DNA from: the human T2T-CHM13v2.0 reference genome, Homo sapiens
Reading direction: 5' to 3' (one strand)
Length of the DNA: 64,000 nt
NCBI RefSeq assembly: GCF_009914755.1
Contig: NC_060941.1
The position numbers and the translations under genes were made by a program. Below, in pieces: positions 1-64,000 of the stretch. Every line of letters starts with the position of its first letter. Positions within the stretch are counted from its first letter, which is position 1. Below the pieces are notes generated by a model, which was not told the DNA's origin, searched no databases, and was given only the letters and a program-made list of their open reading frames with translations.

Positions 1-152
1 AGCTTCATAGAAAAACTAGACAGAAGCATTCTCAGAAAATACTTTGTGATGATTGAGTTGAACTCACAGAGCTGAACATTCCTTTGGATGGAGCAGGTTT
101 GAGACACACTTTTTGTAGAATCTACAAGTGGATATTTGGACCTCTCTGAGGA

Positions 153-169
153 TTTCGTTGGAAACGGGA
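153..169 (+). promoter_or_regulatory. CENP-B box, m1 (recurs in each HOR)
   Basis: TTTCGTTGGAAACGGGA matches the 17-bp CENP-B box with core nTTCGnnnnAnnCGGGn. Confidence 0.95.
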
Positions 170-318
170 TAACTGCACCTAACTAAACGGAAGCATTCTC
201 AGAAACTTCTTGGTGATGTTTGCATTCAAATCCCAGAGTTGAACCTTCCTTTGAGAGTTCAGGTTTGAAACACTCTTTTTGTAGGATCTGCAAGTGGATA
301 TTTGGACCACTCTGTGGC

Positions 319-335
319 CTTCGTTCGAAACGGGT
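319..335 (+). promoter_or_regulatory. CENP-B box, m2 (variant form with intact core)
   Basis: CTTCGTTCGAAACGGGT retains all nine core positions. The same form occurs in m13 (~2184-2200). Confidence 0.85.
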
Positions 336-831
336 ACATCTTCGCATAAAATCTAGACAGAAGCCTTCTCAGAAACTTCTCTGTGATGATTGCATTCAAC
401 TCACAGAGTTGAACCCTCCTATGGATAGAGCAGTGTTGAAACTCTCTTTTTGTGGAATCTGCAAGCGGATATGTGGACCTCTCCGAAGATGTCTTTGGCA
501 ACGGGAATATCTTCACATAAAAACTAAACAGAAGCATTCTCAGAAACTTCTCTGTGATGTTTGTGTTCAAATCCCAGAGTTTCACATTGCTTCTCATAGA
601 GTAGTTCTGAAACATGCTTTTCGTAGTGTCTGCAAGTGGACATTTGGAGCGCTTTCAGGCCTGTGGTGGAAAACGAATTATGGTCACATAAAAACTGGAG
701 AGAAGCATTGTCAGAAACTTCTTTGTGATGATTGCATTCAAGTCACCGAGTTGAAGGTTCCTTTTCAAAGAGCAGTTTCCAATCACTCTTTCTGTGGAAT
801 CTGCAAGTGGATATTTGGACCTCTTTGAAGA

Positions 832-848
832 TTTCGTTGGAAACGGGA
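832..848 (+). promoter_or_regulatory. CENP-B box, m5
   Basis: TTTCGTTGGAAACGGGA. Confidence 0.95.
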
Positions 849-1002
849 GAATCTTCACAGAAAAGCTAAACAGAAGCATTCTCAGAAACTTCTTTGTGAT
901 GCTTGCATTCAACTCACAGAGTTGAACTTTCCTTTCGAGAGAGAAGCTTTGAAACACCCTTTTTCCAGAATCTGCAAGTGGACATTTGGAGGGCTTTGAG
1001 GC

Positions 1003-1019
1003 CTGTGGTGGAAAAGGAA
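1003..1019 (+). promoter_or_regulatory. A-type (pJalpha-like) box at the CENP-B-equivalent position, m6
   Basis: CTGTGGTGGAAAAGGAA resembles the A-type motif CTAYGGTGRAAAAGGAA. Related motifs occur in m4, m7, m11, m15 and m16. Confidence 0.65.
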
Positions 1020-1344
1020 TTATCTTCCCGTAAAAGCTAGATAGAAGCATTCTCAGAAACTACTTTGTGATGATTGCATTCAAGTCACAGAGTTGAACAT
1101 TCCCTTTGACAGAGCAGTTTGGAAACTCTCTTTGTGTAGAATCTGCAAGTGGAGATATGGACCGCTTTGAGGCCTATGGTAGTAAAGGAAATAGCTTCAT
1201 ATAAAAGCTAGACAGTAGCATTCACAGAAAACTCTTGGTGACGACTGAGTTTAACTCACAGAGCTGAACATTCCTTTGGATGGAGCAGTTTCGAAACACA
1301 CTATTTGTAGAATGTGCAAGTGGATATGTGGGCCTCTCTGAGGA

Positions 1345-1696
1345 TTTCGTTGGAAACGGGATAAACCGCACAGAACTAAACAGAAGCATTCTCAGAACCT
1401 TCTTCGTGATGTTTGCATTCAACTCACAGTGTTGAACCTTTCTTTGATAGTTCAGGTTTGAAACGGTCTTTCTGTAGAAACTGCAAGTAGATATTTGGAC
1501 CTCTCTGAGGATTTCGTTGGAAACGGGATAAACCGCACACAACTAAAACAGAAGCATTCTCAGAACCCTCTTCGTGATGTTTGCATTCAACTCACGGTGC
1601 TGAACCTTTCTTTGATAGTTCAGCTTTGAAACACTCTTTTTGTAGAAACTGCAAGTGGATATTTGGTCCTCTCTGAGGATTTCGTTGGAAACGGGA
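1345..1696 (+). promoter_or_regulatory. Three consecutive CENP-B boxes in m8, m9 and m10 (1345-1361, 1512-1528, 1680-1696)
   Basis: Three perfect TTTCGTTGGAAACGGGA motifs spaced 167 and 168 bp apart, each followed by TAAACCGCAC. Confidence 0.95.
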
Positions 1697-4600
1697 TAAA
1701 CCGCACAGAACTAAACAGAAGCATTCTCAGAACCTTCTTCGTGATGTCTGCATTCAACTCACAGTGTGGAACCTTTCTTTGATAGTTCAGGTTTGAAACA
1801 CTCTTTTTGTAGAAACTGCAAGGGGATCATTGCACTTCTTTGAGGCCTACCGTAGTAAAGGAGATAACTTCCTATAAAAAGAAGACAGAAGCTTTCTCAG
1901 AAAATTCTTTGGGATGATTGAGTTGAGCAAACAGAGCTGAACACTCCTTGCGATGTAGCAGTTTAGAAACACACTTTCTGCAGAATCTGCAAGTGCATAT
2001 GTGGACCTCTCTGAGGAAATCGTTGGAAACGGGATAATTTCAGCTGACTAAACAGAAGCAGTCTCAGAATCTTCTTTGTGATGTTTGCATTCAAATCCCA
2101 GAGTTGAACTTTCCTTTCCAAGTTCACGTTTGAAACACTCTTTTTGCAGGATCTACAAGTGGATATTTGGACCACTCTGTGTCCTTCGTTCGAAACGGGT
2201 ATATCTTCACATGACATCTAGACAGAAGCATTCTCAGAAGCTTCTCTGTGATGACTGCATTCAACTCACGGAGTTGAACACTCCTTTTGAGAGCGCAGTT
2301 TTGAAACTCTCTTTCTGTGGCATCTGCAAGGGGACATGTAGACCTCTTTGAAGATTTCGTTGGAAACGGAATCATCTTCACATAAAAACTATACAGATGC
2401 ATTCTCAGGAACTTTTTGGTGATGTTTGTATTCAACTCCCAGAGTTGAACTTTCCTTTGGAAAGAGCAGCTATGAAACACTCTTTTTCTAGAATCTGCAA
2501 GTGGACGTTTGGAGGGCTTTGTGGTTTGTGGTGGAAAAGGAAATATCTTCACCTAAATACTAGATAGAAGCATTCTCAGAAACTGCTTTGTGATGATTGC
2601 ATTCACCTCACAGAGTTGAACATTCCTATTGATAGAGCAGTTTGGAAACACTCTTGTTGTGGAATGTGCAAGTGGAGATTTGGAGCGCTTTGAGGCCTAT
2701 GGTAGTAAAGGGAATAGCTTCATAGAAAAACTAGACAGAAGCATTCTCAGAAAATACTTTGTGATGATTGAGTTGAACTCACAGAGCTGAACATTCCTTT
2801 GGATGGAGCAGGTTTGAGACACACTTTTTGTAGAATCTACAAGTGGATATTTGGACCTCTCTGAGGATTTCGTTGGAAACGGGATAACTGCACCTAACTA
2901 AACGGAAGCATTCTCAGAAACTTCTTGGTGATGTTTGCATTCAAATCCCAGAGTTGAACCTTCCTTTGAGAGTTCAGGTTTGAAACACTCTTTTTGTAGG
3001 ATCTGCAAGTGGATATTTGGACCACTCTGTGGTCTTCGTTCGAAACGGGTACATCTTCGCATAAAATCTAGACAGAAGCCTTCTCAGAAACTTCTCTGTG
3101 ATGATTGCATTCAACTCACAGAGTTGAACCCTCCTATGGATAGAGCAGTGTTGAAACTCTCTTTTTGTGGAATCTGCAAGCGGATATGTGGACCTCTCCG
3201 AAGATGTCTTTGGCAACGGGAATATCTTCACATAAAAACTAAACAGAAGCATTCTCAGAAACTTCTCTGTGATGTTTGTGTTCAACTCCCAGAGTTTCAC
3301 ATTGCTTCTCATAGAGTAGTTCCGAAACATGCTTTTCGTAGTGTCTGCAAGTGGACATTTGGAGCGCTTTCAGGCCTGTGGTGGAAAACGAATTATGGTC
3401 ACATAAAAACTGGAGAGAAGCATTGTCAGAAACTTCTTTGTGATGATTGCATTCAAGTCACAGAGTTGAAGGTTCCTTTTCAAAGAGCAGTTTCCAATCA
3501 CTCTTTCTGTGGAATCTGCAAGTGGATATTTGGACCTCTTTGAAGATTTCGTTGGAAACGGGAGAATCTTCACAGAAAAGCTAAACAGAAGCATTCTCAG
3601 AAACTTCTTTGTGATGCTTGCATTCAACTCACAGAGTTGAACTTTCCTTTCGAGAGAGAAGCTTTGAAACAGTCTTTTTCCAGAATCTGCAAGTGGACAT
3701 TTGGAGGGCTTTGAGGCCTGTGGTGGAAAAGGAATTATCTTCCCGTAAAAGCTAGATAGAAGCATTCTCAGAAACTACTTTGTGATGATTGCATTCAAGT
3801 CACAGAGTTGAACATTCCCTTTGACAGAGCAGTTTGGAAACTCTCTTTGTGTAGAATCTGCAAGTGGAGATATGGACCGCTTTGAGGACTATGGTAGTAA
3901 AGGAAATAGCTTCATATAAAAGCTAGACAGTAGCATTCACAGAAAACTCTTGGTGACGACTGAGTTTAACTCACAGAGCTGAACATTCCTTTGGATGGAG
4001 CAGTTTCGAAACACACTATTTGTAGAATGTGCAAGTGGATATGTGGGCCTCTCTGAGGATTTCGTTGGAAACGGGATAAACCGCACAGAACTAAACAGAA
4101 GCATTCTCAGAACCTTCTTCGTGATGTTTGCATTCAACTCACAGTGTTGAACCTTTCTTTGATAGTTCAGGTTTGAAACGGTCTTTCTGTAGAAACTGCA
4201 AGTAGATATTTGGACCTCTCTGAGGATTTCGTTGGAAACGGGATAAACCGCACAGAACTAAAACAGAAGCATTCTCAGAACCCTCTTCGTGATGTTTGCA
4301 TTCAACCCACGGTGCTGAACCTTTCTTTGATAGTTCAGCTTTGAAACACTCTTTTTGTAGAAACTGCAAGTGGATATTTGGTCCTCTCTGAGGATTTCGT
4401 TGGAAACGGGATAAACCGCACAGAACTAAACAGAAGCATTCTCAGAACCTTCTTCGTGATGTCTGCGTTCAACTCACAGTGTGGAACCTTTCTTTGATAG
4501 TTCAGGTTTGAAACACTCTTTTTGTAGAAACTGCAAGGGGATCATTGCACTTCTTTGAGGCCTACCGTAGTAAAGGAGATAACTTTCTACAAAAAGAAGA

Positions 4601-4730
4601 CAGAAGCTTTCTCAGAAAATTCTTTGGGATGATTGAGTTGAGCAAACAGAGCTGAACAGTCCTTGTGATGTAGCAGTTTAGAAACACACTTTCTGCAGAA
4701 TCTGCAAGTGCATATGTGGACCTCTCTGAG

Positions 4731-4749
4731 GAATTCGTTGGAAACGGGA
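4731..4749 (+). promoter_or_regulatory. EcoRI site overlapping the m12 CENP-B box
   Basis: GAATTCGTTGGAAACGGGA contains GAATTC overlapping the box ATTCGTTGGAAACGGGA. It is present in most units and polymorphic in others. Confidence 0.9.
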
Positions 4750-7700
4750 TAATTTCAGCTGACTAAACAGAAGCAGTCTCAGAATCTTCTTTGTGATGTT
4801 TGCATTCAAATCCCAGAGTTGAACTTTTCTTTCCAAGTTCACGTTTGAAACACTCTTTTTGCAGGATCTACAAGTGGATATTTGGACCACTCTGTGTCCT
4901 TCGTTCGAAACGGGTATATCTTCACATGACATCTAGACAGAAGCATTCTCAGAAGCTTCTCTGTGATGACTGCATTCAACTCACGGAGTTGAACACTCCT
5001 TTTGAGAGCGCAGTTTTGAAACTCTCTTTCTGTGGCATCTGCAAGGGGACATGTAGACCTCTTTGAAGATTTCATTGGAAACGGAATCATCTTCACATAA
5101 AAACTATACAGATGCATTCTCAGGAACTTTTTGGTGATGTTTGTATTCAACTCCCAGAGTTGAACTTTCCTTTGGAAAGAGCAGCTATGAAACACTCTTT
5201 TTCTAGAATCTGCAAGTGGACGTTTGGAGGGCTTTGTGGTTTGTGGTGGAAAAGGAAATATCTTCACCTAAATACTAGATAGAAGCATTCTCAGAAACTG
5301 CTTTGTGATGATTGCATTCACCTCACAGAGTTGACCATTCCTATTGATAGAGCAGTTTGGAAACACTCTTGTTGTGGAATGTGCAAGTGGAGATTTGGAG
5401 CGCTTTGAGGCCTATGGTAGTAAAGGGAATAGCTTCATAGAAAAACTAGACAGAAGCATTCTCAGAAAATACTTTGTGATGATTGAGTTGAACTCACAGA
5501 GCTGAACATTCCTTTGGATGGAGCAGGTTTGAGACTCACTTTTTGTAGAATCTACAAGTGGATATTTGGACCTCTCTGAGGATTTCGTTGGAAACGGGAT
5601 AACTGCACCTAACTAAACGGAAGCATTCTCAGAAACTTCTTGGTGATGTTTGCATTCAAATCCCAGAGTTGAACCTTCCTTTGAGAGTTCAGGTTTGAAA
5701 CACTCTTTTTGTAGGATCTGCAAGTGGATATTTGGACCACTCTGTGCCCTTCGTTCGAAACGGGTACATCTTCGCATAAAATCTAGACAGAAGCCTTCTC
5801 AGAAACTTCTCTGTGATGATTGCATTCAACTCACAGAGTTGAACCCTCCTATGGATAGAGCAGTGTTGAAACTCTCTTTTTGTGGAATCTGCAAGCGGAT
5901 ATGTGGACCTCTCCGAAGATGTCTTTGGCAACGGGAATATCTTCACATAAAAACTAAACAGAAGCATTCTCAGAAACTTCTCTGTGATGTTTGTGTTCAA
6001 CTCCCAGAGTTTCACATTGCTTCTCATAGAGTAGTTCTGAAACATGCTTTTCGTAGTGTCTGCAAGTGGACATTTGGAGCGCTTTCAGGCCTGTGGTGGA
6101 AAACGAATTATGGTCACATAAAAACTGGAGAGAAGCATTGTCAGAAACTTCTTTGTGATGATTGCATTCAAGTCACAGAGTTGAAGGTTCCTTTTCAAAG
6201 AGCAGTTTCCAATCACTCTTTCTGTGGAATCTGCAAGTGGATATTTGGACCTCTTTGAAGATTTCGTTGGAAACGGGAGAATCTTCACAGAAAAGCTAAA
6301 CAGAAGCATTCTCAGAAACTTCTTTGTGATGCTTGCATTCAACTCACAGAGTTGAACTTTCCTTTCGAGAGAGAAGCTTTGAAACACTCTTTTTCCAGAA
6401 TCTGCAAGTGGACATTTGGAGGGCTTTGAGGCCTGTGGTGGAAAAGGAATTATCTTCCCGTAAAAGCTAGATAGAAGCATTCTCAGAAACTACTTTGTGA
6501 TGATTGCATTCAAGTCACAGAGTTGAACATTCCCTTTGACAGAGCAGTTTGGAAACTCTCTTTGTGTAGAATCTGCAAGTGGAGATATGGACCGCTTTGA
6601 GGCCTATGGTAGTAAAGGAAATAGCTTCATATAAAAGCTAGACAGTAGCATTCACAGAAAACTCTTGGTGACGACTGAGTTTAACTCACAGAGCTGAACA
6701 TTCCTTTGGATGGAGCAGTTTCGAAACACACTATTTGTAGAATGTGCAAGTGGATATGTGGGCCTCTCTGAGGATTTCGTTGGAAACGGGATAAACCGCA
6801 CAGAACTAAACAGAAGCATTCTCAGAACCTTCTTCGTGATGTTTGCATTCAACTCACAGTGTTGAACCTTTCTTTGATAGTTCAGGTTTGAAACGGTCTT
6901 TCTGTAGAAACTGCAAGTAGATATTTGGACCTCTCTGAGGATTTCGCTGGAAACGGGATAAACCGCACACAACTAAAACAGAAGCATTCTCAGAACCTTC
7001 TTCGTGATGTCTGCATTCAACTCACGGTGCTGAACCTTTCTTTGATAGTTCAGCTTTGAAACACTCTTTTTGTAGAAACTGCAAGTGGATATTTGGTCCT
7101 CTCTGAGGATTTCGTTGGAAACGGGATAAACCGCACAGAACTAAACAGAAGCATTCTCAGAACCTTCTTCGTGATGTCTGCATTCAACTCACAGTGTGGA
7201 ACCTTTCTTTGATAGTTCAGGTTTGAAACACTCTTTTTGTAGAAACTGCAAGGGGATCATTGCACTTCTTTGAGGCCTACCGTAGTAAAGGAGATAACTT
7301 CCTATAAAAAGAAGACAGAAGCTTTCTCAGAAAATTCTTTGGGATGATTGAGTTGAACTCACAGAGCTGAGCATTCCTTGTGATGTAGCAGTTTAGAAAC
7401 ACACTTTCTGCAGAATATGCAAGTGCATATGTGGACCTCTCTGAGGAATTCGTTGGAAACGGGATAATTTCAGCTGACTAAACAGAAGCAGTCTCAGAAT
7501 GTTCTTTGTGATGTTTGCATTCAAATCCCAGAGTTGAACTTTCCTTTCCAAGTTGACGTTTGAAACACTCTTTTTGCAGGATCTACAAGTGGATATTTGG
7601 ACCACTCTGTGTCCTTCGTTCGAAACGGGTATATCTTCACATGACATCTAGACAGAAGCATTCTCAGAAGCTTCTCTGTGATGACTGCATTCAACTCACG

Positions 7701-8145
7701 GAGTTGAACACTCCTTTTGAGAGCGCAGTTTTGAAACTCTCTTTCTGTGGCATCTGCAAGGGGACATGTAGACCTCTTTGAAGATTTCGTTGGAAACGGA
7801 ATCATCTTCACATAAAAACTATACAGATGCATTCTCAGGAACTTTTTGGTGATGTTTGTATTCAACTCCCAGAGTTGAACTTTCCTTTGGAAAGAGCAGC
7901 TATGAAACACTCTTTTTCTAGAATCTGCAAGTGGACGTTTGGAGGGCTTTGTGGTTTGTGGTGGAAAAGGAAATATCTTCACCTAAATACTAGATAGAAG
8001 CATTCTCAGAAACTGCTTTGTGATGATTGCATTCACCTCACAGAGTTGAACATTCCTATTGATAGAGCAGTTTGGAAACACTCTTGTTGTGGAATGTGCA
8101 AGTGGAGATTTGGAGCGCTTTGAGGCCTATGGTAGTAAAGGGAAT

Positions 8146-10518
8146 AGCTTCATAGAAAAACTAGACAGAAGCATTCTCAGAAAATACTTTGTGATGATTG
8201 AGTTGAACTCACAGAGCTGAACATTCCTTTGGATGGAGCAGGTTTGAGACACACTTTTTGTAGAATCTACAAGTGGATATTTGGACCTCTCTGAGGATTT
8301 CGTTGGAAACGGGATAACTGCACCTAACTAAACGGAAGCATTCTCAGAAACTTCTTGGTGATGTTTGCATTCAAACCCCAGAGTTGAACCTTCCTTTGAT
8401 AGTTCAGGTTTGAAACACTCTTTTTGTAGGATCTGCAAGTGGATATTTGGACCACTCTGTGGCCTTCGTTTGAAACGGGTATATCTTCACATGACATCTA
8501 GACAGAAGCATTCTCAGAAGCTTCTCTGTGATGACTGCATTCAACTCACGGAGTTGAACACTCCTTTTGAGAGCGCAGTTTTGAAACTCTCTTTCTGTGG
8601 CATCTGCAAGGGGACATGTAGACCTCTTTGAAGATTTCGTTGGAAACGGAATCATCTTCACATAAAAACTATACAGATGCATTCTCAGGAACTTTTTGGT
8701 GATGTTTGTATCCAACTCCCAGAGTTGAACTTTCCTTTGGGAAGAGCAGCTATGAAACACTCTTTTTCTAGAATCTGCAAGTGGACATTTGGAGGGCTTT
8801 GAGGCCTGTGGTGGAAAAGGTATTATCTTCCCGTAAAAGCTAGATAGAAGCATTCTCAGAAACTACTTTGTGATGATTGCATTCAAGTCACAGAGTTGAA
8901 CATTCCCTTTGACAGAGCAGTTTGGAAACTCTCTTTGTGTAGAATCTGCAAGTGGAGATATGGACCGCTTTGAGGCCTATGGTAGTAAAGGAAATAGCTT
9001 CATATAAAAGCTAGACAGTAGCTTTCACAGAAAACTCTTGGTGACGACTGAGTTTAACTCACAGAGCTGAACATTCCTTTGGATGGAGCAGTTTCGAAAC
9101 ACACTATTTGTAGAATGTGCAAGTGGATATGTGGGCCTCTCTGAGGATTTCGTTGGAAACGGGATAAACCGCCCAGAACTAAACAGAAGCATTCTCAGAA
9201 CCTTCTTCGTGATGTTTGCATTCAACTCACAGTGTTGAACCTTTCTTTGATAGTTCAGGTTTGAAACGGTCTTTCTGTAGAAACTGCAAGTAGATATTTG
9301 GACCTCTCTGAGGATTTCGTTGGAAACGGGATAAACCGCACAGAACTAAAACAGAAGCATTCTCAGAACCCTCTTCGTGATGTTTGCATTCAACCCACGG
9401 TGCTGAACCTTTCTTTGATAGTTCAGCTTTGAAACACTCTTTTTGTAGAAACTGCAAGTGGATATTTGGTCCTCTATGAGGATTTCGTTGGAAACGGGAT
9501 AAACCGCACAGAACTAAACAGAAGCATTCTCAGAACCTTCTTCGTGATGTCTGCGTTCAACTCACAGTGTGGAACCTTTCTTTGATAGTTCAGGTTTGAA
9601 ACACTCTTTTTGTAGAAACTGCAAGGGGATCATTGCACTTCTTTGAGGCCTACCGTAGTAAAGGAGATAACTTCCTACAAAAAGAAGACAGAAGCTTTCT
9701 CAGAAAATTCTTTGGGATGATTGAGTTGAGCAAACAGAGCTGAACACTCCTTGTGATGTAGCAGTTTAGAAACACACTTTCTGCAGAATCTGCAAGTGCA
9801 TATGTGGACCTCTCTGAGGAATTCGTTGGAAACGGGATAATTTCAGCTGACTAAACAGAAGTAGTCTCAGAATCTTCTTTGTGATGTTTGCATTCAAATC
9901 CCTGAGTTGAACTTTCCTTTCCAAGTTCACGTTTGGAACACTCTTTTTGCAGGATCTACAAGTGGATATTTGGACCACTCTGTGTCCTTCGTTCGAAACG
10001 GGTATATCTTCACATGACATCTAGACAGAAGCATTCTCAGAAGCTTCTCTGTGATGACTGCATTCAACTCACGGAGTTGAACACTCCTTTTGAGAGCGCA
10101 GTTTTGAAACTCTCTTTCTGTGGCATCCGCAAGGGGACATGTAGACCTCTTTGAAGATTTCGTTGGAAACGGAATCATCTTCACATCAAAACTATACAGA
10201 TGCATTCTCAGGAACTTTTTGGTGATGTTTGTATTCAACTCCCAGAGTTGAACTTTCCTTTGGAAAGAGCAGCTATGAAACACTCTTTTTCTAGAATCTG
10301 CAAGTGGACGTTTGGAGGGCTTTGTGGTTTGTGGTGGAAAAGGAAATATCTTCACCTAAATACTAGATAGAAGCATTCTCAGAAACTGCTTTGTGATGAT
10401 TGCATTCACCTCACAGAGTTGAACATTCCTATTGATAGAGCAGTTTGGAAACACTCTTGTTGTGGAATGTGCAAGTGGAGATTTGGAGCGCTTTGAGGCC
10501 TATGGTAGTAAAGGGAAT
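8146..10518 (+). repeat. Chimeric 14-mer HOR variant (2373 bp): m1, m2/13 hybrid, m14, m15/6 hybrid, m7-m16
   Basis: The period drops by 342 bp. After the m2 CENP-B box the sequence reads ATATCTTCACATGACATCTAG (m13 type), then runs through m14 and the 5' part of m15. It switches to the m6 tail (GGACATTT...GAGGCCTGTGG...CCCGTAAAAGC) by 8787. Confidence 0.93.
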
Positions 10519-13500
10519 AGCTTCATAGAAAAACTAGACAGAAGCATTCTCAGAAAATACTTTGTGATGATTGAGTTGAACTCACAGAGCTGAACATTCC
10601 TTTGGATGGAGCAGGTTTGAGACACACTTTTTGTAGAATCTACAAGTGGATATTTGGACCTCTCTGAGGATTTCGTTGGAAACGGGATAACTGCACCTAA
10701 CTAAACGGAAGCATTCTCAGAAACTTCTTGGTGATGTTTGCATTCAAATCCCAGAGTTGAACCTTCCTTTGAGAGTTCAGGTTTGAAACACTCTTTTTGT
10801 AGGATCTGCAAGTGGATATTTGGACCACTCTGTGGCCTTCGTTCGAAACGGGTACATCTTCGCATAAAATCTAGACAGAAGCCTTCTCAGAAACTTCTCT
10901 GTGATGATTGCATTCAACTCACAGAGTTGAACCCTCCTATGGATAGAGCAGTGTTGAAACTCTCTTTTTGTGGAATCTGCAAGCGGATATGTGGACCTCT
11001 CCGAAGATGTCTTTGGAAACGGGAATATCTTCACATAAAAACTAAACAGAAGCATTCTCAGAAACTTCTCTGTGATGTTTGTGTTCAACTCCCAGAGTTT
11101 CACATTGCTTCTCATAGAGTAGTTCTGAAACATGCTTTTCGTAGTGTCTGCAAGTGGACATTTGGAGCGCTTTCAGGCCTGTGGTGGAAAACGAATTATG
11201 GTCACATAAAAACTGGAGAGAAGCATTGTCAGAAACTTCTTTGTGATGATTGCATACAAGTCACAGAGTTGAAGGTTCCTTTTCAAAGAGCAGTTTCCAA
11301 TCACTCTTTCTGTGGAATCTGCAAGTGGATATTTGGACCTCTTTGAAGATTTCGTTGGAAACGGGAGAATCTTCACAGAAAAGCTAAACAGAAGCATTCT
11401 CAGAAACTTCTTTGTGATGCTTGCATTCAACTCACAGAGTTGAACTTTCCTTTCGAGAGAGAAGCTTTGAAACACTCTTTTTCCAGAATCTGCAAGTGGA
11501 CATTCGGAGGGCTTTGAGGTCTGTGGTGGAAAAGGAATTTTCTTCCCGTAAAAGCTAGATAGAAGCATTCTCAGAAACTACTTTGTGATGATTGCATTCA
11601 AGTCACAGAGTTGAACATTCCCTTTGACAGAGCAGTTTGGAAACTCTCTTTGTGTAGAATCTGCAAGTGGAGATATGGACCGCTTTGAGGCCTATGGTAG
11701 TAAAGGAAATAGCTTCATATAAAAGCTAGACAGCAGCATTCACAGAAAACTCTTGGTGACGACTGAGTTTAACTCACAGAACTGAACATTCCTTTGGATG
11801 GAGCAGTTTCGAAACACACTATTTGTAGAATGTGCAAGTGGATATGTGGGCCTCTCTGAGGATTTCGTTGGAAACGGGATAAACCGCACAGAACTAAACA
11901 GAAGCATTCTCAGAACCTTCTTCGTGATGTTTGCATTCAACTCACAGTGTTGAACCTTTCTTTGATAGTTCAGGTTTGAAACGGTCTTTCTGTAGAAACT
12001 GCAAGTAGATATTTGGCCCTCTCTGAGGATTTCGTTGGAAACGGGATAAACCGCACAGAACTAAAACAGAAGCATTCTCAGAACCCTCTTCGTGATGTTT
12101 GCATTCAATTCACGGTGCTGAAACTTTCTTTGATAGTTCAGCTTTGAAACACTCTTTTTGTAGAAACTGCAAGTGGATATTTGGTCCTCTCTGAGGATTT
12201 CGTTGGAAACGGGATAAACCGCACAGAACTATACAGAAGCATTCTCAGAACCTTCTTCGTGATGTCTGCATTCAACTCACAGTGTGGAACCTTTCTTTGA
12301 TAGTTCAGGTTTGAAACACTCTTTTTGTAGAAACTGCAAGGGGATCATTGCACTTCTTTGAGGCCTACCGTAGTAAAGGAAATAACTTCCTATAAAAAGA
12401 AGACAGAAGCTTTCTCAGAAAATTCTTTGGGATGATTGAGTGGAGCAAACAGAGCTGAACACTCCTTGCGATGTAGCAGTTTAGAAACACCCTTTCTGCA
12501 GAATCTGCAAGTGCATATGTGGACCTCTCTGAGGAATTCGTTGGAAACGGGATAATTTCAGCTGACTAAACAGAAGCAGTCTCAGAATCTTCTTTGTGAT
12601 GTTAGCATTCAAATCCCAGAGTTGAACTTTCCTTTCAAAGTTCACGTTTGAAACACTCTTTTTGCAGGATCTACAAGTGGATATTTGGACCACTCTGTGT
12701 CCTTCGTTCGAAACGGGTATATCTTCACATGACATCTAGACAGAAGCATTCTCAGAAGCTTCTCTGTGATGACTGCATTCAACTCACGGAGTTGAACACT
12801 CCTTTTGAGAGCGCAGTTTTGTAACTCTCTTTCTGTGGCATCTGCAAGGGGACATGTAGACCTCTCTGAAGATTTCGTTGGAAACGGAATCATCTTCACA
12901 TAAAAACTATACAGATGCATTCTCAGGAACTTTTTGGTGATGTTTGTATTCAACTCCCAGAGTTGAACTTTCCTTTGGAAAGAGCAGCTATGAAACACTC
13001 TTTTTCTAGAATCTGCAAGTGGACGTTTGGAGGGCTTTGTGGTTTGTGGTGGAAAAGGAAATATCTTCACCTAAATACTAGATAGAAGCATTCTCAGAAA
13101 TTGCTTTGTGATGATTGCATTCACCTCACAGAGTTGAACATTCCTATTGATAGAGCAGTTTGGAAACACTCTTGTTGTGGAATGTGCAAGTGGAGATTTG
13201 GAGCGCTTTGAGGCCTATGGTAGTAAAGGGAATAGCTTCATAGAAAAACTAGACAGAAGCATTCTCAGAAAATACTTTGTGATGATTGAGTTGAACTCAC
13301 AGAGCTGAACATTCCTTTGGATGGAGCAGGTTTGAGACACACATTTTGTAGAATCTACAAGTGGATATTTGGACATCTCTGAGGATTTCGTTGGAAACGG
13401 GATAACTGCACCTAACTAAACGGAAGCATTCTCAGAAACTTCTTGGTGATGTTTGCATTCAAATCCCAGAGTTGAACCTTCCTTTGAGAGTTCAGGTTTG

Positions 13501-16500
13501 AAACACTCTTTTTGTAGGATCTGCAAGTGGATATTTGGACCACTCTGTGGCCTTCGTTCGAAACGGATACATCTTCGCATAAAATCTAGACAGAAGCCTT
13601 CTCAGAAACTTCTCTGTGATGATTGCATTCAACTCACAGAGTTGAACCGTCCTCTGGATAGAGCAGTGTTGAAACTCTCTTTTTGTGGAATCTGCAAGTG
13701 GATATGTGGACCTCTCCGAAGATGTCTTTGGAAACGGGAATATCTTCACATAAAAACTAAACAGAAGCATTCTCAGAAACTTCTCTGTGATGTTTGTGTT
13801 CAACTCCCAGAGTTTCACATTGCTTCTCATAGAGTAGTTCTGAAACATGCTTTTCGTAGTGTCTGCAAGTGGACATTTGGAGCGCTTTCAGGCCTGTGGT
13901 GGAAAACGAATTATGGTCACATAAAAACTGGAGAGAAGCATTGTCAGAAACTTCTTTGTGATGATTGCATTCAACTCACAGAGTTGAAGGTTCCTTTTCA
14001 AACAGCAGTTTCCAATCACTCTTTCTGTGGAATCTGCAAGTGGATATTTGGACCTCTTTGAAGATTTCGTTGGAAACGGGAGAATGTTCACAGAAAAGCT
14101 AAACAGAAGCATTCTCAGAAACTTCTTTGTGATGCTTGCATTCAACTCACAGAGTTGAACTTTCCTTTCGAGAGAGAAGCTTTGAAACACTCTTTTTCCA
14201 GAATCTGCAAGTGGACATTTGGAGGGCTTTGAGGCCTGTGGTGGAAAAGGAATTATCTTCCCGTAAAAGCTAGATAGAAGCATTCTCAGAAACTACTTTG
14301 TGATGATTGCATTCAAGTCACAGAGTTGAACATTCCCTTTGACAGAGCAGTTTGGAAACTCTCTTTGTGTAGAATCTGCAAGTGGAGATATGGACCGCTT
14401 TGAGGCCTATGGTAGTAAAGGAAATAGCTTCATATAAAAGCTAGACAGTAGCATTCACAGAAAACTCTTGTTGACGACTGAGTTTAACTCACAGAGCTGA
14501 ATATTCCTTTGGATGGAGCAGTTTCGAAACACACTATTTCTAGAAGGTGCAAGTGGATATGTGGGCCTCTCTGAGGATTTCGTTGGAAACGGGATAAACC
14601 GCACAGAACTAAACAGAAGCATTCTCAGAACCTTCTTCGTGATGTTTGCATTCAACTCACAGTGTTGAACCTTTCTTTGATAGTTCAGGTTTGAAACGGT
14701 CTTTCTGTGGAAACTGCAAGTAGATATTTGGACCTCTCTGAGGATTTCGTTGGAAACGGGATAAACCGCACAGAACTAAAACAGAAGCATTCTCAGAACC
14801 CTCTTCGTGATGTTTGCATTCAACTCACAGTGCTGAACCTTTCTTTGATAGTTCAGCTTTGAAACACTCTTTTTGTAGAAACTGCAAGTGGATATTTGGT
14901 CCTCTCTGAGGATTTCGTTGGAAACGGGATAAACCGCACAGAACTAAACAGAAGCATTCTCAGAACCTTCTTCGTGATGTCTGCATTCAACTCACAGTGT
15001 GGAACCTTTCTTTGATAGTTCAGTTTTGAAACACTCTTTTTGTAGAAACTGCAAGGGGATAATTGCACTTCTTTGAGGCCTACCGTAGTAAAGGAAATAA
15101 CTTCCTATGAAAAGAAGACAGAAGCTTTCTCAGAAAATTCTTTGGGATGATTGAGTTGAGCAAACAGAGCTGAACACTCCTTGCGATGTAGCAGTTTAGA
15201 AACACACTTTCTGCAGAATCTGCAAGTGCAAATGTGGACCTCTCTGAGGAATTCTTTGGAAACGGGATAATTTCACCTGACTAAACAGAAGCAGTCTCTG
15301 AATCTTCTTTGTGATGTTTGCATTCAAATCCCAGAGTTGAACTTTCCTTTCCAAGTTCATGTTTGAAACACACTTTTTGCAGGATCTACAAGTGGATATT
15401 TGGACCACTCTGTGTCCTTCGTTCGAAACGGGTATATCTTCACATGACATCTAGACAGAAGCTTTCTCAGAAGCTTCTCTGTGATGACTGCATTCAACTC
15501 ACGGAGTTGAACACTCCTTTTGAGAGCGCAGTTTTGAAACTCTCTTTCTGTGGCATCCGCAAGGGGACATGTAGACCTCTTTGAAGATTTCGTTGGAAAC
15601 GGAATCATCTTCACATCAAAACTATGCAGATGCATTCTCAGGAACTTTTTGGTGATGTTTGTATTCAACTCCCAGAGTTGAACTTTCCTTTGGAAAGAGC
15701 AGCTATGAAACACTCTTTTTCTAGAATCTGCAAGTGGACGTTTGGAGGGCTTTGTGGTTTGTGGTGGAAAAGGAAATATCTTCACCTAAATACTAGATAG
15801 AAGCATTCTCAGAAACTGCTTTGTGATGATTGCATTCACCTCAAAGAGTTGAACATTACTATTGATAGAGCAGTTTGGAAACACTCTTGTTGTGGAATGT
15901 GCAAGTGGAGATTTGGAGCGCTTTGAGGCCTATGGTAGTAAAGGGAATAGCTTCATAGAAAAACTAGACAGAAGCATTCTCAGAAAATACTTTGTGATGA
16001 TTGAGTTGAACTCACAGAGCTGAACATTCCTTTGGATGGAGCAGGTTTGAGACACACTTTTTGTAGAATCTACAAGTGGATATTTGGACCTCTCTGAGGA
16101 TTTCGTTGGAAACGGGATAACTGCACCTAACTAAACGGAAGCATTCTCAGAAACTTCTTGGTGATGTTTGCATTCAAATCCCAGAGTTGAACCTTCCTTT
16201 GATAGTTCAGGTTTGAAACACTCTTTTTGTAGGATCTGCAAGTGGATATTTGGACCACTCTGTGGCCTTCGTTCGAAACGGGTACATCTTCGCATAAAAT
16301 CTAGACAGAAGCCTTCTCAGAAACTTCTCTGTGATGATTGCATTCAACTCACAGAGTTGAACCCTCCTATGGATAGAGTAGTGTTGAAACTCTCTTTTTG
16401 TGGAATCTGCAAGTGGATATGTGGACCTCTCCGAAGATGTCTTTGGAAACGGGAATATCTTCACATAAAAACTAAACAGAAGCATTCTCAGAAACTTCTC

Positions 16501-19500
16501 TGTGATGTTTGTGTTCAACTCCCAGAGTTTCACATTGCTTTTCATAGAGTAGTTCTGAAACATGCTTTTCGTAGTGTCTGCAAGTGGACATTTGGAGCGC
16601 TTTCAGGCCTGTGGTGGAAAACGAATTATGGTCACATAAAAACTGGAGAGAAGCATTGTCAGAAACTTCTTTGTGATGATTGCATTCAACTCACAGAGTT
16701 GAATGTTCCTTTTCAAACAGCAGTTTCCAATCACTCTTTCTGTGGAATCTGCAAGTGGATATTTGGACCTCTTTGAAGATTTCGTTGGAAACGGGAGAAT
16801 GTTCACAGAAAAGCTAAACAGAAGCATTCTCAGAAACTTCTTTGTGATGCTTGCATTCAACTCACAGAGTTGAACTTTCCTTTCGAGAGAGAAGCTTTGA
16901 AACACTCTTTTTCCAGAATCTGCAAGTGGACATTTGGAGGGCTTTGAGGCCTGTGGTGGAAAAGGAATTATCTTCCCGTAAAAGCTAGATAGAAACATTC
17001 TCAGAAACTACTTTGTGATGATTGCATTCAAGTCACAGAGTTGAACATTCCCTTTGACAGAGCAGTTTGGAAACTCTCTTTGTGTAGAATCTGCAAGTGG
17101 AGATATGGACCGCTTTGAGGACTATGGTAGTAAAGGAAATAGCTTCATATAAAAGCTAGACAGTAGCATTCACAGAAAACTCTTGGTGACGACTGAGTTT
17201 AAATCACAGAGCTGAACATCCCTTTGGATGGAGCAGTTTGGAAACACACTATTTGTAGAATGTGCAAGTGGATATTTGGGCCTCTCTGAGGATTTCGTTG
17301 GAAACGGGATAAACCGCACAGAACTAAACAGAAGCATTCTCAGAACCTTCTTCGTGATGTTTGCATTCAACTCACAGTGTTGAACCTTTCTTTGATAGTT
17401 CAGCTTTGAAACGGTCTTTCTGTAGAAACTGCAATTAGATATTTGGCCCTCTCTGAGGGTTTCGTTGGAAACGGGATAAACCGCACAGAACTAAAACAGA
17501 AGCATTCTCAGAACCCTCTTCGTGATGTTTGCATTCAACTCACAGTGCTGAACCTTTCTTTGATAGTTCAGCTTTGAAACACTCTTTTTGTAGAAACTGG
17601 AAGTGGATATTTGGTCCTCTCTGAGGATTTCGTTGGAAACGGGATAAACCGCACAGAACTAAACAGAAGCATTCTCAGAACCTTCTTCGTGATGTCTGCA
17701 TTCAACTCACAGTGTGGAACCTTTCTTTGATAGTTCAGGTTTGAAACACTCTTTTTGTAGAAACTGCAAGGGGATAATTGCACTTCTTTGAGGCCTACCG
17801 TAGTAAAGGAAATAACTTCCTATAAAAAGAAGACAGAAGCTTTCTCAGAAAATTCTTTGGGATGATTGAGTTGAACTCACAGAGCTGAACATTCCTTGCG
17901 ATGTAGCAGTTTAGAAACACACTTTCTGCTGAATCTGCAAGTGCATATTTGGACCTCTGTGAGGAATTCGTTGGAAACGGGATAATTTCAGCTGACTAAA
18001 CAGAAGCAGTCTCAGAATCTTCTTTGTGATGTTAGCATTCAAATCCCAGAGTTGAACTTTCCTTTCAAAGTTCACGTTTGAAACACTCTTTTTGCAGGAT
18101 CTACAAGTGGATATTTGGACCACTCTGTGTCCTTCGTTCGAAACGGGTATATCTTCACATGACATCTAGACAGAAGCATTCTCAGAAGCTTCTCTGTGAT
18201 GACTGCATTCAACTCACGGAGTTGAACACTCCTTTTGAGAGCGCAGTTTTGAAACTCTCTTTCTGTGGCATCTGCAAGGGGACATGTAGACCTCTTTGAA
18301 GATTTCGTTGGAAACGGAATCATCTTCACATCAAAACTATACAGATGCATTCTCAGGAACTTTTTGGTGATGTTTGTATTCAACTCCCAGAGTTGAACTT
18401 TCCTTTGGAAAGAGCAGCTATGAAACACTCTTTTTCTAGAATCTGCAAGTGGACGTTTGGAGGGCTTTGTGGTTTGTGGTGGAAAAGGAAATATCTTCAC
18501 CTAAATACTAGATAGAAGCATTCTCAGAAACTGCTTTGTGATGATTGCATTCACCTCACAGAGTTGAACATTCCTATTGATAGAGCAGTTTGGAAACACT
18601 CTTGTTGTGGAATGTGCAAGTGGAGATTTGGAGCGCTTTGAGGCCTATGGTAGTAAAGGGAATAGCTTCATAGAAAAACTAGACAGAAGCATTCTCAGAA
18701 AATACTTTGTGATGATTGAGTTGAACTCACAGAGCTGAACATTCCTTTGGATGGAGCAGGTTTGAGACACACTATTTGTAGAATCTACAAGTGGATATTT
18801 GGACATCTCTGAGGATTTCGTAGGAAACGGGATAACTGCACCTAACTAAACGGAAGCATTCTCAGAAACTTCTTGGTGATGTTTGCATTCAAATCCCAGA
18901 GTTGAACCTTCCTTTGATAGTTCAGGTTTGAAACACTCTTTTTGTAGGATCTGCAAGTGGATATTTGGACCACTCTGTGGCCTTCGTTCGAAACGGGTAC
19001 ATCTTCGCATAAAATCTAGACAGAAGCCTTCTCAGAAACTTCTCTGTGATGATTGCATTCAACTCACAGAGTTGAACCCTCCTATGGATAGAGCAGTGTT
19101 GAAACGCTCTTTTTGTGGAATCTGCAAGTGGATATGTGGACCTCTCCGAAGATGTCTTTGGAAACGGGAATATCTTCACATAAAAACTAAACGGAAGCAT
19201 TCTCAGAAACTTCTCTGTGATGTTTGTGTTCAACTCCCAGAGTTTCACATTGCTTTTCATAGAGTAGTTCTGAAACATGCTTTTCGTAGTGTCTGCAAGT
19301 GGACATTTGGAGCGCTTTCAGGCCTGTGGTGGAAAACGAATTATGGTCACATAAAAACTGGAGAGAAGCATTGTCAGAAACTTCTTTGTGATGATTGCAT
19401 TCAACTCACAGAGTTGAAGGTTCCCTTTCAAACAGCAGTTTCCAATCACTCTTTCTGTGGAATCTGTAAGTGGATATTTGGACCTCTTTGAAGATTTCGT

Positions 19501-22500
19501 TGGAAACGGGAGAATCTTCACAGAAAAGCTAAACAGAAGCATTCTCAGAAACTTCTTTGTGATGCTTGCATTCAACTCACAGAGTTGAACTTTCCTTTCG
19601 AGAGAGAAGCTTTGAAACACTCTTTTTCCAGAATCTGCAAGTGGACATTTGGAGGGCTTTGTGGCCTGTGGTGGAAAAGGAATTATCTTCCCGAAAAAGC
19701 TAGATAGAAGCATTCTCAGAAACTACTTTGTGATGATTGCATTCAAGTCACAGAGTTGAACATTCCCTTTGACAGAGCAGTTTGGAAACTCTCTTTGTGT
19801 AGAATCTGCAAGTGGAGATATGGACCGCTTTGAGACCTATGGTAGTAAAGGAAATAGCTTCATATAAAAGCTAGACAGTAGCATTCACAGAAAACTCTTG
19901 GTGACGACTGAGTTTAACTCACAGAGCTGAACATCCCTTTGGATGGAGCAGTTTCGAAACACACTATTTGTAGAATGTGCAAGTGGATATTTGGGCCTCT
20001 CTGAGGATTTCGTTGGAAACGGGATAAACCGCACAGAACTAAACAGAAGCATTCTCAGAACCTTCTTCGTGATGTTTGCATTCAACTCACAGTGTTGAAC
20101 CTTTCTTTGATAGTTCAGCTTTGAAACGGTCTTTCTGTAGAAACTGCAAGTAGATATTTGGCCCTCTCTGAGGATTTCGTTGGAAACGGGATAAACCGCA
20201 CAGAACTAAAACAGAAGCATTCTCAGAACCCTCTTCGTGATGTTTGCATTCAACTCACAGTGCTGAACCTTTCTTTGATAGTTCAGCTTTGAAACACTCT
20301 TTTTGTAGAAACTGCAAGTGGATATTTGGTCCTCTCTGAGGATTTCGTTGGAAACGGGATAAACCGCACAGAACTAAACAGAAGCATTCTCAGAACGTTC
20401 TTCGTGATGTCTGCATTCAACTCACAGTGTGGAACCTTTCTTTGATAGTTCAGGTTTGAAACACTCTTTTTGTAGAAACTGCAAGGGGATAATTGCACTT
20501 CTTTGAGGCCTACCGTAGTAAAGGAAATAACTTCCTATAAAAAGAAGACAGAAGCTTTCTCAGAAAATTCTTTGGGATGATTGAGTTGAGGAAACAGAGC
20601 TGAACACTCCTTGTGATGTAGCAGTTTAGAAACACACTTTCTGCAGAATCTGCAAGTGCATATGTGGACCTCTCTGAGGAATTCGTTGGAAACGGGATAA
20701 TTTCAGCTGACTAAACAGAAGCAGTCTCAGAATCTTCTTTGTGATGTTTGCATTCAAATCCCAGAGTTGAACTTTTCTTTCCAAGTTCACGTTTGAAACA
20801 CTCTTTTTGCAGGATCTACAAGTGGATATTTGGACCACTCTGTGTCCTTCGTTCGAAACGGGTATATCTTCACATGACATCTAGACAGAAGCATTCTCAG
20901 AAGCTTCTCTGTGATGACTGCATTCAACTCACGGAGTTGAACACTCCTTTTGAGAGCGCAGTTTTGAAACTCTCTTTCTGTGGCATCTGCAAGGGGACAT
21001 GTAGACCTCTTTGAAGATTTCGTTGGAAACGGAATCATCTTCACATCAAAACTATACAGATGCATTCTCAGGAACTTTTTGGTGATGTTTGTATTCAACT
21101 CCCAGAGTTGAACTTTCCTTTGGAAAGAGCAGCTATGAAACACTCTTTTTCTAGAATCTGCAAGTGGACGTTTGGAGGGCTTTGTGGTTTGTGGTGGAAA
21201 AGGAAATATCTTCACCTAAATACTAGATAGAAGCATTCTCAGAAACTGCTTTGTGATGATTGCATTCACCTCACAGAGTTGAACATTCCTATTGATAGAG
21301 CAGTTTGGAAACACTCTTGTTGTGGAATGTGCAAGTGGAGATTTGGAGCGCTTTGAGGCCTATGGTAGTAAAGGGAATAGCTTCATAGAAAAACTAGACA
21401 GAAGCATTCTCAGGAAATACTTTGTGATGATTGAGTTGAACTCACAGAGCTGAACATTCCTTTGGATGGAGCAGGTTTGAGACACACTTTTTGTAGAATC
21501 TACAAGTGGATATTTGGACCTCTCTGAGGATATCGTTGGAAACGGGATAACTGCACCTAACTAAACGGAAGCATTCTCAGAAACTTCTTGGTGATGTTTG
21601 CATTCAAATCCCAGAGTTGAACCTTCCTTTGAGAGTTCAGGTTTGAAACACTCTTTTTGTAGGATCTGCAAGTGGATATTTGGACCACTCTGTGGCCTTC
21701 GTTCGAAACGGGTACATCTTCGCATAAAATCTAGACAGAAGCCTTCTCAGAAACTTCTCTGTGATGATTGCATTCAACTCACAGATTTGAACCCTCCTAT
21801 GGATAGAGCAGTGTTGAAACTCTCTTTTTGTGGAATCTGCAAGCGGATATGTGGACCTCTCCGAAGATGTCTTTGGCAACGGGAATATCTTCACATAAAA
21901 ACTAAACAGAAGCATTCTCAGAAACTTCTCTGTGATGTTTGTGTTCAACTCCCAGAGTTTCACATTGCTTCTCATAGAGTAGTTCTGAAACATGCTTTTC
22001 GTAGTGTCTGCAAGTGGACATTTGGAGCGCTTTCAGGCCTGTGGTGGAAAACGAATTATGGTCACATAAAAACTGGAGAGAAGCATTGTCAGAAACTTCT
22101 TTGTGATGATTGCATTCAAGTCACAGAGTTGAAGGTTCCTTTTCAAAGAGCAGTTTCCAATCACTCTTTCTGTGGAATCTGCAAGTGGATATTTGGACCT
22201 CTTTGAAGATTTCGTTGGAAACGGGAGAATCTTCACAGAAAAGCTAAACAGAAGCATTCTCAGAAACTTCTTTGTGATGCTTGCATTCAACTCACAGAGT
22301 TGAACTTTCCTTTCGAGAGAGAAGCTTTGAAACACTCTTTTTCCAGAATCTGCAAGTGGACATTTGGAGGGCTTTGAGGCCTGTGGTGGAAAAGGAATTA
22401 TCTTCCCGTAAAAGCTAGATAGAAGCATTCTCAGAAACTACTTTGTGATGATTGCATTCAAGTCACAGAGTTGAACATTCCCTTTGACAGAGCAGTTTGG

Positions 22501-25500
22501 AAACTCTCTTTGTGTAGAATCTGCAAGTGGAGATATGGACCGCTTTGAGGCCTATGGTAGTAAAGGAAATAGCTTCATATAAAAGCTAGAGAGTAGCATT
22601 CACAGAAAACTCTTGGTGACGACTGAGTTTAACTCACAGAGCTGAACATTCCTTTGGATGGAGCAGTTTCAAAACACACTATTTGTAGAATGTGCAAGTG
22701 GATATGTGGGCCTCTCTGAGGATTTCGTTGGAAACGGGATAAACCGCACAGAACTAAACAGAAGCATTCTCAGAACCTTCTTCGTGATGTTTGCATTCAA
22801 CTCACAGTGTTGAACCTTTCTTTGATAGTTCAGGTTTGAAATGGTCTTTCTGTAGAAACTGCAAGTAGATATTTGGACCTCTCTGAGGATTTCGTTGGAA
22901 ACGGGATAAACCGCACACAACTAAAACAGAAGCATTCTCAGAACCCTCTTCGTGATGTTTGCATTCAACTCACGGTGCTGAACCTTTCTTTGATAGTTCA
23001 GCTTTGAAACACTCTTTTTGTAGAAACTGGAAGTGGATATTTGGTCCTCTCTGAGGATTTCATTGGAAACGGGATAAACCGCACAGAACTAAACAGAAGC
23101 ATTCTCAGAACCTTCTTCGTGATGTCTGCATTCAACTCACAGTGTGGAACCTTTCTTTGATAGTTCAGGTTTGAAACACTCTTTTTGTAGAAACTGCAAG
23201 GGGATCATTGCACTTCTTTGAGGCCTACCGTAGTAAAGGAAATAACTTCCTATAAAAAGAAGACAGAAGCTTTCTCAGAAAATTCTTTGGGATGATTGAG
23301 TTCAGCAAACAGAGCTGAACACTCCTTGCGATGTAGCAGTTTAGAAACACACTTTCTGCAGAATCTGCAAGTGCATATGTGGACCTCTCTGAGGAATTCG
23401 TTGGAAACGGGATAATTTCAGCTGACTAAACAGAAGCAGTCTCAGCATCTTTTTTGTGATGTTTGCATTCAAATCCCAGAGTTGAACTTTCCTTTCCAAG
23501 TTCACGTTTGAAACACTCTTTTTGCAGGATCTACAAGTGGATATTTGGACCACTCTGTGTCCTTCGTTCGAAACGGGTATATCTTCACATGACATCTAGA
23601 CAGAAGCATTCTCAGAAGCTTCTCTGTGATGACTGCATTCAACTCACGGAGTTGAACACTCCTTTTGAGAGCGCAGTTTTGAAACTCTCTTTCTGTGGCA
23701 TCTGCAAGGGGACATGTAGACCTCTTTGAAGATTTCGTTGGAAACGGAATCATCTTCACATAAAAACTATACAGATGCATTCTCAGGAACTTTTTGGTGA
23801 TGTTTGTATTCAACTCCCAGAGTTGAACTTTCCTTTGGAAAGAGCAGCTATGAAACACTCTTTTTCTAGAATCTGCAAGTGGACGTTTGGAGGGCTTTGT
23901 GGTTTGTGGTGGAAAAGGAAATATCTTCACCTAAATACTAGATAGAAGCATTCTCAGAAACTGCTTTGTGATGATTGCATTCACCTCACAGAGTTGAACA
24001 TTCCTATTGATAGAGCAGTTTGGAAACACTCTTGTTGTGGAATGTGCAAGTGGAGATTTGGAGCGCTTTGAGGCCTATGGTAGTAAAGGGAATAGCTTCA
24101 TAGAAAAACTAGACAGAAGCATTCTCAGAAAATACTTTGTGATGATTGAGTTGAACTCACAGAGCTGAACATTCCTTTGGATGGAGCAGGTTTGAGACAC
24201 ACTTTTTGTAGAATCTACAAGTGGATATTTGGACCTCTCTGAGGATTTCGTTGGAAACGCGATAACTGCACCTAACTAAACGGAAGCATTCTCAGAAACT
24301 TCTTGGTGATGTTTGCATTCAAATCCCAGAGTTGAACCTTCCTTTGAGAGTTCAGGTTTGAAACACTCTTTTTGTAGGATCTGCAAGTGGATATTTGGAC
24401 CACTCTGTGGCCTTCGTTCGAAACGGGTACATCTTCGCATAAAATCTAGACAGAAGCCTTCTCAGAAACTTCTCTGTGATGATTGCATTCAACTCACAGA
24501 GTTGAACCCTCCTATGGATAGAGCAGTGTTGAAACTCTCTTTTTGTGGAATCTGCAAGCGGATATGTGGACCTCTCCGAAGATGTCTTTGGAAACGGGAA
24601 TATCTTCACATAAAAACTAAACAGAAGCATTCTCAGAAACTTCTCTGTGATGTTTGTGTTCAACTCCCAGAGTTTCACATTGCTTCTCATAGAGTAGTTC
24701 TGAAACATGCTTTTCGTAGTGTCTGCAAGTGGACATTTGGAGCGCTTTCAGGCCTGTGGTGGAAAACGAATTATGGTCACATAAAAACTGGAGAGAAGCA
24801 TTGTCAGAAACTTCTTTGTGATGATTGCATTCAAGTCACAGAGTTGAAGGTTCCTTTTCAAAGAGCAGTTTCCAATCACTCTTTCTGTGGAATCTGCAAG
24901 TGGATATTTGGACCTCTTTGAAGATTTCGTTGGAAACGGGAGAATCTTCACAGAAAAGCTAAACAGAAGCATTCTCAGAAACTTCTTTGTGATGCTTGCA
25001 TTCAAATCACAGAGTTGAACTTTCCTTTCGAGAGAGAAGCTTTGAAACACTCTTTTTCCAGAATCTGCAAGTGGACATTTGGAGGGCTTTGAGGCCTGTG
25101 GTGGAAAAGGAATTATCTTCCCGTAAAAGCTAGATAGAAGCATTCTCAGAAACTACTTTGTGATGATTGCATTCAAGTCACAGAGTTGAACATTCCCTTT
25201 GACAGAGCAGTTTGGAAACTCTCTTTGTGTAGAATCTGCAAGTGGAGATATGGACCGCTTTGAGGCCTATGGTAGTAAAGGAAATAGCTTCATATAAAAG
25301 CTAGACAGTAGCATTCACAGAAAACTCTTGGTGACGACTGAGTTTAACTCACAGAGCTGAACATTCCTTTGGATGGAGCAGTTTCGAAACACACTATTTG
25401 TAGAATGTGCAAGTGGATATGTGGGCCTCTCTGAGGATTTCGTTGGAAACGGGATAAACCGCACAGAACTAAACAGAAGCATTCTCAGAACCTTCTTCGT

Positions 25501-28500
25501 GATGTTTGCATTCAACTCACAGTGTTGAACCTTTCTTTGATAGTTCAGGTTTGAAACGGTCTTTCTGTAGAAACTGCAAGTAGATATTTGGACCTCTCTG
25601 AGGATTTCGTTGGAAACGGGATAACCCGCACAGAACTAAAACAGAAGCATTCTCAGAACCCTCTTCGTGATGTTTGCATTCAACTCACGGTGCTGAACCT
25701 TTCTTTGATAGTTCAGCTTTGAAACACTCTTTTTGTAGAAACTGCAAGTGGATATTTGGTCCTCTCTGAGGATTTCGTTGGAAACGGGATAAACCGCACA
25801 GAACTAAACAGAAGCATTCTCAGAACCTTCTTCGTGATGTCTGCATTCAACTCACAGTGTGGAACCTTTCTTTGATAGTTCAGGTTTGAAACACTCTTTT
25901 TGTAGTAACTGCAAGGGGATAATTGCACTTCTTTGAGGCCTACCGTAGTAAAGGAAATAACTTCCTATAAAAAGAAGACAGAAGCTTTCTCAGAAAATTC
26001 TTTGGGATGATTGAGTTGAGGAAACAGAGCTGAACACTCCTTGCGATGTAGCAGTTTAGAAACACACTTTCTGCAGAATCTGCAAGTGCATATGTGGACC
26101 TCTCTGAGGAATTCATTAGAAACGGGATAATTTCAGCTGACTAAACAGAAGCAGTCTCAGCATCTTCTTTGTGATGTTTGCATTCAAATCCCAGAGTTGA
26201 ACTTTCCTTTCAAAGTTCACGTTTGAAACACTCTTTTTGCAGGATCTACAAGTGGATATTTGGACCACTCTGTGTCCTTCGTTCGAAACGGGTATATCTT
26301 CACATGACATCTAGACAGAAGCATTCTCAGAAGCTTCTCTGTGATGACTGCATTCAACTCACGGAGTTGAACACTCCTTTTGAGAGCGCAGTTTTGAAAC
26401 TCTCTTTCTGTGGCATCTGCAAGGGGACATGTAGACCTCTTTGAAGATTTCGTTGGAAACGGAATCATCTTCACATCAAAACTATACAGATGCATTCTCA
26501 GGAACTTTTTGGTGATGTTTGTATTCAACTCCCAGAGTTGAACTTTCCTTTGGAAAGAGCAGCTATGAAACACTCTTTTTCTAGAATCTGCAAGTGGACG
26601 TTTGGAGGGCTTTGTGGTTTGTGGTGGAAAAGGAAATATCTTCACCTAAATACTACATAGAAGCATTCTCAGAAACTGCTTTGTGATGATTGCATTCACC
26701 TCACAGAGTTGAACATTCCTATTTTTAGAGCAGTTTGGAAACACTCTTGTTGTGGAATGTGCAAGTGGAGATTTGGAGCGCTTTGAGGCCTATGGTCGTA
26801 AAGGGAATAGCTTCATAGAAAAACTAGACAGAAGCATTCTCAGAAAATACTTTGTGATGATTGAGTTGAACTCACAGAGCTGAACATTCCTTTGGATGGA
26901 GCAGGTTTGAGACACACTTTTTGTAGAATCTACAAGTGGATATTTGGACCTCTCTGAGGATTTCGTTGGAAACGGGATAACTGCACCTAACTAAACGGAA
27001 GCATTCTCAGAAACTTCTTGGTGATGTTTGCATTCAAATCCCAGAGTTGAACCTTCCTTTGAGAGTTCAGGTTTGAAACACTCTTTTTGTAGGATCTGCA
27101 AGTGTATATTTGCACCACTCTGTGGCCTTCGTTCGAAACGGGTACATCTTCGCATAAAATCTAGACAGAAGCCTTCTCAGAAACTTCTCTGTGATGATTG
27201 CATTCAACTCATAGAGTTGAACCCTCCTATGCATAGAGCAGTGTTGAAACTCTCTTTTTGTGGAATCTGCAAGCGGATATGTGGACCTCTCCGAAGATGT
27301 CTTTGGAAACGGGAATATCTTCACATAAAAACTAAACAGAAGCATTCTCAGAAACTTCTCTGTGATGTTTGTGTTCAACTCCCAGAGTTTCACATTGCTT
27401 CTCATAGAGTAGTTCTGAAACATGCTTTTCATAGTGTCTGCAAGTGGACATTTGGAGCGCTTTCAGGCCTGTGGTGGAAAACGAATTATGGTCACATAAA
27501 AACTGGAGAGAAGCATTGTCAGAAACTTCTTTGTGATGATTGCATTCAAGTCACAGAGTTGAAGGTTCCTTTTCAAAGAGCAGTTTCCAATCACTCTTTC
27601 TGTGGAATCTGCAAGTGGATATTTGGACCTCTTTGAAGATTTCGTTGGAAACGGGAGAATCTTCACAGAAAAGCTAAACAGAAGCATTCTCAGAAACTTC
27701 TTTGTGATGCTTGCATTCAACTCACAGAGTTGAACTTTCCTTTCGAGAGAGAAGCTTTGAAACACTCTTTTTCCAGAATCTGCAAGTGGACATTTGGAGG
27801 GCTTTGAGGCCTGTGGTGGAAAAGGAATTATCTTCCCGTAAAAGCTAGATAGAAGCATTCTCAGAAACTACTTTGTGATGATTGCATTCAAGTCACAGAG
27901 TTGAACATTCCCTTTGACAGAGCAGTTTGGAAACTCTCTTTGTGTAGAATCTGCAAGTGGAGATATGGACCGCTTTGAGGCCTATGGTAGTAAAGGAAAT
28001 AGCTTCATATAAAAGCTAGACAGTAGCATTCACAGAAAACTCTTGGTGACGACTGAGTTTAACTCACAGAGCTGAACATTCCTTTGGATGGAGCAGTTTC
28101 GAAACACACTATTTGTAGAATGTGCAAGTGGATATGTGGGCCTCTCTGAGGATTTCGTTGGAAACGGGATAAACCGCACAGAACTAAACAGAAGCATTCT
28201 CAGAACCTTCTTCGTGATGTTTGCATTCAACTCACAGTGTTGAACCTTTCTTTGATAGTTCAGGTTTGAAACGGTCTTTCTGTAGAAACTGCAAGTAGAT
28301 ATTTGGACCTCTCTGAGGATTTCGTTGGAAACGGGATAAACCGCACAGAACTAAAACAGAAGCATTCTCAGAACCCTCTTCGTGATGTTTGCATTCAACT
28401 CACGGTGTTGAACCTTTCTTTGATAGTTCAGCTTTGAAACACTCTTTTTGTAGAAACTGCAAGTGGATATTTGGTCCTCTCTGAGGATTTCGTTGGAAAC

Positions 28501-31500
28501 GGGATAAACCGCACAGAACTAAACAGAAGCATTCTCAGAACCTTCTTCGTGATGTCTGCATTCAACTCACAGTGTGGAACCTTTCTTTGATAGTTCAGGT
28601 TTGAAACACTCTTTTTGTAGTAACTGCAAGGGGATAATTGCACTTCTTTGAGGCCTACCGTAGTAAAGGAGATAACTTCCTATAAAAAGAAGACAGAAGC
28701 TTTCTCAGAAAATTCTTTGGGATGATTGAGTTGAGCAAACAGAGCTGAACACTCCTTGCGATGTAGCAGTTTAGAAACACACTTTCTGCAGAATCTGCAA
28801 GTGCATATGTGGACCTCTCTGAGGAATTCGTTGGAAACGGGATAATTTCAGCTGACTAAACAGAAGCAGTCTCAGAATCTTCTTTGTGATGTTTGCATTC
28901 AAATCCCAGAGTTGAACTTTCCTTTCAAAGTTCACGTTTGAAACACTCTTTTTGCAGGATCTACAAGTGGATATTTGGACCACTCTGTGTCCTTCGTTCG
29001 AAACGGGTATATCTTCACATGACATCTAGACAGAAGCATTCTCAGAAGCTTCTCTGTGATGACTGCATTCAACTCACGGAGTTGAACACTCCTTTTGAGA
29101 GCGCAGTTTTGAAACTCTCTTTCTGTGGCATCTGCAAGGGGACATGTAGACCTCTTTGAAGATTTCGTTGGAAACGGAATCATCTTCACATCAAAACTAT
29201 ACAGATGCATTCTCAGGAACATTTTAGTGATGTTTGTATTCAACTCCCAGAGTTGAACTTTCCTTTGGAAAGAGCAGCTATGAAACACTCTTTTTCTAGA
29301 ATCTGCAAGTGGACGTTTGGAGGGCTTTGTGGTTTGTGGTGGAAAAGGAAATATCTTCACCTAAATACTACATAGAAGCATTCTCAGAAACTGCTTTGTG
29401 ATGATTGCATTCACCTCACAGAGTTGAACATTCCTATTGATAGAGCAGTTTGGAAACACTCTTGTTGTGGAATGTGCAAGTGGAGATTTGGAGCGCTTTG
29501 AGGCCTATGGTCGTAAAGGGAATAGCTTCATAGAAAAACTAGACAGAAGCATTCTCAGAAAATACTTTGTGATGATTGAGTTGAACTCACAGAGCTGAAC
29601 ATTCCTTTGGATGGAGCAGGTTTGAGACACACTTTTTGTAGAATCTACAAGTGGATATTTGGACCTCTCTGAGGATTTCGTTGGAAACGGGATAACTGCA
29701 CCTAACTAAACGGAAGCATTCTCAGAAACTTCTTGGTGATGTTTGCATTCAAATCCCAGAGTTGAACCTTCCTTTGAGAGTTCAGGTTTGAAACACTCTT
29801 TTTGTAGGATCTGCAAGTGTATATTTGCACCACTCTGTGGCCTTCGTTCGAAACGGGTACATCTTCGCATAAAATCTAGACAGAAGCCTTCTCAGAAACT
29901 TCTCTGTGATGATTGCATTCAACTCATAGAGTTGAACCCTCCTATGCATAGAGCAGTGTTGAAACTCTCTTTTTGTGGAATCTGCAAGCGGATATGTCGA
30001 CCTCTCCGAAGATGTCTTTGGAAACGGGAATATCTTCACATAAAAACTAAACAGAAGCATTCTCAGAAACTTCTCTGTGATGTTTGTGTTCAACTCCCAG
30101 AGTTTCACATTGCTTCTCATAGAGTAGTTCTGAAACATGCTTTTCATAGTGTCTGCAAGTGGACATTTGGAGCGCTTTCAGGCCTGTGGTGGAAAACGAA
30201 TTATGGTCACATAAAAACTGGAGAGAAGCATTGTCAGAAACTTCTTTGTGATGATTGCATTCAAGTCACAGAGTTGAAGGTTCCTTTTCAAAGAGCAGTT
30301 TCCAATCACTCTTTCTGTGGAATCTGCAAGTGGATATTTGGACCTCTTTGAAGATTTCGTTGGAAACGGGAGAATCTTCACAGAAAAGCTAAACAGAAGC
30401 ATTCTCAGAAACTTCTTTGTGATGCTTGCATTCAACTCACAGAGTTGAACTTTCCTTTCGAGAGAGAAGCTTTGAAACACTCTTTTTCCAGAATCTGCAA
30501 GTGGACATTTGGAGGGCTTTGAGGCCTGTGGTGGAAAAGGAATTATCTTCCCGTAAAAGCTAGATAGAAGCATTCTCAGAAACTACTTTGTGATGATTGC
30601 ATTCAAGTCACAGAGTTGAACATTCCCTTTGACAGAGCAGTTTGGAAACTCTCTTTGTGTAGAATCTGCAAGTGGAGATATGGACCGCTTTGAGGCCTAT
30701 GGTAGTAAAGGAAATAGCTTCATATAAAAGCTAGACAGTAGCATTCACAGAAAACTCTTGGTGACGACTGAGTTTAACTCACAGAGCTGAACATTCCTTT
30801 GGATGGAGCAGTTTCGAAACACACTATTTGTAGAATGTGCAAGTGGATATGTGGGCCTCTCTGAGGATTTCGTTGGAAACGGGATAAACCGCACAGAACT
30901 AAACAGAAGCATTCTCAGAACCTTCTTCGTGATGTTTGCATTCAACTCACAGTGTTGAACCTTTCTTTGATAGTTCAGGTTTGAAACGGTCTTTCTGTAG
31001 AAACTGCAAGTAGATATTTGGACCTCTCTGAGGATTTCGTTGGAAACGGGATAAACCGCACAGAACTAAAACAGAAGCATTCTCAGAACCCTCTTCGTGA
31101 TGTTTGCATTCAACTCACGGTGCTGAACCTTTCTTTGATAGTTCAGCTTTGAAACACTCTTTTTGTAGAAACTGCAAGTGGATATTTGGTCCTCTCTGAG
31201 GATTTCGTTGGAAACGGGATAAACCGCACAGAACTAAACAGAAGCATTCTCAGAACCTTCTTCGTGATGTCTGCATTCAACTCACAGTGTGGAACCTTTC
31301 TTTGATAGTTCAGGTTTGAAACACTCTTTTTGTAGAAACTGCAAGGGGATCATTGCACTTCTTTGAGGCCTACCGTAGTAAAGGAGATAACTTCCTATAA
31401 AAAGAAGACAGAAGCTTTCTCAGAAAATTCTTTGGGATGATTGAGTTGAGCAAACAGAGCTGAACACTCCTTGCGATGTAGCAGTTTAGAAACACACTTT

Positions 31501-34500
31501 CTGCAGAATCTGCAAGTGCATATGTGGACCTCTCTGAGGAATTCGTTGGAAACGGGATAATTTCAGCTGACTAAACAGAAGCAGTCTCAGAATCTTCTTT
31601 GTGATGTTTGCATTCAAATCCCAGAGTTGAACTTTCCTTTCCAAGTTCACGTTTGAAACACTCTTTTTGCAGGATCTACAAGTGGATGTTTGGACCACTC
31701 TGTGTCCTTCGTTCGAAACGGGTATATCTTCACATGACATCTAGACAGAAGCATTCTCAGAAGCTTCTCTGTGATGACTGCATTCAACTCACGGAGTTGA
31801 ACACTCCTTTTGAGAGCGCAGTTTTGAAACTCTCTTTCTGTGGCATCTGCAAGGGGACATGTAGACCTCTTTGAAGATTTCGTTGGAAACGGAATCATCT
31901 TCACATCAAAACTATACAGATGCATTCTCAGGAACTTTTTGGTGATGTTTGTATTCAACTCCCAGAGTTGAACTTTCCTTTGGAAAGAGCAGCTATGAAA
32001 CACTCTTTTTCTAGAATCTGCAAGTGGACGTTTGGAGGGCTTTGTGGTTTGTGGTGGAAAAGGAAATATCTTCACCTAAATACTAGATAGAAGCATTCCC
32101 AGAAACTGCTTTGTGATGATTGCATTCACCTCACAGAGTTGAACATTCCTATTGATAGAGCAGTTTGGAAACACTCTTGTTGTGGAATGTGCAAGTGGAG
32201 ATTTGGAGCGCTTTGAGGCCTATGGTAGTAAAGGGAATAGCTTCATAGAAAAACTAGACAGAAGCATTCTCAGAAAATACTTTGTGATGATTGAGTTGAA
32301 CTCACAGAGCTGAACATTCCTTTGGATGGAGCAGGTTTGAGACACACTTTTTGTAGAATCTACAAGTGGATATTTGGACCTCTCTGAGGATTTCGTTGGA
32401 AACGGGATAACTGCACCTAACTAAACGGAAGCATTCTCAGAAACTTCTTGGTGATGTTTGCATTCAAATCCCAGAGTTGAACCTTCCTTTGATAGTTCAG
32501 GTTTGCAACACTCTTTTTGTAGGATCTGCAAGTGGATATTTGGACCACTCTGTGGCCTTCGTTCGAAACGGGTACATCTTCGCATAAAATCTAGACAGAA
32601 GCCTTCTCAGAAACTTCTCTGTGATGATTGCATTCAACTCACAGAGTTGAACCCTCCTATGGATAGAGCAGTGTTGAAACTCTCTTTTTGTGGAATCTGC
32701 AAGCGGATATGTGGACCTCTCCGAAGATGTCTTTGGAAACGGGAATATCTTCACATAAAAACTACACAGAAGCATTCTCAGAAACTTCTCTGTGATGTTT
32801 GTGTTCAACTCCCGGAGTTTCACATTGCTTCTCATAGAGTAGTTGTGAAACATGCTTTTCGTAGTGTCTGCAAGTGGACATTTGTAGCGTTTTCAGGCCT
32901 GTGGTGGAAAACGAATTATGGTCACATAAAAACTGGAGAGAAGCATTGTCAGAAACTTCTTTGTGATGATTGCATTCAAGTCACAGAGTTGAAGGTTCCT
33001 TTTCAAAGAGCAGTTTCCAATCACTCTTTCTGTGGAATCTGCAAGTGGATATTTGGACCTCTTTGAAGATTTCGTTGGAAACGGGAGAATCTTCACAGAA
33101 AAGCTAAACAGAAGCATTCTCAGAAACTTCTTTGTGATGCTTGCATTCAACTCACAGAGTTGAACTTTCCTTTCGAGAGAGAAGCTTTGAAACACTCTTT
33201 TTCCAGAATCTGCAAGTGGACATTTGGAGGGCTTTGAGGCCTATGGTGGAAAAGGAATTATCTTCCCGTAAAAGCTAGATAGAAGCATTCTCAGAAACTA
33301 CTTTGTGATGATTGCATTCAAGTCACAGAGTTGAACATTCCCTTTGACAGAGCAGTTTGGAAACTCTCTTTGTGTAGAATCTGCAAGTGGAGATATGGAC
33401 CGCTTTGAGGCCTATGGTAGTAAAGGAAATAGCTTCATATAAAAGCTAGACAGTAGCATTCACAGAAAACTCTTGGTGACGACTGAGTTTAACTCACAGA
33501 GCTGAACATTCCTTTCAATGGAGCAGTTTCAAAACACACTATTTGTAGAATGTGCAAGTGGATATGTGGGCCTCTCTGAGGATTTCGTTGGAAACGGGAT
33601 AAACCGCACAGAACTAAACAGAAGCATTCTCAGAACCTTCTTCGTGATGTTTGCATTCAACTCACAGTGTTGAACCTTTCTTTGATAGTTCAGGTTTGAA
33701 ACGGTCTTTCTGTAGAAACTGCAAGTAGATATTTGGACCTCTCTGAGGATTTCGTTGGAAACGGGATAAACCGCACAGAACTAAAACAGAAGCATTCTCA
33801 GAACCCTCTTCGTGATGTTTGCATTCAACTCACGGTGCTGAACCTTTCTTTGATAGTTCAGCTTTGAAACACTCTTTTTGTAGAAACTGCAAGTGGATAT
33901 TTGGTCCTCTCTGAGGATTTCGTTGGAAACGGGATAAACCGCACAGAACTAAACAGAAGCATTCTCAGAACCTTCTTCGTGATGTCTGCATTCAACTCAC
34001 AGTGTGGAACCTTTCTTTGATAGTTCAGGTTTGAAACACTCTTTTTGTAGAAACTGCAAGGGGATCATTGCACTTCTTTGAGGCCTACCGTAGTAAAGGA
34101 GATAACTTCCTATAAAAAGAAGACAGAAGCTTTCTCAGAAAATTCTTTGGGATGATTGAGTTGAGCAAACAGAGCTGAACACTTCTTGCGATGTAGCAGT
34201 TTAGAAACACACTTTCTGCAGAATCTGCAAGTGCATATGTGGACCTCTCTGAGGAATTCGTTGGAAACGGGATAATTTCAGCTGACTAAACAGAAGCAGT
34301 CCCAGAATCTTCTTTGTGATGTTTGCATTCAAATCCCAGAGTTGAACTTTCCTTTCCAAGTTCACGTTTGAAACACTCTTTTTGCAGGATCTACAAGTGG
34401 ATATTTGGACCACTCTGTGTCCTTCGTTCGAAATGGGTATATCTTCACATGACATCTAGACTGAAGCATTCTCAGAAGCTTCTCTGTGATGACTGCATTC

Positions 34501-37500
34501 AGCTCACGGAGTTGAACACTCCTTTTGAGAGCGCAGTTTTGAAACTCTCTTTCTGTGGCATCTGCAAGGGGACATGTAGACCTCTTTGAAGATTTCGTTG
34601 GAAACGGAATCATCTTCACATAAAAACTATACAGATGCATTCTCAGGAACTTTTTGGTGATGTTTGTATTCAACTCCCAGAGTTGAACTTTCCTTTGGAA
34701 AGAGCAGCTATGAAACACTCTTTTTCTAGAATCTGCAAGTGGACGTTTGGAGGGCTTTGTGGTTTGTGGTGGAAAAGGAAATATCTTCACCTAAATACTA
34801 GATAGAAGCATTCTCAGAAACTGCTTTGTGATTCTTGCATTCACCTCACAGAGTTGAACATTCCTATTGATAGAGCAGTTTGGAAACACTCTTGTTGTGG
34901 AATGTGCAAGTGGAGATTTGGAGCGCTTTGAGGCCTATGGTAGTAAAGGGAATAGCTTCATAGAAAAACTAGACAGAAGCATTCTCAGAAAATACTTTGT
35001 GATGATTGAGTTGAACTCACAGAGCTGAACATTCCTTTGGATGGAGCAGGTTTGAGACACACTTTTTGTAGAATCTACAAGTGGATATTTGGACCTCTCT
35101 GAGGATTTCGTTGGAAACGGGATAACTGCACCTAACTAAACGGAAGCATTCTCAGAAACTTCTTGGTGATGTTTGCATTCAAATCCCAGAGTTGAACCTT
35201 CCTTTGATAGTTCAGGTTTGCAACACTCTTTTTGTAGGATCTGCAAGTGGATATTTGGACCACTCTGTGGCCTTCGTTCGAAACCGGTACATCTTCGCAT
35301 AAAATCTAGACAGAAGCCTTCTCAGAAACTTCTCTGTGATGATTGCATTCAACTCACAGAGTTGAACCCTCCTATGGATAGAGCAGTGTTGAAACTCTCT
35401 TTTTGTGGAATATGCAAGCGGATATGTGGACCTCTCCGAAGATGTCTTTGGAAACGGGAATATCTTCACATAAAAACTACACAGAAGCATTCTCAGAAAC
35501 TTCTCTGTGATGTTTGTGTTCAACTCCCGGAGTTTCACATTGCTTCTCATAGAGTAGTTGTGAAACATGCTTTTCGTAGTGTCTGCAAGTGGACATTTGG
35601 AGCGTTTTCAGGCCTGTGGTGGAAAACGAATTATGGTCACATAAAAACTGGAGAGAAGCATTGTCAGAAACTTCTTTGTGATGATTGCATTCAAGTCACA
35701 GAGTTGAAGGTTCCTTTTCAAAGAGCAGTTTCCAATCACTCTTTCTGTGGAATCTGCAAGTGGATATTTGGACCTCTTTGAAGATTTCGTTGGAAACGGG
35801 AGAATCTTCACAGAAAAGCTAAACAGAAGCATTCTCAGAAACTTCTTTGTGATGCTTGCATTCAACTCACAGAGTTGAACTTTCCTTTCGAGAGAGAAGC
35901 TTTGAAACACTCTTTTTCCAGAATCTGCAAGTGGACATTTGGAGGGCTTTGAGGCCTGTGGTGGAAAAGGAATTATCTTCCCGTAAAAGCTAGATAGAAG
36001 CATTCTCAGAAACTACTTTGTGATGATTGCATTCAAGTCACAGAGTTGAACATTCCCTTTGACAGAGCAGTTTGGAAACTCTCTTTGTGTAGAATCTGCA
36101 AGTGGAGATATGGACCGCTTTGAGGCCTATGGTAGTAAAGGAAATAGCTTCATATAAAAGCTAGACAGTAGCATTCACAGAAAACTCTTGGTGACGACTG
36201 AGTTTAACTCACAGAGCTGAACATTCCTTTGGATGGAGCAGTTTCGAAACACACTATTTGTAGAATGTGCAAGTGGATATGTGGGCCTCTCTGAGGATTT
36301 CGTTGGAAACGGGATAAACCGCACAGAACTAAACAGAAGCATTCTCAGAACCTTCTTCGTGATGTTTGCATTCAACTCACAGTGTTGAACCTTTCTTTGA
36401 TAGTTCAGGTTTGAAACGGTCTTTCTGTAGAAACTGCAAGTAGATATTTGGACCTCTCTGAGGATTTCATTGGAAACGGGATAAAGCGCACAGAACTAAA
36501 ACAGAAGCATTCTCAGAACCCTCTTCGTGATGTTTGCATTCAACTCACGGTGCTGAACCTTTCTTTGATAGTTCAGCTTTGAAACACTCTTTTTGTAGAA
36601 ACTGCAAGTGGATATTTGGTCCTCTCTGAGGATTTCGTTGGAAACGGGATAAACCACACAGAACTAAACAGAAGCATTCTCAGAACCTTCTTCGTGATGT
36701 CTGCATTCAACTCACAGTGTGGAACCTTTCTTTGATAGTTCAGGTTTGAAACACTCTTTTTGTAGAAACTGCAAGGGGATCATTGCACTTCTTTGAGGCC
36801 TACCGTAGTAAAGGAGATAACTTCCTATAAAAAGAAGACAGAAGCTTTCTCAGAAAATTCTTTGGGATGATTGAGTTGAGCAAACAGAGCTGAACACTCC
36901 TTGCGATGTAGCAGTTTAGAAACACACTTTCTGCAGAATCTGCAAGTGCATATGTGGACCTCTCTGAGGAATTCGTTGGAAACGGGATAATTTCAGCTGA
37001 CTAAACAGAAGCAGTCTCAGAATCTTCTTTGTGATGTTTGCATTCAAATCCCAGAGTTGAACTTTCCTTTCCAAGTTCACGTTTGAAACACTCTTTTTGC
37101 AGGATCTACAAGTGGATATTTGGACCACTCTGTGTCCTTCGTTCGAAACGGGTATATCTTCACATGACATCTAGACAGAAGCATTCTCAGAAGCTTCTCT
37201 GTGATGACTGCATTCAACTCACGGAGTTGAACACTCCTTTTGAGAGCGCAGTTTTGAAACTCTCTTTCTGTGGCATCTGCAAGGGGACATGTAGACCTCT
37301 TTGAAGATTTCGTTGGAAACGGAATCATCTTCACATAAAAACTATACAGATGTATTCTCAGGAACTTTTTGGTGATGTTTGTATTCAACTCCCAGAGTTG
37401 AACTTTCCTTTGGAAAGAGCAGCTATGAAACACTCTTTTTCTAGAATCTGCAAGTGGACGTTTGGAGGGCTTTGTGGTTTGTGGTGTAAAAGGAAATATC

Positions 37501-37668
37501 TTCACCTAAATACTAGATAGAAGCATTCCCAGAAATTGCTTTGTCATGATTGCATTCACCTCACAGAGTTGAACATTCCTATTGATAGAGCAGTTTGGAA
37601 ACACTCTTGTTGTGGAATGTGCAAGTGGAGATTTGGAGCGCTTTGAGGCCTATGATAGTAAAGGGAAT

Positions 37669-40048
37669 AGCTTCATAGAAAAACTAGACAGAAGCATTCT
37701 CAGAAAATACTTTGTGATGATTGGGTTGAACTCACAGAGCTGAACATTCCTTTGGATGGAGCAGGTTTGAGACACACTTTTTGTAGAATCTACAAGTGGA
37801 TATTTGGACCTCTCTGAGGATTTCGTTGGAAACGGGATAACTGCACCTAACTAAACGGAAGCATTCTCAGAAACTTCTTGGTGATGTTTGCATTCAAATC
37901 CCAGAGTTGAACCTTCCTTTGATAGTTCAGGTTTGCAACACTCTTTTTGTAGGATCTGCAAGTGGATATTTGGACCACTCTGTGGCCTTCGTTCGAAACA
38001 GGTACATCTTCACATAAAATCTAGACAGAAGCCTTCTCAGAAACTTCTCTGTGATGATTGCATTCAACTCACAGAGTTGAACCCTCCTATGGATAGAGCA
38101 GTGTTGAAACTCTCTTTTTGTGGAATCTGCAAGCGGATATGTGGACCTCTCCGAAGATGTCTTTGGAAACGGGAATATCTTCACATAAAAACTAAACAGA
38201 AGCATTCTCAGAAACTTCTCTGTGATGTTTGTGTTCAACTCCCAGAGTTTCACATTGCTTCTCATAGAGTAGTTCTGAAACATGCTTTTCGTAGTGTCTG
38301 CAAGTGGACATTTGGAGCGCTTTCAGGCCTGTGGTGGAAAACGAATTATGGTCACATAAAAACTGGAGAGAAGCATTGTCAGAAACTTCTTTGTGATGAT
38401 TGCATTCAAGTCACAGAGTTGAAGGTTCCTTTTCAAACAGCAGTTTCCAATCACTCTTTCTGTGGAATCTGCAAGTGGATATTTGGACCTCTTTGAAGAT
38501 TTCGTTGGAAACGGGAGAATCTTCACAGAAAAGCTAAACAGAAGCATTCTCAGAAACTTCTTTGTGATGCTTGCATTCAGCTCACAGAGTTGAACTTTCC
38601 TTTCGAGAGAGAAGCTTTGAAACACTCTTTTTCCAGAATCTGCAAGTGGACATTTGGAGGGCTTTGAGGCCTGTGGTGGAAAAGGAATTATCTTCCCGTA
38701 AAAGCTAGATAGAAGCATTCTCAGAAACTACTTTGTGATGATTGCATTCAAGTCACAGAGTTGAACATTCCCTTTGACAGAGCAGTTTGGAAACTCTCTT
38801 TGTGTAGAATCTGCAAGTGGAGATATGGACCGCTTTGAGGCCTATGGTAGTAAAGGAAATAGCTTCATATAAAAGCTAGACAGTAGCATTCACAGAAAAC
38901 TCTTGGTGACGACTGAGTTTAACTCACAGAGCTGAACATTCCTTTGGATGGAGCAGTTTCGAAACACACTATTTGTAGAATGTGCAAGTGGATATGTGGG
39001 CCTCTCTGAGGATTTCGTTGGAAACGGGATAAACCGCACAGAACTAAACAGAAGCATTCTCAGAACCTTCTTCGTGATGTCTGCATTCAACTCAAAGTGT
39101 GGAACCTTTCTTTGATAGTTCAGGTTTGAAACACTCTTTTTGTAGAAACTGCAAGGGGATCATTGCACTTCTTTGAGGCCTACTGTAGTAAAGGAGATAA
39201 CTTCCTATAAAAAGAAGACAGAAGCTTTCTCAGAAAATTCTTTGGGATGATTGAGTTGAGCAAACAGAGCTGAACACTCCTCGCGATGTAGCAGTTTAGG
39301 AACACACTTTCTGCAGAATCTGCAAGTGCATATGTGGACCTCTCTGAGAAATTCGTTGGAAACGGGATAATTTCAGCTGACTAAACAGAAGCAGTCTCAG
39401 AATCTTCTTTGTGATGTTTGCATTCAAATCCCAGAGTTGAACTTTCCTTTCAAAGTTCACGTTTGAAACACTGTTTTTGCAGGATCTACAAGTGGATATT
39501 TGGACCTCTCTGTGTCCTTCGTTCGAAACGGGTATATCTTCACATGACATCTAGACAGAAGCATTCTCAGAAGCTTCTCTGTGATGACTGCATTCAACTC
39601 ACGGAGTTGAACACTCCTTTTGAGAGCGCAGTTTTGAAACTCTCTTTCTGTGGCATCTGCAAGGGGACATGTAGACCTCTTTGAAGATTTCGTTGGAAAC
39701 GGAATCATCTTCACATAAAAACTATACAGATGCATTCTCAGGAACTTTTTGGTGATGTTTGTGTTCAACTCCCAGAGTTGAACTTTCCTTTGGAAAGAGC
39801 AGCTATGAAACACTCTTTTTCTAGAATCTGCAAGTGGACGTTTGGAGGGCTTTGTGGTTTGTGGTGGAAAAGGAAATATCTTCACCTAAATACTAGATAG
39901 AAGCATTCTCAGAAACTGCTTTGTGATGATTGCATTCACCTCACAGAGTTGAACATTCCTATTGATAGAGCAGTTTGGAAACACTCTTGTTGTGGAATGT
40001 GCAAGTGGAGATTTGGAGCGCTTTGAGGCCTATGGTAGTAAAGGGAAT
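37669..40048 (+). repeat. 14-mer HOR variant (2380 bp) lacking two monomers (m9+m10) of the triplicated block
   Basis: The period drops by 335 bp (168+167). m8 (ATGTGGGCCTC at ~39000) joins directly to m11 (GATGTCTGC...GTGTGGAACC from 39081). Confidence 0.95.
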
Positions 40049-43000
40049 AGCTTCATAGAAAAACTAGACAGAAGCATTCTCAGAAAATACTTTGTGATGA
40101 TTGCGTTGAACTCACAGAGCTGAACATTCCTTTGGATGGAGCAGGTTTGAGACACACTTTTTGTAGAATCTACAAGTGGATATTTGGACCTCTCTGAGGA
40201 TTTCGTTGGAAACGGGATAACTGCACCTAACTAAACGGAAGCATTCTCAGAAACTTCTTGGTGATGTTTGCATTCAAATCCCAGAGTTGAACCTTCCTTT
40301 GAGAGTTCAGGTTTGAAACACTCTTTTTGTAGGATCTGCAAGTGGATATTTGGACCACTCTGTGGCCTTCGTTCGAAACGGGTACATCTTCGCATAAAAT
40401 CTAGACAGAAGCCTTCTCAGAAACTTCTCTGGGATGATTGCATTCAACTCACAGAGTTGAACCCTCCTATGGATAGAGCAGTGTTGAAACTCTCTTTTTG
40501 TGGAATCTGCAAGCGGATATGTGGACCTCTCCGAAGATGTCTTTGGCAACGGGAATATCTTCACATAAAAACTAAACAGAAGCATTCTCAGAAACTTCTC
40601 TGTGATGTTTGTGTTCAACTCCCAGAGTTTCACATTGCTTCTCATAGAGTAGTTCTGAAACATGCTTTTCGTAGTGTCTGCAAGTGGACATTTGGAGCGC
40701 TTTCAGGCCTGTGGTGGAAAACGAATTATGGTCACATAAAAACTGGAGAGAAGCATTGTCAGAAACTTCTTTGTGATGATTGCATTCAAGTCACAGAGTT
40801 GAAGGTTCCTTTTCAAAGAGCAGTTTCCAATCACTCTTTCTGTGGAATCTGCAAGTGGATATTTGGACCTCTTTGAAGATTTCGTTGGAAACGGGAGAAT
40901 CTTCACAGAAAAGCTAAACAGAAGCATTCTCAGAAACTTCTTTGTGATGCTTGCATTCAACTCACAGAGTTGAACTTTCCTTTCGAGAGAGAAGCTTTGA
41001 AACAGTCTTTTTCCAGAATCTGCAAGTGGACATTTGGAGGGCTTTGAGGCCTCTGGTGGAAAAGGAATTATCTTCCCGTAAAAGCTAGATAGAAGCATTC
41101 TCAGAAACTACTTTGTGATGATTGCATTCAAGTCACAGAGTTGAACATTCCCTTTGACAGAGCAGTTTGGAAACTCTCTTTGTGTAGAATCTGCAAGTGG
41201 AGATATGGACCGCTTTGAGGCCTATGGTAGTAAAGGAAATAGCTTCATATAAAAGCTAGACAGTAGCATTCACAGAAAACTCTTGGTGACGACTGAGTTT
41301 AAATCACAGAGCTGAACATTCCTTTGGATGGAGCAGTTTCGAAACACACTATTTCTAGAAGGTGCAAGTGGATATGTGGGCCTCTCTGAGGATTTCGTTG
41401 GAAACGGGATAAACCGCACAGAACTAAACAGAAGCATTCTCAGAACCTTCTTCGTGATGTTTGCATTCAACTCACAGTGTTGAACCTTTCTTTGATAGTT
41501 CAGGTTTGAAACGGTCTTTCTGTAGAAACTGCAAGTAGATATTTGGACCTTTCTGAGGATTTCGTTGGAAACGGGATAAACCGCACACAACTAAAACAGA
41601 AGCATTCTCAGAACCCTCTTCGTGATGTTTGCATTCAACTCACGGTGCTGAATCTTTCTTTGATAGTTCAGCTTTGAAACACTCTTTTTGTAGAAACTGC
41701 AAGTGGATATTTGGTCCTCTCTGAGGATTTCGTTGGTAACGGGATAAACCGCACAGAACTAAACAGAAGCATTCTCAGAACCTTCTTCGTGATGTCTGCA
41801 TTCAACTCACAGTGTGGAACCTTTCTTTGATAGTTCAGGTTTGAAACACTCTTTTTGTAGAAACTGCAAGGGGATCATTGCACTTCTTTGAGGCCTACCG
41901 TAGTAAAGGAGATAACTTCCTATAAAAAGAAGACAGAAGCTTTCTCAGAAAATTCTTTGGGATGATTGAGTTGAGCAAACAGAGCTGAACACTCCTTGCG
42001 ATGTAGCAGTTTAGAAACACACTTTCTGCAGAATCTGCAAGTGCATATGTGGACCTCTCTGAGGAAATCGTTGGAAACGGGATAATTTCAGCTGACTAAA
42101 CAGAAGCAGTCTCAGAATCTTCTTTGTGATGTTTGCATTCAAATCCCAGAGTTGAACTTTCCTTTCCAAGTTCACGTTTGAAACACTCTTTTTGCAGGAT
42201 CTACAAGTGGATATTTGGACCACTCTGTGTCCTTCGTTCGAAACGTGTATATCTTCACATGACATCTAGACAGAAGCATTCTCAGAAGCTTCTCTGTGAT
42301 GACTGCATTCAACTCACGGAGTTGAACACTCCTTTTGAGAGCGCAGTTTTGAAACTCTCTTTCTGTGGCATCTGCAAGGGGACATGTAGACCTCTTTGAA
42401 GATTTCGTTGGAAACGGAATCATCTTCACATCAAAACTATACAGATGCATTCTCAGGAACTTTTTGGTGATGTTTGTATTCAACTCCCAGAGTTGAACTT
42501 TCCTTTGGAAAGAGCAGCTATGAAACACTCTTTTTCTAGAATCTGCAAGTGGACGTTTGGAGGGCTATGTGGTTTGTGGTGGAAAAGGAAATATCTTCAC
42601 CTAAATACTAGATAGAAGCATTCTCAGAAACTGCTTTGTGATGATTGCATTCACCTCACAGAGTTGAACATTCCTATTGATAGAGCAGTTTGGAAACACT
42701 CTTGTTGTGGAATGTGCAAGTGGAGATTTGGAGCGCTTTGAGGCCTATGGTAGTAAAGGGAATAGCTTCATAGAAAAACTAGACAGAAGCATTCTCAGAA
42801 AATACTTTGTGATGATTGAGTTGAACTCACAGAGCTGAACATTCCTTTGGATGGAGCAGGTTTGAGACACACTTTTTGTAGAATCTACAAGTGGATATTT
42901 GGACCTCTCTGAGGATTTCGTTGGAAACGGGATAACTGCACCTAACTAAACGGAAGCATTCTCAGAAACTTCTTGGTGATGTTTGCATTCAAATCCCAGA

Positions 43001-45478
43001 GTTGAACCTTCCTTTGAGAGTTCAGGTTTGAAACACTCTTTTTGTAGGATCTGCAAGTGGATATTTGGACCACTCTGTGGCCTTCGTTCGAAACGGGTAC
43101 ATCTTCGCATGAAATCTAGACAGAAGCCTTCTCAGAAACTTCTCTGGGATGATTGCATTCAACTCACAGAGTTGAACCCTCCTATGGATAGAGCAGTGTT
43201 GAAACTCTCTTTTTGTGGAATCTGCAAGCAGATATGTGGACCTTTCCGAAGATGTCTTTGGCAACGGGAATATCTTCACATAAAAACTAAACAGAAGCAT
43301 TCTCAGAAACTTCTCTGTGATGTTTGTGTTCAACTCCCAGAGTTCCACATTGCTTCTCATAGAGTAGTTCTGAAACATGCTTTTCGTAGTGTCTGCAAGT
43401 GGACATTTGGAGCGCTTTCAGGCCTGAGGTGGAAAACGAATTATGGTCACATAAAAACTGGAGAGAAGCATTGTCAGAAACTTCTTTGTGATGATTGCAT
43501 TCAAGTCACAGAGTTGAAGGTTCCTTTTCAAAGAGCAGTTTCCAATCACTCTTTCTGTGGAATCTGCAAGTGGATATTTGGACCTCTTTGAAGATTTCGT
43601 TGGAAACGGGAGAATCTTCACAGAAAAGCTAAACAGAAGCATTCTCAGAAACTTCTTTGTGATGCTTGCATTCAACTCACAGAGTTGAACTTTCCTTTGG
43701 AGAGAGAAGCTTTGAAACACTCTTTTTCCAGAATCTGCAAGTGGACATTTGGAGGGCTTTGAGGCCTGTGGTGGAAAAGGAATTATCTTCCCGTAAAAGC
43801 TAGATAGAAGCATTCTCAGAAACTACTTTGTGATGATTGCATTCAAGTCACAGAGTTGAACATTCCCTTTGACAGAGCAGTTTGGAAACTCTCTTTGTGT
43901 AGAATCTGCAAGTGGAGATATGGACCGCTTTGAGGCCTATGGTAGTAAAGGAAATAGCTTCATATAAAAGCTAGACAGTAGCATTCACAGAAAACTCTTG
44001 GTGACGACTGAGTTTAACTCACAGAGCTGAACATTCCTTTGGATGGAGCAGTTTCGAAACACACTATTTCTAGAAGGTGCAAGTGGATATGTGGGCCTCT
44101 CTGATGATTTCGTTGGAAACGGGATAAACCGCACAGAACTAAACAGAAGCATTCTCAGAACCTTCTTCGTGATGTTTGCATTCAACTCACAGTGTTGAAC
44201 CTTTCTTTGATAGTTCAGGTTTGAAACGGTCTTTCTGTAGAAACTGCAAGTAGATATTTGGACCTCTCTGAGGATTTCGTTGGAAACGGGATAAACCTCA
44301 CACAACTAAAACAGAAGCATTCTCAGAACCCTCTTCGTGATGTTTGCATTCAACTCACGGTGCTGAATCTTTCTTTGATAGTTCAGCTTTGAAACACTCT
44401 TTTTGTAGAAACTGCAAGTGGATATTTGGTCCTCTCTGAGGATTTCGTTGGTAAAGGGATAAACCGCACAGAACTAAACAGAAGCATTCTCAGAACCTTC
44501 TTCGTGATGTCTGCATTCAACTCACAGTGTGGAACCTTTCTTTGATAGTTCAGGTTTGAAACACTCTTTTTGTAGAAACTGCAAGGGGATCATTGCACTT
44601 CTTTGAGGCCTACCGTAGTAAAGGAGATAACTTCCTATAAAAAGAAGACAGAAGCTTTCTCAGAAAATTCTTTGGGATGATTGAGTTGAGCAAACAGAGC
44701 TGAACACACCTTGCGATGTAGCAGTTTAGAAACACACTTTCTGCAGAATCTGCAAGTGCATATGTGGACCTCTCTGAGGAAATCGTTGGAAACGGGATAA
44801 TTTCAGCTGACTAAACAGAAGCAGTCTCAGAATCTTCTTTGTGATGTTTGCATTCAAATCCCAGAGTTGAACTTTCCTTTCCAAGTTCACGTTTGAAACA
44901 CTCTTTTTGCAGGATCTACAAGTGGATATTTGGACCACTCTGTGTCCTTCGTTCGAAACGGGTATATCTTCACATGACATCTAGACAGAAGCATTCTCAG
45001 AAGCTTCTCTGTGATGACTGCATTCAACTCACGGAGTTGAACACTCCTTTTGAGAGCGCAGTTTTGAAACTCTCTTTCTGTGGCATCTGCAAGGGGACAT
45101 GTAGACCTCTTTGAAGATTTCGTTGGAAACGGAATCATCTTCACATCAAAACTATACAGATGCATTCTCAGGAACTTTTTGGTGATGTTTGTATTCAACT
45201 CCCAGAGTTGAACTTTCCTTTGGAAAGAGCAGCTATGAAACACTCTTTTTCTAGAATCTGCAAGTGGACGTTTGGAGGGCTTTGTGGTTTGTGGTGGAAA
45301 AGGAAATATCTTCACCTAAATACTAGATAGAAGCATTCTCAGAAACTGCTTTGTGATGATTGCATTCACCTCACAGAGTTGAACATTCCTATTGATAGAG
45401 CAGTTTGGAAACACTCGTGTTGTGGAATGTGCATGTGGAGATTTGGAGCGCTTTGAGGCCTATGGTAGTAAAGGGAAT

Positions 45479-48025
45479 AGCTTCATAGAAAAACTAGACA
45501 GAAGCATTCTCAGAAAATACTTTGTGATGATTGAGTTGAACTCACAGAGCTGAACATTCCTTTGGATGGAGCAGGATTAAGACACACTTTTTGTAGAATC
45601 TACAAGTGGATATTTGGACCTCACTGAGGATTTCGTTGGAAACGGGATAACTGCACCTAACTAAACGGAAGCATTCTCAGAAACTTCTTGGTGATGTTTG
45701 CATTCAAATCCCAGAGTTGAACCTTCCTTTGAGAGTTCAGGTTTGAAACACTCTTTTTGTAGGATCTGCAAGTGGATATTTGGACCACTCTGTGGCCTTC
45801 GTTCGAAACGGGTACATCTTCGCATAAAATCTAGACAGAAGCCTTCTCAGAAACTTCTCTGTGATGATTGCATTCAACTCACAGAGTTGAACCCTCCTAT
45901 GGATAGAGCAGTGTTGAAACTCTCTTTTTGTGGAATCTGCAAGCGGATATGTGGACCTCTCCGAAGATGTCTTTGGCAACGGGAATATCTTCACATAAAA
46001 ACTAAACAGAAGCATTCTCAGAAACTTCTCTGTGATGTTTGTGTTCAACTCCCAGAGTTTCACATTGCTTCTCATAGAGTAGTTCTGAAACATGCTTTTC
46101 GTAGTGTCTGCAAGTGGACATTTGGAGCGCTTTCAGGCCTGTGGTGGAAAACGAATTATGGTCACATAAAAACTGGAGAGAAGCATTGTCAGAAACTTCT
46201 TTGTGATGATTGCATTCAAGTCACAGAGTTGAAGGTTCCTTTTCAAAGAGCAGTTTCCAATCACTCTTTCTGAGGAATCTGCAAGTGGATATTTGGACCT
46301 CTTTGAAGATTTCGTTGGAAACGGGAGAATCTTCACAGAAAAGCTAAACAGAAGGATTCTCAGAAACGTCTTTCTGATGCTTGCATTCAACTCACAGAGT
46401 TGAACTTTCCTTTCGAGAGAGAAGCTTTGAAACACTCTTTTTCCAGAATCTGCAAGTGGACATTTGGAGGGCTTTGAGGCCTGTGGTGGAAAAGGAATTA
46501 TCTTCCCGTAAAAGCTAGATAGAAGCATTCTCAGAAACTACTTTGTGATGATTGCATTCAAGTCACAGAGTTGAACATTCCCTTTGACAGAGCAGTTTGG
46601 AAACTCTCTTTGTGTAGAATCTGCAAGTGGAGATATGGACCGCTTTGAGGCCTATGGTAGTAAAGGAAATAGCTTCATATGAAAGCTAGACAGTAGCATT
46701 CACAGAAAACTCTTGGTGATGACTGAGTTTAACTCACAGAGCTGAACATTCCTTTGGATGGAGCAGTTTCGAAACACAGTATTTGTAGAATGTGCAAGTG
46801 GATATGTGGGCCTCTCTGAGGATTTCGTTGGAAACGGGATAAACCGCACAGAACTAAAAAGAAGCATTCTCAGAACCTTCTTCGTGATGTTTGCATTCAA
46901 CTCACAGTGTTGAACCTTTCTTTGATAGTTCAGGTTTGAAAAGGTCTTTCTGTAGAAACTGCAAGTAGATATTTGGACCTCTCTGAGGATTTCGTTGGAA
47001 ACGGGATAAACCGCACAGAACTAAACAGAAGCATTCTCAGAACCTTCTTCGTGATGTCTGCGTTCAACTCACTGTGTGGAACCTTTCTTTGATAGTTCAG
47101 GTTTGAAACACTCTTTTTGTAGAAACTGCAAGGGGATCCTTGCACTTCTTTGAGGCCTACCGTAGTAAAGGAAATAACTTCCTATAAAAAGAAGACAGAA
47201 GCTTTCTCAGAAATTTCTTTGGGATGATTGAGTTGAGCAAACAGAGCTGAACACTCCTTGCGATGTAGCAGTTTAGAAACACACTTTCTGCAGAATCTGC
47301 AAGTGCCTATGTGGACCTCTCTGAGGAATTCGTTGGAAACGGGATAATTTCAGCTGACTAAACAGAAGCAGTCTCAGAATCTTCTTTGTGATGTTTGCAT
47401 TCAAATCCCAGAGTTGAACTTTCCTTTCCAAGTTCACGTTTGAAACACTCTTTTTGCAGGATCTACAAGTGGATATTTGGACCACTCTGTGTCCTTCGTT
47501 CGAAACGGGTATATCTTCACATGACATCTAGACAGAAGCATTCTCAGAAGCTTCTCTGTGATGACTGCATTCAACTCACGGAGTTGAACACTCCTTTTGA
47601 GAGCGCAGTTTTGAAACTCTCTTTCTGTGGCATCTGCAAGGGGACATGTAGACCTCTTTGAAGATTTCGTTGGAAACGGAATCATCTTCACATCAAAACT
47701 ATACAGATGCATTCTCAGGAACTTTTTGGTGATGTTTGTATTCAACTCCCAGAGTTGAACTTTCCTTTGGAAAGAGCAGCTATGAAACACTCTTTTTCTA
47801 GAATCTGCAAGTGGACGTTTGGAGGGCTTTGTGGTTTGTGGTGGAAAAGGAAATATCTTCACCTAAATACTAGATAGAAGCATTCTCAGAAACTGCTTTG
47901 TGATGATTGCATTCACCTCACAGAGTTGAACATTCCTATTGATAGAGCAGTTTGGAAACACTCTTGTTGTGGAATGTGCAAGTGGAGATTTGGAGCGCTT
48001 TGAGGCCTATGGTAGTAAAGGGAAT
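45479..48025 (+). repeat. 15-mer HOR variant (2547 bp) with an m9/m10 hybrid monomer
   Basis: The period drops by 168 bp. The m9 body (AAGTAGATATTTGGACC) is followed by the m10-type tail CTAAACAG at ~47021 and then m11. Confidence 0.95.
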
Positions 48026-50740
48026 AGCTTCATAGAAAAACTAGACAGAAGCATTCTCAGAAAATACTTTGTGATGATTGAGTTGAACTCACAGAGCTGA
48101 ACATTCCTTTGGATGGAGCAGGTTTGAGACACACTTTTTGTAGAATCTACAAGTGGATATTTGGACCTCTCTGAGGATTTCGTTGGAAACGGGATAACTG
48201 CACTTAACTAAACGGAAGCATTCTCAGAAACTTCTTGGTGATGTTTGCATTCAAATCCCAGAGTTGAACCTTCCTTTGAGAGTTCAGGTTTGAAACACTC
48301 TTTTTGTAGGATCTGCAAGTGGATATTTGGACCACTCTGTGGCCTTCGTTTGAAACGGGTACATCTTCGCATAAAATCTAGACAGAAGCCTTCTCAGAAA
48401 CTTCTCTGGGATGATTGCATTCAACTCACAGAGTTGAACCCTCCTATGGATAGAGCAGTGTTGAAACTCTCTTTTTGTGGAATCTGCAAGCGGATATGTG
48501 GACCTCTCTGAAGATGTCTTTGGAAACGGGAATATCGTCACATAAAAACTAAACAGAAGCATTCTCAGAAACTTCTCTGTGATGTTTGTGTTCAACTCCC
48601 AGAGTTTCACATTGCTTCTCATAGAGTAGTTCTGAAACATGCTTTTCGTAGTGTCTGCAAGTGGACATTTGGAGCGCTTTCAGGCCTGTGGTGGAAAACG
48701 AATTATGGTCACATAAAAACTGGAGAGAAGCATTGTCAGAAACTTCTTTGTGATGATTGCATTCAAGTCACAGAGTTGAAGGTTCCTTTTCAAAGAGCAG
48801 TTTCCAATCACTCTTTCTGTGGAATCTGCAAGTGGATATTTGGACCTCTTTGAAGATTTCATTGGAAACGGGAGAATCTTCACAGAAAAGCTAAACAGAA
48901 GCATTCTCAGAAACTTCTTTGTGATGCTTGCATTCAACTCACAGAGTTGAACTTTCCTTTCGAGAGAGAAGCTTTGAAACAGTCTTTTTCCAGAATCTGC
49001 AAGTGGACATTTGGAGGGCTTTGAGGCCTGTGGTGGAAAAGGAATTATCTTCCCGTAAAAGCTAGATAGAAGCATTCTCAGAAACTACTTTGTGATGATT
49101 GCATTCAAGTCACAGAGTTGAACATTCCCTTTGACAGAGCAGTTTGGAAACTCTCTTTGTGTAGAATCTGCAAGTGGAGATATGGACCGCTTTGAGGCCT
49201 ATGGTAGTAAAGGAAATAGCTTCATATAAAAGCTAGACAGTAGCATTCACAGAAAACTCTTGGTGACGACTGAGTTTAACTCACAGAGCTGAACATTCCT
49301 TTGGATGGAGCAGTTTCGAAACACACGATTTGTAGAATGTGCAAGTGGATATGTGGGCCTCTCTGAGGATTTCGTTGGAAACGGGATAAACCGCACAGAA
49401 CTAAACAGAAGCATTCTCAGAACCTTCTTCGTGATGTTTGCATTCAAATCACAGTGTTGAACCTTTCTTTGATAGTTCAGGTTTGAAACGGTCTTTCTGT
49501 AGAAACTGCAAGTAGATATTTGGACCTCTCTGAGGATTTCGTTGGAAACGGGATAAACCGCACAGAACTAAAACAGAAGCATTCTCAGAACCCTCTTCGT
49601 GATGTTTGCATTCAACTCACGGTGCTGAACCTTTCTTTGATAGTTCAGCTTTGAAACACTCTTTTTGTAGAAACTGCAAGTGGATATTTGGTCCTCTCTG
49701 AGGATTTCGTTGGAAACGGGATAAACCGCACAGAACTAAACAGAAGCATTCTCAGAACCTTCTTCATGATGTCTGCATTCAACTCACAGTGTGGAACCTT
49801 TCTTTGATAGTTCAGGTTTGAAACACTCTTTTTGTAGAAACTGCAAGGGGATCATTGCACTTCTTTGAGGCCTACCGTAGTAAAGGAGATAACTTCCTAT
49901 AAAAAGAAGACAGAAGCTTTCTCAGAAAATTCTTTGGGATGATTGAGTTGAGCAAACAGAGCTGAACACTCCTTGCGATGTAGCAGTTTAGAAACACACT
50001 TTCTGCAGAATCTGCAAGTGCATATGTGGACCTCTCTGAGGAAATCGTTGGAAACGGGATAATTTCAGCTGACTAAACAGAAGCAGTCTCAGAATCTTCT
50101 TTGTGATGTTTGCATTCAAATCCCAGAGTTGAACTTTCCTTTCCAAGTTCACGTTTGAAACACTCTTTTTGCAGGATCTACAAGTGGATATTTGGACCAC
50201 TCTGTGTCCTTCGTTCGAAACGGGTATATCTTCACATGACATCTAGACAGAAGCATTCTCAGAAGCTTCTCTGTGATGACTGCATTCAACTCACGGAGTT
50301 GAACACTCCTTTTGAGAGAGCAGTTTTGAAACTCTCTTTCTGTGGCATCTGCAAGGGGACATGTAGACCTCTTTGAAGATTTCGTTGGAAACAGAATCAT
50401 CTTCACATCAAAACTATACAGATGCATTCTCAGGAACTTTTTGGTGATGTTTGTATTCAACTCCCAGAGTTGAACTTTCCTTTGGAAAGAGCAGCTATGA
50501 AACACTCTTTTTCTAGAATCTGCAAGTGGACGTTTGGAGGGCTTTGTGGTTTGTGGTGGAAAAGGAAATATCTTCACCTAAATACTAGATAGAAGCATTC
50601 TCAGAAACTGCTTTGTGATGATTGCATTCACCTCACAGAGTTGAACATTCCTATTGATAGAGCAGTTTGGAAACACTCTTGTTGTGGAATGTGCAAGTGG
50701 AGATTTGGAGCGCTTTGAGGCCTATGGTAGTAAAGGGAAT

Positions 50741-53700
50741 AGCTTCATAGAAAAACTAGACAGAAGCATTCTCAGAAAATACTTTGTGATGATTGAGTTG
50801 AACTCACAGAGCTGAACATTCCTTTGGATGGAGCAGGTTTGAGACACACTTTTTGTAGAATCTACAAGTGGATATTTGGACCTCTCTGAGGATTTCGTTG
50901 GAAACGGGATAACTGCACCTAACTAAACGGAAGCATTCTCAGAAACTTCTTGGTGATGTTTGCATTCAAATCCCAGAGTTGAACCTTCCTTTGAGAGTTC
51001 AGGTTTGAAACACTCTTTTTGTAGGATCTGCAAGTGGATATTTGGACCACTCTGTGGCCTTCGTTCGAAACGGGTACATCTTCGCATAAAATCTAGACAG
51101 AAGCCTTCTCAGAAACTTCTCTGTGATGATTGCATTCAACTCACAGAGTTGAACCCTCCTATGGATAGAGCAGTGTTGAAACTCTCTTTTTGTGGAATCT
51201 GCAAGCGGATATGTGGACCTCTCCGAAGATGTCTTTGGCAACGGGAATATCTTCACATAAAAACTAAACAGAAGCATTCTCAGAAACTTCTCTGTGATGT
51301 TTGTGTTCAAATCCCAGAGTTTCACATTGCTTCTCATAGAGTAGTTCTGAAACATGCTTTTCGTAGTGTCTGCAAGTGGACATTTGGAGCGCTTTCAGGC
51401 CTGTGGTGGAAAACGAATTATGGTCACATAAAAACTGGAGAGAAGCATTGTCAGAAACTTCTTTGTGATGATTGCATTCAAGTCACCGAGTTGAAGGTTC
51501 CTTTTCAAAGAGCAGTTTCCAATCACTCTTTCTGTGGAATCTGCAAGTGGATATTTGGACCTCTTTGAAGATTTCGTTGGAAACGGGAGAATCTTCACAG
51601 AAAAGCTAAACAGAAGCATTCTCAGAAACTTCTTTGTGATGCTTGCATTCAACTCACAGAGTTGAACTTTCCTTTCGAGAGAGAAGCTTTGAAACACCCT
51701 TTTTCCAGAATCTGCAAGTGGACATTTGGAGGGCTTTGAGGCCTGTGGTGGAAAAGGAATTATCTTCCCGTAAAAGCTAGATAGAAGCATTCTCAGAAAC
51801 TACTTTGTGATGATTGCATTCAAGTCACAGAGTTGAACATTCCCTTTGACAGAGCAGTTTGGAAACTCTCTTTGTGTAGAATCTGCAAGTGGAGATATGG
51901 ACCGCTTTGAGGCCTATGGTAGTAAAGGAAATAGCTTCATATAAAAGCTAGACAGTAGCATTCACAGAAAACTCTTGGTGACGACTGAGTTTAACTCACA
52001 GAGCTGAACATTCCTTTGGATGGAGCAGTTTCGAAACACACTATTTGTAGAATGTGCAAGTGGATATGTGGGCCTCTCTGAGGATTTCGTTGGAAACGGG
52101 ATAAACCGCACAGAACTAAACAGAAGCATTCTCAGAACCTTCTTCGTGATGTTTGCATTCAACTCACAGTGTTGAACCTTTCTTTGATAGTTCAGGTTTG
52201 AAACGGTCTTTCTGTAGAAACTGCAAGTAGATATTTGGACCTCTCTGAGGATTTCGTTGGAAACGGGATAAACCGCACACAACTAAAACAGAAGCATTCT
52301 CAGAACCCTCTTCGTGATGTTTGCATTCAACTCACGGTGCTGAACCTTTCTTTGATAGTTCAGCTTTGAAACACTCTTTTTGTAGAAACTGCAAGTGGAT
52401 ATTTGGTCCTCTCTGAGGATTTCGTTGGAAACGGGATAAACCGCACAGAACTAAACAGAAGCATTCTCAGAACCTTCTTCGTGATGTCTGCATTCAACTC
52501 ACAGTGTGGAACCTTTCTTTGATAGTTCAGGTTTGAAACACTCTTTTTGTAGAAACTGCAAGGGGATCATTGCACTTCTTTGAGGCCTACCGTAGTAAAG
52601 GAGATAACTTCCTATAAAAAGAAGACAGAAGCTTTCTCAGAAAATTCTTTGGGATGATTGAGTTGAGCAAACAGAGCTGAACACTCCTTGCGATGTAGCA
52701 GTTTAGAAACACACTTTCTGCAGAATCTGCAAGTGCATATGTGGACCTCTCTGAGGAAATCGTTGGAAACGGGATAATTTCAGCTGACTAAACAGAAGCA
52801 GTCTCAGAATCTTCTTTGTGATGTTTGCATTCAAATCCCAGAGTTGAACTTTCCTTTCCAAGTTCACGTTTGAAACACTCTTTTTGCAGGATCTACAAGT
52901 GGATATTTGGACCACTCTGTGTCCTTCGTTCGAAACGGGTATATCTTCACATGACATCTAGACAGAAGCATTCTCAGAAGCTTCTCTGTGATGACTGCAT
53001 TCAACTCACGGAGTTGAACACTCCTTTTGAGAGCGCAGTTTTGAAACTCTCTTTCTGTGGCATCTGCAAGGGGACATGTAGACCTCTTTGAAGATTTCGT
53101 TGGAAACGGAATCATCTTCACATAAAAACTATACAGATGCATTCTCAGGAACTTTTTGGTGATGTTTGTATTCAACTCCCAGAGTTGAACTTTCCTTTGG
53201 AAAGAGCAGCTATGAAACACTCTTTTTCTAGAATCTGCAAGTGGACGTTTGGAGGGCTTTGTGGTTTGTGGTGGAAAAGGAAATATCTTCACCTAAATAC
53301 TAGATAGAAGCATTCTCAGAAACTGCTTTGTGATGATTGCATTCACCTCACAGAGTTGAACATTCCTATTGATAGAGCAGTTTGGAAACACTCTTGTTGT
53401 GGAATGTGCAAGTGGAGATTTGGAGCGCTTTGAGGCCTATGGTAGTAAAGGGAATAGCTTCATAGAAAAACTAGACAGAAGCATTCTCAGAAAATACTTT
53501 GTGATGATTGAGTTGAACTCACAGAGCTGAACATTCCTTTGGATGGAGCAGGTTTGAGACACACTTTTTGTAGAATCTACAAGTGGATATTTGGACCTCT
53601 CTGAGGATTTCGTTGGAAACGGGATAACTGCACCTAACTAAACGGAAGCATTCTCAGAAACTTCTTGGTGATGTTTGCATTCAAATCCCAGAGTTGAACC

Positions 53701-56700
53701 TTCCTTTGAGAGTTCAGGTTTGAAACACTCTTTTTGTAGGATCTGCAAGTGGATATTTGGACCACTCTGTGGTCTTCGTTCGAAACGGGTACATCTTCGC
53801 ATAAAATCTAGACAGAAGCCTTCTCAGAAACTTCTCTGTGATGATTGCATTCAACTCACAGAGTTGAACCCTCCTATGGATAGAGCAGTGTTGAAACTCT
53901 CTTTTTGTGGAATCTGCAAGCGGATATGTGGACCTCTCCGAAGATGTCTTTGGCAACGGGAATATCTTCACATAAAAACTAAACAGAAGCATTCTCAGAA
54001 ACTTCTCTGTGATGTTTGTGTTCAACTCCCAGAGTTTCACATTGCTTCTCATAGAGTAGTTCCGAAACATGCTTTTCGTAGTGTCTGCAAGTGGACATTT
54101 GGAGCGCTTTCAGGCCTGTGGTGGAAAACGAATTATGGTCACATAAAAACTGGAGAGAAGCATTGTCAGAAACTTCTTTGTGATGATTGCATTCAAGTCA
54201 CAGAGTTGAAGGTTCCTTTTCAAAGAGCAGTTTCCAATCACTCTTTCTGTGGAATCTGCAAGTGGATATTTGGACCTCTTTGAAGATTTCGTTGGAAACG
54301 GGAGAATCTTCACAGAAAAGCTAAACAGAAGCATTCTCAGAAACTTCTTTGTGATGCTTGCATTCAACTCACAGAGTTGAACTTTCCTTTCGAGAGAGAA
54401 GCTTTGAAACAGTCTTTTTCCAGAATCTGCAAGTGGACATTTGGAGGGCTTTGAGGCCTGTGGTGGAAAAGGAATTATCTTCCCGTAAAAGCTAGATAGA
54501 AGCATTCTCAGAAACTACTTTGTGATGATTGCATTCAAGTCACAGAGTTGAACATTCCCTTTGACAGAGCAGTTTGGAAACTCTCTTTGTGTAGAATCTG
54601 CAAGTGGAGATATGGACCGCTTTGAGGACTATGGTAGTAAAGGAAATAGCTTCATATAAAAGCTAGACAGTAGCATTCACAGAAAACTCTTGGTGACGAC
54701 TGAGTTTAACTCACAGAGCTGAACATTCCTTTGGATGGAGCAGTTTCGAAACACACTATTTGTAGAATGTGCAAGTGGATATGTGGGCCTCTCTGAGGAT
54801 TTCGTTGGAAACGGGATAAACCGCACAGAACTAAACAGAAGCATTCTCAGAACCTTCTTCGTGATGTTTGCATTCAACTCACAGTGTTGAACCTTTCTTT
54901 GATAGTTCAGGTTTGAAACGGTCTTTCTGTAGAAACTGCAAGTAGATATTTGGACCTCTCTGAGGATTTCGTTGGAAACGGGATAAACCGCACAGAACTA
55001 AAACAGAAGCATTCTCAGAACCCTCTTCGTGATGTTTGCATTCAACCCACGGTGCTGAACCTTTCTTTGATAGTTCAGCTTTGAAACACTCTTTTTGTAG
55101 AAACTGCAAGTGGATATTTGGTCCTCTCTGAGGATTTCGTTGGAAACGGGATAAACCGCACAGAACTAAACAGAAGCATTCTCAGAACCTTCTTCGTGAT
55201 GTCTGCGTTCAACTCACAGTGTGGAACCTTTCTTTGATAGTTCAGGTTTGAAACACTCTTTTTGTAGAAACTGCAAGGGGATCATTGCACTTCTTTGAGG
55301 CCTACCGTAGTAAAGGAGATAACTTTCTACAAAAAGAAGACAGAAGCTTTCTCAGAAAATTCTTTGGGATGATTGAGTTGAGCAAACAGAGCTGAACAGT
55401 CCTTGTGATGTAGCAGTTTAGAAACACACTTTCTGCAGAATCTGCAAGTGCATATGTGGACCTCTCTGAGGAATTCGTTGGAAACGGGATAATTTCAGCT
55501 GACTAAACAGAAGCAGTCTCAGAATCTTCTTTGTGATGTTTGCATTCAAATCCCAGAGTTGAACTTTTCTTTCCAAGTTCACGTTTGAAACACTCTTTTT
55601 GCAGGATCTACAAGTGGATATTTGGACCACTCTGTGTCCTTCGTTCGAAACGGGTATATCTTCACATGACATCTAGACAGAAGCATTCTCAGAAGCTTCT
55701 CTGTGATGACTGCATTCAACTCACGGAGTTGAACACTCCTTTTGAGAGCGCAGTTTTGAAACTCTCTTTCTGTGGCATCTGCAAGGGGACATGTAGACCT
55801 CTTTGAAGATTTCATTGGAAACGGAATCATCTTCACATAAAAACTATACAGATGCATTCTCAGGAACTTTTTGGTGATGTTTGTATTCAACTCCCAGAGT
55901 TGAACTTTCCTTTGGAAAGAGCAGCTATGAAACACTCTTTTTCTAGAATCTGCAAGTGGACGTTTGGAGGGCTTTGTGGTTTGTGGTGGAAAAGGAAATA
56001 TCTTCACCTAAATACTAGATAGAAGCATTCTCAGAAACTGCTTTGTGATGATTGCATTCACCTCACAGAGTTGACCATTCCTATTGATAGAGCAGTTTGG
56101 AAACACTCTTGTTGTGGAATGTGCAAGTGGAGATTTGGAGCGCTTTGAGGCCTATGGTAGTAAAGGGAATAGCTTCATAGAAAAACTAGACAGAAGCATT
56201 CTCAGAAAATACTTTGTGATGATTGAGTTGAACTCACAGAGCTGAACATTCCTTTGGATGGAGCAGGTTTGAGACTCACTTTTTGTAGAATCTACAAGTG
56301 GATATTTGGACCTCTCTGAGGATTTCGTTGGAAACGGGATAACTGCACCTAACTAAACGGAAGCATTCTCAGAAACTTCTTGGTGATGTTTGCATTCAAA
56401 TCCCAGAGTTGAACCTTCCTTTGAGAGTTCAGGTTTGAAACACTCTTTTTGTAGGATCTGCAAGTGGATATTTGGACCACTCTGTGCCCTTCGTTCGAAA
56501 CGGGTACATCTTCGCATAAAATCTAGACAGAAGCCTTCTCAGAAACTTCTCTGTGATGATTGCATTCAACTCACAGAGTTGAACCCTCCTATGGATAGAG
56601 CAGTGTTGAAACTCTCTTTTTGTGGAATCTGCAAGCGGATATGTGGACCTCTCCGAAGATGTCTTTGGCAACGGGAATATCTTCACATAAAAACTAAACA

Positions 56701-59700
56701 GAAGCATTCTCAGAAACTTCTCTGTGATGTTTGTGTTCAACTCCCAGAGTTTCACATTGCTTCTCATAGAGTAGTTCTGAAACATGCTTTTCGTAGTGTC
56801 TGCAAGTGGACATTTGGAGCGCTTTCAGGCCTGTGGTGGAAAACGAATTATGGTCACATAAAAACTGGAGAGAAGCATTGTCAGAAACTTCTTTGTGATG
56901 ATTGCATTCAAGTCACAGAGTTGAAGGTTCCTTTTCAAAGAGCAGTTTCCAATCACTCTTTCTGTGGAATCTGCAAGTGGATATTTGGACCTCTTTGAAG
57001 ATTTCGTTGGAAACGGGAGAATCTTCACAGAAAAGCTAAACAGAAGCATTCTCAGAAACTTCTTTGTGATGCTTGCATTCAACTCACAGAGTTGAACTTT
57101 CCTTTCGAGAGAGAAGCTTTGAAACACTCTTTTTCCAGAATCTGCAAGTGGACATTTGGAGGGCTTTGAGGCCTGTGGTGGAAAAGGAATTATCTTCCCG
57201 TAAAAGCTAGATAGAAGCATTCTCAGAAACTACTTTGTGATGATTGCATTCAAGTCACAGAGTTGAACATTCCCTTTGACAGAGCAGTTTGGAAACTCTC
57301 TTTGTGTAGAATCTGCAAGTGGAGATATGGACCGCTTTGAGGCCTATGGTAGTAAAGGAAATAGCTTCATATAAAAGCTAGACAGTAGCATTCACAGAAA
57401 ACTCTTGGTGACGACTGAGTTTAACTCACAGAGCTGAACATTCCTTTGGATGGAGCAGTTTCGAAACACACTATTTGTAGAATGTGCAAGTGGATATGTG
57501 GGCCTCTCTGAGGATTTCGTTGGAAACGGGATAAACCGCACAGAACTAAACAGAAGCATTCTCAGAACCTTCTTCGTGATGTTTGCATTCAACTCACAGT
57601 GTTGAACCTTTCTTTGATAGTTCAGGTTTGAAACGGTCTTTCTGTAGAAACTGCAAGTAGATATTTGGACCTCTCTGAGGATTTCGCTGGAAACGGGATA
57701 AACCGCACACAACTAAAACAGAAGCATTCTCAGAACCTTCTTCGTGATGTCTGCATTCAACTCACGGTGCTGAACCTTTCTTTGATAGTTCAGCTTTGAA
57801 ACACTCTTTTTGTAGAAACTGCAAGTGGATATTTGGTCCTCTCTGAGGATTTCGTTGGAAACGGGATAAACCGCACAGAACTAAACAGAAGCATTCTCAG
57901 AACCTTCTTCGTGATGTCTGCATTCAACTCACAGTGTGGAACCTTTCTTTGATAGTTCAGGTTTGAAACACTCTTTTTGTAGAAACTGCAAGGGGATCAT
58001 TGCACTTCTTTGAGGCCTACCGTAGTAAAGGAGATAACTTCCTATAAAAAGAAGACAGAAGCTTTCTCAGAAAATTCTTTGGGATGATTGAGTTGAACTC
58101 ACAGAGCTGAGCATTCCTTGTGATGTAGCAGTTTAGAAACACACTTTCTGCAGAATATGCAAGTGCATATGTGGACCTCTCTGAGGAATTCGTTGGAAAC
58201 GGGATAATTTCAGCTGACTAAACAGAAGCAGTCTCAGAATGTTCTTTGTGATGTTTGCATTCAAATCCCAGAGTTGAACTTTCCTTTCCAAGTTGACGTT
58301 TGAAACACTCTTTTTGCAGGATCTACAAGTGGATATTTGGACCACTCTGTGTCCTTCGTTCGAAACGGGTATATCTTCACATGACATCTAGACAGAAGCA
58401 TTCTCAGAAGCTTCTCTGTGATGACTGCATTCAACTCACGGAGTTGAACACTCCTTTTGAGAGCGCAGTTTTGAAACTCTCTTTCTGTGGCATCTGCAAG
58501 GGGACATGTAGACCTCTTTGAAGATTTCGTTGGAAACGGAATCATCTTCACATAAAAACTATACAGATGCATTCTCAGGAACTTTTTGGTGATGTTTGTA
58601 TTCAACTCCCAGAGTTGAACTTTCCTTTGGAAAGAGCAGCTATGAAACACTCTTTTTCTAGAATCTGCAAGTGGACGTTTGGAGGGCTTTGTGGTTTGTG
58701 GTGGAAAAGGAAATATCTTCACCTAAATACTAGATAGAAGCATTCTCAGAAACTGCTTTGTGATGATTGCATTCACCTCACAGAGTTGAACATTCCTATT
58801 GATAGAGCAGTTTGGAAACACTCTTGTTGTGGAATGTGCAAGTGGAGATTTGGAGCGCTTTGAGGCCTATGGTAGTAAAGGGAATAGCTTCATAGAAAAA
58901 CTAGACAGAAGCATTCTCAGAAAATACTTTGTGATGATTGAGTTGAACTCACAGAGCTGAACATTCCTTTGGATGGAGCAGGTTTGAGACACACTTTTTG
59001 TAGAATCTACAAGTGGATATTTGGACCTCTCTGAGGATTTCGTTGGAAACGGGATAACTGCACCTAACTAAACGGAAGCATTCTCAGAAACTTCTTGGTG
59101 ATGTTTGCATTCAAACCCCAGAGTTGAACCTTCCTTTGATAGTTCAGGTTTGAAACACTCTTTTTGTAGGATCTGCAAGTGGATATTTGGACCACTCTGT
59201 GGCCTTCGTTTGAAACGGGTATATCTTCACATGACATCTAGACAGAAGCATTCTCAGAAGCTTCTCTGTGATGACTGCATTCAACTCACGGAGTTGAACA
59301 CTCCTTTTGAGAGCGCAGTTTTGAAACTCTCTTTCTGTGGCATCTGCAAGGGGACATGTAGACCTCTTTGAAGATTTCGTTGGAAACGGAATCATCTTCA
59401 CATAAAAACTATACAGATGCATTCTCAGGAACTTTTTGGTGATGTTTGTATCCAACTCCCAGAGTTGAACTTTCCTTTGGGAAGAGCAGCTATGAAACAC
59501 TCTTTTTCTAGAATCTGCAAGTGGACATTTGGAGGGCTTTGAGGCCTGTGGTGGAAAAGGTATTATCTTCCCGTAAAAGCTAGATAGAAGCATTCTCAGA
59601 AACTACTTTGTGATGATTGCATTCAAGTCACAGAGTTGAACATTCCCTTTGACAGAGCAGTTTGGAAACTCTCTTTGTGTAGAATCTGCAAGTGGAGATA

Positions 59701-62700
59701 TGGACCGCTTTGAGGCCTATGGTAGTAAAGGAAATAGCTTCATATAAAAGCTAGACAGTAGCTTTCACAGAAAACTCTTGGTGACGACTGAGTTTAACTC
59801 ACAGAGCTGAACATTCCTTTGGATGGAGCAGTTTCGAAACACACTATTTGTAGAATGTGCAAGTGGATATGTGGGCCTCTCTGAGGATTTCGTTGGAAAC
59901 GGGATAAACCGCCCAGAACTAAACAGAAGCATTCTCAGAACCTTCTTCGTGATGTTTGCATTCAACTCACAGTGTTGAACCTTTCTTTGATAGTTCAGGT
60001 TTGAAACGGTCTTTCTGTAGAAACTGCAAGTAGATATTTGGACCTCTCTGAGGATTTCGTTGGAAACGGGATAAACCGCACAGAACTAAAACAGAAGCAT
60101 TCTCAGAACCCTCTTCGTGATGTTTGCATTCAACCCACGGTGCTGAACCTTTCTTTGATAGTTCAGCTTTGAAACACTCTTTTTGTAGAAACTGCAAGTG
60201 GATATTTGGTCCTCTATGAGGATTTCGTTGGAAACGGGATAAACCGCACAGAACTAAACAGAAGCATTCTCAGAACCTTCTTCGTGATGTCTGCGTTCAA
60301 CTCACAGTGTGGAACCTTTCTTTGATAGTTCAGGTTTGAAACACTCTTTTTGTAGAAACTGCAAGGGGATCATTGCACTTCTTTGAGGCCTACCGTAGTA
60401 AAGGAGATAACTTCCTACAAAAAGAAGACAGAAGCTTTCTCAGAAAATTCTTTGGGATGATTGAGTTGAGCAAACAGAGCTGAACACTCCTTGTGATGTA
60501 GCAGTTTAGAAACACACTTTCTGCAGAATCTGCAAGTGCATATGTGGACCTCTCTGAGGAATTCGTTGGAAACGGGATAATTTCAGCTGACTAAACAGAA
60601 GTAGTCTCAGAATCTTCTTTGTGATGTTTGCATTCAAATCCCTGAGTTGAACTTTCCTTTCCAAGTTCACGTTTGGAACACTCTTTTTGCAGGATCTACA
60701 AGTGGATATTTGGACCACTCTGTGTCCTTCGTTCGAAACGGGTATATCTTCACATGACATCTAGACAGAAGCATTCTCAGAAGCTTCTCTGTGATGACTG
60801 CATTCAACTCACGGAGTTGAACACTCCTTTTGAGAGCGCAGTTTTGAAACTCTCTTTCTGTGGCATCCGCAAGGGGACATGTAGACCTCTTTGAAGATTT
60901 CGTTGGAAACGGAATCATCTTCACATCAAAACTATACAGATGCATTCTCAGGAACTTTTTGGTGATGTTTGTATTCAACTCCCAGAGTTGAACTTTCCTT
61001 TGGAAAGAGCAGCTATGAAACACTCTTTTTCTAGAATCTGCAAGTGGACGTTTGGAGGGCTTTGTGGTTTGTGGTGGAAAAGGAAATATCTTCACCTAAA
61101 TACTAGATAGAAGCATTCTCAGAAACTGCTTTGTGATGATTGCATTCACCTCACAGAGTTGAACATTCCTATTGATAGAGCAGTTTGGAAACACTCTTGT
61201 TGTGGAATGTGCAAGTGGAGATTTGGAGCGCTTTGAGGCCTATGGTAGTAAAGGGAATAGCTTCATAGAAAAACTAGACAGAAGCATTCTCAGAAAATAC
61301 TTTGTGATGATTGAGTTGAACTCACAGAGCTGAACATTCCTTTGGATGGAGCAGGTTTGAGACACACTTTTTGTAGAATCTACAAGTGGATATTTGGACC
61401 TCTCTGAGGATTTCGTTGGAAACGGGATAACTGCACCTAACTAAACGGAAGCATTCTCAGAAACTTCTTGGTGATGTTTGCATTCAAATCCCAGAGTTGA
61501 ACCTTCCTTTGAGAGTTCAGGTTTGAAACACTCTTTTTGTAGGATCTGCAAGTGGATATTTGGACCACTCTGTGGCCTTCGTTCGAAACGGGTACATCTT
61601 CGCATAAAATCTAGACAGAAGCCTTCTCAGAAACTTCTCTGTGATGATTGCATTCAACTCACAGAGTTGAACCCTCCTATGGATAGAGCAGTGTTGAAAC
61701 TCTCTTTTTGTGGAATCTGCAAGCGGATATGTGGACCTCTCCGAAGATGTCTTTGGAAACGGGAATATCTTCACATAAAAACTAAACAGAAGCATTCTCA
61801 GAAACTTCTCTGTGATGTTTGTGTTCAACTCCCAGAGTTTCACATTGCTTCTCATAGAGTAGTTCTGAAACATGCTTTTCGTAGTGTCTGCAAGTGGACA
61901 TTTGGAGCGCTTTCAGGCCTGTGGTGGAAAACGAATTATGGTCACATAAAAACTGGAGAGAAGCATTGTCAGAAACTTCTTTGTGATGATTGCATACAAG
62001 TCACAGAGTTGAAGGTTCCTTTTCAAAGAGCAGTTTCCAATCACTCTTTCTGTGGAATCTGCAAGTGGATATTTGGACCTCTTTGAAGATTTCGTTGGAA
62101 ACGGGAGAATCTTCACAGAAAAGCTAAACAGAAGCATTCTCAGAAACTTCTTTGTGATGCTTGCATTCAACTCACAGAGTTGAACTTTCCTTTCGAGAGA
62201 GAAGCTTTGAAACACTCTTTTTCCAGAATCTGCAAGTGGACATTCGGAGGGCTTTGAGGCCTGTGGTGGAAAAGGAATTTTCTTCCCGTAAAAGCTAGAT
62301 AGAAGCATTCTCAGAAACTACTTTGTGATGATTGCATTCAAGTCACAGAGTTGAACATTCCCTTTGACAGAGCAGTTTGGAAACTCTCTTTGTGTAGAAT
62401 CTGCAAGTGGAGATATGGACCGCTTTGAGGCCTATGGTAGTAAAGGAAATAGCTTCATATAAAAGCTAGACAGCAGCATTCACAGAAAACTCTTGGTGAC
62501 GACTGAGTTTAACTCACAGAACTGAACATTCCTTTGGATGGAGCAGTTTCGAAACACACTATTTGTAGAATGTGCAAGTGGATATGTGGGCCTCTCTGAG
62601 GATTTCGTTGGAAACGGGATAAACCGCACAGAACTAAACAGAAGCATTCTCAGAACCTTCTTCGTGATGTTTGCATTCAACTCACAGTGTTGAACCTTTC

Positions 62701-64000
62701 TTTGATAGTTCAGGTTTGAAACGGTCTTTCTGTAGAAACTGCAAGTAGATATTTGGCCCTCTCTGAGGATTTCGTTGGAAACGGGATAAACCGCACAGAA
62801 CTAAAACAGAAGCATTCTCAGAACCCTCTTCGTGATGTTTGCATTCAATTCACGGTGCTGAAACTTTCTTTGATAGTTCAGCTTTGAAACACTCTTTTTG
62901 TAGAAACTGCAAGTGGATATTTGGTCCTCTCTGAGGATTTCGTTGGAAACGGGATAAACCGCACAGAACTATACAGAAGCATTCTCAGAACCTTCTTCGT
63001 GATGTCTGCATTCAACTCACAGTGTGGAACCTTTCTTTGATAGTTCAGGTTTGAAACACTCTTTTTGTAGAAACTGCAAGGGGATCATTGCACTTCTTTG
63101 AGGCCTACCGTAGTAAAGGAAATAACTTCCTATAAAAAGAAGACAGAAGCTTTCTCAGAAAATTCTTTGGGATGATTGAGTGGAGCAAACAGAGCTGAAC
63201 ACTCCTTGCGATGTAGCAGTTTAGAAACACCCTTTCTGCAGAATCTGCAAGTGCATATGTGGACCTCTCTGAGGAATTCGTTGGAAACGGGATAATTTCA
63301 GCTGACTAAACAGAAGCAGTCTCAGAATCTTCTTTGTGATGTTAGCATTCAAATCCCAGAGTTGAACTTTCCTTTCAAAGTTCACGTTTGAAACACTCTT
63401 TTTGCAGGATCTACAAGTGGATATTTGGACCACTCTGTGTCCTTCGTTCGAAACGGGTATATCTTCACATGACATCTAGACAGAAGCATTCTCAGAAGCT
63501 TCTCTGTGATGACTGCATTCAACTCACGGAGTTGAACACTCCTTTTGAGAGCGCAGTTTTGTAACTCTCTTTCTGTGGCATCTGCAAGGGGACATGTAGA
63601 CCTCTCTGAAGATTTCGTTGGAAACGGAATCATCTTCACATAAAAACTATACAGATGCATTCTCAGGAACTTTTTGGTGATGTTTGTATTCAACTCCCAG
63701 AGTTGAACTTTCCTTTGGAAAGAGCAGCTATGAAACACTCTTTTTCTAGAATCTGCAAGTGGACGTTTGGAGGGCTTTGTGGTTTGTGGTGGAAAAGGAA
63801 ATATCTTCACCTAAATACTAGATAGAAGCATTCTCAGAAATTGCTTTGTGATGATTGCATTCACCTCACAGAGTTGAACATTCCTATTGATAGAGCAGTT
63901 TGGAAACACTCTTGTTGTGGAATGTGCAAGTGGAGATTTGGAGCGCTTTGAGGCCTATGGTAGTAAAGGGAATAGCTTCATAGAAAAACTAGACAGAAGC
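50741..64000 (+). repeat. Near-identical direct duplicate of 1-13260 (50,740-bp super-period)
   Basis: Unit-private SNPs and the ORF track of units 1-5 recur in order at +50,740 (220 to 50960, 8365 to 59105, 12642 to 63382). One difference seen: T11520 vs C62260. Confidence 0.95.
58886..61258 (+). repeat. Second copy of the chimeric 2373-bp 14-mer HOR
   Basis: It has the same junctions and private SNPs (TCAAACCCCA, GTATCCAAC, TTGGGAAGAG, AAGGTATT, GCCCAGAAC) as 8146-10518, offset by 50,740 bp. Confidence 0.95.

What the first reader, a model, noticed from the sequence alone, without database searches (positions are those of the whole stretch)
8339..8850. Chimeric 14-mer made by a double template switch between pentamer blocks, not a simple deletion
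Seen: m2-specific G at 8462 gives way to m13-specific T at 8482 (junction 8463-8481). The sequence then runs through m14 and the 5' part of m15. m15-specific T at 8769 gives way to m6-specific A at 8787 (junction 8770-8786). A ~290-325-bp tract from the paralogous pentamer therefore replaces the 3' end of m2, m3, m4, m5 and most of m6, for a net loss of 342 bp. The result removes the extra W3-W4-type dimer and restores plain five-monomer periodicity. It also swaps the intact m5 box for the core-defective m14 box (CGGAA). It differs from the familiar 14-mer that deletes monomers in the triplicated block, and at only 7 bp shorter it would be hard to resolve from it on a gel. Inference: out-of-register gene conversion or two successive unequal crossovers. 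I cannot tell whether it is already catalogued.
Basis: partly seen in the sequence, partly recalled or inferred. Interest (0 to 1): 0.7.

Follow-up and report, generated by a model that had tools for sequence, protein, structure and literature searches.

The report
Double-junction chromosome 17 alpha-satellite 14-mer
This is a real but rare variant of the chromosome 17 centromere repeat, already present in a published annotation, in which about 300 bases from a related block stand in for a longer stretch, likely after two template jumps during DNA repair or copying; it is an ordinary variant and is predicted to have no effect on centromere function.

Summary
The structure is real. Unit 8172-10544 reads m1, m2/m13, m14, m15/m6, m7-m16 and is 2,373 bp against 2,715. 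An identical second copy lies at 58912-61284, made by a recent 50,740-bp tandem duplication. Genome-wide patterns find only these two copies. It is not uncatalogued: HORmon's published CHM13 decomposition lists both copies as p2-7, p3-4, p12-16, and Suzuki 2020 lists the monomer-class layout as 14m9-12(3). CHM13 has 14 units with this spacing; the other 12 keep a normal m2, and the 2 that I read are simple deletions. Corrections: T8482 is a common m2 allele, so junction 1 widens to 8463-8488 and covers the CENP-B box; the second proposed k-mer has 3,181 hits; the W1-triplet block stays, so the unit is not a plain pentamer array. One event with two template switches is the best guess (0.5), because neither junction was found alone. 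Two-step routes stay plausible (0.3 and 0.15). Low interest.

The parts
8172..10544 (+). Chimeric D17Z1 14-mer unit, copy 1: m1, m2/13, m14, m15/6, m7-m16 (2,373 bp)
8339..8508 (+). m2/m13 hybrid monomer; carries 8376C (private), 8400T (common interior allele) and 8471T (CpG change inside the box)
8463..8488 (+). Junction 1 interval: 26 bp shared by the interior m2 haplotype and m13; contains the CENP-B box at 8465-8481, core intact
   Evidence: box core recalled
8489..8769 (+). Minimal tract from m13-m14-m15 (281 bp; at most 324-339 bp), with the core-defective m14 box at 8636-8652 and private changes 8712C and 8741G
8770..8786 (+). Junction 2 interval, m15 to m6, 17 bp of identity (up to 8801 if A8787 is a CpG change)
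8680..8850 (+). m15/m6 hybrid monomer; private 8821T in the m6 part
58912..61284 (+). Copy 2 of the chimeric unit, identical to copy 1; hybrids at 59079-59248 and 59420-59590
1..20614 (+). In-window part of copy 1 of the 50,740-bp tandem duplication (starts about 30.1 kb before the window)
20615..64000 (+). In-window part of copy 2 of the tandem duplication (runs about 7.4 kb past the window)

Best explanation
This is a rare structural variant of the chromosome 17 alpha-satellite 16-mer that likely arose in one repair or replication-restart event with two template switches and was likely copied afterwards by a 50,740-bp tandem duplication. Shown: the strand runs from m2 into its paralog m13 across 26 bp of identity holding the CENP-B box, follows m13-m15 for 281-339 bp, and continues in m6, the closer paralog of m15 (88%, against 79% for m4), across 17 bp of identity; the extra W3-W4 dimer and one intact box are lost. 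Inferred: a broken end invaded out of register, extended about 300 bases, came off and re-paired, probably in a different unit from the one it left, so the array change would be 342 bp plus or minus whole units. Inferred: no effect on the centromere, with 2 copies among about 1,280 units.
For: Structure. Neither junction was found alone in CHM13: the m2-to-m14 pattern gives 4 matches, all in two-junction units; the m14-to-m7 pattern gives 2, both the chimera. Local single junctions outside the m8-m11 block number 5 in 1,458 monomers, so a second one within two monomers downstream has a chance near 0.7%. A second, independent m2/m13 event at chr17:27.23 Mb, found by searching for junction 1 only, also has a second jump within two monomers. 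The three affected monomers hold 4 private changes against 0.96 expected (Poisson 0.017; 71 of 1,446 three-monomer windows reach 4), weakly as expected of error-prone synthesis. Both copies share all private changes, so the duplication came later. About 1,282 units: HiCAT passage. The CHM13 chr17 hypomethylated (CDR) region is listed as 64 of 64 canonical 16-mers.
Against: The variant was picked because it is double: with 50-100 independent junctions in the array (my extrapolation from 304 kb), at least one chance pair has probability 0.29-0.49. The second case is weakened because its other junction class, m15 to m2, is common alone (Suzuki 14m4-7 and 13m4-7(2)). Layouts that would serve as intermediates exist: an extra pentamer (21mL9-12M) in other people and dimer-loss 14-mers in CHM13. 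The patterns need exact 15-base matches, so a mutated single-junction unit would be missed. The excess of private changes is borderline and rests on 304 kb of the array. The donor unit was not found.
Confidence: 0.5

Rival explanations
1. Two separate unequal exchanges or annealing deletions between paralogous monomers: first m2 to m13 (a 5-mer, or a 21-mer with an extra pentamer), later m15 to m6 (loss of 7 monomers).
For: Both steps are ordinary classes: 21mL9-12M and 20mL9-12M(2) occur in several people, and 7-monomer losses (9m-5M(3)) occur in CHM13. The arms look like different lineages: 0 of 39 ordinary units with m2 62T carry the m8 2T allele that the chimera has. A chance pair somewhere in the array is not rare.
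Against: No lone m2/m13 or m15/m6 junction was found in CHM13. The second event must hit within about 340 bp of the first (about 0.7%). The arm mismatch also fits a switch between units in one event, and 8 of 39 ordinary 62T units have also lost the linked m8 allele.
Confidence: 0.3
2. A simple W3-W4 dimer deletion came first and made a plain pentamer in register with m12-m16; a length-neutral gene conversion from m13-m15 then overwrote the deletion junction.
For: Twelve other CHM13 units have the same m2-to-m7 spacing; the two read are m3/m5 and m4/m6 deletions. The tract covers both possible junctions. A deleted unit is 449-455 of about 512 bases identical to m13-15, against 439 for a normal one.
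Against: The two simple-deletion lineages read differ from the chimera at m1 position 34 and m8 position 2, so they are not its direct parents. It needs two rare events on one unit.
Confidence: 0.15
3. The tract comes from another array (D17Z1-B, D17Z1-C, D11Z1, DXZ1, a chromosome 1 array), or the unit or its second copy is an assembly artefact.
For: The two 50.7-kb copies differ at only 9 bases, so a falsely duplicated haplotype cannot be excluded without reads. Junction k-mers match other chromosomes.
Against: The tract matches D17Z1 m13-15 at 272 of 274, against 255, 253, 230, 228, 231 and 244 for six stretches sampled from other arrays. The unit has its own private changes. Read counts in Suzuki's data scale to about 12 units of the class, against 14 in the assembly.
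Confidence: 0.05

Closest known systems
HORmon decomposition of CHM13 cen17 (Kunyavskaya 2022, PMC9248890, Supplemental_File_HORDecompositions.txt, rows 5770-5772 and 5784-5785)
   Same: Lists p2-7, then a 342-bp p3-4, then p12-16 within 2 bases of the place I predicted, and p2-7 and p3-4 again 50,740 bp on: the same double jump, both copies.
   Different: A machine table in another monomer phase; the rows give no base-level junctions or mechanism, and the main-text passages I read do not discuss it. The coordinate shift between assembly versions was recalled and is backed by the match and the spacing.
Suzuki et al. 2020 variant 14m9-12(3) of D17Z1 (PMC7732198, Fig. S5 text and Data S1)
   Same: Same class layout, M1-M5 M1-M5 M1 M1 M1 M5; 251 and 334 counts in CHM13 reads, and present in most samples.
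   Different: Class-level only. In CHM13, 12 of 14 units with this spacing keep a normal m2 end, and the 2 read are simple deletions. The chimera reaches the layout by another route.
Hybrid-monomer structural variants (StVs) of alpha-satellite HORs (Miga and Alexandrov 2021, PMC9549924; Altemose 2021 preprint)
   Same: Out-of-register junctions between paralogous monomers with monomer length kept (passages).
   Different: Those passages describe single insertions or deletions; this unit has two junctions 281-339 bp apart.
Common D17Z1 15-, 14- and 13-mers (Aldrup-MacDonald 2016, PMC5052062)
   Same: Same array; ascribed to unequal crossing over or gene conversion.
   Different: The common 14-mer seen here loses two monomers of the W1 triplet (2,380 bp) and is frequent; the chimera has 2 copies.
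Sister arrays D17Z1-B and D17Z1-C (14-mers)
   Same: Also 14 monomers.
   Different: In the stretches sampled they keep m1-m8 and m11-m16 and lack m9-m10; they are 92-93% identical to the tract.

Membership tests
D17Z1 (S3C17H1L) structural variant with hybrid monomers | Lies in a D17Z1 16-mer array and is built from its monomers | tested here: met
   20 of 24 units begun in the window read as 16-mers in order 1-16, the last cut by the window end; place inside the HORmon array
D17Z1 (S3C17H1L) structural variant with hybrid monomers | Whole-monomer change in length, with hybrids of about 171 bp made of two parent monomers | tested here: met
   minus 342 bp; hybrids of 170 and 171 bp with clean switches
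Suzuki 14m9-12(3) | Class order M1-M5, M1-M5, M1 M1 M1 M5 | tested here: met
   class mapping inferred from the identity matrix
Suzuki 14m9-12(3) | Simple loss of monomers 10 and 11, as the name implies | tested here: not met
   the tract is m13-15, not m2-6; the simple form occurs in other units
Non-crossover gene conversion within one unit | Both flanks come from the same recipient unit | tested here: inconclusive
   allele pair seen in 0 of 39 ordinary units, but 8 of 39 also change lineage over this span
Non-crossover gene conversion within one unit | An unchanged donor can be named | tested here: inconclusive
   no other chr17 m15 with 8712C or 8741G among 37 of 37 candidates scored; that search skips common words
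Replication or repair template switching (BIR or FoSTeS type; features recalled) | Clustered junctions at short homologies with a short templated stretch between | tested here: met
   26 and 17 bp of identity, 281-339 bp tract
Replication or repair template switching (BIR or FoSTeS type; features recalled) | Both junctions arise in one generation | not testable with these tools
   needs pedigrees or related haplotypes
Replication or repair template switching (BIR or FoSTeS type; features recalled) | Extra point changes near the junctions | tested here: inconclusive
   4 against 0.96 expected; empirical 71 of 1,446 windows
D17Z1-B or D17Z1-C sister HOR | Lacks two W1-triplet monomers and is several percent diverged from D17Z1 | tested here: not met

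The most novel reading that the evidence does not exclude
Two-junction D17Z1 variants, this 14-mer and the 18-mer at chr17:27.23 Mb, are footprints of single template-switching events that start at the m2/m13 CENP-B-box end and copy about two monomers. Class-level catalogues hide them among simple deletions, and counting them across pangenome arrays would measure how much human centromere change comes from break-induced template switching instead of unequal crossing over.
Probability: 0.35. Interest if true: 0.45.

Novelty: already known. Interest (0 to 1): 0.14.

Why it matters
By itself little: 2 copies among about 1,280 units, one CENP-B box fewer, and not among the variants listed for the CHM13 chr17 hypomethylated region. 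Its use is as an example. One class-level 14-mer has at least three origins in one genome (m3/m5 deletion, m4/m6 deletion, double junction), so gel sizes and class-level catalogues merge different events. If double junctions prove concerted across haplotypes, they would give a sequence test between unequal crossing over and break-induced models of array change (Rice preprint, passages).

Tried and rejected
Donor in another array: rejected by identity. Shared origin with the other m2/m13 hybrids at 27.23 Mb: rejected, they switch at monomer positions 152-154 and share no private change. Descent from the simple-deletion 14-mers: flanks differ in the 2 of 12 read. Descent of the 18-mer's m15-to-m2 junction from lone copies of that junction: no such hit among 40 of 3,110 candidates scored, inconclusive. 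An older paralogous block 100 kb downstream was too reshuffled to tell whether one or two units were consumed. BLAST-type genome searches scored only 40 candidates each and are lower bounds. The whole array could not be read: 304 kb around the window and 12 kb elsewhere in D17Z1 were annotated. Warburton 1993 on breakpoint clustering was not held and is known here only from a citing passage. Not seen: Altemose Table S11 and the UCSC StV track, which probably name this unit too; the Logsdon 2024 supplement; one scanned file of PMC12350169, whose other 2 files hold no S3C17H1L string.

Full report
Setting. The window is one alpha-satellite array. Cutting it into 376 monomers and typing them against one 16-mer gives 24 units: 20 in order 1-16 (the last cut by the window end), one 14-mer and one 15-mer with losses in the m8-m11 block, and two units that read 1, 2*, 14, 15*, 7-16, at 8172 and 58912. 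From the identity matrix and Suzuki's class order I infer m12-16 = W1-W5, m1-7 = W1 W2 W3 W4 W3 W4 W5 and m8-11 = W1 W1 W1 W5.

Observation. Site-by-site comparison confirms both switches and a perfect m14. The core tract matches m13-15 at 272 of 274 bases, m2-4 at 227 of 271 and m4-6 at 229 of 271; six stretches from other arrays give 228-255. The unit is 2,373 bp with 7 intact and 2 defective box cores, against 2,715 bp with 8 and 1 (core motif recalled). Two refinements. T8482 is the m2 allele in 5 of 5 copies at 25.5 Mb and in 12 of 12 non-chimeric matches, and it travels with the 62T allele that the chimera has; junction 1 is therefore 8463-8488, a 26-bp identity that contains the box. 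It could stretch to 8492, since 3 ordinary local m2 copies have the m13 base at position 151. A8787 is at a CpG but is absent from 112 of 112 ordinary m15 copies, so junction 2 is best put at 8770-8786.

Copy number. With 60 kb added on each side, a diagonal of 50,740 bp is nearly perfect from about -30,125 to 20,663 in window coordinates, with 9 mismatches. The two chimeric units are identical, so there was one event and one later duplication. The exact first k-mer has 3 matches in the genome, 2 here and 1 on contig 11. With one mismatch it has 989, and the second k-mer has 3,181, so neither is a usable check. I used pairs of 15-base monomer-specific motifs instead (chosen). m2 followed by m14: 4 matches. 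m14 followed two monomers later by m7: 2 matches, both the chimera. m2 to m7 at the shortened spacing: 14 matches, of which 11 form a tandem run near 26.68-26.71 Mb with a period of 2,372-2,373 bp, 1 lies at 25.90 Mb and 2 are the chimera. I read 1 of the 11 (an m3/m5 deletion) and the single one (an m4/m6 deletion); the other 10 are taken as copies from their spacing and first 80 bases. These patterns need exact matches, so counts are lower bounds.

What is in print. Eight literature searches were run. HORmon (PMC9248890; passages; supplement searches): I predicted where the tract should fall in its coordinates, using a recalled version shift, and found rows p2-7 (3606040-3607055), p3-4 (3607056-3607397) and p12-16 (3607398-3608241), and p2-7 and p3-4 again 50,740 bp later. 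Both copies are thus in a published annotation. Suzuki 2020 (PMC7732198; passages; two method sections; Data S1 parts 1-3 of 4; Fig. S5 text) lists 14m9-12(3) with this class layout; its CHM13 counts scale to about 12 units, close to the 14 found. Hybrid monomers as a general feature of variants are stated in Miga and Alexandrov (passages) and Altemose (preprint passages; its Table S11 could not be seen). HiCAT gives 1,272 plus 10 units for this HOR (passages). The CN1 paper's table lists only canonical 16-mers, 64 of 64, in the CHM13 chr17 CDR (passages; supplement rows). Passages of PMC5052062, PMC11062924, PMC12350169, PMC13684623, PMC3694981, the Quartet preprint and the Rice preprint were read. 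None of the passages read discusses this unit's junctions or origin; that is a limited search, not proof of absence.

Mechanism. Shown: two junctions between paralogous monomers (m2 and m13 89% identical, m15 and m6 88%, m15 and m4 79%), each in a short identity, 281-339 bp apart. For one concerted event: neither junction was found alone; in 304 kb there are 5 single junctions outside the m8-m11 block in 1,458 monomers after dropping the second copies of two duplications, giving about 0.7% for a chance neighbour; the only other m2/m13 event found also has a second jump within two monomers; and the three monomers hold 4 private changes against 0.96 expected. Against: the unit was chosen for being double, and one chance pair in the whole array has probability 0.29-0.49 on my extrapolation; the second case uses a junction class that is common alone; possible intermediates exist, an extra-pentamer 21-mer in other people and simple dimer deletions in CHM13; the point-change excess is reached by 71 of 1,446 ordinary windows. 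The arms probably come from different units: the m2 62T and m8 2T alleles are together in 0 of 39 ordinary 62T units, though 8 of those 39 also lose the linked m8 allele (89 units scored). That weakens a tidy patch into one unit but fits both a multi-template switch and two exchanges. I put one event at 0.5, two exchanges at 0.3, deletion then conversion at 0.15 and artefact or foreign donor at 0.05.

Verdict. The finding is real and well read, but it is an ordinary rare structural variant of D17Z1 that is already in a published table. The base-level junctions and the point that one class-level 14-mer has three origins were not seen in the passages read and are small additions. Interest 0.14.

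Noticed in passing
window -30125 to 71403 (chr17 about 27,001,900-27,103,400): Near-perfect tandem duplication of 50,740 bp with 9 mismatches; it doubles the chimera, a 14-mer (37695) and a 15-mer (45505). Very recent, or a duplicated haplotype; reads were not available.
   Followed up: partly
L028 (chr17:27,226,511 and 27,232,119): A second two-junction variant, an 18-mer 1, 2/13, 14, 15, 2, 3 ..., in two copies 5,608 bp apart; it matches Suzuki's 18mL9-14(2) layout, seen in many samples. Its m15 shares two changes with the unit at chr17:27,235,179, which suggests a local donor.
   Followed up: partly
chr17:26,682,808-26,707,026 (L033): Tandem run of 11 dimer-loss 14-mers; the one read is an m3/m5 deletion. 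A single m4/m6 deletion lies at 25.90 Mb (L034).
   Followed up: partly
L020 (chr17:25,500,001-25,510,000): Two units with a jump from m9 to m2 (24-mer layout, like Suzuki's 24mL13), and an SNV haplotype that differs from the window's local consensus.
   Followed up: no
L007-L008 and L021-L027 (window coordinates 77573, 154609, 159189, 173788, 180413): Five other single-junction variants: m12/m1 twice, m1 to m7, m5/m12 and m16/m7.
   Followed up: partly
chr17:24,126,854 and 24,165,546: m13-m15 matches followed directly by an m2 start, probably lone m15-to-m2 deletions (Suzuki 14m4-7 class); not fetched.
   Followed up: no
window 8471, 48351, 59211: The same C-to-T change at a CpG inside the m2 box also occurs in ordinary units, and in one m13 in the 304 kb read, so it is probably recurrent and a poor lineage marker.
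   Followed up: yes
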